Counted from the stretch's first letter, positions 1 through 64,000 are shown. The stretch: 64,000 nucleotides of DNA from Marsupella aquatica (GCA_973895155.1 OZ316899.1:4343241-4407240); one strand, 5' to 3'. The notes: generated from the sequence alone by a model not told the origin. Numbers and translations are program-made.

Positions 1-2662
1 GTTGCCAGTTGGTGGTGCGCCCACTATGCGCGATAGGATCCGGGTTGGAGGCCAAATGTTTAGGGACCAAAGTTGGTCCGGGGGTGGCAGGTCTCCATAA
101 GCATATATGAGGGGAGTGGTGTCTCCCTAGGGGGCAAGGGCGAGCCGAAGTCGTGAGTCGCGGTGGTCGCGACACTAAAGGAAAACGCCAAACGGAAACG
201 GCGATATCTTCCCAACGGGAAGTCCGTTGGAGGACTTCTTGGGTGCGTTGGAAATCTCTCAAGGAGGGCTACGACCTGATGATCTCATCTGGGTCAGGGG
301 AATCATGGGTTCTTGAGGTTTGCGGGTGTTAGCTCATTCGCTTGCCAAATCCTGTCGAACAGCAGCCAAGCCGCGTTCAATCTCCCAAGGGAGCTTGTGT
401 TGGGGAGGCAAGGCCAAGTAGGCGTGGAGGTTGAGTTCCAAGGGTACTTGGCCCCTAGACCATTAGTGGGGCAAACCGGGAGTTGGTTGCTAGAGTCGGG
501 GCCATTCTGGTCCCGGCGTCTTGGGACAAGCTTGGGACCAGCTTTAGGACAAGCTATGCTATTTGGGCCATGAGCATGTCCTGGGGTCAGTGCGGTCAGT
601 TGGTGATGGATAGGTACAAGGAGGAACCCGGGCCGCGCCCAAGGAAGGAGTTGTTTTGGATGAATAGTAAGCGTGGGTTCTGGTTCCTGCTTATGGCATA
701 GGGAGGACCTATCGCTCACCTATTTACCAATGTCTATTGAGCTTGAGTTAGGATGCTAGACTTGGCGAGTTCTAGATCCTAAAGGGTTACTTACCGAGGT
801 GCTTGGTTGCTTGTGCAGACAATGAGGACCGTTGAGTAGCGGTCGTGTAGGAGAGCAAGTGCGGCTTCGTATGGGAGGGGCCGCCGGTGGTGCAAGGGGC
901 ACTAGGGTGCTTGCTCGAGGTATTCCGTGGAGGCGTTTGGGCACCAGGGGCACTTAGGCATGAGTGCTGGGATTGGTGAGGGCGCTGGGTGGCACGGTCC
1001 ACCACTTGTGGTATCAAAGCCATTGTTGGCATAGACACTGGGCCGGGGTTGTGCTAAGTTGGAATCCAAAAATTGTGTTCCCCATTTGGATTGTAACTTG
1101 TTGAGGCTTGGCAGGGGAGGGAATTGGTAGCAGAAAGGAGAGAACATAAAAAAACTCCTCATTACAGCAGTCGCGGAACTCGACTACCTTAACACTTAGC
1201 TCCAGCGTTGCTAACTCCGACGCCAAGCTCCCTTATGGTCCAGGCCCGGATAGGCCATCCGGGGAGGACTTAGCATGGGGAGACTTGTGGGCAATGAGAC
1301 GTGGCACTGGTGAGGCAAGGGGCCAAGTTGGGGGCACACACTAAGGACTTGGACTAGCCTATGGCTGGTCAAGTCAAGGGGAAATGGGCCGGGCTCAAGG
1401 ATGGCCGTCCGGACCTTCGGATGGACTTTGAGTTTTGAGGGCTTGGGAGTGAGCTCATCTTGGGCCCAAGGCCAATGGAGTTGATGCCATTGGCAACGGA
1501 CGCTTGGGGCGTGAGTTATGGCCCGATCCAGGTTTAGCCAATCGGGGACCCCAAGTAGAGATGAGACCTGAGGGCCTAGGCATGAGCATTGGGTTGGTCC
1601 AATCACAACGAGCTAAGGCACTCCGCTTGCGGACGCCTAACCATAAAGTTATGGGCGTTGTCAGTTGGTGGTGCACCCACTATGCGCGATAGGATCCGGG
1701 TTGGAGGCCAAATGTTTAGGGACCAAAGTTAGTCCGGGGGTGGCAGGTCTCCATAAGCATATATGAGGGGAGTGTTGTCTCCCTGGGGGGCAAGGGCGAG
1801 CCGAAGTCGTGAGTCGCGGCGGTCGGGACACTAAAGGAAAACGCCAAACGGAAACGGCGATATCTTCCCAATGGGAAGTTCGTTGGAGGACTTCTTGGAT
1901 GCGTTGGAAATCTCTCAAGGAGGGCTATGTCCTGATGATCTCATTTGGGTCAGGGGGTGCCATGGGTTCTTGAGGTTTGCGGGTGTTACCTCGCTCGCTT
2001 GCCAAATCCTGTCGAACAGCAGCCAAGCCCCGTTCAGTCTCCCAAGGGAGCTTGCGTTGGGGAGGCAATGCCAAGTAGGCATGGAGGTTGAGTTCCAAGG
2101 GTGCTTGGCCCCTAGACCATTAATGGGGAAAACCGGGAGTTGGTTGCTAGAGTCGGGGCCATTCTGGTCCCGACGTCTTGGGACAAGCTTGGGACCAGCT
2201 TTAGGACAAGCTATGCTATTTGGGCCATGAGCATGTCCTGGGGTCAGTGCGGTCAGTTGGTGATGGATAGGTACAAGGGGGAACCCGGGCCGCGCCCAAG
2301 GAAGGAGTTGTTTTGGATGAACAGTAGGCATGGGTTCTGCTTCTTGCTTATGGCATCGGGAGGACCTATTGCTGACCTATTTACCAATGTCTATTGAGCT
2401 TGAGTTAGGATGCTAGACTTGGCAAGTTCTAGATATTGAAGGGTTACTTACCAAGGTACTTGATTGCTTGTGCAGATAGTGAGGATTGTTGAGTAGTGGT
2501 TGTGTTGGAGAGCAAGTGCGGCTTCGTATGGGAGGGGCCTCTGGCGGTGCAAGGGGCACTAGGTTGCTTCCTTGAGGTATTCCATGGAGGCGTTTGGGCA
2601 CCAGGGGCACTTAGGCGTGAGTGTTGGGATTGGTGAGGGCGCTGAGTGGCAAGGTCCACCAC
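1..2662. repeat. Tandem duplication with period about 1656 bp (1-1005 repeated at 1657-2662)
   Basis: gttg.cagttggtggtgc.cccactatgcgcgataggatccgggttggagg occurs at 1 and 1657. Similarity runs to ...ggtccaccac at about 1005 and 2662, with many substitutions. Confidence 0.9.
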
Positions 2663-3595
2663 TCCAGGTGATTCAGGTCAAGAACTACCGGCCTAGGAAG
2701 TTGGCTTCTTTCTTCATCAAGAAGTTCTAGGAGGAGATGGAACGACAAAGGAAGACCTTGTACCTTGGGGGGAAGGCGTACTTGGCAAGTGACATCAAGA
2801 TTATCATCAAGTTGTACCACTTTGGCCTCCACCCGAGTTGAGGTCTATCCTTGCCCTAACCCAAGTGGGCACAGCTTGGTGAACCTGGAACTCTTTGCAC
2901 CAGGCACGTATTTGAATGGGTAGGTGGGCAACTTCTCCCAACAAGTTGGTTGGGATATGGGGGAGTTCATGGCCCGCAAGGTGGCTTACTTCTTCAGCCA
3001 AGAGCTGGTTGCGGCGGTGAAAACAGGGCATGCTCAGGCTGAAGCCGCAAAGAAGTTTGAGTAGTATCAGGCTGAGGCAACCAACCTATTAGATGAAGCC
3101 TCAGACCGAGAAACCAAGCTTCAACTTCTCCGGCCTCAGCTTGGGACCGCTTTGACCCAGGTCACCAACGCTGAAGCCAAGATACCCTTGGTTGCGCAAG
3201 CCAAAGCTAGAAAGGCCGTCAAGATCTCATGGCTCCGAACCCAAATCAACAACTTGAAAGGGCAAGCCGTCATCTAGCAGAAAGACATGGAGGAGGCCAA
3301 CGCCCAGGCCCAGAGAGATGCAGCCAAGGTGGATGCCCCAAAAGAAAAAGTGACATGGCTTCTACAGGTTGCCACTAAGCAAAACCAACTAGTGACACAG
3401 CTAATGAGCGACGCCCAACAGTTGGAAGAGGCGTGCAAGGAGGCCGTGGAGGAGACAGACACGACAAAATGAGAGAATGAGTCTCTCTTGGACCAAGTCC
3501 AGCTACTCAAGCAGGACGTAGACCGGCTGAGGAGACAGCGGGACGGCTGCTCCAAGTCCAACTTGGGTGGGTCTGGCAAGCGTGCCCGACATTAG
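2663..3595 (+). pseudogene. Decayed 3' part of the LTR-encoded PMD-like/coiled-coil ORF
   Basis: Fragments match the family-B protein (VIQVKNYRPRKLASFF ~ VIQVENYRPRRWASYF; LVNLELFAPGTYLNG ~ LDHPELFVPGTFLNG; C-terminal GGSGKRARH*). Stops and frameshifts are present. Confidence 0.8.
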
Positions 3596-4508
3596 CGGCA
3601 TAGCAAGTTAGAATAGAGTTAGGTTTAGTCAAGAAGGTCAGACGTTGAGGACAAGCGCCGAAACTAGTTAGTGGCATTGTCCTATCTGACCGACCTCGGA
3701 CTTTTAGCGTAGAATCTTAGAATAAGACACGCCATTTTTTGGCCTGACATACAACAGAATTTAGGATAGACTAGATTCGAGCATGTGGCCATCCCAGGCC
3801 ATGGCTCTTAGTTAGTATTTAGTGCACCCCCTGGTAGAGGCAAGGGAATTTCAGGTTCAGAATTGAATGTCCGCAGGATGTGCGGGGAGTCCCGGCCTTA
3901 GTGAATACAAGAGCACCACGGAGTGAGGGTACAACTAATCTCATCAAGCGAGTGCTGAGCCAGGCTCCGTGTACCGTATGCCTCATTGCCATTGGGCTTG
4001 TTCATTCATAAGAAGTCAAGTCAACCGTGTGTATGTGTATGACGGATTCTGAAGTAAAGTCTTTTCCCCATCATTTCCTTCGTGTAAAACCAGATTGTAT
4101 GTTGTGAATTTCATTGCAATTGTCATTCTTGTATACGTGTAGAAAGCGCTTGGCCAAACGCATTATGTAAGTTGTGCATTGGGTGTCGGCTGCGGATGGG
4201 GTTGCGAGTCTGGGTTGGATGCCCGTATAATCGAATCTAGATTGGAGGCGGACAGCATGAAGGCTTAGAATTCCTTAAGCTGGGGTCAATCACGCGACCC
4301 GTCATGCGATCAACTTAAGGTACGTTCTGGCGGCGGAACACAAAGCATACCTATGATACGTGTAAGAATAGAATTGGGTGCGCTTAGCGCCAAGTTACAA
4401 GAATAAAGTACTGTTTGCACATCCCTCCTTGCCCAAAACCTCAATACTAATGGAGTTTATGCCCGCCTAAGCCAAAATTTGCATAAGGATGGACCTGTTG
4501 GCGGGACA

Positions 4509-5409
4509 GACTACAATAATGGGAAAGAACTATATCAAGCATGGAAATGGCCCTGCCATTGTGACACTACCCAATGGTACAACTACCAATATCCAGTCTG
4601 CTATATATGCACCCTCTGCCACACATAATCTCTTAAGCTTACGCAATATAAGAGCCAATAACCTACATATAAGCACAGCAATAGGGCAGTCAGATGAATC
4701 ACTTCACATCCTAGAAAAACCCACAGCTGGAATGATAATTAGAGAAACCCTACCTATCCGTCCCCTTGGAATATATGTTACACCAAAATTTAGCATACCA
4801 GGCTTGGTCACCTAGGAAATGTATCATAGGATAATTAAGGATGCCTTCCTCCTTAAAACAACCATGTATTGCTTGTTCCCAAGGCAAGCTTGTTATTCAC
4901 CCCTCCATATCCAAAACAGCCTTGGCTATCCCACAATTCCTTGAACAATTGAATGCTGACATCTGCGGTCCTATCGACCCGCCAAGTGGACCCTTTCATT
5001 TCTCCTGGTTATTATAGACTCCTCAACTAAAAGGTCCCAAGTATCACTACTCTCAACAAGTAACCTAGTCTTCCCCCGCCTCCTGGCGCATATCCTATTA
5101 AAATCCTAAGAGTAGATAATGTTTTGGAAAGTCTACATCAAAAACATTTGATGATTTTTGCTTAACATTAGGGATTGATACACAACACCCTGTCCCTTAT
5201 ATGCATTTCCAAAATGGGATTGCAAAATCAGTTATAAAAAGACTACAAATGGTAGTTAGGCCCTTGATAATGCAACGCAACTCCCAATTTCAACTTGGGG
5301 ACATGCCATATTACATGTTGCATCCCTACTGAAATACAAACCTTCCACATTCAATCAACAAACATCTCACTACATGGCATTTGGTCTACCCCTGACATTA
5401 CACACCTAA
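4509..5409 (+). pseudogene. pol: Ty1/copia pol fragment (protease end, GAG-pre-integrase, integrase), Bianca-like
   Basis: TTIMG..GNGPAIVTLPNG..AIYAPSATHNLLSLRNIRANNLHIST; DICGPIDPPSGPF; GIDTQHPVPYMHFQNGIAKSVIKRLQMVVRPL. Frameshifted. It ends PDITHL at the insertion point. Confidence 0.85.
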
Positions 5410-8400
5410 TGTTGCGCTAGTAACTCGGGCCTTAAATTTGGGTTAACTCATTGGCGCGCACACGACCATCAGTAAGGGTGAGGTTCCGGCAAGGAGGGGT
5501 GTAATGGCCCTAATTAGTCTAAGTCGGAGTAGATATGCATCGGTAGAATATTACACAACAATCATAGACATCATAGGTATATTTGGTTTCCACCGCTGGA
5601 ATGAACCCACAGGCAACAACTCGGACTAACTCCCGGCTTGGGGACTTTCAAGCCATTGTCAGCAACCAGAACTTGCAGCATACACTTCCTTACAATCCCA
5701 ACCATTAGTCTGCACCCGGTATGTCCCTTGAAATGGCACCTTTGTCAAGGCCAGGCATGCATGCAACACAAACAACTCGCAAGGATTGGAGGGAAAGACT
5801 CGGGTTACTCAAATAAGAAGCAGCATTTTACATAGTTGACTTGACTTCTAAGTGAGTAGCAGGCCTAACGGCAATCGATGCCCAGTCTCCATGAGACCCA
5901 GTCTCGCACTTGCCCAACAAGATTGACTCTGGCTCTCACTCCTTAGTGCTCTCTAATCTTGCTCAGGGCGGGACTCCCCATGCACTATGCAAGGGTACTC
6001 TACTGAAATAAAACACAAGCCTCTCCCCTTTTCCTAGCAGAAAGGAGAACCTAAATACTATCCTCCAAGGGCCAGGGGAGACGCTACCTCCCCCGGCAAG
6101 TGCCTGACTAACTAACTACCTACTGATATGGTTGACCACTTACATACCATCAAGTTGACTGTCAGCGCCTGAGGCAGTTGACCGTGGCACTAACAACTAA
6201 ATCCTCCTATCATTTGTTCCTAGTCCATTGATTGTCGCCTATCCTACGCTTGATGATTTTAACTTAGTTCTAATCTTGCTTATTGCGCTGCTAAGTGGCA
6301 CCTAATGACAGCTATTTTGTCGCTACGGTTAACTCAAAAAGATGCCTTTGTCCGCCCGCTGCAATGCGGCTATCTGACCTCCCCCACCGCTAATTACCCC
6401 TTGCACGCCTCATGCTGCCGGTCCAGGGTTTGTCCCCTTGTCCAACTGGGGCCTTGAGCCGCCTTGATTAGAGGCATTTCCCACCCCACCCCTCTGGCTC
6501 ACCAGCAATGCAACTTGCTCCTGTAGGGCCTTTTTGTCCCGCGCTGCTTCCTCTGTCTCGTTGGAGACTTTGTCCACCTTCGCTTGGAGTTGGGCCACTT
6601 TTGCATTAAGAAGGCCAATCATTTTAAGGTCGGCCTGATTCTGCGCCAAATGCTTATCCCAATTGGTGGTGACTGTGTTCACCTACTGGGCAGCCTGAAC
6701 AAACTGGTTGTTCAAATTGGTCAAGATGTTAACCCGAGCCGAGGACTCTGATTCCAGCTGAAGCACCGTAGCCTCCAGTCCCTTGAGGTCCGCTTGAGTC
6801 TTGAGTAGCTCCTGATTTAGTCAATCCTGTTGTTCCAAGGCGCGGACTAACTCCTCACGACAAACAATGACAACATCCTCCAGCCGCTCCAAAGTCATCT
6901 GAAGATCCCCAATCTCATTCCCCTTGGCCATAAGCTCATCCTCCAAGCAAGTTACAAGCCGTGGGTGGTGATCTAACATGAAGAAGGCTGGTTGGAAGTA
7001 ATGTGCAACTTGTTGCCCGATGTACGTTGCTAAGTCCCCGGATAGGTCTTGACTAAATTTCTGGACCAAGTCATGGGCCAAGGTCCCGAGAACTACCTGG
7101 TAGTCCTCCATTCTCTCTGGAAAAGTTGCATCCATAGTTGGGGCGATGCCATCCTCTGTAGTCTGCATTTGGGAGGAAATGGGTTCCTCAGGTGGTGGTG
7201 GGATCGAGGGTGGCTGCATTGGCGGTAGCGGAGGCTTGACACTAGAAGGCGGTGGGGGTGGCCCATTGTTCACAATGGTGCCAAACAAATCAGAGGGCGG
7301 GGGAGTAGGTTGTGACGCGATGGGGTTGGGGTGCTTGTCGTAGCACCTGCAAAAGTGGGGGTGGCGTCTGTTGGGGCCAAGGTGGTCATATTCTTCCCTC
7401 TGGCCTCATGCCGTTGTCTATACCAGCCTAGGATGATTGCAATGTGACTTCCTAGGTAGGTCTTTCCCTCGATAGGCATGCCTGTGTGAGCTCGCTTGAG
7501 CTCCCCAAAAAATTGGCAGCTAGAGAATTGGGCCTAGTTTTGCCGCTTGTATTGCTCCACCTGCACAATTGTGCAGAGGGAAATTTTGGAATGAGGTTCA
7601 ATCATATGCAAGGTAGTCCGTATGAAGTTTAGTCGCTCCATACAGGTCAGGTTGGTACATGAACCCTGCTTGTACCCATTGTCCGTTTTGCCCTCAGGCT
7701 TGAAGTGTTGGGGCGTGTACTCCTTATCCCTAATTCGGAGTTAGACCGATATCGGCCCAGTTGGTAGGCAAAAGATCTGGGCCAGCCTATACTCCATGAG
7801 GGACAGGGTCTGCCCTAGTACCTTGGTGGCAGGCGTGTCAATATCAAAATTGGAGATGAACTCGTACACCTCCCTCACCCCGGAGGTGGTAGGCCTCCAA
7901 TTTAAATGGGTGAATTGCTCCAACTGATGCTCCTTGAGATAGTCCGCGTGTGATGGGCTCTTGATAGCGGTCCAAACACCTCAGGGATGCAGATTGCCTA
8001 CAACAAGTTTGGTTGTTGGGTGGCAGGGCCCCTCCGGGACTGGGTATTGGCGGGCGGGTTTCCTGGGACTGGAGCTGGTACAAGAGCGGGGGTAGTCTGC
8101 ATAGTTGGTTCCGGGCCGGCCGCCGTCCTAGTCCGCTTCCTGGAGCATTGCTCCTATCTTGGACTAACTTTTTCACCTAAGTTCAACAAACGCTTGCTGT
8201 TGTTAACCAAACATACCTCGGCCTGGCTTGGTGGTATGCTCTTGGCCGGAGCAATAGGCCTAGTGGCAGCGGTCATAGGCGGAGTAGCCATATCCCAATG
8301 AAAGGCGTTGGAGCTTTCCCCAAGAAAGGTTAGATTGCCTGCTGCCTCTTGCTGATTGTTGATGTCCTCCTCCCGCTTCTCGGCCGCAATCTGTTGGTCA

Positions 8401-9303
8401 ATATAACTCGAGATCTTGTCAAACTCCGCTTGAGTCAGCCTTTGGCAGCCCTTCAATCTAAAGTACTTTGTTGGGACCTCAAGAATTCCCTCAGCTACCA
8501 ATCTGAATCGTTCTTTGTTGATGTACAACTCAGTAATGTAGTCCCACAATTTGTTGTACTTTGAGTCCTTGGTGAACGTTGTCTTCTCGCAGTTAATCTG
8601 TGCTACTTTCATCACCAATTTTGCATACCTTGGTTTGTAGGAGGCCTTCTTGGGGCAAGAATACCAGTTAGTCTTTGAGAGCTTAGTGCCTACCTCCTCA
8701 AACGGGGTCCAAAATCCAAGAGCAGTAAGGGTCATACTAACCTTTGTTGTCCTCTTGATTAAGCCTGCTATCGTATTGCTGCAGGTCCATGATATCTCAT
8801 GATGAACTCCACTTGCCTTGGTGCGTCGCCTTGACTAAATTCCGTCACAATGCGCCAACGGTCTTTGGTTTCCTTCAATAAAAACAAGCTCAATCAAATG
8901 TGGCTGATGCACGAGAGTGATGACGTTCAATTGATGAGGTGCAAAGTGGCAAATGGGCCGCCGGACCTCCAACTAGGCTCTTATAGGGGCCCTTGGCGAG
9001 CTTGGACGTGAGGGTACTGAAGGCCATTAGCCGCCATCCCTTGATTGAAGTCGACCATCTCGGCCAAGCGTGAATTGCCATAACAAAATTCTACTCCGCC
9101 GCCGTCATAGTACAATGGGTGTTCATAATAGTGCGCATCGTAATCAGTACTCATTAAGTTGACTAACCTATTCCTAGTCTAATCATAATTGCAAAAATTG
9201 CTCTTTGTACCCAAGTCCTAACTATACGGATATGGTCCTAATGACCATATTTTCCCTGATCTGACGTTTGTGTCATGTTAAGTGACACGCTGCCCATGTC
9301 ACA
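5410..9303 (-). mobile_element. Solo LTR, family C (3894 bp), inserted in copia integrase
   Basis: TG (5410)...CA (9303) with flanks CCTAA/ACTAA (5-bp TSD, 1 mismatch). Removing it restores the copia motif PDITHL|RIFGCQVMV. Confidence 0.85.
6310..8735 (-). pseudogene. Decayed LTR-encoded ORF (N-terminal domain, PMD-like core, coiled coil)
   Basis: ORF pieces 8154-8735, 7741-7923, 7270-7479, 6821-7288 and 6410-6682. EQFTHLNW..YEFISNFD..TKVLGQTLSLMEYRLAQIFCLP and GKTYLGSHIAIILGWY match family B (GKAYFASHIQIILEWY). Confidence 0.8.
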
Positions 9304-9960
9304 ACTAAGAATATTTGGATGCCAAGTAATGGTTCAATACTTGGCCCTAAGCGCACAAAAATGGGCCCACAAAGGCAAAAGGATATATACATAGGTTATG
9401 AATCTCCATCCATCATAAGGTTCATGGAACCCACAATTGGAGACATTTTTAAAGCATGATTCCAAGATTGCCAATTCTTTGAAGATATATTCCCAAGACT
9501 TGATTCTAGAAACCAATATAGAGACCCAACTAATGATCCATAATTACAATGGCAAACAAAGAACCCTTTTTGGAATGACCCTCAAAACAGACAAACAAAT
9601 GAGGAAGTCAAGAGAATCCTCCATTTGACACAGATGATGGAATAGTTACCGGATGTGTTCAATAATGTTGCTGCAGCAACATGCTCACACATTGAGGCAG
9701 CCAACGTACCTGCAAGGCTGCCCCTGAGCAACAACAAAGCCACAAATGCAGCACCAAAAGCCAAGAGAGGTTGCCCCTTGCATGGGAGCTAAAGATATAC
9801 AGCCACACCAAAAGTGCACAGATGCAATTTCCAAACCGACATCTAATGTGGTATCGACATACTCAACCCCTGATTCACACATAGAAAATGAGGAAATCTC
9901 AATCCATTATATGCACATGGGAAAGGTGTGGTCCCAAGATGATATTGAAATGGATCATTG
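9304..9960 (+). pseudogene. pol: Continuation of Bianca-like copia pol (integrase C-terminus and linker)
   Basis: RIFGCQVMV; KRTKMGPQRQKDIYIGYESPSIIRFMEPTIGDIFKA*FQDCQFFEDIFP; ENEEISIHYMHMGKVW. The right boundary is approximate. Confidence 0.85.
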
Positions 9961-10329
9961 TCCACATATGTACTACTTGAACACGAGGAATTGTATGGTG
10001 CGAGGAAACAGGAGATTTTTCTAGCAAGGCAGTATTGTTAGCGAGGCATTTTTGGCCTTCAAAGTCCTAATACATTCCATGACAACAATGCCAAAATATC
10101 TCAGTTTTCCACCTCTTACAATAATCAAAAGAAAATCACAAGGAAAAACCATGCATGATTGTCATATCCATTCCATACTTGAGCCACACACATTGTTTTT
10201 TCAAAAAAGATCACCACAAGTAGACACTTCCATCATAATATGGTCCCTCTTTACATTGAAAGTGTGGATCGCCAAAAACTCCAACACAGCAAAACTGTAG
10301 AGTCGACTTCGACCAGTACGTTTAATCAT

Positions 10330-13300
10330 AAATTTCATCCTCTGAATCATCAGATATGTCACTACTACTAGGATCGCTATTGGTCTCCCTCTCTGTGGAC
10401 TTGGCAGACTCATCTAAATACTGACGGACTGTCCCGGCCTCATTGTCGATAAACCTTGAACAATCCAGATATCTTCGAGCACCTCTCATTGATTGAAGAC
10501 CTTTCGCCTCCCAAGTCAAGATCATAGGAGCTTCATCAACCTGCTCTGCCGATGTCTCAGCATAGCATGGAAGAGTAAAGGCTTCTCAAGAGTAACCACA
10601 ATGGATTCCTGGACTTTCTTCCGAAGACAAAATCTCTCCTCAGAAAACCAATCCACCCTCCTATCACTGACGCAACCACCGGCATTAGTTGACGAAGAGC
10701 AACAAAATGAAGAAAACAACAAAAACCAAATAGGGAGTCCGACATCAGAAGAGGCCAAGTACTTTACATCAGGTCAAATTTGTCTTTCTCGCTTGAAGGC
10801 CCAGCCTTTCATCTCCTGGAATCGTGAACTCATCATCCAACCCAGCGTCTTGATTACCCTTGGCTGCCTAATCCTTAATCATCTTTACCTTGCTCGAGTG
10901 CCTCTCAAGAACACTGTTTAAACCTTTTTGAGCATAGGAATGGAGAATGTCCCTGTCCTCAACACTGACAACAAACCTACCGGAGTTTTCTCCGGCAGAA
11001 AACGAGCTCCCATCACACACAGTCCAGTCAAGGACTATGTCTTTGGGCTTTGTGAGGAATTCCATCATGGCTTGTATGAACCCAATTGAAAGCCTTTTTG
11101 ATCCAACAACAGCCACTGCTGGACATGGGTCAGTCTTAGGGTAACAAACACTCAACATTGACTTATGTCTTGCATCTTCCAAAGACGTCAAAGGAACATA
11201 CGTTGGGTCTTTAGGAATCTTAGCATTAAATTCCACACAACAGAAAACGTCCAGTATGAGAGTGCACACCTGAACAAAGAACCATAATCCTTTAGAAATA
11301 TTGAAAACTTTGTTAGCAAGCTTGCTAGCATTAACTGAGTCAAAAAACGGAAAAATAATAGGTAAACCAATCATGTTGAGGAGTGGAAAATTAACATTTT
11401 GTTAGCAACATTGCTAGGTTAAAACATCTCCAAAAGTTAAAGGGATAATTACCTTGATATCCATATTTGCTCTCCATAAAGGGGTAGACAACAAAATGGT
11501 ATATTGCTGAACATGTTTGAATTTGTTTTTTTGCTCGACTGCCGTAAATATTTGCCTCATGTGATTGAAATCCGAGCTGTGCAGCACAACAACATATCCA
11601 TCGTCTGAAAGCATTGGTCTCATCACTCCAACAAAAAAACCGGCAGTTTCTTGCTCCAAACATTCCAAGACGGGACCTCTTTGTCTGTAACACGTGTTCT
11701 ATGCCCAGTTGGAAGAGAAATGGATCCCAAATGTGCTCCAATCCCAGCATAAGGCTTTCCATTAATTACAATAGGGTTCGGGCACTCCACGCTCTTTGAC
11801 ATCCCAGTAATCTATCGATCTCCATCTCCCATCCAAGATGGCCTCACTTTATTTACGCTTATTGAGTTTGCAGTGTTGGTCAAATTGCTGCAAGCAAGGA
11901 AATGTCTCTGCCCATCCATCTTCAAACCACACATCCGAGCAACACCTTGAGCAATTGAAACTTCTTCATCGTCCAAATCTGAAAGAATCTGGATATTCCG
12001 CTTCCGTTTCAAACGCTTTACACTTCCTAAATCCACTGTGCTCTTTGTTGTAACTTCGACATCTGGGGACTGAGGTTCCTCACCATCATCTTCTCCACTC
12101 TTCAAACTCTCAAAAGCCGCACCCTTCCTCCTCTCTGTGAAACAAAAGCCATTAGTGTCTGTATATTCGACACACATACGGACTTGAAAATAAAAAGTAA
12201 CAAAAAATTGACAGACTTACTTGGCTTTCCCGATAACTGGGACCCATCTTTGGATGTGTCCTTCAATGCTCCATTTCTTGGCTTTCAAGCTTGACTCCTA
12301 TCCACTATGGCAGCTACACCAAGACAAGCCTTTTCCATCGCCTTGCAACCACCAAGTTCAGCGTTAGTGGGTGCCAATTTGGACTCTGAGATGTAAGATT
12401 CCGGAAGGAATCCCCAATTGATCATGTGAAGAGCTGCTTTCTCTGTAGTGTCAAAGGTCACAGACCATTTGTCCGAGTCCAAATACCATGGACAATGAAG
12501 AACCTCCCACTTGCTCAATCTCCTCGGAGCTTCACTTCCCTTGCAAGGAAACATACAATATTCCCCAAACTTATCACCTGTAGGGTCCTCTTTAACTCCT
12601 GCTATCCATGGGGAGAAGCAAGCTCGGTAGGACCACCAGTAGAATTTGTCTGCTACTTCTCTATCTACAAAACATTGATACGTGTATCTCTTTGCTCTTC
12701 TCCAAAACAATGCAATCTCGATCTTCTCTCCTATCTTGGGGGGCCAAATCTGCTTGAAGAAACTAGTCTTCACATGAGTTTGAAAATCCTCAAAATTCTC
12801 CTCAATGTCAAGGATTAGCAAAGCTTTCGTCTTCTCTGAAGAGGTAAGGATCCTCGACTCAGGGACAGAAGGCATAACCTCAACAACAAGTTCAGACACG
12901 AGGGAAGATGCAATTGACTCAAATTCTCCCACACTGCCCAACGATGAACCCACAGCTTAGTCTCACTATCTGAGAATTGACCTGGATGAAAGAATTTCTT
13001 CCGAAGCTCAGGACAACACTATGCCTCTAGGAGTGTACATTGGAGCTTTGGGGATAAGGAGGTCACACTAGTGAACAATTGAGCTTGATCAAGACCACAA
13101 GAAACATTTCCCCTTCCTTTGTCATCTATTCTCTGGGCCTCCTTTCTCTCATTCTCGCAATAGTTATGCATTTTGACAGATTTCTTGAAAAAGTCTCCAA
13201 ACTCTGGATTTAGTAATGGACCGATCTTTGGAACTTTCACATTCCAATTGATCAGCGAGTTGTTCTTTCATCATCTCACGCATTGCTAAGTCCCGTGAGG

Positions 13301-14432
13301 CCTTAGAGAGGGGCTCGCCCTGAGCTTCCTTAAGAGCAAATTTCTTCTTCAGGTCCTTGAATTGGTCTGCAATGCAATATTAGCAGCGGATAGAATATAA
13401 GTGCAGGCATCCAGCATCATGTTCTTTGAATACCAGGCTGCCTTCCGCACGTTTGCCATCTTTTGCTGGAAAAGTTTGTAATTCTCAGTGTCGATGATAT
13501 CCTTGTAAACGGACAAGTCATTGTTCAGAATCTTCTGGATGCGTTCAGCATCCAAAACCCAGGAGTTCTCTACATGACATTGAGTTAACTTGCCACAACA
13601 TTCTCATGTTAGCAAGATCGCTAGCTGAAAGTGATATGGTAAAATAGGAATAGCTGAAAGATATTATCCTGAGAACTCGCAGCTGTTCAATGCGTGCATT
13701 ACCAACTTGATCTGAACAAAAGAGTTTTTTTCACCCTTGAAAATCTTGCAGACAACTCGAGGATGGTACTTAAGTTGGCCCCACGAATACAATTGATGGT
13801 TTCCATCAAAAACACATAACATTTTGTCATTGAGGATCTGGTAAGAAACATGAGAATCACATTCGCGTTCAAACTCCTTGTTCTGCAACACCCAAATATC
13901 ATCCCAAGTTTTGAGGATGGCATCGGTACACATGGATTTCTCCATCCTCGTTTGTCATCTGAACGTAAAAGTGAGGCGCATCTTTGATGTAACCCTATGT
14001 TCTGAACTCGGACTTCAATGTGTCTATTGCAGTGGAATCCTTTTGCAAAGACCAAACAATTTGCATGTTCCTCATTCGGTAGAGAGGAATTCAAGGGGGA
14101 GCCAATGAAAATCCAAACTCATTCACTCCGAATGAGTGAAGATGACGATTTATGACAACCGTGTAAGGTTCCAAAGTGCTCGGAGTGAACATAGGAGCCA
14201 CAACATCTAACGTTGTCACCATCTTGTGTCGCCTAGGAGTCTTCAAGCCCACTACAAGCGCCTTCTTGTTAGCTATCAACCTGGTTTCTCTCCTTGTCGA
14301 CTCCCTCGACTGAAATGATCCTCTCAAAGAAATACTTTCGGGAGACAACGATGACTCCATGAAATAAACCCCTTCAGAGAAGAGTGGTCGTGTCCGAAGA
14401 CTGCAACAGTTGCACGCGTGAAGAACGTCCAC
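10330..14432 (-). pseudogene. Multi-exon gene: ParB-like N-terminus (CVFDGNH) and beta-class N4/N6 DNA-MTase-like C-terminus, copy 1
   Basis: KMLCVFDGNHQLYSW (ORF 13664-13945); MRPMLSDDGYVVVLHS (motif VI-like); EFLTKPKDIVLDWTVCDGSSFSAGENSGRFVVSVED (motif I/II-like). Probable introns near 11220-11450 and 13560-13680. Stops and frameshifts are present. Confidence 0.7.
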
Positions 14433-15100
14433 ACCGCACCGCCTTTAGGAGAAATAGGACAGCCGTACAAACTGTTAGGAACTCCTGACAAAGCCTTACA
14501 CAGTTACAATAGTGAATACTGACACCGATTGATAGTACAATGGTCCAAGAAGGATTAGCAGAAATCTCCTAGCAGAGACCACTAGTTGTACTTTTTGGAA
14601 AACCCAAAGAACAACCTTCACGATAGGGATAATCTTATCCATACAAAACGGTACAGGTGTCAACCGTAATTTGTATCATTGACATTATGGTACCCATTGA
14701 CTATTCCCAACGGAATCCTAACGGTAAAATTTGTAAACATTGGATTTCCTTTTTGGCTAGCGATATCGCTGGCATAAAAGCCATGATACAGATCTCCTTC
14801 AAAAGAGGTCAAAATCAATGGGACATTTGTCCCAAAATATGCATACCCAAGCTAGCAAGATCGATAGCATGGGAACCGTCCCAATACATTGAGTAAAAGA
14901 CAAAATAACGGTCAAATCAACGGGAACTATCTGACAATTTGGTCGATGTGTTGTTTTTGTTGGGATGAACAAAGTTTTGGTCCTCCAAATAAGAGTTGTA
15001 TGGACGATTCAAAACATAGTCGTTTTATTTTTTGTATCCTGAGAAGAGATGATCTCAATGAATTCCAAGGTGGTTTTGGAGCGTAGAATCATGGGAGACC

Positions 15101-15648
15101 GTGGTTGTACTGCCAAGTATCCCTGGTTCGTTGGAGGTGAGGGTGATAGAGTCATTACTTGCAACTTGTTTTGGAATACCAAAAGATGACCTCATCATGA
15201 AGTTGTTTGAGTTGTATTCTCAAAATGGAACACGGAGTCACGAGTTGAGAGAGGACAGTAGTACTTCCCCCAAAGTCTGGACACTGAAGGTTGGATCTTA
15301 TATCAAGGTTCTGTCCAGTAAAGATGACTTTCCTGATGTCATTCTGGAACCGGTGGATTTAGCTCCCGGTAATCAAACTCCTATGATCAATCTTTGGATG
15401 CCTCCCAAAGACATAGCTCCAGATGTCATTGAAATATCTCCAGATAGTCTAAGGCAGGACACATCTTGTGGGTCGGTGGTTCCAAACCCAAAGGGTTAGC
15501 GACAAAATTGATTCAAAGGACTGGGGATAGCATGACCACAGTGTATCAGATGAGTGCTTATGACGCTTTTCTCAATATCAGTGGAGCAAGTGAACTTGCA
15601 CAATTTAGAAGAGGGAATCAATGGAATGAATGTTAGGCTTTGAGTCTG
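15101..15648 (+). pseudogene. MULE transposase copy 1, 5' part
   Basis: Homologous to 46845-47410 (e.g. YQMSAYDAFLNISGASELAQFRRGNQW vs YRVSAYDAFLNITGSSELENFRRGNDW). Cut by the solo LTR at 15649. Confidence 0.75.
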
Positions 15649-18600
15649 TGTGGTGCGTCCCATGGCTCCCTAAACCCAAGAAACCCCCTAGCTCAAGCCG
15701 ATTCCCGCAGGTTTCGCGCTTGGCGAGGCCGTTTCCGCGGCTTAGCGGCATGGGACGCTGCTAACCTTCTACTACTACTATTAACATTTTACACACATAT
15801 ACTGGACAGATCCTTCATCGGGTCATGAGATACGTAGCCGGCCTAATCTAGGCCTTCCCTTGTCTTCCCCTCCGTCTTGTTAGGTATGATTGGATTCCGC
15901 CGCCGGAATGATCCCCAATAGGCTTGGTTAAGCCGCTAAGACCTCTCTCAGCTCGACACATCCAACTCTCACTCCCCTGCTTACTTTCCTTCCTTCTGTT
16001 AGTTGATGTGGGCACTCTTCACACAAGTTAATGCGACACACAAATAGCAAAATGACTCCTTCTGACTGAGTCATACCATGCACTTGCCATACAAACAGTA
16101 CATCTCATACACAAGCTCTGCGAACTAAGCCGTGAGGCCAACTCTATTCAGCTCTTAGGCATGAGGAAACATGAATATACACAAGGGTCACTGTATGACT
16201 AACCGAGAGCTTCCCTTACTACTCGATCCCAGCCCGGCTGGTGCAAACTAAAAACTTGCTAAAGAAGAGGCCCTGAGCTCCCCGCTGCCCAGGTACTTAT
16301 CCTGGTAGTGGATCCGCCTAATTCTTTGCAGCGTAAGCCTAATCTATCCTACCTGTAATCTACCTAACTGTACAGCGAGGCAGGAGCACAAGTGTTGCTC
16401 CTGCCAGTGGAACCGCAATCCCACTAAGCTAAGTGTCAGGGCCGCTCCTGGTCCTGATCCTAATCCTAAACTTGGAGATCAGCGCCCGCCCTGCCCACTC
16501 ACGCCTCCTCCCTCCACGTCCGCCCTTCCTAAAAGGAACGGCGCCCTTGCACCATCATGACACCGGTGGTGGATCCTCAATGGACGCCCCCAACGCTTCC
16601 TCCTCAGCCACTGCCGTAGGTTCGTTTTCTGATAGATTACTTGCCCTTGACTGAGTCAACTCTCCATTGGCCTGACTGGGTCCACCATCGGCATCGGCTC
16701 GGGAATCATTCTCGGCTATGGCCTCAGCCTCGGCTATGGTCTCCCCGGCCTGCTCAAGAGGCGGATCTGGGATACCGGCCTCATTACTGAGTAGTTCGGC
16801 TTGGGCCGCACCATCCCCACCTTTGATGATAGCGGGACCTATTGCCGTGTTCATGCCGGAGGTTGGTGCTGGGTCTACCTCCTTGGTCACGGCCTGTGGA
16901 GTCGGATTACTCCTTGACCCTGAAGGTTTCCGCTTCTTCTTCTTTTCTGGTTCGGCAGCTGGTCCCTTCCCCTTCCCACTTACTTCCGGCACTGGTGCAG
17001 GTGGCGCGGCTTGTTCTTCGGCCAGTACCACTCCTGGTAACTTGGTTGCCCCAATTGGAGTTGGGCCTGATGAAGACAAGCACTTAAATACTGCGGCTTG
17101 TTTCTTCAGCCGCTCTGTTTGGTTGTCGGCCCGCCGCTGGAGGTTCTCCATCTTCCTCGTGATTTCCTCCAACTCCTCCTGGGTCTCATCCAGGTCCTTG
17201 CGCGCCTCCTATAGTTCTTCTGGGCTTCCTCCCGTTCCCTGTGGGCTTCCTCCAGTTCTTTCTTCAAGGTAGCCCTCTCCTCCCGGGTTGCTCTTAGCTC
17301 CTTGTCGAGCTCTGCAATGATGACAGACTCCATCTGGTTCATCTTGGCGTAAGTCTGATCGAGCATCTCGTCCTTCTCCCGTAGGTCGGCCTTGAAGTTG
17401 GCCGTCAGGGACGCAAGCTCCTGCTGCAGCGCCATAATCCCTTGATAGGATTTCCCTAACTCGGCCTCCTTCTGCTCAAGGGCTCCTCGAATTTTCTCGA
17501 GCTCCCCCTTCAACGCCCATTCCTTTCTTTGGGTCTCCGCCATGGCCCGGTTGTTGGATGTTATGTGGGCCTCCTCTGCATTCCTCAGCTCCTTCTTCCA
17601 TTTCTCCCTGTCCTTGATTGCGTCGGCCAATTCTCCTTGGGTCCGCGTTAGTAGATTCTCGATCATCCGATTATCAGATTGTGCGGTATCCAACTGGCCC
17701 TGCATGATATTTAGCTCATGCCGCTTAATCCGCAGCTCATCTTGGGCTTTCTTGGCCACCCTCAGGTCCTTGATTTCAGCTTCCCTTTCCCTAAGCCGAC
17801 GGATGACCTCGTCCTTCTTGCTTCTTTCCAAGGCCACCGCTTCTTCTAATTGGCGCTTCTCCAACATCTCCCTCTGGAAAAAGGGTCCCTGCTCCAACTC
17901 CTCCCCAAATATGTTGAGCGCCAATTCTCCACACATCTCCCCGTACTCCATGGCTCTGTCCTTAGCATAGGTGGAGGAAGTAGAAGTCATCGGCATCATC
18001 CACCGCGGCCTCTGCTCCCAAGCCGTCTTGCGGATCTCTTCAATCGTGGCTAGAGGTTTGCTTCCTTTTTTGGCTAGCCGCTTGATGTCCTTCGGCCAAT
18101 CTCCTCTTGGCAAATCCTTTTCTCTAGCCAGGGCTGCCTCCTGTTCCTGCCTGATTTGCTCCTGAAATTCCTGCGCCGTCTGTTTTATGCCGTCAAAGCT
18201 CGGGGGAGCAACATCTGGTGGGGGAGACTCAGGGCTACTCTGCTGGTTGGGGTCCCCTCGTACTACCCTTGGAAGTGTGGGGATAAACCGGCCACAGGTC
18301 CTTACTCCTGGAACGTGATGGTCTGACCCATAGCCGGAGTTATCATGGCTGCAGTCCTCCACTGCCTCCTCTACTTCTTGGACTTCCGGCTTCTCCCTCT
18401 CCTCTTCGTCCGTAGGAGCTTCAGGCAATTCTGCCTCAGATTCAGAGCTTGAGACTCCCACGTACATTCGAACACCCGGCTTGGATTCTGGCCTGATTCT
18501 CTCCTTGTCTCCAGTAAAGGGGTTTTCCCTTGTAAGCCGGTGTAGGCCTACCTCTGCAGTAGTGTCCTGCATTGTTGCCGTTGCCGTTGTCGTTGCCGAT

Positions 18601-20322
18601 GCCGATCTCTTTTCTTTCTCCAGTAGTTTCAGCAGATTCTGCATGCTTGGTTGCTGCATCGGCAAGTCCTCCATCGTTGACCTAAACACCTGCTCGATCG
18701 TAGGGCTAACAGGTGGTTGAGGCTTCTCTGCTACCGGCCTCGGTGCTGGAGCTTCCTCGGGTGCCCTTACCTGCAGGGGAAGTACTGGGGCAAAGGTCTG
18801 ACCTCTGGCATACCGGCACAACAGCGGCATGTGATAGCCAAGCCGCAACACGCTCCCCATGCCGATTACCTGCTGCTCCTCCTTTAAGATCTTCTTCAAT
18901 TGGTTGAGGAGGTACCCGTTGTAGTCCCGGCTTGGGTCTGGCCTCTCTGCCAGATAGACCTGTGCCTTGCCGATCTCTGCCCTCGGCAAGTTACAGTGCA
19001 TGGTCACCCGCAAGAAGTCGATCATCTCTCCTATGTGTGGGTTGGTGCAGGTGTTCCGGAAGAAGCCATTCTTCGTTGATGGCCCGGGGAACGACCGGAA
19101 CTCCTTGTCAGGCAAGGTCTTCCTGGTATCAACTTTGGTCTTATTGCCTATTGGCAAGCCAAACACTTCGGCAATCACCTTGGGAGTAAGATAGAAATCC
19201 TTCCCATATATCCTCGTGCAATTGGTCTCGGGTTCCCATGACCCCACGAATTCTAATAGGTCTGAATCCGGCACCTCCGGCTTCAGCCATGGTAATCTTA
19301 CAAAGGCCTCTAAGCCGGATCCGGCCATGAAGCCTTGGTACTTCTTGGTCTGCATGGCCGTAAAGCATGCATCCTCCTCCCGTGCAAAATGTAGTTGCAC
19401 CTCCACCGGTAGGGTTGCCGCCCAGCCTTTCCAGGTGTCATCCCTGGTTGGAATGGCCTTGATGGGATCGACCTCCTCCTCTTCGGCTTCTCCTTGCCTC
19501 CTGCTCTGCTGCTTAGCTGGCTTCTTTGGTGCCGCCGACCTCGTTCTTTTTGCCGGGGTGGCTTCATCGTTGACGGCTCCCTTCCTCTTCATCTTTGCTG
19601 CCGTGGAGGTTTCTCCTAGCACCGTTGCCTGGGTCCACCTTTCCGTGCTACCCTTTAATTCCCAGTGTATGTCGTTGCAGTTCTTGATGGCGTCTCGAAT
19701 GCCGATGATGCTGTCTTTGCAAAACAGAAGATCGTCAAGCTGATTGGAAGTAGGAGTCCACAAGAACTCGTCCTTGATGAGTTCGCCTCCTAAGAAAGCT
19801 GTCTTCTATAGCTCCCACAATCGAGCGAGCTCCTGCCGTTCTTGAGCTGCCCTTTCTGATTCCTCGTCCTCGTAAGTCTTGATGTACTCAGTTGCCCGTT
19901 CGAACAGGCATCCCCAAAAATATGCCGCTTGATTGACGTTGCTCATACCCTCCCTAGGTCGATCGTCGGTATCTATTCTCTCCCCGAGTGCTTGCCTAAG
20001 CAGCTGACAGTAGTTGGCCTCCCGTAGTCGTCTGCCTAGTTTGTGCTCACAAATGAGCCACCATCTCCTGCAAGCGCTCCTTACCCCTCTCCTCTTCCAG
20101 TCCTTCCTCCCGTTGATCCTTCCTAGCCGCCGACGCTTAACGCGCCCTAACCCTAATCGAGTTTTCACCCCCAGCGTCCTTACCTCCGGCCTCGGCCCAG
20201 GTTCCATGGTCGCCCCTAATTGTTTATATTTTCCTTGTTTTGTCCCTATACTAAGGTGTTTCTAGGGTGCATTCCTGCTTTACCCACTTAACTGGCCGAG
20301 TGATTCCTATCTAGGCATCACA
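15649..20322 (-). mobile_element. Solo LTR, family A (4674 bp)
   Basis: Reverse complement of the 22809-27468 LTR from TGTGATGCC to GCACCACA, with a perfect 5-bp TSD GTCTG (15644-15648 / 20323-20327). Joining the flanks restores the transposase reading ..LSLPSTYNGNVVFELPPVEG. Confidence 0.95.
16555..19949 (-). pseudogene. LTR-encoded PMD-like/coiled-coil ORF, disrupted copy
   Basis: Highly similar to the 1121-aa protein. It has a CAG>TAG stop at 19806 and a frameshift near 17215. The C-terminal low-complexity region differs. Confidence 0.9.
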
Positions 20323-22334
20323 GTCTGCCATCAACATACAATGGTAATGTTGTTTTTGAACTTCCTCCAGTCGAGGGCGTCGGGCATGGAGGAGGTCTCC
20401 AAGATATGGATCGAGAGAAGGACGGCTATCCTTGGACTAGACTTGTCACTACATCTGCAAATTTGAAGCCAAGGTTTCATTGGGCTGTGTCAAAAGTCCG
20501 TTGCGCTGACATTCTTGAATGCCATAATTTGGGTTGCCGGAAGTTGAAACATACTAGAGTGAAAAATGATTGCGCTTTCAGAGGGAAAGGGTTGCTGACT
20601 GACATCTTTTGTCTTGGAGAGCAAGTGAGTGAGGCCAGACTTGTCTGTGGCTTCTATGAAGAGAGGCCTTTCTGTATTCAAGATTTCCCGGCAAAATTGT
20701 TGTATGTATACCCTAAGCCAGGTTTGGAGAGTCACATTTCAATGCATATGTCCAGATTGGCTGTGCATATGGGATTCCATTACCACCCCGTTTGGAAGGG
20801 AAAATCTTGTTCTACAAGAAAAACAGCGGAAGATGTTGTTTTAGGGGTCCATAGGTTGAATCCAGTCTCAACTCCTGCACGTCTGAGAAACCAGTCAATT
20901 GGGAACCTAATCTCCCTATTGCATCCAGAATCATTGGCTCAGTTGTCGAGAGAAGAACATAAAGAAATTTGGAGTTTGATTGGAGTGGTTTCGACCACTC
21001 CAAAGTTCCAAGCTATTCTTCGCAGTGTGAAGATGGATAATCCCAAAAAAGGAGAACTTGACTCACTTTGTGAAATGCAATCACGTAATAATTTCCCTTT
21101 CATGCAAAGGTACCTGTTTCCTGGTCAAGGAAATAGGAATGATCGAGCGCATGTATTCAAAATGAGTACAAATGGTCCTGGATCTGGTGTGGAAATTTTA
21201 AGGAGCATGGAGTCTGGAGGAGTTTTGGAAGGTTCTTGGGTGAGTTTTGACGTGATGCATCGTATCACTACTGGATGGTTGAACTTCAGCGCACACGTGT
21301 ATGACCATAATTACCGCGCTCTATGTACAATTTTCACTTGTGAGTTGAGAGTCGAAGACACAAAGTCGCTTGAGACTACGTGGAGGTTAATGGTAGATGT
21401 CGCATCCGAGAATGGAGTGAATAATCCCATTATTGGAGGATTCATAGCAGACAATGCGGAGGCTGGCTGGATTGCTGTCCAAAGGGTATTTTTGGGGGGT
21501 GTCAAAAATCCAATGAAAGAGCATAGTGATGCTTTCCATTTCTCTCAATCCCTCGAAAGACACACTTTGGAGGGAATCAAGGAGGGATGTCATGCAGAGC
21601 ATTATAAGATGTGGGAGAAGTTAAGAATTGCTCCAACATACGTCAAAGCATATCGTATAGCCGACAACATTCAAAAATGGTGGAAAGAAGGGAATTGTCA
21701 CCCTTCCAAGCTTAAATCACTCCAAGGGTGGATTTCATGGTGGGTTGTGCGGTGGAGACAATGGGGTAACTTTATTCGGGTGGTAAGTACTAGGCCATTA
21801 TCTGTGATGCATTAAAGCTAGCAAGATCGCTAGCAATAATACTTCTTTTTGTAAAGGTTTTTCTGTCACTGACTCAAACATGAGTATGCCTCAAGCTAGA
21901 TATGTCGCTAGTGAATACAAGTGTTAACTCTGTTTATTTTCCAGACACAGATTGCGAAGGAGTTTGCTTTGATGCCAAACTGTGCGGGAGCTGAATCTTC
22001 TCATGCATCAATGCGTTCCTGCCAGCCAAAGAAGAAAATTGGTTTGATGGAAGCCTGTGAAGTTGACCAGAATCGAGCAGCTGGACAGATTGCAGCATTC
22101 ACTGCATACTTGGAAGGGTGTCATCGTGGCAATGGTCCTACAATATTTGAGCTGGCCTATAGAAATGCAGATACAATGGGGTTGTTGGATGCCTATGAGA
22201 AGGCATCCAATCTACTATTTGAATCCTTTGGAAAATATGAGTTCTATAGAACAGTGCCTTTACATGGAGATCTTAGAACAACGTCAAGAAAAAGGGAGGT
22301 GTTCTATGTTGCGAGCAAACAGGAGTTTTGCTAG
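20323..22334 (+). pseudogene. MULE transposase copy 1, Zn-finger and DDE core
   Basis: Cys/His-rich GCM/WRKY-like region (CADILECHNLGC..C..C..HMGFHYH); VSFDVMH (D1), FIADNAEAGW (D2), DAFHFSQSL (CxxH equivalent), GAESSHASM (E). Intron about 21783-21945. Diverges from copy 2 at about 22296. Confidence 0.8.
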
Positions 22335-22639
22335 CGAGGCAACCAGGCTAGCGAGGCAACTTTCTGGGTACCTTCAGGGTAGATAAGGTGGATTCCCAAG
22401 TAAGATTGTGGATATATATTGTGAAACAGTTATGAGAAAGGATAATGCAGATACAGAAATATCCACAACCAAAAAACTTGAGATCTTCACAACACTGAAC
22501 TGAATGAAAAGGCATTATCACTATCAACAACACCAGTTCAAAAAACCTTTCACAATCCACCTTTAATAAAGCTTTGTAATGACAAATATGTTCTGGAATG
22601 AGATTGCATGTGAAATTGACCATTAGTCATTGAGAATCC

Positions 22640-22808
22640 TCTAATTCCAAATCATCTGAGGAATTACTAAGATTGCTACTTGATTCCCTATGAGTCTCCT
22701 TAGCCAAATTGTCAACATACTATGCTACAGTACTAGCCCCATCATCTATGAACTGAGGGCAGTAAAGGGCTTTCCGAGCACCCCTCATTGACCGCAGACC
22801 TTTCCCCT
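22640..22808 (-). pseudogene. 3' fragment of ParB/MTase-like gene copy 2 (left flank of the Ty3 insertion)
   Basis: ttccgagcacccctcattgaccgcagacctttcccct matches 10475-10510 (ttcgagcacctctcattgattgaagacctttcgcct). Confidence 0.65.
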
Positions 22809-22902
22809 TGTGATGCCTAGACAGGAATCACTCGGCCGGTTAAGTGGGTAAAGCAGGAAGGCACCCTAGGAACACCTTAGTATAGTGACAAAACAAGGAA
22901 AA

Positions 22903-22908
22903 TATAAA
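22903..22908 (+). promoter_or_regulatory. Candidate TATA box upstream of the LTR-encoded ORF
   Basis: TATAAA 95 nt into the LTR, also present in the solo copy and the 3' LTR. Analogous TATA boxes occur in family B (42520-42526, - strand) and family C (8978-8985, - strand). Confidence 0.4.
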
Positions 22909-23181
22909 CAATTAGGGGCAACCATGGAACCCGGGCCGAGGCCGGAGGTAAGGCTAAGGGTGAAAACCCGATTAGGGTTAGGGCGCGTTAAGCGTCGGCG
23001 GCTAGGAAGGATCAACGGGAAGAAGGACCGGCAAAGGAGAGGGGTAAGGAGCGCTTGCAGGAAATAGTGGCTCATTTGCGAGCACGAACTAGGCAGACGA
23101 CTACGGGAGGCCAACTACTGTCAGCTGCTTAGGCAAGCACTCGGGGAGAGAGTAGATACCGACAATCAACCTAAGGAGGGT

Positions 23182-26100
23182 ATGAGCAACGTCAATCAAG
23201 CGGCACATTTCTGGGGATGCCTGTTCGAACGGGCAACTGAGTACATCAAGACTTACGAGGACGAGGAATCAGAAAGGGCAGCTAGAGAACGGCAGGAGCT
23301 CGCTCGATTGTGGGAGCTGCAGAAGACGGCTTTCTTAGGAGGCGAACTCATCAAGGACGAGTTCCTGTGGACGCCTACTTCCAATCAACTCGACGATCTT
23401 CTGTTTTGCAAAGACAGCGTCGTCGGCATCCGAGAGGCCATCAAGAACTGCAACGACATACACTGGGAATTAAAGGGTAGCACGGAAAGGTGGACCCAGG
23501 CAACGGTGCTAGGAGAAACCTCCACGGCAGCAGAGATGAAGAGGAAGGGAGCCGTCAACGATGAAGCCACCCCGGCAAAAAGAACGAGATCGGCGGCACC
23601 AAAGAAGCCAGCCGAGCAGCAGAGCAGGAGGCAGGGAGAAGCCGAAGAAGAGGAGGTCGATCCCATCAAGGCCATTCCAACCAGGGATGACACCTGGAAG
23701 GGCTGGGCGGCAACCCTACCGGTGGAGGTGCAACTACATTTTGCACGGGAGGAGGATGCATGCTTTACGGCCATGCAGACCAAGAAGTACCAAGGCTTCA
23801 TGGCCGGATCCGGCTTGGAGGCCTTTGTAAGATTACCATGGCTGAAGCCGGAGGTACCGGAGTCAGACCTATTAGAATTCGTGGGGTCATGGGAACCCGA
23901 GACCAATTGCACGAGGATATATGGGAAGGATTTCTATCTTACTCCCAAGGTAATTGCCGAAGTGTTTGGCCTGCCGATAGGCAATAAGACCAAAGTTGAT
24001 ACCAGGAAGACCTTGCCTGACAAGGAGTTCCGGTCGTTCCCCGGGCCATCAACGAAGAATGGCTTCTTCCGGAACACCTGCACCAACCCGCACATAAGAG
24101 AGATGATCGACTTCTTGCGGGTGACCATGCATTGTAACTTGCCGAGGGCAGAGATCGGCAAGGCACAGGTCTATCTGGCAGAAAGGCCAGACCCAAGCCG
24201 GGACTACAACGGGTACCTCCTCAACCAATTGAAGAAGATCTTAAAGGAGGAGCAGCAGGTAATCGGCATGGGGAGCATGTCGCGGCTTGGCTATCACATG
24301 CCGCTGTTGTGCCGGTATGCCAGAGGTCAGACTTTTGCCCCGGTACTTCCCCTGCAGGTAAGGGCACCCGAGGAAGCTCCAACGCCGAGGCCGTTGGCTG
24401 AGAAGCCTCAACCACCTGTTAGTCCTACGATCGAGCAGGTGTTTAGGCCCAGGAAGGAGGACTTGCCGATGCAGCAACCAGGCATGCAGAGTCTGCTGAA
24501 ACTACTGGAGAAAGAAAAGAAATCGGCATCGGCAACAACAACGGCAACGGCAACAATGCAGGACACTACTACAGAGGTAGGCCTACACCGGCTCACAAGA
24601 GAAAACCCCTTTGCTGGAGACAAGGAGAGAATCAGGCCGAAATCCAAGCCAGGTGTTCGAATGTACGTGGGAACCTCAAGCTCCGAATCTGAGGCAGAAT
24701 TGCCTGAAGCTCCTACCGACGAAGAGGAGAGGGAGAAGCCGGACGTCCAAGAGGTAGAGGAGGCAGTGGAGGACTGCAGCCATGATAATTCCGGCTATGG
24801 GTCGGACCATCACGTTCCAGGAGTAAGGACCTGTGGCCGGTTTGTCCCCACACTTCCAAGGGTAGTGCGAGGGGACCCCAACCAGCAGAGTAGCCCTGAG
24901 TCTCCCCCACCAGACGTTGCCCCCCCGAGCTTCGACGGCATAAAACAGACGGTGCAGGAATTTCAGGAGCGAATCAAGCAGGAAGAGGAGGCCGCCCTGG
25001 CTAAGGAAAAGGATTTACCAGGAGGAGATTGGCCGGAGGACATCAGGCGGCTAGCCGAAAAAGGAAGCAAACCTCTAGCCACGATTGAAGAGATCCGCAG
25101 GACGGCTTGGGAGCAGAGGCCACGATGGGCGATGCCGATCACTTCTACTTACTCCACCTACGCTAAGAATAGAGCCATGGAGTATGGTGAGATGTGTGGG
25201 GAACTTGCGCTCGGCATCTTTGGAGAGGAGTTGGAGGTAGGACCCTTTTTCCATAGGGAGCAGTTGGAGAAGCACCAATTAGAAGAAGCGGTGGCTTTAG
25301 AGAGAAGCAAGAAGGACGAGGTCATTCGGCGGCTTAGGAGGATGGAAGCCGAGATTGAAGATCTAAGGGCGGCCAAGAAAGCCCAAGATGAACTGCGGAT
25401 TAAACGACATGAGCTGAACATCATGCAGGGGCAGTTGGACACCGCGCAGGCTGATAATCAGAATATCAAGGATAAACTGACTCAGACGCAGGAAGAGTTG
25501 GCCGACACGATCAAAGAGAGGGAGAAGTGGAAGCAAGAGCTGAAGAATACAGAGGAGGCCCACATAACAGCCAACAGCCGGGCCATGGCGGAGACCCAAA
25601 GAAAGGAATGGGCGTTGAAAGGGGAGCTCGAGAAAATCCGCGGAGCCCTTGAGCAGAAGGAGGCCGAGTTAGGGAAATCCTATCAAGGGATTATGGCGCT
25701 GCAGCAGGAGCTTGCGTCCCTGACGGCCAGCTTCAAGGCCGACCTAAGGGAGAAGGACGAGATGCTCGAACAGACTTACGCCAAGATGAATCAGATGGAG
25801 TCTGTCATCATTGCAGAGCTCGACAAGGAGCTAAGAGCAACCCAGGAGGAGAGGGCTACCTTGAAGAAGGAATTGGAGGAAGCCCACAGGGAGCAGGAGG
25901 AGGCCAAAAACGAGCTGGAGGGGGCACGTAAGGACCTGGATGAAACCCAAGAGGAGTTGGAGGAAATCACGAGGAAGATGGAGAACCTACAGCGGCGGGC
26001 CGACAACCAAACTGAGCGGCTGAAGAAACAAGCCGCAGTATTTAAATGCTTAGCTGCAGCAGGTCCATCTCCCGTTGGGACAAACCAGTTACCAGGGGTG

Positions 26101-26547
26101 GTAATTGCCGAAGGACAGGCCGCGCCACCTGCACCAGTGCCGGAAGTAAGTGGGAAGGGGAAGGGACCAGATGCCGAGCCACCAACGAAGAAGAAGCGGA
26201 AACCTTCAAGGTCAAGGAGTAATACGACTTCACAGGCCGTGGTGATCAAGGAGGTAGACCCAGCACCGACCCCAGACAGGGTCACGGCTAAGGATCCAAC
26301 TACCCTAGGGGAAGGGGAGGCCGAAGCCGAGGGAGTGGCTGAAGCCGAAGCCGTGGGAGTGGCTGAGGCCGAAGCCGTGGGTATTGCCGAGGCCGGTGTC
26401 GAGGCTGAAGCCGAAGGTGGACCCAGTCAGGCCGAGGGAGAGTTGACTCGGTCAAGGGCAGGTAATCTGTCAGTAGGCGGGCCAACGGCAGTGGCTGAGG
26501 GGGAAGTGTTGGGGGCGTCCATTGAGGATCCACCACCGGTGTCGTGA
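23182..26547 (+). CDS. LTR-encoded 1121-aa protein: N-terminal domain, PMD-like core, Pro/acidic linker, long coiled coil, basic KKKRK, Ala/Glu repeats
   Basis: Intact ORF. EFVGSWEPETNCTRIYGKDFYLTPKVIAEVFGLPIG resembles the PMD consensus (ALVERWRPETHTF..GE.TITLQDV..ILGLPI.G). E/K/Q/L-rich heptad region at about aa 700-950. Confidence 0.85.
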   Translation: MSNVNQAAHFWGCLFERATEYIKTYEDEESERAARERQELARLWELQKTAFLGGELIKDEFLWTPTSNQLDDLLFCKDSVVGIREAIKNCNDIHWELKGSTERWTQATVLGETSTAAEMKRKGAVNDEATPAKRTRSAAPKKPAEQQSRRQGEAEEEEVDPIKAIPTRDDTWKGWAATLPVEVQLHFAREEDACFTAMQTKKYQGFMAGSGLEAFVRLPWLKPEVPESDLLEFVGSWEPETNCTRIYGKDFYLTPKVIAEVFGLPIGNKTKVDTRKTLPDKEFRSFPGPSTKNGFFRNTCTNPHIREMIDFLRVTMHCNLPRAEIGKAQVYLAERPDPSRDYNGYLLNQLKKILKEEQQVIGMGSMSRLGYHMPLLCRYARGQTFAPVLPLQVRAPEEAPTPRPLAEKPQPPVSPTIEQVFRPRKEDLPMQQPGMQSLLKLLEKEKKSASATTTATATMQDTTTEVGLHRLTRENPFAGDKERIRPKSKPGVRMYVGTSSSESEAELPEAPTDEEEREKPDVQEVEEAVEDCSHDNSGYGSDHHVPGVRTCGRFVPTLPRVVRGDPNQQSSPESPPPDVAPPSFDGIKQTVQEFQERIKQEEEAALAKEKDLPGGDWPEDIRRLAEKGSKPLATIEEIRRTAWEQRPRWAMPITSTYSTYAKNRAMEYGEMCGELALGIFGEELEVGPFFHREQLEKHQLEEAVALERSKKDEVIRRLRRMEAEIEDLRAAKKAQDELRIKRHELNIMQGQLDTAQADNQNIKDKLTQTQEELADTIKEREKWKQELKNTEEAHITANSRAMAETQRKEWALKGELEKIRGALEQKEAELGKSYQGIMALQQELASLTASFKADLREKDEMLEQTYAKMNQMESVIIAELDKELRATQEERATLKKELEEAHREQEEAKNELEGARKDLDETQEELEEITRKMENLQRRADNQTERLKKQAAVFKCLAAAGPSPVGTNQLPGVVIAEGQAAPPAPVPEVSGKGKGPDAEPPTKKKRKPSRSRSNTTSQAVVIKEVDPAPTPDRVTAKDPTTLGEGEAEAEGVAEAEAVGVAEAEAVGIAEAGVEAEAEGGPSQAEGELTRSRAGNLSVGGPTAVAEGEVLGASIEDPPPVS

Positions 26548-27472
26548 CGGTGCAAGGGCGCCGTTCCTTTTAGGGAGGGCGGACGTGGAGGGAGGAGGCG
26601 TGAGTGGGCAGGGCGGGCGCGGATCTCCACGTTTAGGATTAGGATTAGAACCAGGAGCGGCCCTGACACTTAGCTTAGTGGGATTGCGGTTCCACTGGTA
26701 GGAGCAACACTTGTGCTCCTGCCTTGCTGTACATAGGTAGATTCGGGCAAGTAGATTACTGTCAGGTAGATTAGGCTTACGATGCAAAGAATGGCGGATC
26801 CACTACCAGGATAAGTACCTGGGCAGCGGGGAGCTCAGGGCCTCTTCTTTAGCAAGTTTTTAGTTTGCACCAGCCGGGCTGGGATCAAGTAGTACGAGAA
26901 GCTCTCGGTTAGTCATACAGTGACCCTTGTGTATATTCATGTTTCCTCATGCCTAAGAGCTGAATAGAGTTGGCCTCACGGCTTAGTTCGCAGAACTGGT
27001 GTATGAGATGTACTGTTTGTATGGCAAGTGCATGGTATGACTCAGTCAGAATGAGTCATTTTGCTATTTGTGTGTCGCATTAACTTGTGTGAAGAGTGCC
27101 CACATCAACAGAAGGAAGGAAAGTAAGCAGGGGAGTGAGAGTTGGATGTGTCGAGCTGAGAGAGGTCTTAGCGGCTTAACCAAGCCTATTGGGGATCATT
27201 CCGGCGGCGGAATCCAAACATACCTAACAAGACGGAGGGGAAGACAGGGGAAGACAGGGGAAGACCTATATTAGGCCGGCTACGTATCTCATGACCCGAT
27301 GAAGGATCTGTCCAATATATGTGTGTAAAATGTTAATAGTAGTAGTAGAAGGTTAGCAGCGTCCCATGCCGCTAAGCCGCGGAAATGGCCTCGCCAAGCA
27401 CGAAACCTGCGGGAATCGGCTTGAGCTGGGGGGTTTCTTGGGTTTAGGGAGCCATGGGACGCACCACATTTT

Positions 27473-27490
27473 TGGCGCTAGATGGAGGGG
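27473..27490 (+). other. Primer-binding site, complementary to tRNA-Asn 3' end
   Basis: TGGCGCTAGATGGAGGGG, 4 nt after the LTR. It matches the complement of the plant tRNA-Asn(GUU) 3' end as I recall it (TGGCGCTAGAAGGAGGGG), with 1 mismatch. Confidence 0.75.
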
Positions 27491-27537
27491 GCATTTCTTA
27501 AGCCGTGAGATATGAAGTTAGAACGGAAGCGTAGGTA

Positions 27538-30528
27538 ATGACTGACCTTACGCCGAGGGAAGAAAGAGTGATTCAACGGGAGAGAGCTCGACTGCAGCAG
27601 CTCGCCGGGTGGCATGATACACAGCGACTGAGAGGGGCAGAAAGAGCTGGTAGCTCCGAAACTGGAAGTGGCGTCGAAGAAGACATACCAGAAGAAGAGT
27701 CGGTAAGGAGAAGTGAGTCTACAACCGACATGGGGGAACCAGAGGCACGGCCAGACGAGAGGTCAGGGACCAGATTGAGCCAGCGGTCGCGCATACATTA
27801 CAAGGCATTTCATGGGAGAGGAGATGAGGATCCGGACGAATGGTTGGATGATTTCGAGGGAACCGCTGCAGCAAATGGAGAATCGACCATCAAGATGCAG
27901 ATTCTTCCCGGCCTGTTCAAGGGTGAGGCTAGGCCTTGGTACAGAGCATTAGATGTGGAAGATCAAGCCATCTGGGATATCTTCAAAACACTCTTTGTTA
28001 AGGAGTTTCGACCCATTGGAACTTCAGAACTAGCAGTGCTGAAGTTGGGACAACTTCGGTTCAAGGAGAATAAATCCTTCAGGAAGTTCTTGCAACGCTT
28101 TCAGAAACTGGTAAGACGTACAAAGACCAATGCATCTGAAGGTATGCAACTTCAATGGTTGGTGAATGCTTTGCCACAGAAGATGAGTTTTGCAATTAGG
28201 AAGGAGAACCCAGAGACTTTAGCCGAAGCAATTAAGGATATTCAATTATACATTAATGCAGATATCACAAGCCGGAAGAAACAGCTTAAGTCTGAGAGTT
28301 CCTCATCAGAGGAGGGATCACCACATAAGAAAAAAGATAAGAAGAAGAAACATTCCAAGAAGTCTAGAAGTGATAAGTCAAGCTCGAATAGTGGGAGTAG
28401 CAAGAGTGAGTCATCTTCTAGTTCTGAAGAAGAAAAAACTAGGAAAAGGAAGGGCAGAAGGAGAGGGAAGACGAAAGTCAAGATGGAGGCTAAGCCACCA
28501 GATAACATCGTAGCCCTTACCGAGCAACTTAAAGCTATCATTGCAGAGGTAAAACCAAAGAAGAAGGTAGTACAGGAGGATAGCTCTGTATGGTGTGCCT
28601 TATGTTATAAAACCGGACACCATAAAGATGCGTGTCCTAAGCTTAATACTAATCATGTTCGGCATGTGGCCGAGATCAGACCATGTCAGGGAGAAGTAGA
28701 GTACTTTTTAGGAGATGCCGCTGATAGTGTTTTCGGCATTAGTGAGATTGGAGCACGAGACCTATCCAACAGACCTGCATCTCTGTGGTCAGGGTTAAGG
28801 AACAATCCAGGAGAGATGTATCCTCGGATTATTCAGAACCCGTCAGTACCTCCTAGGCCGAATGTGCAAAGATTTGCGGCGTGCTATAATTGTGGTCAAC
28901 CTGGCCATTTTGCTAGAGAATGCCCGAATGCACGCAAACAGGGTGATGGACAACCAGCTCAGCTATGTATGGGATGCCGACAGGAAGGTCATATGCTAGG
29001 GCAATGTCCTACTTGGTTGGCAGGCCTGGCCGCAAATCATAAGCTTTTGCCGATCAAGATCTTACCGCCAGGTACTACCCCCGGAGGAGTTCAAATCAAC
29101 CACATCGAACTAGGATGGCAAGAGGATGCCGAGGCAGAGTTCGTACCATCTGATGATGAGGCCGAAGCCCTATCAACCTTCTCAGAGGAGGATTTAGATC
29201 ATGATTGCTACCGGGTCTCTACTCGATCTACCAGAAGGAAGGAAAGGTGGGATGGGCTGGCCAAAAATAAAGGGAAGGTTACGGAGGAAAGGATCGACTC
29301 TTCGTCAACATCAACAGAAGGAGAAGGGAGGGCTCCGGCAATACAGGTAAGCCATGAGCCCACCAGTGAACCCAATCCTTCACAAGATAGCGACTTCAAT
29401 CGAGATCATCCTAAGTTGTTCTACCCCTCTGTTACGGCTAGTGTTAAGGAACAACTAAGAGAATTAGAAACCCTGGAGAATACCGAAGCCATTGCCAAAG
29501 ATGTAAAACGAGCAAAAGCATTGTTTGCTTCGGAAGACCCAACAGCTGTGGAGACTAGCGTGGCAAAACTGGCCGAATCCAAGGAAACACCACCAGAGGA
29601 GAAGCCGATTGTTCCCTATGACCTGGCTAAAGATGTACTAGAATCTAGAGTCTCGGCAACAGTAGGTCAACTATTGAAAAATAGCCCGTACTTCCGGAAG
29701 CAATTAAGGAAGGCTATTCTCGGCAAGCCGAGATTACCCAAGGTAGCAACCAGATCCGACGTACTAATGATAGAAGAAGATCAAGGAGCCCCAGCATTAC
29801 CATTAATGATTCAAGGAGAATTATTACTACGGGTACCCATCGATGGAGGATCAGGGGTATGTATTATGATTGATTCAACAACAAAAGGGTGGGGTCTAAC
29901 ACCGGAGATGACTGGAAGAGTGTTGAACATGGCCAATGGATATCAGGTCATTCCTACGGGAGTGTTAACCGGCATCAAGACAGAGATAGGAGGTATCTTC
30001 TTTAGCATTAACTATGTAGTAATGAAGCCGGTAAACCCTACGTCATTCCGGCTATTGATTGGTAGGCCATGGCTGTACCTAGCCGAGGTAATAGAAGATT
30101 GGGGTAAAAAGCAGTTCACTTTCGGGACCCCCTCTATCACAGTATCCTGGGACACTAAGGATGACCGTAGGAAAAGCATAAGGGAAGTAGATGGGTACGA
30201 CAGTGGACTGGAGTCAGCCGATGAAGTACGTTGGTTAGAATGCCTCACTAACCTAACCGAAGAAGGTGTCTTTGGACCTGAGGTACCCCCCAGCGGATTA
30301 TGGCAGGAACCAATGGAAGGTGACTTGGAAGAAGAAGACGCAGAGGTCGAGGACTGCTTTACAATAGAATCCACCTTTTTAGCTGCAATTCCGGAGGAAG
30401 TAAAGGATGTAGACCAATTGGATGAAACGGCTAAGTGGGGAGCAGTAGCAGGGACAGTGAATTTTCTGCAGGCGTTGTGGCAGAGCCGGCAGGGTTCACA
30501 ACGCCATCGATCATCGGCAAGGAATTAA
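27538..30528 (+). CDS. gag: Gag-protease polyprotein (996 aa)
   Basis: Retrotransposon gag-like region (FHGRGDEDPDEWLDDFE); three CCHC knuckles (CALCYKTGHHKDAC, CYNCGQPGHFAREC, CMGCRQEGHMLGQC); aspartic protease VPIDGGSG. Confidence 0.93.
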   Translation: MTDLTPREERVIQRERARLQQLAGWHDTQRLRGAERAGSSETGSGVEEDIPEEESVRRSESTTDMGEPEARPDERSGTRLSQRSRIHYKAFHGRGDEDPDEWLDDFEGTAAANGESTIKMQILPGLFKGEARPWYRALDVEDQAIWDIFKTLFVKEFRPIGTSELAVLKLGQLRFKENKSFRKFLQRFQKLVRRTKTNASEGMQLQWLVNALPQKMSFAIRKENPETLAEAIKDIQLYINADITSRKKQLKSESSSSEEGSPHKKKDKKKKHSKKSRSDKSSSNSGSSKSESSSSSEEEKTRKRKGRRRGKTKVKMEAKPPDNIVALTEQLKAIIAEVKPKKKVVQEDSSVWCALCYKTGHHKDACPKLNTNHVRHVAEIRPCQGEVEYFLGDAADSVFGISEIGARDLSNRPASLWSGLRNNPGEMYPRIIQNPSVPPRPNVQRFAACYNCGQPGHFARECPNARKQGDGQPAQLCMGCRQEGHMLGQCPTWLAGLAANHKLLPIKILPPGTTPGGVQINHIELGWQEDAEAEFVPSDDEAEALSTFSEEDLDHDCYRVSTRSTRRKERWDGLAKNKGKVTEERIDSSSTSTEGEGRAPAIQVSHEPTSEPNPSQDSDFNRDHPKLFYPSVTASVKEQLRELETLENTEAIAKDVKRAKALFASEDPTAVETSVAKLAESKETPPEEKPIVPYDLAKDVLESRVSATVGQLLKNSPYFRKQLRKAILGKPRLPKVATRSDVLMIEEDQGAPALPLMIQGELLLRVPIDGGSGVCIMIDSTTKGWGLTPEMTGRVLNMANGYQVIPTGVLTGIKTEIGGIFFSINYVVMKPVNPTSFRLLIGRPWLYLAEVIEDWGKKQFTFGTPSITVSWDTKDDRRKSIREVDGYDSGLESADEVRWLECLTNLTEEGVFGPEVPPSGLWQEPMEGDLEEEDAEVEDCFTIESTFLAAIPEEVKDVDQLDETAKWGAVAGTVNFLQALWQSRQGSQRHRSSARN

Positions 30529-33500
30529 ATACCAAGGGATCGGCATACAAGCCGATTACGAGGGCAGAACAAATTGAGGCCCTATTAGAAGCCGAGAGAG
30601 CACAGCGGCCTAACTCTCAGGAGCAAGAGGTGGATGAGATGGACAGACACGATCCAGAGCCAAGGCAGGAAGGGGAGCCGACCACTAATTCAAAACCGAA
30701 TAGACCGGTAAGGGGACAATCTATGGACACCAAGGAAGGGACCGACTCGGCTAGTCCAGCCGAAATCCCAGTTTATGGAGGTATGAGATTAGAGAGACTG
30801 GAAGCCGAACTGGACCCGAATTTGAAGAAGCAGATTAATATGATCCAAGCACGGCAATATCGGAAGCTCGACTTAGGAGAGGGAAGAGAACTGAACTTAG
30901 GGAGAAATCTAGCACCTGAGCTCGAGAAAGAGATTAGTGACTTATTGATTGAATTTCAGGATGTGTTTGCATGGAGTCACCAAGATCTAAAGGGAGTAGA
31001 TCCAACACTAGGGGAACATCGAATTGATCTCATGCTGGGAGCCAAATCATTCCGACAACCAATTCGAAGGATGAACCCGAAGTATTCCCTGCTGGTCAAA
31101 ACAGAAATCGACAAACTAGTGGAAGCTGGATTCATCACTCCAGTCCTGCATTCAGACTGGGTGTCTCCAATTGTGATAGTTCCCAAGAAAGCTAGACCCG
31201 ATGGTAAACCCAAGATCCGGGTTTGTCAGGATTACAGGAAGCTGAATGAAGCAACATTAAAAGACCATTTTCCTTTACCGTTTACTGATATGGTACTAGA
31301 CATGGTAGCCAGTCATGAACTATATTCATTCATGGATGGATACTCTGGTTATAACCAAATCCGGATTCGGCAGGAAGACCAAATCAAGACGGCCTTCATC
31401 ACGGAATGGGGGATCTATGTCTTCAATCGTATGCCGTTTGGACTCTGCAATGCACCAGCTATGTTCCAACGATTAATGGTGAACATTTTCCATGATTACT
31501 TGAGAAAGTTCATGGAAATCTTCATTGATGACTTTGCAGTATTCGGGAAGGCATCGAAACATGCTAAATACCTCAGAAAAACCTTCATGAGATGTAGAGA
31601 GGTGGGTCTCAAGTTACACCCAGATAAATGTTTTTTTGCAGTAACCGAGGGGGTGCTACTAGGTCACAAGGTATCAAGGAAGGGCATTGAGATTGACAAA
31701 GGTAAGCTAGCAGTATGGCTAGATATCATGCAACCTAAGAACATAAAGGATGTAAGATCCTTCTTGGGATGCATTGGTTACTATCGCCGGTTCATCAAGG
31801 ATTTTGCCAAGCTAGCTTTACCATTAACCAATATGCTCAAGGCAGGAGCAGACTTCGAACCCACACCCGAACGAGTCACAGCGGTGGTAGAATTGAAGCA
31901 GATGTTAGTAGAGGCCCCAGTCATGATAGCACCGGACTGGAACAAAGATTTTCATGTTTTTGTAGATGTCTCGGGCTTCTGTATTGGCTCAGTACTAAGT
32001 CAGTTGGATGAGAAAGGAAGGGACCATCCCATATACTTCGCAAGCCGTCAGCTTACCGATGCCGAACGGAACTACTCTACCACGGAAAGAGAAGCATTAG
32101 GAGTCATTTATTCTTGTAAAAAGTTTAGGCATTATTTACTAGGGTACAAGGTAATCTTTCATACTGATCATGAAAGTTTGAAGTACCTAGTCAATAAGCC
32201 GGACCTTACAGGCAGAGTAGCAAGATGGATTTTGCTATTACAGGAGTTTGACTATGAGCTGAGGATCAAACCGGGAAAGTTACATGCCAATGCCGACTTC
32301 TTTTCAAGGATCACAGGTAAACCTGCCACGGATTGCATCGATGATCGATTCCCCGACGAGGAGCTATTCGTTGTGGAAATAGCTGGTACATGGTACCCTG
32401 AGATTTTACAATTTCTCAGCACTTCCAGATTACAGCCAGGATTAAGCCGAGAGCAAGCCGCAGTCTTTGTGCGGAAGGTCAGACAGTATCAGTGCATTAA
32501 AGGCATACTGCACAAGCATGGAATCAACGGCACGATTCAAAGATGTTTGGAAAAGAGAGAGGTAAAACGAGTCCTACGGGCCATGCATGGAGAGGAGGCC
32601 GGAGGACATTTTGCCCCAGTAACCACGTCTAAGAAGATATTAAATGCCGGTTACTGGTGGCCCACCTTGCACAAAGATGTCTATCAGTTTATCAAACAAT
32701 GCGATCCTTGTCAACGAGCGGGAGGACCAAGGGCGTCCACCAGGCATCCACTGCACCCTATTCTACCTCTGGCACCATTCGAGAAGTGGGGTATTGATTA
32801 CATTGGACCTCTGAAACCACTGACCCACCCTCGACGGAACAAGTACATAATCCTGGCTACGGATTATGCAACTAAATGGGTAGAGGCCAGACCAACAACG
32901 AAGGATGATGCAATTACTACGGCTAGATTCATGTATGAGCAGATCTTCACCAGGTATGGAGCACCCCTAGAATTAGTTAGTGATAGAGGAACCCAGTTTT
33001 TGAATGATATAATTAGTCGTTTAAATGAGCAGTATTTAGTTAAACATAGGCCTACTACTCCCTACCATCCAAAGGCAAACGGGTTGACAGAACGAGCAAA
33101 CGGAATTATAGGAAAGATATTGAACAAGACAGTAGCTCAGAACAAACTCGATTGGGATGATAAATTGTTTGCTGCTGTTTTTGCTTACAATCTTGCCTAT
33201 AAATCCACTACCGGTCATACACCCTTCTTCTTAACCTTTGGACAAGAAGCCCTGGTACCCACGCAACTTGAGATACCGACATTTCAAGTTACAATTGAGG
33301 AAAGAGCCTCAGCGGAGGAGAGCCTAAAGGAGCGAGAATATAGGTTAGAAGCTTTAGAGGAAGCGAGAATGATTTCAGCCGAGAGAGTAGAATATAGACA
33401 GAATATCATGAAGCAGCAGTATGATAAAAGGTTAAAAGTAGTTAGTATTCATACCGGTGATCTTGTGCTACTTTATGACAGTAGGTATAGTAGGTTTCCA

Positions 33501-33701
33501 GGAAAGCTTTACACTCGCTGGTTAGGACCCTTTAGAGTAACCATGATGTTCCCCAATGGCTCCGTACAATTGGCCAACATTACGGGAGAGGTATATCCAG
33601 TTCGCATCCATTATGACCGCCTCAAGAAATACTATATGGACGAAGATGAAGTTGTTCGCGAGGACGCTTCACAATTAAGTGGGGAGCTATGTGATGCCTA
33701 G
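30435..33701 (+). CDS. pol: Pol (RT-RNase H-integrase), -1 frame relative to gag-PR
   Basis: KDHFPLP, MDGYSGYNQI, MPFGLCNAP, FIDDF (RT); VDVSGFCIG, YSTTEREAL (RH); H..GGH..CDPC, WGIDYIG, SDRGTQF, ERANG, WLGPF (IN). The stop codon lies inside the 3' LTR. Confidence 0.96.
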   Translation: MGSSSRDSEFSAGVVAEPAGFTTPSIIGKELNTKGSAYKPITRAEQIEALLEAERAQRPNSQEQEVDEMDRHDPEPRQEGEPTTNSKPNRPVRGQSMDTKEGTDSASPAEIPVYGGMRLERLEAELDPNLKKQINMIQARQYRKLDLGEGRELNLGRNLAPELEKEISDLLIEFQDVFAWSHQDLKGVDPTLGEHRIDLMLGAKSFRQPIRRMNPKYSLLVKTEIDKLVEAGFITPVLHSDWVSPIVIVPKKARPDGKPKIRVCQDYRKLNEATLKDHFPLPFTDMVLDMVASHELYSFMDGYSGYNQIRIRQEDQIKTAFITEWGIYVFNRMPFGLCNAPAMFQRLMVNIFHDYLRKFMEIFIDDFAVFGKASKHAKYLRKTFMRCREVGLKLHPDKCFFAVTEGVLLGHKVSRKGIEIDKGKLAVWLDIMQPKNIKDVRSFLGCIGYYRRFIKDFAKLALPLTNMLKAGADFEPTPERVTAVVELKQMLVEAPVMIAPDWNKDFHVFVDVSGFCIGSVLSQLDEKGRDHPIYFASRQLTDAERNYSTTEREALGVIYSCKKFRHYLLGYKVIFHTDHESLKYLVNKPDLTGRVARWILLLQEFDYELRIKPGKLHANADFFSRITGKPATDCIDDRFPDEELFVVEIAGTWYPEILQFLSTSRLQPGLSREQAAVFVRKVRQYQCIKGILHKHGINGTIQRCLEKREVKRVLRAMHGEEAGGHFAPVTTSKKILNAGYWWPTLHKDVYQFIKQCDPCQRAGGPRASTRHPLHPILPLAPFEKWGIDYIGPLKPLTHPRRNKYIILATDYATKWVEARPTTKDDAITTARFMYEQIFTRYGAPLELVSDRGTQFLNDIISRLNEQYLVKHRPTTPYHPKANGLTERANGIIGKILNKTVAQNKLDWDDKLFAAVFAYNLAYKSTTGHTPFFLTFGQEALVPTQLEIPTFQVTIEERASAEESLKEREYRLEALEEARMISAERVEYRQNIMKQQYDKRLKVVSIHTGDLVLLYDSRYSRFPGKLYTRWLGPFRVTMMFPNGSVQLANITGEVYPVRIHYDRLKKYYMDEDEVVREDASQLSGELCDA
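30459..30518 (+). promoter_or_regulatory. Candidate -1 ribosomal frameshift signal
   Basis: G_AAT_TTT in the gag frame, a 5-nt spacer, then a perfect 9-bp stem GGCGTTGTG (30471-30479) / CACAACGCC (30497-30505). Confidence 0.6.
33677..33689 (+). other. Polypurine tract
   Basis: AAGTGGGGAG followed by CTA, immediately before the 3' LTR TG. It lies within pol coding sequence. Confidence 0.75.
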
Positions 33702-36700
33702 ACAGGAATCACTCGGCCGGTTAAGTGGGTAAAGCAGGAAGGCACCCTAGGAACACCTTAGTATAGTGACAAAACAAGGAAAATATAAACAATTAGGGGC
33801 AACCATGGAACCCGGGCCGAGGCCGGAGGTAAGGCTAAGGGTGAAAACCCGATTAGGGTTAGGGCGCGTTAAGCGTCGGCGGCTAGGAAGGATCAACGGG
33901 AAGAAGGACCGGCAAAGGAGAGGGGTAAGGAGCGCTTGCAGGAAATAGTGGCTCATTTGCGAGCACGAACTAGGCAGACGACTACGGGAGGCCAACTACT
34001 GTCAGCTGCTTAGGCAAGCACTCGGGGAGAGAGTAGATACCGACGATCAACCTAAGGAGGGTATGAGCAACGTCAATCAAGCGGCACATTTCTGGGGATG
34101 CCTGTTCGAACGGGCAATTGAGTACATCAAGACTTACGAGGACGAGGAATCAGAAAGGGCAGCTAGAGAACGGCAGGAGCTCGCTCGATTGTGGGAGCTG
34201 CAGAAGACGGCTTTCTTAGGAGGCGAACTCATCAAGGACGAGTTCCTGTGGACGCCTACTTCCAATCAACTCGACGATCTTCTGTCTTGCAAAGACAGCG
34301 TCGTCGGCATCCGAGAGGCCATCAAGAACTGCAACGACATACACTGGGAATTAAAGGGTAGCACGGAAAGGTGGACCCAGGCAACGGTGCTAGGAGAAAC
34401 CTCCACGGCAGCAGAGATGAAGAGGAAGGGAGCCATCAACGATGAAGCCACCCCGGCAAAAAGAACGAGATCGGCGGCACCAAAGAAGCCAGCCGAGCAG
34501 CAGAGCAGGAGGCAGGGAGAAGCCGAAGAAGAGGAGGTCGATCCCATCAAGGCCATTCCAACCAGGGATGACACCTGGAAGGGCTGGGCGGCAACCCTAC
34601 CGGTGGAGGTGCAACTACATTTTGCACGGGAGGAGGATGCATGCTTTACGGCCATGCAGACCAAGAAGTACCAAGGCTTCATGGCCGGATCCGGCTTGGA
34701 GGCCTTTGTAAGATTACCATGGCTGAAGCCGGAGGTACCGGAGTCAGACCTATTAGAATTCGTGGGGTCATGGGAACCCGAGACCAATTGCACGAGGATA
34801 TATGGGAAGGATTTCTATCTTACTCTCAAGGTAATTGCCGAAGTGTTTGGCCTGCCGATAGGCAATAAGACCAAAGTTGATACCAGGAAGACCTTGCCTG
34901 ACAAGGAGTTCCGGTCGTTCCCCGGGCCATCAACGAAGAATGGCTTCTTCCGGAACACCTGCACCAACCCGCACATAGGAGAGATGATCGACTTCTTGCG
35001 GGTGACCATGCATTGTAACTTGCCGAGGGCAGAGATCGGCAAGGCACAGGTCTATCTGGCAGAAAGGCCAGACCCAAGCCGGGACTACAACGGGTACCTC
35101 CTCAACCAATTGAAGAAGATCTTAAAGGAGGAGCAGCAGGTAATCGGCATGGGGAGCGTGTCGCGGCTTGGCTATCACATGCCGCTGTTGTGCCGGTATG
35201 CCAGAGGTCAGACTTTTGCCCCGGTACTTCCCCTGCAGGTAAGGGCACCCGAGGAAGCTCCAACGCCGAGGCCGTTGGCTGAGAAGCCTCAACCACCTGT
35301 TAGTCCTACGATCGAGCAGGTGTTTAGGCCCAGGAAGGAGGACTTGCCGATGCAGCAACCAGGCATGCAGAGTCTGCTGAAACTACTGGAGAAAGAAAAG
35401 AAATTGGCATCGGCAACAACAACGGCAACGGCAACAATGCAGGACACTACTACAGAGGTAGGCCTACACCGGCTCACAAGAGAAAACCCCTTTGCTGGAG
35501 ACAAGGAGAGAATCAGGCCGAAATCCAAGCCAGGTGTTCGAATGTACGTGGGAACCTCAAGCTCCGAATCTGAGGCAGAATTGCCTGAAGCTCCTACCGA
35601 CGAAGAGGAGAGGGAGAAGCCGGACGTCCAAGAGGTAGAGGAGGCAGTGGAGGACTGCAGCCATGATAATTCCGGCTATGGGTCGGACCATCACGTTCCA
35701 GGAGTAAGGACCTATGGCCGGTTTGTCCCCACACTTCCAAGGGTAGTGCGAGGGGACCCCAACCAGCAGAGTAGCCCTGAGTCTCCCCCACCAGACGTTG
35801 CCCCCCCGAGCTTCGACGGCATAAAACAGACGGTGCAGGAATTTCAGGAGCGAATCAAGCAGGAAGAGGAGGCCGCCCTGGCTAAGGAAAAGGATTTACC
35901 AGGAGGAGATTGGCCGGAGGACATCAGGCGGCTAGCCGAAAAAGGAAGCAAACCTCTAGCCACGATTGAAGAGATCCGCAGGACGGCTTGGGAGCAGAGG
36001 CCACGATGGGCGATGCCGATCACTTCTACTTACTCCACCTACGCTAAGAATAGAGCCATGGAGTATGGTGAGATGTGTGGGGAACTTGCGCTCGGCATCT
36101 TTGGAGAGGAGTTGGAGGTAGGACCCTTTTTCCATAGGGAGCAGTTGGAGAAGCACCAATTAGAAGAAGCGGTGGCTTTAGAGAGAAGCAAGAAGGACGA
36201 GGTCATTCGGCGGCTTAGGAGGATGGAAGCCGAGATTGAAGATCTAAGGGCGGCCAAGAAAGCCCAAGATGAACTGCGGATTAAACGACATGAGCTGAAC
36301 ATCATGCAGGGGCAGTTGGACACCGCGCAGGCTGATAATCAGAATATCAAGGATAAACTGACTCAGACGCAGGAAGAGTTGGCCGACACGATCAAAGAGA
36401 GGGAGAAGTGGAAGCAAGAGCTGAAGAATACAGAGGAGGCCCACATAACAGCCAACAGCCGGGCCATGGCGGAGACCCAAAGAAAGGAATGGGCGTTGAA
36501 AGGGGAGCTCGAGAAAATCCGCGGAGCCCTTGAGCAGAAGGAGGCCGAGTTAGGGAAATCCTATCAAGGGATTATGGCGCTGCAGCAGGAGCTTGCGTCC
36601 CTGACGGCCAGCTTCAAGGCCGACCTAAGGGAGAAGGACGAGATGCTCGAACAGACTTACGCCAAGATGAATCAGATGGAGTCTGTCATCATTGCAGAGC

Positions 36701-38349
36701 TCGACAAGGAGCTAAGAGCAACCCAGGAGGAGAGGGCTACCTTGAAGAAGGAATTGGAGGAAGCCCACAGGGAGCAGGAGGAGGCCAAAAACGAGCTGGA
36801 GGGGGCACGTAAGGACCTGGATGAAACCCAAGAGGAGTTGGAGGAAATCACGAGGAAGATGGAGAACCTACAGCGGCGGGCCGACAACCAAACTGAGCGG
36901 CTGAAGAAACAAGCCGCAGTATTTAAATGCTTAGCTGCAGCAGGTCCATCTCCCGTTGGGACAAACCAGTTACCAGGGGTGGTAATTGCCGAAGGACAGG
37001 CCGCGCCACCTGCACCAGTGCCAGAAGTAAGTGGGAAGGGGAAGGGACCAGATGCCGAGCCACCAACGAAGAAGAAGCGGAAACCTTCAAGGTCAAGGAG
37101 TAATACGACTTCACAGGCCGTGGTGATCAAGGAGGTAGACCCAGCACCGACCCCAGACAGGGTCACGGCTAAGGATCCAACTACCCTAGGGGAAGGGGAG
37201 GCCGAAGCCGAGGGAGTGGCTGAAGCCGAAGCCGTGGGAGTGGCTGAGGCCGAAGCCGTGGGTATTGCCGAGGCCGGTGTCGAGGCTGAAGCCGAAGGTG
37301 GACCCAGTCAGGCCGAGGGAGAGTTGACTCGGTCAAGGGCAGGTAATCTGTCAGTAGGCGGGCCAACGGCAGTGGCTGAGGGGGAAGTGTTGGGGGCGTC
37401 CATTGAGGATCCACCACCGGTGTCGTGACGGTGCAAGGGCGCCGTTCCTTTTAGGGAGGGCGGACGTGGAGGGAGGAGGCGTGAGTGGGCAGGGCGGGCG
37501 CGGATCTCCACGTTTAGGATTAGGATTAGAACCAGGAGCGGCCCTGACACTTAGCTTAGTGGGATTGCGGTTCCACTGGTAGGAGCAACACTTGTGCTCC
37601 TGCCTTGCTGTACATAGGTAGATTCGGGCAAGTAGATTACTGTCAGGTAGATTAGGCTTACGATGCAAAGAATGGCGGATCCACTACCAGGATAAGTACC
37701 TGGGCAGCGGGGAGCTCAGGGCCTCTTCTTTAGCAAGTTTTTAGTTTGCACCAGCCGGGCTGGGATCAAGTAGTACGAGAAGCTCTCGGTTAGTCATACA
37801 GTGACCCTTGTGTATATTCATGTTTCCTCATGCCTAAGAGCTGAATAGAGTTGGCCTCACGGCTTAGTTCGCAGAACTGGTGTATGAGATGTACTGTTTG
37901 TATGGCAAGTGCATGGTATGACTCAGTCAGAATGAGTCATTTTGCTATTTGTGTGTCGCATTAACTTGTGTGAAGAGTGCCCACATCAACAGAAGGAAGG
38001 AAAGTAAGCAGGGGAGTGAGAGTTGGATGTGTCGAGCTGAGAGAGGTCTTAGCGGCTTAACCAAGCCTATTGGGGATCATTCCGGCGGCGGAATCCAAAC
38101 ATACCTAACAAGACGGAGGGGAAGACAGGGGAAGACAGGGGAAGACCTATATTAGGCCGGCTACGTATCTCATGACCCGATGAAGGATCTGTCCAATATA
38201 TGTGTGTAAAATGTTAATAGTAGTAGTAGAAGGTTAGCAGCGTCCCATGCCGCTAAGCCGCGGAAATGGCCTCGCCAAGCACGAAACCTGCGGGAATCGG
38301 CTTGAGCTGGGGGGTTTCTTGGGTTTAGGGAGCCATGGGACGCACCACA
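33690..38349 (+). repeat. 3' (middle) LTR, 4660 bp
   Basis: Copy of 22809-27468; I counted 10 substitutions, all transitions. Confidence 0.95.
34063..37428 (+). CDS. Second intact copy of the LTR-encoded 1121-aa PMD-like protein
   Basis: Eight amino-acid differences from 23182-26547. Confidence 0.85.
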   Translation: MSNVNQAAHFWGCLFERAIEYIKTYEDEESERAARERQELARLWELQKTAFLGGELIKDEFLWTPTSNQLDDLLSCKDSVVGIREAIKNCNDIHWELKGSTERWTQATVLGETSTAAEMKRKGAINDEATPAKRTRSAAPKKPAEQQSRRQGEAEEEEVDPIKAIPTRDDTWKGWAATLPVEVQLHFAREEDACFTAMQTKKYQGFMAGSGLEAFVRLPWLKPEVPESDLLEFVGSWEPETNCTRIYGKDFYLTLKVIAEVFGLPIGNKTKVDTRKTLPDKEFRSFPGPSTKNGFFRNTCTNPHIGEMIDFLRVTMHCNLPRAEIGKAQVYLAERPDPSRDYNGYLLNQLKKILKEEQQVIGMGSVSRLGYHMPLLCRYARGQTFAPVLPLQVRAPEEAPTPRPLAEKPQPPVSPTIEQVFRPRKEDLPMQQPGMQSLLKLLEKEKKLASATTTATATMQDTTTEVGLHRLTRENPFAGDKERIRPKSKPGVRMYVGTSSSESEAELPEAPTDEEEREKPDVQEVEEAVEDCSHDNSGYGSDHHVPGVRTYGRFVPTLPRVVRGDPNQQSSPESPPPDVAPPSFDGIKQTVQEFQERIKQEEEAALAKEKDLPGGDWPEDIRRLAEKGSKPLATIEEIRRTAWEQRPRWAMPITSTYSTYAKNRAMEYGEMCGELALGIFGEELEVGPFFHREQLEKHQLEEAVALERSKKDEVIRRLRRMEAEIEDLRAAKKAQDELRIKRHELNIMQGQLDTAQADNQNIKDKLTQTQEELADTIKEREKWKQELKNTEEAHITANSRAMAETQRKEWALKGELEKIRGALEQKEAELGKSYQGIMALQQELASLTASFKADLREKDEMLEQTYAKMNQMESVIIAELDKELRATQEERATLKKELEEAHREQEEAKNELEGARKDLDETQEELEEITRKMENLQRRADNQTERLKKQAAVFKCLAAAGPSPVGTNQLPGVVIAEGQAAPPAPVPEVSGKGKGPDAEPPTKKKRKPSRSRSNTTSQAVVIKEVDPAPTPDRVTAKDPTTLGEGEAEAEGVAEAEAVGVAEAEAVGIAEAGVEAEAEGGPSQAEGELTRSRAGNLSVGGPTAVAEGEVLGASIEDPPPVS

Positions 38350-38742
38350 TTTTTGGCGCTAGATGGAGGGGGCATTTCTTAAGCCGTGAGATATGAAGTT
38401 AGAACGGAAGCGTAGGTAATGACTGACCTTACGCCGAGGGAAGAAAGAGTGATTCAACGGGAGAGAGCTCGACTGCAGCAGCTCGCCGGGTGGCATGATA
38501 CACAGCGACTGAGAGGGGCAGAAAGAGCTGGTAGCTCCGAAACTGGAAGTGGCGTCGAAGAAGACATACCAGAAGAAGAGTCGGTAAGGAGAAGTGAGTC
38601 TACAACCGACATGGGGGAACCAGAGGCACGGCCAGACGAGAGGTCAGGGACCAGATTGAGCCAGCGGTCGCGCATACATTACAAGGCATTTCATGGGAGA
38701 GGAGATGAGGATCCGGACGAATGGTTGGATGATTTCGAGGGA
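38350..38742 (+). pseudogene. gag: Second PBS (38354-38371) and truncated gag start of a tandem unit
   Basis: Identical to 27469-27861, then breaks abruptly after ...GATTTCGAGGGA into unrelated sequence. Confidence 0.93.
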
Positions 38743-38884
38743 TTTCCTCCCTGATCATCTCCTGGGATGGTGAACTCATCATCTGATCCTTCATCATTGG
38801 GATCCTCTTTCTTTGGATCTGCGGTGCCTTTCAACTTTTGGGCATGTCTATCCAACACATTTGCCAGAGTTTTTTGAGCACGCA
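38743..38884 (-). pseudogene. Fragment of ParB/MTase-like gene copy 2
   Basis: catctcctgggatggtgaactcatcatc matches about 10810-10840; continuous with 42886 onward across the solo LTR. Confidence 0.75.
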
Positions 38885-41800
38885 TGTCACGTCATCAGCT
38901 GCGGCCTTAACTCAGACTTCAGCTTAGACGGGCACATCCCTCGTAAATCTGAGGGTTCGGGCAGGAAGGGAAGCACGTAATGCACCTTATTCTCGTAAAC
39001 TAGCGCTAAGTGCGCATACTGCTAAATACGGACACCTCCTAGGTATGGTTTGTGTTCCGCCGCCGGAACGTACCTTAGTCGATAGCAGGATCGACCCCGG
39101 CTTAAGGACTTCTAAGCCTTCGTGCTGTCCGCCTTCGATCCGGATTCGATGATACAGGTCCTCAACCCGTGCTCGCAACCACTTAACCGCAGGCTGCACC
39201 CTGTGCACGTCTCGGGTAGTGCGTTCGGCCTGGCGCTGCCACCCATATACGAGAAACCCACACACATACACGCGCACATGCATACAATCTCGATTTACAC
39301 GAAGGAAAATGATGGGAAAGGATTTTACTACAAAGGGAACATATGCGTACACTTAGTTGACCCGACAGCCCCGGAATGAACAGGTTCAAGGCCGAGGGTG
39401 CACACTACAATGGAGCCCGGCTCCGCACTCGCCCGGCCAGCTTAGTCCTACCCCCTCCCCTTGGTACTCTTTCATTCCCAGAGGCCGGGACTCCCCGCAC
39501 ATACCGCGGACGCCCAACTTTGCAACTAAAAACCCCCCCCTCGACTCTACCGAGGGGTGCACTAAATACTAAGGGCCGAGGGACGGGGTGTCCTCTCGCC
39601 GAAGATTCACTGACTACGGTCCTAACTAAGCTGACAGTCAGGCCGGAAACGGCTGTGTCTTATTAGAAGATCCTAATCTATGCAGGCTGGACAGCACGGC
39701 AGCGAAGCTGTACCTAAGGCATGTGCTTGTCCCAAGAGCCTGACTAAGCTAGTCCTAATCCTACTCTATTCCTACTCCGCCGCTAATGCCTGGCACGCTT
39801 GCCAGAGCCACCTGAATGGGAGCGGCCATCCCGCTGCCTTCAAAGCCTGTCATTGTCCGCCTTGAGGAGCTGGACCTGGTCCAGCAGAGATTCGTTCTCT
39901 CGCCTCGCCACGTCCGTCTCCTCCGCTGCCTCCTAACAAGCCTCCTCCAACTGCTGGGCGTCACTTGTCAGTTTACCCGCCAGCTGGTCCTGCTTCTCGG
40001 CCTCGGTTTGGAGCCGCGCCACCTTGGCCTGCAGCGTGGCTATCTCCGCCGTGTCCCGCTGGGCCCGTTCCTCGGCCTCCTCCAGGTCTTTCTGCCAGGT
40101 GACAGTTTGATTCTTCAAATTGTCAATCTGGTTCCGGAGTCGTGTAATCTCGGCTTCGTTCCCAGCTTTGGCCTGTTCGGCTAGGGCGGTAAGAGCGTGC
40201 GCCTTTGCTAACAACTCATCGGCGGCTGCAACCTTGGGTCGTAGTTGCCGAAGCTCAGCCTCTTGAGCCGCAACTTTGTTCTTTAGGTACACGGACTCCA
40301 CCCGGTACCGCTCTATCCTCTGAAGGGCCTCTGACTGGGCCCGACCTGCCTTTACTGCGGCAACCAACTCCTGATTGAAGAAACAGGCTACCTTCCGGGC
40401 CATGAACTCCCCGGTATCCTGGGCAATTTGATGAGAGAAATCTTCCAGAAGCCCGTTCAGAAATGTACCTGGTACGAAAAGTTCCGGGTGGTCCAGGTTG
40501 TGCCTGTCCGGAGTTGGGCACGGGCAGACGTCCATACGCGCGGGGGCCGGGGCAGTGACGTCCAGCCCTGGGGATGTAATGTTGGAAGGGGCTGGAGCGT
40601 CCTCCTATAGCAATGTCCGGTTCTCCAGAATAGCCACCGGTGGGTCTTTGGGAGAACCGGGCTCGGGTAAGACCTCCGCCGTACCGACTTCTATACTTAG
40701 CCCGGCCTGTTGGGTTGCATCAACGGTTGCGACACCCGACCCATCCGGTACCTCCTCGGTTACGACTACAGCTACTTGTGGAGGTGGGGTGGGTGAAGCT
40801 GGCGTGTCCGCTGGACTTCGGGCCTCGGGCTGGGGCCGTCTCTCCAAGGCCGGGAAAACCCACCTAGCTGGGACCAGCTTTGTAACGTTGACACGGGGAA
40901 GGGTTCGTCGATCAAACCGGGCGTACCACTCAAGAATGATCTGGATGTGGCTAGCGAAATACGCCTTCCCGCCAATGTACAGCGTCTTCCTTCGCTGCTC
41001 CATCTCTTCATGGAATTTCTTAGCGAAGTACGACGCCCACCTCCTAGGTCGATAGTTCTCGACCTGGATAACCTGGGCGGCGGAGATCTCCCCCGGGGGT
41101 TCCATCATGTGGAGGCCGTACCTCTGGAACTCCAGTCACTCAGCTATCTCGGGGATGAGGCAGGTTTTCATCACGAACCCGTTGTCCACTGCTCCCTCTG
41201 AGGGAAAACTTGAAGATTGGTACTTGGCTCCCTTGCCCCCGGGAGCCCGTGATTCAACTCGATGGTCACCTTCGGGTAACCCGAAGATCATCCTGAGCCG
41301 TTCTTCCGTGAGGGACATACTCCTTCCCCGTAGCCGAGTATGTTGACGCGCGTCGTCATAATTCCTGACGAACTCTGTCATGTCCTCCCCGTAGTACCTG
41401 CAAGTGTTCCAGGGGAGGGAGGCGAGGTGCTCGAATCCCTGTGTCTTCAGGTACACCGCATGCTTGGGATGGAGGATGTTTTTGTGAACGTTTTCCCCCA
41501 TGCGGTGCATCGTCACCTTGGCCACGGCTACCGTGGCCAATGGTAACCCGGATGCAGTGGCGGATTCCTTCCTCTCTTCCCCCGTGACTGGCTTGGGGAA
41601 GGTGACACCTCCCCATCCTCCCGATCGGGCCTGGGTAGTGCTACTGCCGTTAGTAACGGGCCCGGGTCGGCCACGGTCACCATGTTGTCTGTCGGGGCCG
41701 CTCCTGGGGTCAGAGCAGGGGGTGGGGACGATATAGTATCGGCCCCCTGAGCGCTTGTTCCTCTGGGCCGCCTGGTCAAGGGTAGGGTAGCCTCGTCATC

Positions 41801-42885
41801 ATCGCTAAGATCCACAGCGTTGATGACGGAGCGTACTTGTGCTGGCTGGGCGATCGGTGGTGGGGTTTGGCTAGGCTGCGGCTGAGGCTGAAGCTGAAGC
41901 TGAGCCTGAGGTTGTACGGGTACGGGTACGAGTACAACTGAGTTGGTCATGTTGGTTGTTGGCCGAGCTCCTATGAAGCTCTGTAGGTGCTGGTAGAAGT
42001 TCTCCGAAGCGAGGGCAGACGACCTTGTCGAACGGGTAGTGCTGGACTCGCTGTTGATGATAGCCCGAACCTGAGCAGGGATGTGGTCGAAGTGATGTCG
42101 CTGCAAGTCGATCGTACCCGGGATATTGAGGACCTCGTCTGGAAGCCGAAGCAATGCTTCCCAGAACCCGATATATTTGTCTTCGTTGAAGAAGTACCCG
42201 GATACCTCTGCTGGTCGGTAAAGCTCGCTCTGAGACGGGTAGTCAAAGTTAAGGATGTAGTGGTGTCGTCCTGCTAGGCGGATGGCTCGCTCGTACTCGC
42301 GTTCGATTTCGTATTGGCGTGGGTTGGCGTGTTTCAATGAGTCGGCCAAGTGCCTCCCGGTAGATAGGAACTGCGTCCAGAATCGAATGGTCGAGCTGGA
42401 GAGGATTGTGTGCGACATTCAGAGGAGATAGTAGTGGCGACTTAGAGCGAATGAGAGAGCTGGGGTCGAAGCTGGCGCGTGGACTGATGGACTGGTGCAC
42501 TACAAAGGGTTGGCTCCCCTTTTATACCTTGAGCGCTTGTCGATCCCCCGACGTCTCCTCGACGCCCATAGGCTGAACCGTTCACGCTTGTGGTGTGCCG
42601 GCCACTCCGCCGGTCTGAGTCAGCGCGTGTCAGTGGCCGCTTCCTTAAGTTCGTTATACGGACCCGAGGGAGGGGCCCCTCCACGCTCGTAACCCGGGTG
42701 TGTGAATAACGACCAGCCGCCAGTCCGAACCTGAATTCCCCCTTATTGCCTAATGATATCCTACCCATAATGATTACCTAAATACTGTCGTTATGCTAAT
42801 AATAGCGGTCTAAGACACTCCTAACGCGCGTGCCGAGCGCAGTTAGACCGAATCACTCATTAACCGCCGTACCGGCGGCGTCACA
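38885..42885 (-). mobile_element. Solo LTR, family B (4001 bp)
   Basis: TGTCACG...GTCACA with a perfect 5-bp TSD ACGCA (38880-38884 / 42886-42890). Joined flanks match 10930-10960. Confidence 0.95.
39783..42418 (-). pseudogene. Family-B LTR-encoded ORF (about 870 codons; N-terminal domain, PMD-like core, coiled coil, GKRARH end)
   Basis: Pieces 41528-42418, 41136-41540, 40605-41108 and 39933-40535. In-frame stops at about 41108, 40605 and 39933 are sense codons in the copy at 62271-63806. There is one frame change near 41530-41900. Confidence 0.85.
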
Positions 42886-45800
42886 ACGCAGATGAAGAAT
42901 GTCTCGATCTTCAACACCCACAACAAATCTCCCTGCGTATTCCCCAATGGCAAAAGCACTTCCATCTCCAATAGTCCAATCAATGACAATGTCCTATGGC
43001 AAACTAAGAATCTCCATTACGGCTTGCATGAACCCAACTGACAATCTATTGGAACCTGCAAAAACCGTCCTGGGACTGGGATCAGTTTTTGGGTAGCAAA
43101 CACTCAACATCGATTTATGGCGGGCATCCTCAGAGGAAGTCATCGGAACATATCTAGTATGTTTTGGGACTTTTGCTGAGAATTCCACCTTGCAAAAGAC
43201 ATCCATAATGAGAGTAACTACCTGAATTGAAAACAAGAATATGTCAACAATGGGTACTTTTGGTTAGCGAGCTCGCTAGCAAAAATTGCACCAAAAATAT
43301 TGAGGATATCTTACCTCTATGTCCATATCTGCCTGATACAAAGGAGATGAAAGCAAAACTGAATACTGTCAAACATGTTTGAATTTGTTCTTCTGCTCGA
43401 CGGCAGAATTTTTTTGTCTCATATGGTTATAGTCAGATCTGTGAAGAACTACAACATAACCATCGTCGGCAAGCATCGGACGCATGACTCCAAAGAAATA
43501 ATATGGTAATTTCTCACTCCAAACATTCCACGTCGGGACCTCTCGGTCTGTGACACTCGTTCAATGACCCGTGGGAAGGAAAATGAAACCCAAGTGAGCA
43601 CCAATCCCAGCGTACGGTTTGCCGTTGATTATCACTGGATTTGGGTGTTCGCTCAATTTGCTCATCGCAGACAACCACTGATCTGCATCGCCCATCCAGG
43701 GAGTTCTTACTTTCCTCTGGCTAATTGAGTTTGCAGTTTCCGTGAGATTGCTTTTTGCCAAGAAATGTTGCTCACAGTCCTTCTTAAGACCGCACATTCG
43801 TGCTACTCCTTGAGCGACGCATGCTTCCTCCTCATCCGAGTCTGAGAGAATTTGCACATTGCGCTTCCTCTTTAAATGCTTGATTGAACCAAGGTCTACA
43901 GCAGATTTTGTTGTGACCTCAACATTAGGAGACCTTGGTTCTTCTCCATCATCCGCGCCACTCTTCAAACTCCCAGAGGCTGCAGCCTTTCTCTTCTTTG
44001 AAAAACATGTTCATGTCAGATAGGTCACTTAGACAAAATTACTCCGACTATAGTATGAAAAAAAGAGGAGAAAAAGACTTACTTTACTTCCCATACAAGA
44101 TTGATCCATCTTTAGATGTGTCCTTCACAGGCACCTTCCGAGGTCTCCTCAATCTACTCTGGTCGACAATGGCAGCCACACCAAGAACAACTTTCTCCAT
44201 TGCCTCACATCCGCCAGCCTCTGCTTCTGTAGGAGCTAATTTGGACTCTGTAATGTACGACTCTGGTATCAAGCCTCGATTTATCATATGAAAGGCTGCC
44301 TTCTCTGCAGTGTCAAATGTCACTGCCCATTTGTCTGATTCTAAATACCATGGACAGTGAAGGACTTCCCACTCACTCATCTTCCTTGGAGCCTCCACTC
44401 CCTCACATGGGTACATCAAGTACTCTATGTATTTAATAGAGGTTGGATCCTCTTTGACCCCTGCTATCCAAGGCAAGAAGCAAGTAGGATAGGACCACCA
44501 ATATGTTTTGTCAGCAACTTCTCTATCCACAAACAAACGATACATTTATCTCTTTGCCCTCCTCCAAAAAAGTGAGATGTCAATCTTCTCATCCGACTTT
44601 GGTGGCCAAATCTGTTTGAAAAAACAAGATTTCACTCTCGTTTGGAAATCTTCAAAGTCCTCCTCTATGTCAAGGATCAGCGATGGCTTTGTCTTCTCAG
44701 ACAAAGTAAGGATTCTCGCATCTGGAACAATTGGGATCAACTCTGAAATAATCTCAGACATGAGTGAAGAACAAATTGACTCAACCTGCTCCCATGCAGC
44801 CCATCAATGAAGCCAAAGTTTTGTTTCGGTGTCAGAGAATTGACCAGGGTGGAAGTACTTCTTGCAAAGCTCAGGTCTGCATTGTGCCTTGAGTAGTACA
44901 CATCTCAGCTGCGGAGTCAATGAATTACCCCTTCCTTTATTGTCTGTTTGTTGGGCCTCCTTCCTCTCATGTTCACAGTAGTTGTGCATCTCAACACACT
45001 TTTGGAAAAAGTCACCAAACTCAGGATTCAGTAGAGGTCCAATCTTTGGCACCTCACATTCCAATCTGCTAGTTGTTCCTTCATCATGTCTTCATAGCCA
45101 TGTCTTGCTCAGCTTTTGAAAGCGGTTCTCCTTGCGCTTCTTTCAACTGGACTTCTTCTTCAAATCTTCCGTCTGCGCTGCAATATTAGCAGCAGACAGA
45201 ATGTATGTGTAGGCATCGAGTGTCATGTTCTTTGAATACCAAGCCGGCTTCCTGATATTTGCCATCTTCTGCTAGAAAAGTTTGTAGTTGTCTGCATCAA
45301 TGATATCTTTGTATACAGAAAGATCATTGCACCCAAGAATTCTCAAGGTGACATTGAGTCAACCTGAACCAAAGAAACAGGTTAGCGAGATCGCTAACAA
45401 GAGGAACTGAAAGAAGTTTTTATACAATTCACTGCTTGAAGGAATAGAAACAAACCTATTCAATGCATGCATGGCCAACTCAATCTGCATAAATGAGTTC
45501 TTGTCACCCTTGAAAATTTGGCAAACAACTCAAGGATGATACTTGACATCATCTAGATTCTCGTCCGCAAGCTGCATCCACGAGTAGAGACAATGATTTC
45601 CATCAAAAACACAGAACAGTTTGTCTTTCAAAATTTTGAAAGCCTCCTGAGAATCACATTCCCTCTTGAATTCTTCATTCTGAAGAATCAACATGTCATC
45701 CCATGACTCCCGAATCACATTGTCGCACATCTGGACATGGCCATCTTCGTTGGTCATTTGTACATAAAATCAAGGTGCATCCTTGATGTATCCCTACGTT

Positions 45801-46330
45801 CAAAATTCATTTTTGAGTGTCTCAATCGCAGTCGAGTTTGTTTGCAAGGACCAAACAATCTACATATTTTGCATTCTGTAAAGCGGAATCCTTGGAGGAG
45901 CGAGGAGGAATCCAAATTTGTCAGCTCCAAAAGGGAAAATATGGCAATTGATGACAACAGAATAGGGTTCTGAAGCCCCAGGTTGAAACATAGGGTTCAC
46001 AACATCCACTTGGTTCACCATCTTTGGTCTTCTCAGTGTTTTCAATCCCGCCTAGATTGCCTTCTTGTTCGTAGTAGACCTTGTCTCCCTTTGGCTTGAC
46101 TCGACTGACTTGAATGATCCAATTGATGACAAGCTCTTGAGTGAAGACAATGGCTCCATCAGCGGGCCCGTGACGTGATAAGGGTATGAACAGGTCAAGG
46201 ACAAGGGCGACACGCTTTGAGAACATAAAGAAACCCTTAAAGCCCAAGAATCAATCATCCATTCAAAGACAAAATCGTACCCTCCTCTGTTGCTTTCACC
46301 TGAATGCAGCGCCCGGTCGTGAAAAGAGAT
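42886..46330 (-). pseudogene. ParB-like + DNA-MTase-like gene, copy 2 (main part)
   Basis: KLFCVFDGNHCLYSW; FKQIWPPK..FWRRAKR..KTYWWSYP..EVLHCPWYLESDKWAVTFD; MRPMLADDGYVVVLH; ILSLP*DIVIDWTIGDGSAFAIGEYAGRFVVGVED. Collinear with copy 1. Confidence 0.72.
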
Positions 46331-46844
46331 GCAATTATTCTGTATGATGCTCCTCACAATCATTTTTCAGACACCGTCAGGCATACATGTACTTACAAAA
46401 ATACAAACAACCAAACTCACGACTGAAGAAAAAGTAGCAAATAATAGAGAGACAAGTGTCCTATACTGCACCATACCGTTGACATCAAGGTACCCGTTGA
46501 CCAATTCCAACGGATATAAACGGTCATAATGGTCACTTATGAGAAACTGTTTTTGCTAGCGACTTTGCTAGCCAAAAATTGGTCGCTAATTTGATGAACT
46601 CGTGAAGGGTGTTTTATACATTTTTGAACCATTTTACATGGTTGATTGAGCTAGCGATCTTGCTAGCTTTACCATTCCTTAAATAGTTGCATATAAGACA
46701 AAATAACGGTCAGTTAACGGGAAGATGAGGCATTTATTAAATAAATACGTTGAGTCAAACACCCACATGAGCAATTTTTCTCATATGTATTTGGAGAAAT
46801 AGGAGAGCAACGTATCTCACAATTGAGGATTGTTGTAGATTGTA

Positions 46845-49800
46845 ATGTCTTCTATGGGGTCGAAGGTTATGATTGAGAGAAAGAAGACGGGTGATGTTGT
46901 TGTTCTGGATGTTCCGGAGAATAATTTTATCTCTATCAAGGAGTCTTTCCTGTCATTGAGGTTTGGGCTTTTGGAAGATGATTTCATCTGGAAGTTGTTC
47001 CTTCTTTATTCTTGGAAAGGATCCAGAAATCACGAGGTGTCGGATAATGGTTCAGGAATATTGCCAGAGAGAGTTTGGGACCTGAAGTGTGGTTCAGCTC
47101 TAGAGCTAGTCTCATGTAAGGATGACATTGCACAGATCAATGTTTTAGATCCAGAATTGCCAACTCCGCCGTCAATTGCAGTACCCAAAATTATCGACAT
47201 CTCCCCTGAGAGTGTGGGTCGGGATCTCTCTTCTGTATCTACGAAGTCTTTTGAGAAAGTTTTTTTTGAAGCGCTGAGTCATAACGAGTTTCAATCTCAG
47301 CCAGTTCTTTATAGAGTAAGTGCATATGATGCCTTCCTCAATATTACTGGGTCAAGCGAGTTGGAAAATTTCCGAAGGGGAAATGATTGGAAGGAGATTC
47401 AAGTGCAGACTCTGCCCACTTCATACAATGGGAATTGCGTCTTTGAGCTTCCTCCAGTCAAAGGTTAATTTTGTTGAGGATATGGTCTTCAGGACATGGA
47501 TAGGGATAATGACGGCTACCCATGGACGAGACTTCTCACAACTTCAGCTAATCTCAAACCTCGAAACCACTGGTTTGTGTCGAAAGTAAGATGTGCTGGT
47601 GTACTTGAATGTCAAAATCTGGTCTGTAGAAAGTTGAAGCACACTGGTTCCAAAAATGACTCTTCCTTCCAAGGAAAGGGACAATTTACTGAGCCTTTCC
47701 ATCTTGGTGAGCTTGTGGAGGAAGGAGGGTTGGTGTGCAGATTCTATGAGGAGAGGCCTCTCTGCATCCACAAATGTCCGGCTAAACTTTTGTACGTCTA
47801 TCCTAAGTCGTCTCTTGAGTCAAATGTTGCAAAACATATGTCTCGATTGGCTGTTCATATGGATTTCCATGACCACGTTGTTTGGAAAGGGAAATCTTGA
47901 TTGGCAAAAAAGCAGGCAGAGGAGATAGTTTTTGGTGTTCATAAAGCGAATCTTGTGTGTATGCCAGGGCATGTTCTTAACAAGTCTCTAGGAAACCTGG
48001 TTTCTCTTTTGCATCCAGAGTCTTCTTCAGAACTATCAAAAGAAGAAGAGAGAGAGAGATTTGGGAATCGATGAAGGTTGTGTCTACTGTTGAGAAATTC
48101 CAGGCCATATTCCCGAGCGTGAAAATGGATAACCCAAAAAGGGTGAGTTGGATTCACTTCGTGAGATGCAAGCCCGGAATAATTTTCCTTACGTTCAGAG
48201 GTACCTTTTCCCTGGCCAGGGGAGCAAGACCGATCGGGCTCATGTCTTCAAAATGAGTACCAATGGCCCAGGTTATGGTGTTGATATTCTGAGGCAGATG
48301 AAGAGTGGAGGTGAGCTGGAAGGAGCATGGGTCAGTTCTGACGTGATGCGGAGAATAAGCACTGGGTGGCTGACATTCAGCGCCCATGTGTACAACCATA
48401 ATTACAGGTCCCTTTGTACCATCTTCACTTGTGAGCTCCGTGCGAAGGACTCCTTGTCTCTCAAAATTGCATGGAGACATATGATTGAAGTTGCCTCTGA
48501 TCATGATGTACATGACCCGGTCATTGGAGGATTTATTGTCGATAATGCTGAGGCTGGATGGATCGCCATTTGGAATGTTTTTTTGGGAGGGGTCCGTCAC
48601 CCTAAGAAGGAGCACAGTGACGCCTTTCACTTTGCTCAATCTCTTCATCGGCACACATTGGAGGGTATTCAGGAAGATCGGCATTGGGAGCACTATAAAA
48701 TGTGGGAAAGGCTGAGAACAGCACCAATATATGTTCAGGCATATCGAGTTGCTGACAAAATCCATCGTTGGTGGAAGAAAGGAAACTGCTATGCTGGGAA
48801 ATTGAAGTCTCTCAAAGGATGGATTTCTTGGTAGGTAGTGAGGTGGAGGCAGTGGGGGAACTTCATCCGCGTAGTAAGTTACCTATTTCCTTTCTCTTTG
48901 ATGTCCTTGTTTTTTGCTAGCAATCTTGCTAGCATACCAGGTCCATTTCTGACGGGGGACTTTTTTGCAGACGCAAACCGCAATGGAGTCAGCCTTGATG
49001 CCAAATTGTACTGGAGCGGAATCAGTTCATGCCTCCATGAGATCCTGCCAAATGAAGAAACTAGTGGGATTGATTGAAGCATGTGAGGTGGACCAGAACC
49101 GTGTTGCGGGGCAAATTGTTGCATTTACTGCATACATTGAAGGTGTTCACAGAGGCCAAGGGCCGACCATTTTTGAGTTAGCATATAGGAACGCCGATGC
49201 GATGGGATCAATGGATGCTTACAAAAAGGCAGCAAATCTTTTGCTTGAGTCATCAGCTAAGTATGAATTCTATAGAACAGTACCATTACATGGGGATATC
49301 CGAACAACATCCACGAAGAGGAAAGGGAAAGCTTCAGCTACAATCCACGAGAATGACTCCCACAGACATGACAAAGTGTCACGCACAACAGCTTCTCCTT
49401 CAGGTCTAAAAAGGTGGAATCTTTATCTTGAATTCCGCTGCGTCAATGTTTCAGAGACTTCTGGGGATCCAGAAATAGCAAGGAACACAACTTCGGGAAC
49501 TCCTTTCGGAGGTTGCTCTCCAGGAGTTATCCATGTTTCAGATGATGATGGTGATGATGCAAGTCATAATGTCAATGATACCAAGCAGATGGGAACTCAA
49601 CCTTTGCATGATGTTAGGGATGACCATCGGGATGCCCCCCAAAGGATCCCTTCCATCCAAGCGGGAGAGGCAGAGCGGGAGAGGTGTTGGACCTGGTTAC
49701 AACGGGTTGGTTGACCGAAGCATTTTTGGAAGAGATGAATGTAGAAATCTCATCAAGGAGACTGGATGTAAGTCCGCGCAAGGGGGAATTGTTGGAGTTG

Positions 49801-50513
49801 CCATTCACAGGTTGCGATTATCGTCTCCACACCGCCAGTTGTTGTACTTTTGTCCTAACAATAAGTGTCACAAGAGCCGAGGACACAGAACTCTAGCTCA
49901 ACTACCCCCCCCCCACCCGAGTCGCTCAAGGTTCAACGTGGGACTTGCCTCTCCCATCCCAAGATTGATTTTCTACTAAGATTAGGATTCCAGATCAGTG
50001 GACTGTCCTATGTTGTTGCAAAAGAAGTTGGGGAGTTCTCCTCCCCCAACCGGGTCGACCTGCAAATTGATGTTAACTCATTCCAGGAACAAATCGATCT
50101 AACTAATGTGAACTGTCGATTGAAAACCCAAAATGGTAAGGGTGCATGGCAGCGTTTCAGCAATACTCCAGAGTTGCTGAAGTGTATCGTTTCCGCTACA
50201 CAAGAGTACGTACATGAGAGTTTCCGGAAATGAGAAGGTAAGTACCGGAAATGGATGGGGTTGGAGATACTTGATCGCCACTCACGAGACTGATTCACAA
50301 GTTCTGCACACATATTGGGTGCAAATCTGTTGTTTCCCTTTGTGTTCTTGTGAAGACTTTTATATGAGGCATACACGAGGGAAACCATACATGTCTTGTA
50401 AACATCTGTTGTGGGTGTATTTAAACAAGTTTTCACTCAACCTGGAGAGGGACGACCTTGTCAAACAGCCAATTCTAACTGTTGGGGACGTGAGGAGTTT
50501 AATTCTGTTATAG
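46845..50513 (+). pseudogene. MULE (MuDR-like) transposase copy 2 with C-terminal SWIM finger
   Basis: Zn-finger region 47496-47900; VSSDVMR, FIVDNAEAGW, DAFHFAQSL, GAESVHASM; intron about 48872-48968; SWIM CSCEDF..CKHL at about 50340-50410. Stops and frameshifts are present. Confidence 0.82.
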
Positions 50514-50999
50514 ATAGGGGACTAGTTATTTATTGGAGATGCTAATTTTAGGGTGGTGGGAGAGGATTACTTGAGGTAGTGGTTTCACAAATACCAATCT
50601 ATTTTCAACTTTGAGAAATAAATTACTTGAATCTTATGGCCAAACTAATGTTGTAGTTCAACTGGCTCCTATTTTTGTAATGCTTTACAAACCGAGTGAA
50701 TCTCCATAATGTTGGCGAGGTCCTAACACCAATATCTTATATGGTGTTCATGTTCTGTGTTAAAGGCTAGCGATCTCGCTAGTCTTCGGATGTTTAGTGT
50801 TTCTCTGGACTAGAATCTATCTAGTTGTAGTTGGTATGATCAAAACGATGTCAGTATTATGCTAGCAATCTTGCTAGTCTGAGAAAATCTCTAATCCAAT
50901 GCAATCTGACTTACATAGTTGGCGGTAGAGTGCAACACTAGTACATTTTTGACGACTTTCTGATACTCAAAATGCGACTATTTTGTCATGTCCAAACCC

Positions 51000-51470
51000 G
51001 AGAGTATCGGACGTTGTTCGATACAAATACCTTCGTAATGTCCGATGTGCACCGCATCGGATTTAGTTAGTCCGATGTGTTCCCTAACACAACCAATATC
51101 CCATATCGGTTACATCGGAACATTTCCAAAACTAAATGAATCGGACATTTGACCCAAAAAGTATTGTCAAGGGTCCGATCTTCAGGTTATCGGATACAAT
51201 GTGCCTTAGAGACAACATCGAATATTTTCCGATGTTTATTCCAACGGACATGGTTTTCGTAATAGAATACTATGGACATAAATTGCGTAAGGTAAAGAAT
51301 CGGAAACATTTCCGAAGCGGTCAATATTGGACCCCTTTGTTGGAACATTGGACGAGGGGTCCGATGTTTCCAATATCAGATGTGAGTGTTCCGATAGTTG
51401 TGATATCGGACAATTGCTGCGATTGAGCCTTTTGTGCTCCGATGCAAGTTCCATCGGATAGACCATTGGA
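51000..51470. repeat. Left subterminal repeats (TCCGAT/ATCGGA, both orientations)
   Basis: About 15 copies, e.g. gtatcggac, gtccgatgt, catcggatt, gtccgatct, ttccgatag. Confidence 0.9.
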
Positions 51471-51649
51471 CACTGGTTATCTTGAGGTTCTTAGTTGAGT
51501 GGGGTTGAGAGAAGTATTAGAGATACTTTATGGAATATGTTTTATGCAAGAGTGGACATTGAGAAACAAATATAGTGCCGAGAAATATATAATATCGGGA
51601 AAATAAACACAAATATGGTAGGGGGCTAGCTATAGTTGCTACTTACTAG

Positions 51650-54600
51650 CTAAGTGGTGGAGGGGATGTCATCATCTTCCACTACAACTATGTTGGGTCT
51701 ATCCTGGACTATGGATTGTGATCGAGGGATATATGGCATCACAATAGACCAATTTGAGTCATCCGGATAAGGTAGGTAAAAACATTGCTCAAGGTGATGT
51801 GGGAATGCAAACGGATCTGAAGACCTCCAATTTGAGCTAATAACACTTGTCTTCAACCGAGTAAATCCGCATGCATCATCTTCACATGTACGATTGTGGC
51901 CCACAAGATTCATCTTGAACCATTTGCACTTCAATACCACTTCCTCCAAAGTAGTATGTGCATGGTACTTCACAGTTAGGATCTCCTCAATCTTTCCATA
52001 ATGAGCGATAGTGGACCGAATGGGATTCCTGTCCGATGTGCTGCTCTGTGAATCCTGGGTGAACCAACCCATGACCCCACAATCTTGTGTAGCTGCCCTC
52101 TTCTCATCAAGTCGTTCCACACGAAAGTGTCTTCCCTTGGACCACATGGCAGTCCGAGTTGTGACTAGTGGACCATGAACAAGGGTACAAAGCTTATCAG
52201 TCACCTCTGGATAATGCAATACACTCTCCCTTGTACCCACCAAGGCATCCACTTCTAACAACTTTGACTTCATGTATGGGTGAAACTTAGGAAATATCCG
52301 TGGTCGTCGACTATTTTGCTTCTCCTCCTCATAAAACGATGTCCACTCCCCTACAACCTCTGGTGAGTTGTACAACATAAATGTTGTGAGTTGCAAACGC
52401 TCCGCTGAGCTTAAGAGACGCTCTTTTGATGCCCCAATGAGTCTATCATCCTCGTAGTCCGCCTCTCGTGCCGCCTCATCTATCCATCCCCTAGGAGCAT
52501 TTGGATCTAGTGTGGCAACTATGTTTGTACAATAAAACATATTCTCTGCTCCAAGATGACGCTCTGCAATGCTACCTTCCACCCTAGCGCGATTAGAGAC
52601 ATACAATTTCATCACTCCCATATAACGCTCTACCCAATACATCCATCGACAATGCACTGGGCCTGCAATTGCAACCTCACGCACTAAATGTATGAGAAAA
52701 TGAACCTGACCAACAAAAAATGAGGGAGGGAGTGCCTTCTCCAACTTGCACACAACCTCTACTCCAAATGTCTCCATTGCAGCAGTTTCATCCTCCTGTA
52801 CCTCCTTCTGACATACCCATCTCAAAAGCTTTCCCAATGACCAAAGGGCATCACGAAGTTCCTCACTACCCAATCCAATAATCGCAACTGGAATGACATG
52901 TTCTAGTAACCAATGATAATCATGTGTTTTCAAGTAAGATGGCCATTTTGGAGAATCATCCCCCCCAAATGCTTTTCGGAGATTTGCGCCATAACCTGTG
53001 GGAAACCTCATTGACCCAATACGTCTGCAAAACTCAGTGCGCTCTGCCCTACTCAAAACCCAAGGAGGATGGATGTTGGGGGGGTCACCAGGGGGGTCCA
53101 AAGATGGCAAAAAACCAAGAAGACCATGCATCCCCATCTCCTCACAACTTTCTCTCCAATTGTGGTTCTTTTCCCCATATAGATGACAAATCAATGATCT
53201 GCCCACATTCCCCTCAATGTGCATCGGATCTAACAAGTGATTAATGGGCAACTCTGACCAATATGGCAATTGTGACAATGCAGACAAACGGGTCATGCCA
53301 CATCGGAGAATTTGTAATGGATCATCTGGGTCTTGAACTCTTTCCCATACCTCTCTCCAATATGTTGGACCCTTTTGCTGAGGTTGAGGACGAGTATCGG
53401 GTTGGCCATCTTCAGTATCATACAAGAAATGATCACTCCTCCAAGGATGGTCTTCTGGAAGATATTTGGTATGGCCAATGTAAACTATCTTACGCAAAGT
53501 ACTTGACTTGCGTCTTGACACACCCTCCAAATCTGGTCCGCACGAAGGGCAAGCTCTATAGCCTGATGTTTGCAATCCAGAGATATATCCAAACCCTGCG
53601 CTTGATCAATACACAACCAGCCAATGAAAGTAAGTTAAATGATACAAATTATAACCAAAATTAATTAATTAATAAGCATGGTGTAAATAGATAGCAATGG
53701 AAATAAGGGTTTAATACCCTACCTGGCAAATCATGCATGGTCCACATAAGAATGGCCTTCATGGTAAATGTGCGGGATAAACCTCTAGTGTTGTCACGTC
53801 CGTCATAACAATCCACCCCTCTCCAAAGTTTCAAAAGCTCATCAATCAAGGGTTGCAAGTAAATGTCAATCTTTTTTACTTGCTTAGGACCAGGGATGAT
53901 GATTGAGAGTAGTAGATGATCTTTCTTCATGGCCATCCATGGAGGGATATTGTAATTTGTGAGAACTACAGGCCATACTGAATATGGCTTAGCTTTACCT
54001 GCTAATGCAAAAGGACTGATACCATCTTCTGCCAAGCCAAGTCGAACATGTCGCGGGTCAGTTTTGAACTCACCCCATCTGCCCTCTACAAATCGATTGG
54101 TAGGAGAGTCTACCATCATCTGCATGGTACTAGAGTCTGTACCCATATCCGAACGATGTTGTGAGTGCCAGACCATATACTCAGCCAACTCTGCACAACG
54201 ATATTGATGGCGCAATCGAGGGATGAGAGGAAAGTACCGCATAACCTTTTGAGGCACCTTCCCCGTCAACATGTCATCACGGAACCGTGGCTTCTCACAC
54301 ATAGGACATATAATTGCATTCTCATGCTCACCCCTGAAAAGAATGCAATCATTCACACATGCATGTATCACTTCATATTTTAGGCCAATGGACTTCAACA
54401 CCTGTTTAGCCTCCTTCCAAGAGCTTGGCATGTTGTTGCCTGGTGGTAAAATACGATCATGTAGGGTACGAAAAACATCATCCAAAAGTAGGTTGCTTGC
54501 CCCATGTCTTTGTTGCACATTCAACAGCAACATTATTGCTGAGAGCCGAGATAGCCTACTCCCCTCAAATATGCGAGTACGAGCATGACGTTGAGCCTCT

Positions 54601-54861
54601 TCCCATTCCTTCTGCTGGCCCCCTAGAGACATGCGGATGAGTGTTGTTGTCATCCTGGCTACCCATGTCCTCCATACCAATGTCCGCATCATCGTCATAG
54701 AACTGATCCATGAGCTCATCCATGGCCCTCTCCTCGTCAACATGATATTCGGTTGGATTGCCCCCCTCATGCTGTACCTCAGTCTCCTCCCCACGATTGG
54801 CCACCATGGCCTCAACAAGGTGTTGCCGCATAGCTCGTGATATTACCCCAATATCAGGCAC
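51650..54861 (-). CDS. tnpD: CACTA transposase TnpD-like (two main exons; one frame change near 54620)
   Basis: YEVIHACVNDCILF..CPMC, MRYFPLIPRL, LGLAEDGISPF, YSVWPV..YNIPPW, IDIYLQPLIDEL, WTMHDLPG|FGYISG..GYRACPSC (intron about 53596-53712), LDPMHIEGNV, RWMYWVERYM, LKCKWF, DPF..QCFY. Confidence 0.9.
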
Positions 54862-54966
54862 TACATATTGGTTCTATCATACAACATGCATCCATGTAAT
54901 GTCATCAACATCAATCTTGCCAACAATCTCATTAATCCAACATTAGAAATGGAAAATAAATTTCAG

Positions 54967-54988
54967 ATATATATATATATATATATAT
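54967..54988. repeat. (AT)11 microsatellite
   Basis: Direct reading. Confidence 0.9.
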
Positions 54989-55002
54989 GTAAGCCCAAGA
55001 AA

Positions 55003-55710
55003 CTAAGTTGGACGAGAATGTAGAGACAATTTTGGTGCATCCCAGTCATAATCACACAATAACTCCTCTCCCGCTCTAATGGTCCTAATGGCCATTGTCA
55101 TGATGTGGTCATCCATATGTTTCACAAAATATGGGTTTCTAGGTGGACCAAACATTTGGATCCACTCTACATTAGCCTCCAAATCTCTACCTCTACCTGT
55201 GGTACTATTGATGTATCCTGCTAAATTTCCATTCCTAACAGGGTCACCGTCAATCATCCGACAATGCCACGGCCTAGTGAACACCTCGTCTGGGTCTGAG
55301 TCCATCCTCAATGCATACACCCCCCAACTTGGGTGTTGACGCAACAAAATGTTCCAACTCTTTGTGTTATATACAGCCCCAATATAAGGGAAAAGGTGCT
55401 CTCCATCGTAGCCACGTCTCCATGGCTTTGGAGGGACAACAATGTCATCCAAAGCATATAGACCATATCCTATATCAGCACCAATAGAGGACTCCTTCAC
55501 TATCCAAGGATGGCCCCATATCTCCACAGGTTCATCAATAGGAATGTAATCTGGAAATTTGAAGACACTGGGAGAAAAGTCTTTCAAAACGTCTGCAGCC
55601 CTGCCAGTGAGATAGGATACTCCAAATCGGCCCTCAACGCCAATGTAATCTACATTTGTTGGAGGACGATCACTACCTAACACCCCCTCCCGGATGTCTA
55701 TGTGGTCCAC
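55003..55710 (-). CDS. SET-domain protein carried by the CACTA element
   Basis: IVKESSIGADIGYGLYALDDI (GxG motif), GNLAGYINS (RFINHS-like), MAIRTIRAGEELLCDYDW (ELxYDY-like). The frame probably extends upstream to an acceptor near 55947. Confidence 0.8.
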   Translation of the reverse strand: MDHIDIREGVLGSDRPPTNVDYIGVEGRFGVSYLTGRAADVLKDFSPSVFKFPDYIPIDEPVEIWGHPWIVKESSIGADIGYGLYALDDIVVPPKPWRRGYDGEHLFPYIGAVYNTKSWNILLRQHPSWGVYALRMDSDPDEVFTRPWHCRMIDGDPVRNGNLAGYINSTTGRGRDLEANVEWIQMFGPPRNPYFVKHMDDHIMTMAIRTIRAGEELLCDYDWDAPKLSLHSRPT

Positions 55711-56038
55711 AGGCTCGTACTGCCATCTACGTCTATGAGACCGTGCTCGTGTACGTAGGACTCTTGAAGTCCCAACCTCTGGCCAAGATACTGGTTCTCC
55801 CTCTACATGATCATGTATGGGGATAGGAGCTGGGGGGCTAAGAGGAGGATGGGCAGGGGGGCTGCAAGCAAGTCTCTAGCCCTTGCTAGGAATCCTTCTA
55901 GCCACACAGCCTCATCAACCAAAGGAGGTGGGGGTCTACGGGGCACCTATTTCAGCACACAATAAATTAGTGTTATTTAAATGCAAGCCCAATTGGAGTT
56001 TCATGAATGGAATTAAATGGGAGACATATATATTACCT

Positions 56039-56267
56039 GGCTAGGCAAGTACCCTGGTGTATCACCCTCATGACGGCCATAGTTCTCAATGTGCTCACAA
56101 GTCTCCCAGGCATGTCGGACCACAAGTCCCTTGCATCTCACACACCAGCAAGATATGGGCCCTAGTGGAGCACGAGGACGCTCAAGAGGAGGGGGTGGAG
56201 GAACCTCCCCCTCTGATGAGCTCGTGTCTGAGTCTGAATCCGACGTGGAACTATCGGATGTAGACAT
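56039..56267 (-). CDS. Small first exon with CxCxxC...H...G motif (transposase-associated Zn domain-like)
   Basis: SCWCVRCKGLVVRHAWETCEHIENYG, ending at CAG|GTAATA. Confidence 0.55.
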
Positions 56268-57587
56268 CTACATATCATACACATCCAACATGTAAGGCGG
56301 ATTCAACAACTTATCATGTTTAAAACCACAATTAAAGAGATATATAAACATCAATTGCCCTACCTCAATGATACCCGCGCTTTGCCGTGCCTACTGGGCT
56401 GTATTCTCTACACACAAGGTGTGGGATATCCAAAATCTCTACAGCGTGGAGATGAGTTACACAAATGCTGCATAAATGCAAAAAAGTACTTGACTGACTT
56501 TTGGCACACGATATATCAAACTTGCCAAAGCAGACCTCAATGTTCCAATCCAAAATGGATGGATGGGCCGGGGAATCATACCTCGTGGATGCGCGGTCTC
56601 ACACTATGCATAGTGCGTTGTCCAAGAACAAAACCCTACCTAGCTACCCCCCTCAGCCCAAAAAAAAAAACCTAGCTACCCCTCGATCAAAACCTAGGTA
56701 CTGCACATAAAATCCAATCACAACCATTAGTGTAACAAAGGCTTAACATTATCCTCAAAAAATGTCTAACAATATCCTATGTATTAAAACCCTATACCAA
56801 TAAATCCCAAAACCCCTCAAAGCCCTAAAGTCCTTCAAAGAGAATTGGGATCAATTATAGTAAAAGAGTAAATCTAGGTACCACTTACTAGCCAAAACAC
56901 CTTGACTTATCCTTGCATCCATCACTCAATGTTGAGCAAGTTAAGGCCCTATAATTACAATACTATACAACTTAGCTTTATAAATTTAGGGTGCAATAAA
57001 TTAAGCATGCAATCACAACCATATTTTAGTTATCTTAGGAAATACAAAGTCATGAACTAACCCCAAAATTGTAGTTGCAAAGAAGGAACTTGCAAGAGGC
57101 CGGGTAACATATACACAATATGCCATCCCATTCACGGTGTTACCTAAAAAAAACCGGATATATTCAAAATGACCACAAAAAAGTGACTATAACCCTCCCT
57201 TCTATTACCCCACCCAATTACTTAATTCCATGCTCCACATACAAACCCAAACACCCAAACTAAACCCAAAGTAAATAGATTTGACCTCCTATGGGACCAA
57301 AACATGGAATCCGTTATAGCTGATCGAGGGGTCCGATACTAAAACAAACGGAAGCAGCATCGTAAAAGCAGGAGAAAGAAAAGCAAGGAGGGGTCCGAAG
57401 CAAAACGCATCCAAAGGTCCGATTGTAGGTCCGATTCTTTCGGCTTTGGACATTGCGTTGCATAAAGTATTGGAAACAACAGACCTGTTTTCAAAAAATA
57501 AGTCCCGATGCGGATGCGAAGATCCGGGCATCGGGCCAAGCTTCGCATTTCGTGTTTTGCGAGGCCGGGAGGCTCAGGTAGACGTCG

Positions 57588-59985
57588 GTGGGCAAGGAGA
57601 GAGACATGGTGGGAGGAGGATCAGGTGGTGGGGACGGGGCTGGACCCTCTCGGCCCTATGATGAGATTATGAGGGAGATTTTTATGAGTAGGGCAAGGCT
57701 AAGTGCTGAGGATGCAGAGAGAGTTGTGCCACTTCTTCTGACCTTGATTGATGGATCCAGGATTGAGGCAGAGAAAGCTGCGGCTGCAACCATTGCTGCA
57801 GAGAAAGCTGCAAAGAAGAAGCGAAAGGAGGCAAAGAGAGGCAGGGAAGATGGTGAGGAATCCCTCTCTCCCTGAAAAAGAGAGAGGAAGCTTCGCAAGG
57901 CAGCTAAGGAGGCTGAGAAGAAGAGAGTGGAGGAGTTAAAGCGAAAGGAAGCTGAGAGAGCTCTGAGGCCTGAGCTAGCCCTAAACTCAGGTGGCTCCCC
58001 AATCTCTTCCGCAGCCAGTTCAAGCAGGTGGTGAAGGCCAATTTGGGGCCATTAGATTACTGGGGAAGGAAGACTGAGGAGGAGAAAGGTCGAATGCGAG
58101 AGCAAGTGAAGGAGCGATTCAGGAATGGGGCCTCCCTTGATGACAGGTTCTTGAATAAGAGGATATCAGCTTCACTTTCAGACATGCGAAATCATCAGAG
58201 AGAGAAGTTCAAGAAGTACCTTGCTGATTTTCCAATTGATTCAGAGGTGGTCAGGGAGCAAGGCTGTCCAGATGTGCTCTCCCCAGATGAGTGGGCAGCT
58301 TGGCTTGAGGAGGAATTAGCAATCCGAGCCTGGCAAAAAAAAAGACAATGGGACCACAAAATCAGCTTGGCAGAGGAGAAGTGGAAGGCTGGGGAGGAAA
58401 TTGACATCCTCCCCCTCCAACAGAACCTACGGCAGTGGGGAGCTCAAGCAGTACGATTAAAAGAGCCACCCAAGGACATCATCGAAGCATTGGAGCGAGT
58501 CCAAGGGCGGCCCATCGTCACTCACCGCATGGGGCAAGGAGGCTCCAATCGACTGAAAGCAGAGTTCGTAAGTGCCTTCTCCCTCCTCCCTAGCTCCTCC
58601 CCCCGACCACCTGACCTTCTCTTGCGAAGAGTGACTCAATTTCTGCTGCCGAATGCCTTTATGCCGTTTCAGCCCAATGTTTTTTGCTCTCGGGACTGTT
58701 CTGTCCGATACTCATCCAAAGCTTTTAGCATTGGACCTAGTATCAGACCTGTTGTTATGCCATTTAGGGTTACCGGGATCCGATATTGTTCCGTTGCTTT
58801 AAGTATCGGAAACAGCATCGGACCCCTCGTAAGAACAACGGGTTTTTTAAAATGTTGCTCTTTCACTCAATTAGGGGTATGGGTTTGCATTCTTCAGTAC
58901 CCTAAGAAGGCATGGGACCCCTTACAAGAATTGGGAAAAGTTGGGCCGATGCAAAGACTAGTTTTCATGCTAATGGGTTTCTCGTTTGGTATTGTGATGT
59001 GTCAGGAGCGGGACTGGGGTCGACCTATTGGGCCGTCAGAGAGGGAGTTAGCAAAGAGGGATGGACCCCGAGCTCTTAAGCTCCACCTTGAGGAGGAGCT
59101 GGGAGAGGTTATTGGTGTTGAATTGGCCCTATATAGGTTCAAATTGTTTTTGGTTGTGGTCAATATTAGAGAGCTTTCAAGGAACTATGTTTTCAAATGC
59201 AATTTAACCCTACTTATGTATTGTGCAGGATGAGGAGACAGGGTCTGATGAGGGAGAGGAGGGTGAGGGTGAGGAGGGTGAGGGTGAGGAGGAGGATGAT
59301 GGTGAAGAAGGAGAGGATGGTGAGGGAGAGGAGGGAGATGATTCTGAGACGTCTGTGCCCTTAGAGGGTGCGGCAGAGTGATCGGGGAGGGTGCCCCGAG
59401 TTACCCCTACCCCTGCAGTCCCTCATGTTGCCCCCACATCAGCACAGAGGGGTAGGTCACATGGTGTTCATGGGGTGGCCTCCCATCAGTCGGGAGTGTC
59501 ACGGAGTGCGAGGCCCGGCCCCTCAGGGGGTAGTAGAGGTGGCGCGGGACCAGGCCATCGCTCTGGAGTACTATCCGGTACACCTGGCTCTTCTCGACGA
59601 GTGGGCCGTGACATGGAGGATGGTGGCTCTAGGGGGTGAGCGCCATCACGTGAGTCTGGTGGGAGTACCGCACGGCATGGGCCACGGACAGCATGTGCAG
59701 GGGATGCATCCCATCACTCTCACAGGTCTACCGGAGGGGGAGATGGCTCCTTCCACTCTGCCGTGTCAGGGGGTTTAGAGGCATCTGTTGCACCTCAGCA
59801 TCCTAGCGGTGCATCTAGTGGGTCAGGATCCCGGCCAGCATCAGGCCAACCCACTGGTGAGCAGGTGGTTGCCACGGTTGTGGGCAGCCAGAGAGAGGAG
59901 GGGTCTTGTGTTCCTGGACCTGTACCACCCCCTCGTTCTCGCCCGAAGAAGAAGAAGGGATGCAACACACCTTTTTAGAGCTTAG
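57588..59985 (+). CDS. TnpA-like (Ptta/En/Spm second-ORF type) multi-exon gene, divergent from TnpD
   Basis: ..RFLNKRISASLSDMRNHQREKFKK..CPDVLSPDEWAAW..HRMGQGG; GT/AG-bounded introns near 58568-59004 and 59109-59229; acidic (GAG/GGT) tract 59230-59345. There is a frame break near 57876, and the family call is tentative. Confidence 0.55.
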
Positions 59986-60279
59986 TGGCATGAGCTAGAT
60001 ATGTAGTGCATGGTAGCTTTTATACTAGCATATATATGTACCATCTAGTATAGTAAGCTACCTAGGCTACTACATATTGTACATACCAGGGGGTTTCCCT
60101 TTTGAATATGACATTTTGAGCTTGTACATATAACATTCTTTTGCATCAATCATAATTTAACCCAATTTGGCCCATTTCACCATGAAACTAACCCTAAACC
60201 CTCAAATACCAACCCCATGAGGCCCACTCTTCTATCAAGAAAGAATCACCCTTGTCCGTTACTAGTCCAATGCAATATA

Positions 60280-60835
60280 CATCGGAAAAACACCTAATTA
60301 TCCCATGCTTTCAGTATCGGACATCCGATACTCTGCTCTTCAAAAAGTCCTATACTAAACGCATCGGACCCCTCGTCCAGCAAGCATGACAAAAATCCAA
60401 TGTCCGATACCGACCACTTTGGACCATCCAATATAAAAACAATCGGATTGTCCGATACATGCAACATTGGACCTTCCGATCTGTAATCCAATGGATGTTG
60501 CGATACTAAACGCATCGGAAACTCCGATGCTATAAATTACGCACATTGTGAAGCTCTAGGTAACAGAAATTCCGATATGATATGTATCGGACGCCAAGTT
60601 TTGCGATTAAGGTCACCCAAGTGGATATCCGACTCTCTTTGCATTGGATACAAAATAGTCCAAAATGGTTTGCTTCGGAAATACCAATGTAGAGAGAAAC
60701 GGAAAGTCCGAAGGTTGTCCGATGGTCGGTGTCCGATATGTGGAGAATGGGAACATACGAAGCGGGTTACATCGGAAGTACCAAATTTAGTGTGCAACTT
60801 TCGTGAAGGGATCCGATGGAGATGGCATCGGATAA
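60280..60835. repeat. Right subterminal repeats (TCCGAT/ATCGGA)
   Basis: About 20 or more copies in both orientations. Confidence 0.9.
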
Positions 60836-61369
60836 AGGCACAAAAATGTACTAGTGCAAGGACATGTTCTAGGTTGGGAATATGTTCACTATTGTGGTTG
60901 CAGGGCTCCTCTGTTGAATGGATTCTCTAAAATTAACCCCAAGCAGATTAATATGAATAAAATGATGTCAGTCCTATCCTAGGGATATCGCTAGTCTGAG
61001 ACGGGTCCATGTTTGTCTCCCAAATAAACAACCATTCCATGGGAAATGGGGCAGACATGAATATAAGATGGACAAAATGTCATTGAAGGACAAAACAGAG
61101 AAGATAGGAACACACAAACTTTACTTCTTATACATATTGAAAGTACATGTCATGCTTTTGAAACTAAGAAAATGTCCGTAAACCCCACAAACTGACTCTC
61201 TACTCAAGGGCTGGCCGCCTTGTATGCATTGGAGTCTGTGTCCGACTCCAAATTGTAATCCGAAGACGCAAGGCATTCCTTGGTCCAGTAGTCATGGATC
61301 TCCCTATCAATCCAATACTTCTCCTCTTCTGCAAGCCTCTTCCTCTTCGCTATGGCCTTGCGCTATGTG

Positions 61370-64000
61370 TGTCACGTCGTAGGCTTCGGCCTTAACTCAG
61401 ACTTCAGCTTAGACGGGCACATCCCTCGTAAATCTGAGGGTTCGGGCAGGAAGGGAAGCACGTAATGCACCTTATTCTCGTAAACTAGCGCTAAGTGCGC
61501 ATACTGCTAAATACGGACACCTCCTAGGTATGGTTTGTGTTCCGCCGCCGGAACGTACCTTAGTCGATAGCAGGATCGACCCCGGCTTAAGGGCTTCTAA
61601 GCCTTCGTGCTGTCCGCCTTCGATCCGGATTCAATGATACAGGTCCTCAACCCGTGCTCGCAACCACTTACCCGCAGGCTGCACCCTGTGCACGTCTCGG
61701 GTAGTGCGTTCGGCCCGGCGCTGCCACCCATATACGAGAAACCCACACACATATGCGCACACATGCATACAATCTCGATTTACACGAAGGAAAAATGATG
61801 GGAAAGGATTTTACTACAAAGGGAACATATGCGTACACTTAGTTGACACGACAGCCCTAGAATGCACAGGTTCAAGGCCGAGGGTGCACACTACAATGGA
61901 GCCCGGCTCCGCACTCGCCCGACGAGCTTAGTCCTACCCCCTCCCCTTGGTACTCTGTCATTCCCAGAGGTCGGGACTCCCCGCATGTCCCGCGGATGTC
62001 CGACTCTGAAACTAAAAACCCCCCCCCTTGCCTCTACCGAGGGGTGCACTAAATACTAAGAGCCGAGGAACGGGGTGTCCTCTCGCCGAAGATTCGCTGA
62101 CTAAGGTCCTAACTAAGCTGACAGTCAGGCCGGAAAATGGCTGTGTCTTATTAGAAGATCCTAATCTACGCAGGCTGGACAGCAGGGCAGCGCTGCTGTA
62201 CCTAAGGCAGGTGCCTGTCCCAAGAGCCTGACTAAGCCAATCCTAATCCTAATCTATTCCTACTCCGCCGCTAATGCCTGGCACGCTTGCCAGAGCCGCC
62301 CGAATGGGAGCGGCCATCCCGCTGCCTTCGAAGCCTGTCATTGTCCGCTTTGAGGAGCTGGACCTGGTCCAGCAGAGATTCGTTCTCTCGCCTCGCCGCA
62401 TCCGTCTCCTCTGCTGCCTCCTGACATGCCTCCTCCAGCTGCTGGGCGTCGCTCGTCAGTTTACTCGCCAGCTGGTCCTGCTTCTCGGCCTTGGTTTGGA
62501 GCCGCGCCATCTCGGCCTGCAGCGTGGCTATCTCCGTCGCGTCCCGCTGGGCTCGCTCCTCGGCCTCCTCCAGGTCTTTCTGCCAGGTGACAGCTTGTTT
62601 CTTCAAACTGTCAATCTGGTTCCGGAGTCGTGTAATCTCGGCCTCGTTCCTAGCTTTGGCCTGTTCGGCTAGGGCGGTAAGAGCGTACGCCTTTGCTAAC
62701 AACTCATCGGCGGTTGCAACCTTGGGTCGTAGTTGCAGAAGCTCAGCCTCTTGAGCCGCCACTTCGTTCTTTAGGTACACGGACTCCACCCGGTACCGCT
62801 CTATCCTCTGAAGGGCCTCCGACTGGGCCCGACCTGCCTTTACGGCGGCAACCAACTCCTGATTGAAGAAACAGGCTACCTTCCGGGCCATGAACTCCCC
62901 GGTATCCCGGGCAATTTGATGAGAGAAATCTCCCAGAAGCCCGTTCAGAAATGTACCCTGTACGAAGAGTTCCGGGTGGTCCAAGTTGTGCCTGTCCGGA
63001 TTTGGGCACGGGCAGACATCAACACGCGCAGGGGCCGGGGCAGTGACGTCCAGCCCTGGGGACATAACGTTGGAAGGGGCTGGAGTGTCCTCCTGTAGCG
63101 ATGTCCGGTTCTCCGGAATAACCACCGGCGGGTCCTTGGGAGACCCGGGTTCGGGTAAGACCTCTACCGTACCAACTTCTGTACTTAGCCCGGCTAGTTG
63201 GGTCGCATCAACGGTTGCGACGACCGACCCCTCCGGCGCCTCCTCGGTTATGATTACAGCTATTTGTGGAGGTGGGGTGGGTGAAGCTGGCGTGTCCACT
63301 GGACTTCGGGCCTCGGGTTGGGGCCGTCTCTCCAATGCCGGACAAACCCACCTAGCTGGGACCAGCTTTGTAACGTTGATGCGGGGAAGGGTTCATCGAT
63401 CAAACCGGGCGTACCACTCAAGAATGATTTCGATATGGCTAGCGAAATACGCCTTCCCGCCAATGTACAGCGTCTTCCTTCGCCGCTCCATCTCTTCATG
63501 GAATTTCTTAGCGAAGTACGACGCCCATTTCCTAGGTCGATAGTTCTCGACCTGGATAACCTGGGCGGCGGAGATCTCCCCCCGGGGTTCCATCATGTGG
63601 AGAGCGTACCTCTGGAACTCCAGCCGCTCAGCTATCTCGGGCATGAGGTAGGTCCTCATCACGAACCCGTTGTCTACTGATCCCTCTGAGGGAAAACTTG
63701 AAGATTGGTACTTGGCCCCCTTGCCCCCGGGAGCCCGTGATTCGACTCGATGGTCACCTTCGGGTAACCCAAAGATCATCTTGAGCCGTTCTTCTGTGAG
63801 GGACATATTCCTTCCCCGCAGCCGAGTCTATTGAAGTACGTCGTCATAATTCTTGACGAATTTTGTCATGTCCTCCCCGTAGTACCTGCAAGTGTTCCAG
63901 GGGAGAGAGGGGAGGTGCTCAAATCCCTGAGTCTTCAGGTACACCGCATGCTTGGGATGGAGGATGTTGCTATGAACGTTTTCCCCCATGCGATGCATCG
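61370..64000 (-). mobile_element. Second family-B giant LTR, truncated by window end
   Basis: Starts TGTCACGTC at 61370 and is collinear and highly similar to 38885-41500. Confidence 0.92.
62271..64000 (-). pseudogene. Family-B LTR-encoded PMD-like/coiled-coil ORF (partial)
   Basis: 62271-63335 and 63393-63806 are one frame split by a CGA>TGA stop at 63393, with a further stop near 63828. It ends GGSGKRARH*. Confidence 0.85.

What the first reader, a model, noticed from the sequence alone, without database searches (positions are those of the whole stretch)
22809..38349. Giant LTRs that contain a complete protein-coding gene (1121-aa PMD-like protein)
Seen: each 4660-bp LTR, bounded by TG..CA with the PBS after it and the PPT before it, holds an intact 3.4-kb ORF. 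Three solo LTRs with 5-bp TSDs (15649-20322 GTCTG; 38885-42885 ACGCA; 5410-9303 CCTAA/ACTAA) each contain the whole ORF, so the gene is part of the LTR and not of the internal region. Known: extra ORFs of Athila/Tat/Ogre elements usually lie between the LTR and gag or after pol, and LTR-embedded genes are known mainly from retroviruses (MMTV sag, HIV nef). Gypsy-associated PMDs exist, and the host PMD proteins MAIN/MAIL1 act in TE silencing. Inference: each insertion delivers two gene copies, and solo-LTR formation, the host's usual way of removing elements, leaves the gene behind. It is a plausible trans-acting anti-silencing or chromatin factor.
Basis: partly seen in the sequence, partly recalled or inferred. 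Interest (0 to 1): 0.92.

Follow-up and report, generated by a model that had tools for sequence, protein, structure and literature searches.

The report
Accessory gene inside giant retrotransposon LTRs
A young Ty3/gypsy retrotransposon, probably in a liverwort genome, carries a complete 1121-codon accessory gene under purifying selection inside each of its 4.66-kb terminal repeats; this layout also occurs in Calypogeia fissa, but the protein shows no detectable likeness to the plant mobile domain and its function is unknown.

Summary
Confirmed: two 4660-bp LTRs (10 differences), TG..CA ends, PBS after the 5' LTR and PPT before the 3' LTR. They flank intact gag-PR and RT-RNaseH-integrase ORFs, and each LTR holds an intact 1121-aa ORF. 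The ORF is a real gene: dN/dS is 0.21 against a 92%-identical solo LTR (p = 2e-20; 1.2 and 1.6 in the control frames).

The layout is not a local accident. Two Calypogeia fissa elements with the same PBS and PPT carry a homologous ORF inside 5-kb LTRs. A more distant C. fissa relative with 1.7-kb LTRs carries the homologue in the internal region, between pol and its PPT. The simplest reading is that a classical 3' accessory ORF was taken into U3 when plus-strand priming moved to the end of pol.

Not confirmed:
- None of the three solo LTRs holds the whole ORF; all are broken.
- The 3' LTR is followed by a 393-bp restart of the internal region, so the full element has no checkable right-hand TSD.
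- No PMD, PF20167 or other Pfam, PDB-sequence or fold match exists for the protein or 19 relatives.

The protein has a new roughly 235-aa domain, two basic NLS-like motifs and a 264-residue helix. An anti-silencing role is untested speculation.

The parts
22809..27468 (+). 5' LTR of the full-length element (family F1), 4660 bp, TG..CA
   Evidence: 10 differences from the 3' LTR; the PBS follows it
23182..26547 (+). Accessory ORF (aORF) copy 1, 1121 aa, intact, at LTR positions 374-3739
   Evidence: dN/dS 0.21 against the solo copy
23704..24411 (+). Conserved domain of the aORF protein (about aa 175-410); no named family
   Evidence: 21 relatives among 1.84 billion representatives. No Pfam, PDB or fold match
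25255..26046 (+). Predicted single long alpha-helix (aa 692-955), coiled-coil-like
   Evidence: pLDDT above 90; weak coiled-coil Pfam hits
27199..27279 (+). Promoter-like module downstream of the aORF: a conserved 14-mer, three tandem 10-mers and a TATA-like box
   Evidence: conserved across otherwise unalignable LTR families; aligns with the canonical TATA box of the short-LTR relative L005
27473..27491 (+). Primer binding site
   Evidence: identical 19-mer in C. fissa L001 and L006
27538..30528 (+). gag-protease ORF, 996 aa, intact
   Evidence: Retrotrans_gag, zf-CCHC; protease-like motifs seen by eye, no Pfam protease hit
30433..30443 (+). Second copy of the PPT core at the gag/pol junction (candidate central PPT)
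   Evidence: a similar copy sits at the equivalent place in L001 and L006
30435..33701 (+). pol ORF, 1088 aa, intact, -1 frame relative to gag; its last 12 nt lie in the LTR
   Evidence: RVT_1, RT_RNaseH, Integrase_H2C2, rve
33673..33689 (+). Polypurine tract, inside the 3' end of the pol coding sequence
   Evidence: identical in L001 and L006
33690..38349 (+). 3' LTR
34063..37428 (+). aORF copy 2, 1121 aa, intact; 9 nt differences from copy 1 (8 nonsynonymous, 1 synonymous)
38350..38742 (+). Restart of the internal region (PBS plus the first 108 gag codons), identical to 27469-27861, ending at an abrupt junction
15649..20322 (-). Solo LTR of family F1, TSD GTCTG on both sides
16555..19946 (-). 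Broken aORF in the F1 solo LTR: 2 stops, 3 frameshifting indels, 5 in-frame indels
   Evidence: counts only
38885..42885 (-). Solo LTR of family F2 (4001 bp), TSD ACGCA on both sides; degenerate aORF
61370..64000 (-). Second F2 LTR copy (93.8% identical), cut by the window end; degenerate aORF
5410..9303 (-). Solo LTR of family F3 (3894 bp), imperfect TSD CCTAA/ACTAA; degenerate aORF
2664..4508 (+). 3' part of a further related LTR (about 66-76% identical to F2); approximate right end

Best explanation
The element is a non-chromodomain Ty3/gypsy LTR retrotransposon from a lineage that so far has relatives only in liverwort data. A sense-strand accessory ORF that normally sits between pol and the 3' LTR has become part of the LTR.

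SHOWN
- The PPT lies inside the last codons of pol, and the LTR starts 12 nt before the pol stop. Everything downstream of pol, including the 3.4-kb aORF, is therefore copied to both ends at reverse transcription.
- The aORF is kept by purifying selection while the family propagates, and it decays once a copy is stranded.
- A related C. fissa element with 1.7-kb LTRs has the homologous ORF in the internal region, upstream of its PPT.

INFERRED
- Plus-strand priming moved from downstream to upstream of the aORF, so that the new U3 equals the aORF plus the old U3.
- The promoter, R and U5 lie in the last 200-300 nt of the LTR, where the only blocks conserved between families are found.
- The 3' LTR copy is therefore the expressed one, as the 3' part of the genomic transcript. 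It is probably read from a spliced subgenomic RNA; a donor-like AG|GTRATG motif overlaps the gag start codon in both species.
- The 5' LTR and solo-LTR copies lie upstream of the promoter and are largely silent.
- The protein is nuclear and self-associating: a new roughly 235-aa domain, a disordered linker, a 264-residue helix and two basic NLS-like motifs.
- It serves the element's own replication. My best guess is handling of unspliced genomic RNA in the nucleus, in the manner of Cer1 CERV. This last step has low confidence.
For: ARCHITECTURE
- LTR bounds, PBS and PPT.
- Identical PBS and PPT, and an aORF homologue wholly inside the 5' LTR, in C. fissa L001 (LTR 8748 to about 13651, ORF 10001-11557) and L006 (LTR 9016 to about 14146, ORF 10001-11893). 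Their pol is 55-68% identical to the window's pol.
- TSD-flanked solo LTRs of three families carry the domain.

INTERNAL VERSION
- L005 has 1666-bp LTRs that are 97% identical, then gag and pol, then the 889-aa homologue P0034 at 10001-12670, then a PPT and the 3' LTR at 12851.

CODING
- dN/dS is 0.21 against 1.2 and 1.62 in the other frames, p = 2e-20; differences by codon position are 41/31/97.
- The F2 family gives 0.27 against 1.78 and 0.89.
- Between the two LTRs of one element the differences are 8 nonsynonymous to 1 synonymous, as expected for neutral change after insertion.

PROMOTER DOWNSTREAM OF THE aORF
- The post-ORF 920 nt is the most conserved part of the LTR: 97.1% against 91.9% for the ORF.
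- A 14-mer is exact in F1 and F2, and a TATA-like block aligns with the canonical TATA box of L005, 150-270 nt from the LTR ends.

PROTEIN
- Domain family of 21 representatives; long helix; basic motifs; no transmembrane segment.
- CERV precedent: PMC10309623.
Against: - No transcript data exist, so the U3/R/U5 bounds, splicing and translation are all unproven.
- The only canonical TATAAA in the LTR lies at LTR position 95, upstream of the aORF.
- The TATA-like block is degenerate in several of the old copies, and the order of the conserved blocks differs between F1 and the other families.
- The direction of change is not rooted by a phylogeny; it could have run from LTR-embedded to internal.
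- The C. fissa 3' LTRs are seen only for their first 1.4-1.5 kb, because the loci end there.
- The protein's function has no homology support at all.
Confidence: 0.6

Rival explanations
1. Each LTR is a self-contained gene. A promoter upstream of the aORF (the TATAAA at LTR position 95) drives an mRNA that ends at a poly(A) site near the LTR's 3' end. The aORF would then lie in R/U5, and solo LTRs would remain expressible.
For: The only canonical TATA box in the LTR lies 280 nt upstream of the start codon.
Against: - One TATA[AT]A in 4660 bp is fewer than the roughly 2.6 expected by chance.
- It is absent from the equivalent region of C. fissa L001 and L006.
- It would require an R region of more than 4 kb, far beyond anything known to me.
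- All three solo copies are broken.
- The blocks conserved between families lie downstream of the ORF.
Confidence: 0.15
2. One reading: the protein is a PMD-like chromatin or anti-silencing factor, delivered in two copies and left behind in solo LTRs to act in trans.
For: PMD is the non-canonical domain most often found in angiosperm gypsy elements (PMC9289625). The protein looks nuclear. The short helix-strand-strand-helix segment of the model does not exclude a remote relation.
Against: - No PF10536 or PF20167 hit for the domain at E up to 10, and none for any of 20 family members at E up to 1 or three full-length C. fissa homologues at E up to 0.1.
- A profile of the family found nothing among PDB sequences.
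- Foldseek found nothing in the PDB or BFVD.
- The solo copies are pseudogenes.
Confidence: 0.1
3. The 4-4.7-kb units are not LTRs. They would be separate non-autonomous elements, or a host gene recently transduced into a single element.
For: The LTRs are unusually long. In C. fissa, L007 and L008 carry homologues with no gag or pol within 10 kb.
Against: - The units have no terminal repeats of their own.
- The PBS and PPT abut them exactly.
- The same layout occurs in another species, with pol 55-68% identical.
- At least three diverged families in this window carry the domain, so this is not a one-off capture.
- All relatives whose context could be read lie in or next to such elements, or in LTR-like units.
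Confidence: 0.04

Closest known systems
Sense additional ORFs between pol and the 3' LTR of plant Ty3/gypsy elements (aORF-3S; Athila and Bagy2 'env-like'), reviewed in PMC7264820
   Same: A sense-strand extra ORF downstream of pol, conserved across a lineage, faster-evolving than pol, and probably needing a subgenomic RNA. The C. fissa relative L005 has exactly this layout with a homologous ORF.
   Different: Here the PPT lies upstream of the ORF, so the ORF belongs to the LTR and is duplicated. The review describes additional ORFs only in the internal region. There is no transmembrane segment and no sequence similarity to any named family.
Retroviral genes lying in or overlapping U3 (MMTV sag, primate lentivirus nef, foamy virus bel/bet); from my own knowledge
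   Same: An accessory coding sequence located after the PPT, so that it is present in both LTRs of the integrated copy and is read from the 3' part of the transcript.
   Different: This is an analogy of position only. There is no homology, the host is a plant, the ORF is far longer (3.4 kb), and its placement in U3 is inferred here rather than mapped.
Rice Retrosat2, RIRE3 and RIRE8 (PMC3485330) and Ogre/Tat elements with LTRs above 3 kb
   Same: Gypsy elements with unusually long LTRs and a lineage-specific extra ORF of unknown function that evolves faster than gag-pol.
   Different: Their ORF0/ORF1 lies in the internal region, upstream of gag. The LTRs themselves are non-coding. The ORFs are not homologous.
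Cer1 CERV of C. elegans (PMC10309623)
   Same: A lineage-restricted protein encoded in the env position of a gypsy-type element, made from a spliced RNA, nuclear, self-assembling, and needed for export of unspliced genomic RNA. This is a possible model for the function.
   Different: No sequence relation. The function here is a guess. CERV is not encoded in an LTR.
Cassandra TRIM elements carrying 5S RNA gene sequences in their LTRs; from my own knowledge
   Same: A plant LTR element whose LTR embeds a gene-like unit, so that solo LTRs also carry it.
   Different: That is a short Pol III RNA gene in a non-autonomous element, not a 1121-codon protein gene in an autonomous one.

Membership tests
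Ty3/gypsy (Metaviridae) LTR retrotransposon | pol domain order RT - RNase H - integrase | tested here: met
   RVT_1 at aa 250-412, RT_RNaseH at 501-605, Integrase_H2C2 at 707-762, rve at 780-879
Ty3/gypsy (Metaviridae) LTR retrotransposon | gag with capsid-like domain and CCHC knuckle; protease | tested here: met
   Retrotrans_gag 6.6e-10, zf-CCHC 1.6e-8. The protease was seen only as motifs by eye, with no Pfam hit
Ty3/gypsy (Metaviridae) LTR retrotransposon | Direct LTRs with TG..CA ends, PBS, PPT and a 5-bp TSD | tested here: met
   The TSD is perfect for two solo LTRs and 4 of 5 for the third. It cannot be checked for the full element, because the 3' LTR is followed by a restart of the internal region
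Chromovirus | Chromodomain at the C-terminus of integrase | tested here: not met
   no chromo hit in pol or in its last 233 aa
Tat lineage (Ogre, Retand, TatI-III) | Second, archaeal-type RNase H domain | tested here: not met
   only about 100 aa lie between the RNase H and the integrase zinc-binding domain, with no second RNase H hit. Liverwort 'Tat Z2' elements are reported to lack it (PMC13468544), so the clade itself needs an RT phylogeny, which was not done
Plant mobile domain (PF10536) and PF20167 | Significant match to the family HMM | tested here: not met
   no hit for the whole protein (E up to 0.01), its three N-terminal pieces (aa 1-673, including the domain; E up to 10), 20 family members (E up to 1) or three full-length homologues (E up to 0.1)
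Plant mobile domain (PF10536) and PF20167 | Shared fold | not testable with these tools
   I know of no solved PMD structure, and AlphaFold DB was not available. The model (pLDDT 69.5) matched nothing in the PDB or BFVD
env-like aORF (Athila / Bagy2 type) | Sense ORF between pol and the 3' LTR, with transmembrane segment(s) | tested here: not met
   In the window the ORF lies in the LTR, not in the internal region. The maximum Kyte-Doolittle 19-residue mean is 0.98, so there is no transmembrane segment
Solo LTR | A single LTR copy flanked by a TSD, without internal region and without terminal repeats of its own | tested here: met
Functional protein-coding gene | dN/dS well below 1 in the coding frame only | tested here: met

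The most novel reading that the evidence does not exclude
A liverwort lineage of LTR retrotransposons has moved an accessory gene into U3 of the LTR, as some retroviruses have done, by shifting the plus-strand priming site. The gene encodes a protein domain with no detectable relative in named families or solved structures. The protein is a nuclear, filament-forming factor that the element needs, for example to export or protect its unspliced RNA or to counter silencing. This would be the first described protein-coding LTR in a plant retrotransposon, and both the internal and the LTR-embedded versions survive in one genome.
Probability: 0.4. Interest if true: 0.8.

Novelty: new variant of a known kind. 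Interest (0 to 1): 0.66.

Why it matters
- LTRs are treated as non-coding control regions, and annotation pipelines mask them or cap their length. A 1121-codon gene under selection inside a 4.7-kb LTR shows that such pipelines can miss both the element and its gene.
- Having the internal and the LTR-embedded version of one accessory gene in related elements gives a natural comparison. It can show how the PPT position sets LTR content, and how retrovirus-like U3 genes can arise.
- Giant coding LTRs also enlarge the target for LTR-LTR recombination. This window holds three solo LTRs and one LTR-internal-LTR-internal recombinant.
- The protein defines an unnamed domain family. So far it is found only in Calypogeia fissa and in unidentified read-assembly and metagenome contigs.

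Tried and rejected
SEARCHES THAT FOUND NOTHING
- Word-indexed protein searches with the whole protein, with its domain region, and with the family profile returned nothing new.
- ARAGORN found no tRNA gene in the window or the loci, so the PBS could not be assigned to a tRNA.
- Logan contigs L003 and L004 are degraded copies without informative context. The best homologue's contig had no retrievable DNA.
- Literature searches for ORFs within LTRs of retrotransposons found no plant precedent in the held library. That is not proof of absence.

IDEAS CONSIDERED AND REJECTED
- That 38885-42885 and 61370-64000 are the two LTRs of one element. The first has its own TSD and a paralogous empty site, and no gag or pol lies between them.
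- That the upstream TATAAA is the promoter. It is not conserved and is no more than chance would give.
- A relic PPT just after the aORF stop, and a PPT-like run at the pol end of L005. I noticed both but found them too weak to use.

Full report
ANATOMY

The window (48.9% G+C) is a nest of transposable elements. It includes a plant-type CACTA transposase at 51650-54818 on the minus strand.

Self-comparison shows one full-length element:
- LTRs at 22809-27468 and 33690-38349, each 4660 bp, differing at 10 positions, starting TGTGA and ending CACA.
- The 5' LTR is followed after 4 nt by TGGCGCTAGATGGAGGGGG, a PBS-like motif.
- The 3' LTR is preceded by AATTAAGTGGGGAGCTA, a purine-rich PPT.
- Between the LTRs lie an intact 996-aa gag ORF (Retrotrans_gag and zf-CCHC; protease-like motifs near its end) and, in the -1 frame, an intact 1088-aa pol ORF (RVT_1, RT_RNaseH, Integrase_H2C2, rve).
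- The pol stop codon lies 12 nt inside the LTR, so the PPT sits within the pol coding sequence.
- No chromodomain and no second RNase H was found.

The element is therefore a Ty3/gypsy element of the non-chromovirus kind. Its finer lineage was not tested. Liverwort Tat-like elements are reported to lack the extra RNase H (PMC13468544).

THE ORF IN THE LTR

Each LTR holds an intact 1121-aa ORF at LTR positions 374-3739.

It is a real gene. I compared 895 gaplessly aligned codons with the solo LTR at 15649-20322:
- dS = 0.176, dN = 0.037, ratio 0.21.
- The two other frames give ratios of 1.2 and 1.62.
- Differences fall 41/31/97 by codon position.
- The deficit of nonsynonymous change has p = 2e-20.

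A second family (38885-42885 against 61370-64000) gives 0.27 in the coding frame of the conserved domain, against 1.78 and 0.89 in the control frames. Between the two LTRs of the full element, 9 of the 10 differences lie in the ORF, and 8 of those are nonsynonymous. That is what neutral change after insertion should look like.

1. The direct repeat is 5053 bp, not 4660 bp. After the 3' LTR come a second PBS and the first 108 gag codons (38350-38742), identical to 27469-27861, and then an abrupt junction. The full element therefore has no checkable right-hand TSD; its left flank reads CCCCT. The structure fits an LTR-internal-LTR-internal recombinant cut short by a deletion. An assembly artefact cannot be excluded.

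2. None of the three solo LTRs holds the whole ORF.
   - The same-family solo (TSD GTCTG on both sides) has 2 in-frame stops, 3 frameshifting indels and 5 in-frame indels.
   - The units at 38885-42885 (TSD ACGCA) and 5410-9303 (CCTAA/ACTAA) belong to other families and lie on the minus strand.
   - These two match the ORF only at 25-28% identity over a 150-230-aa domain. That domain contains 1-2 stops, and the longest open stretches are 296 and 226 aa.

They are nevertheless genuine solo LTRs. The flanks of 38885-42885 are collinear with an uninterrupted paralogous site near 10809-10940. None of the units has terminal repeats of its own.

RELATIVES ELSEWHERE

An exhaustive HMMER search with residues 165-425 found only 21 representatives among 1.84 billion proteins. 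Those with a named source are unnamed proteins of the leafy liverwort Calypogeia fissa. The others come from read-assembly (Logan) and metagenome contigs.

Their genomic contexts settle the architecture:
- In C. fissa loci L001 and L006 the PBS and PPT are identical to the window's, and the LTR starts TGTGAGG immediately after pol.
- pol there is 55-68% identical to the window's pol.
- The homologous ORF lies wholly inside a 5' LTR of about 5 kb: 518 aa in L001 and 630 aa in L006.
- In locus L005, whose pol is only 39-47% identical, the LTRs are 1666 bp long and 97% identical.
- There the 889-aa homologue lies in the internal region, after pol and before a PPT that abuts the 3' LTR.

The ORF is therefore an accessory gene of this clade, and its position relative to the PPT differs between sublineages. 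The review of plant additional ORFs (PMC7264820) describes them only in internal regions. The long-LTR rice family Retrosat2 also keeps its extra ORF internal (PMC3485330).

HOW IT MOST LIKELY WORKS

Shown: because the PPT precedes the ORF, reverse transcription copies the ORF to both ends of the element.

Inferred: priming moved from downstream of the ORF to the end of pol, so the new U3 equals the ORF plus the old U3. Three observations place the promoter downstream of the ORF:
- The 920 nt after the ORF are the best-conserved part of the LTR: 97.1% identity, against 91.9% for the ORF and 94.1% for the 373 nt before it.
- The only blocks shared by otherwise unalignable LTR families lie 180-270 nt before the LTR end. 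They include a 14-mer that is exact in F1 and F2, and a TATA-like block preceded in F1 by three tandem 10-mers.
- That block aligns with the canonical TATA box of the short-LTR element L005, which lies about 155 nt before its LTR end.

On this model the 3' copy of the ORF is the 3' end of the genomic transcript, in the same order as in L005, and would need a subgenomic RNA. A donor-like AG|GTRATG motif overlaps the gag start codon both in the window and in C. fissa, although the rest of the leader is unalignable. This is suggestive only.

The 5' LTR and solo copies would lie upstream of the promoter. That agrees with the decay of all three solo copies.

The rival model has a promoter at the single TATAAA at LTR position 95 and an R region of more than 4 kb. 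It is weaker, because that motif is not conserved and is no more than chance would give.

THE PROTEIN

Its parts, from the N-terminus:
- an acidic N-terminal region with a basic KRTR motif;
- a conserved domain of about 235 aa (AlphaFold2 model with 20 sequences, mean pLDDT 69.5, mixed helix and short strands);
- a proline-rich and acidic linker;
- one continuous predicted helix spanning residues 692-955 (pLDDT above 90);
- a KKKRK motif;
- a low-complexity tail.

There is no transmembrane segment.

No named relative was found by any search:
- Pfam gave nothing but weak coiled-coil noise. The plant mobile domain (PF10536) and PF20167 were never hit by the whole protein (E up to 0.01), its three N-terminal pieces (aa 1-673; E up to 10), 20 family members (E up to 1) or three full-length homologues (E up to 0.1).
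- A family profile found nothing among PDB sequences.
- Foldseek found nothing in the PDB or BFVD.

The PMD likeness is therefore not supported. A very remote relation cannot be excluded without a profile-profile comparison or AlphaFold DB.

I take the protein to be nuclear and self-associating, and needed in the element's own cycle. A CERV-like role in handling unspliced RNA (PMC10309623) is my preferred guess, and anti-silencing is an alternative. Both are untested.

VERDICT

The core observation is real, and it extends to a second species. It is a new variant of a known kind: an additional ORF of a gypsy element, placed inside the LTR as in some retroviruses.

The PMD label, the claim of intact ORFs in solo LTRs and the clean right-hand end are wrong. 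The functional inference is unsupported.

2. Before I applied the rule on breaks, the script printed separate alignment bounds that bracket one break in the solo LTR's ORF, and my first notebook entry says roughly where that ORF is interrupted. Later scripts print counts only.

Noticed in passing
window 30433-30443; L001:16856; L006:17329: The 11-nt core of the PPT recurs exactly at the gag/pol junction of the window's element. It recurs with one mismatch at the equivalent place in both C. fissa elements. This is a candidate central polypurine tract.
   Followed up: partly
window 9985-22808 (interrupted by 15649-20322) and 38743-38884 + 42886-49311: Two copies (about 68% identical) of an unidentified repeat of at least 7 kb host the LTR insertions. 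Each has an ORF of about 469 aa (20406-21815; homologue at 47496-48903) with no Pfam hit. In addition, 22296-22808 resembles 9985-10509 at 59%, which hints at a tandem or LTR-like organisation of this older repeat.
   Followed up: partly
window 1-1006 and 1657-2663: A direct duplication (93.7% identical, period 1656 bp) lies immediately upstream of the partial F2-like LTR at 2664-4508.
   Followed up: no
window 51650-54818 (-): A CACTA-type transposase (Transposase_21, DUF4218, DUF4216) is split into two ORFs of 385 and 641 aa. It lies between the two F2 LTR copies.
   Followed up: no
window 27199-27212, 38080-38093, 15895-15908, 39055-39068, 61540-61553: The near-palindromic 14-mer TTCCGGCGGCGGAA is exact in all five copies of two LTR families that are otherwise unalignable. 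It lies 180-270 nt before the LTR end and is a likely cis-regulatory site.
   Followed up: partly
L007:10001-12034 and L008:10001-11287 (C. fissa): Homologues of the LTR protein (P0015, P0018) have no gag or pol within 10 kb on either side. They may lie in solo LTRs or be stand-alone copies; I did not resolve which.
   Followed up: partly
window 27538-30528 (gag-PR): The protease-like region reads D-G-G-S-G where D-S/T-G is usual, and no Pfam protease model matches it.
   Followed up: no
window 58028-59233 (+): A 401-aa ORF with no Pfam hit lies in the region between the CACTA transposase and the second F2 LTR.
   Followed up: no
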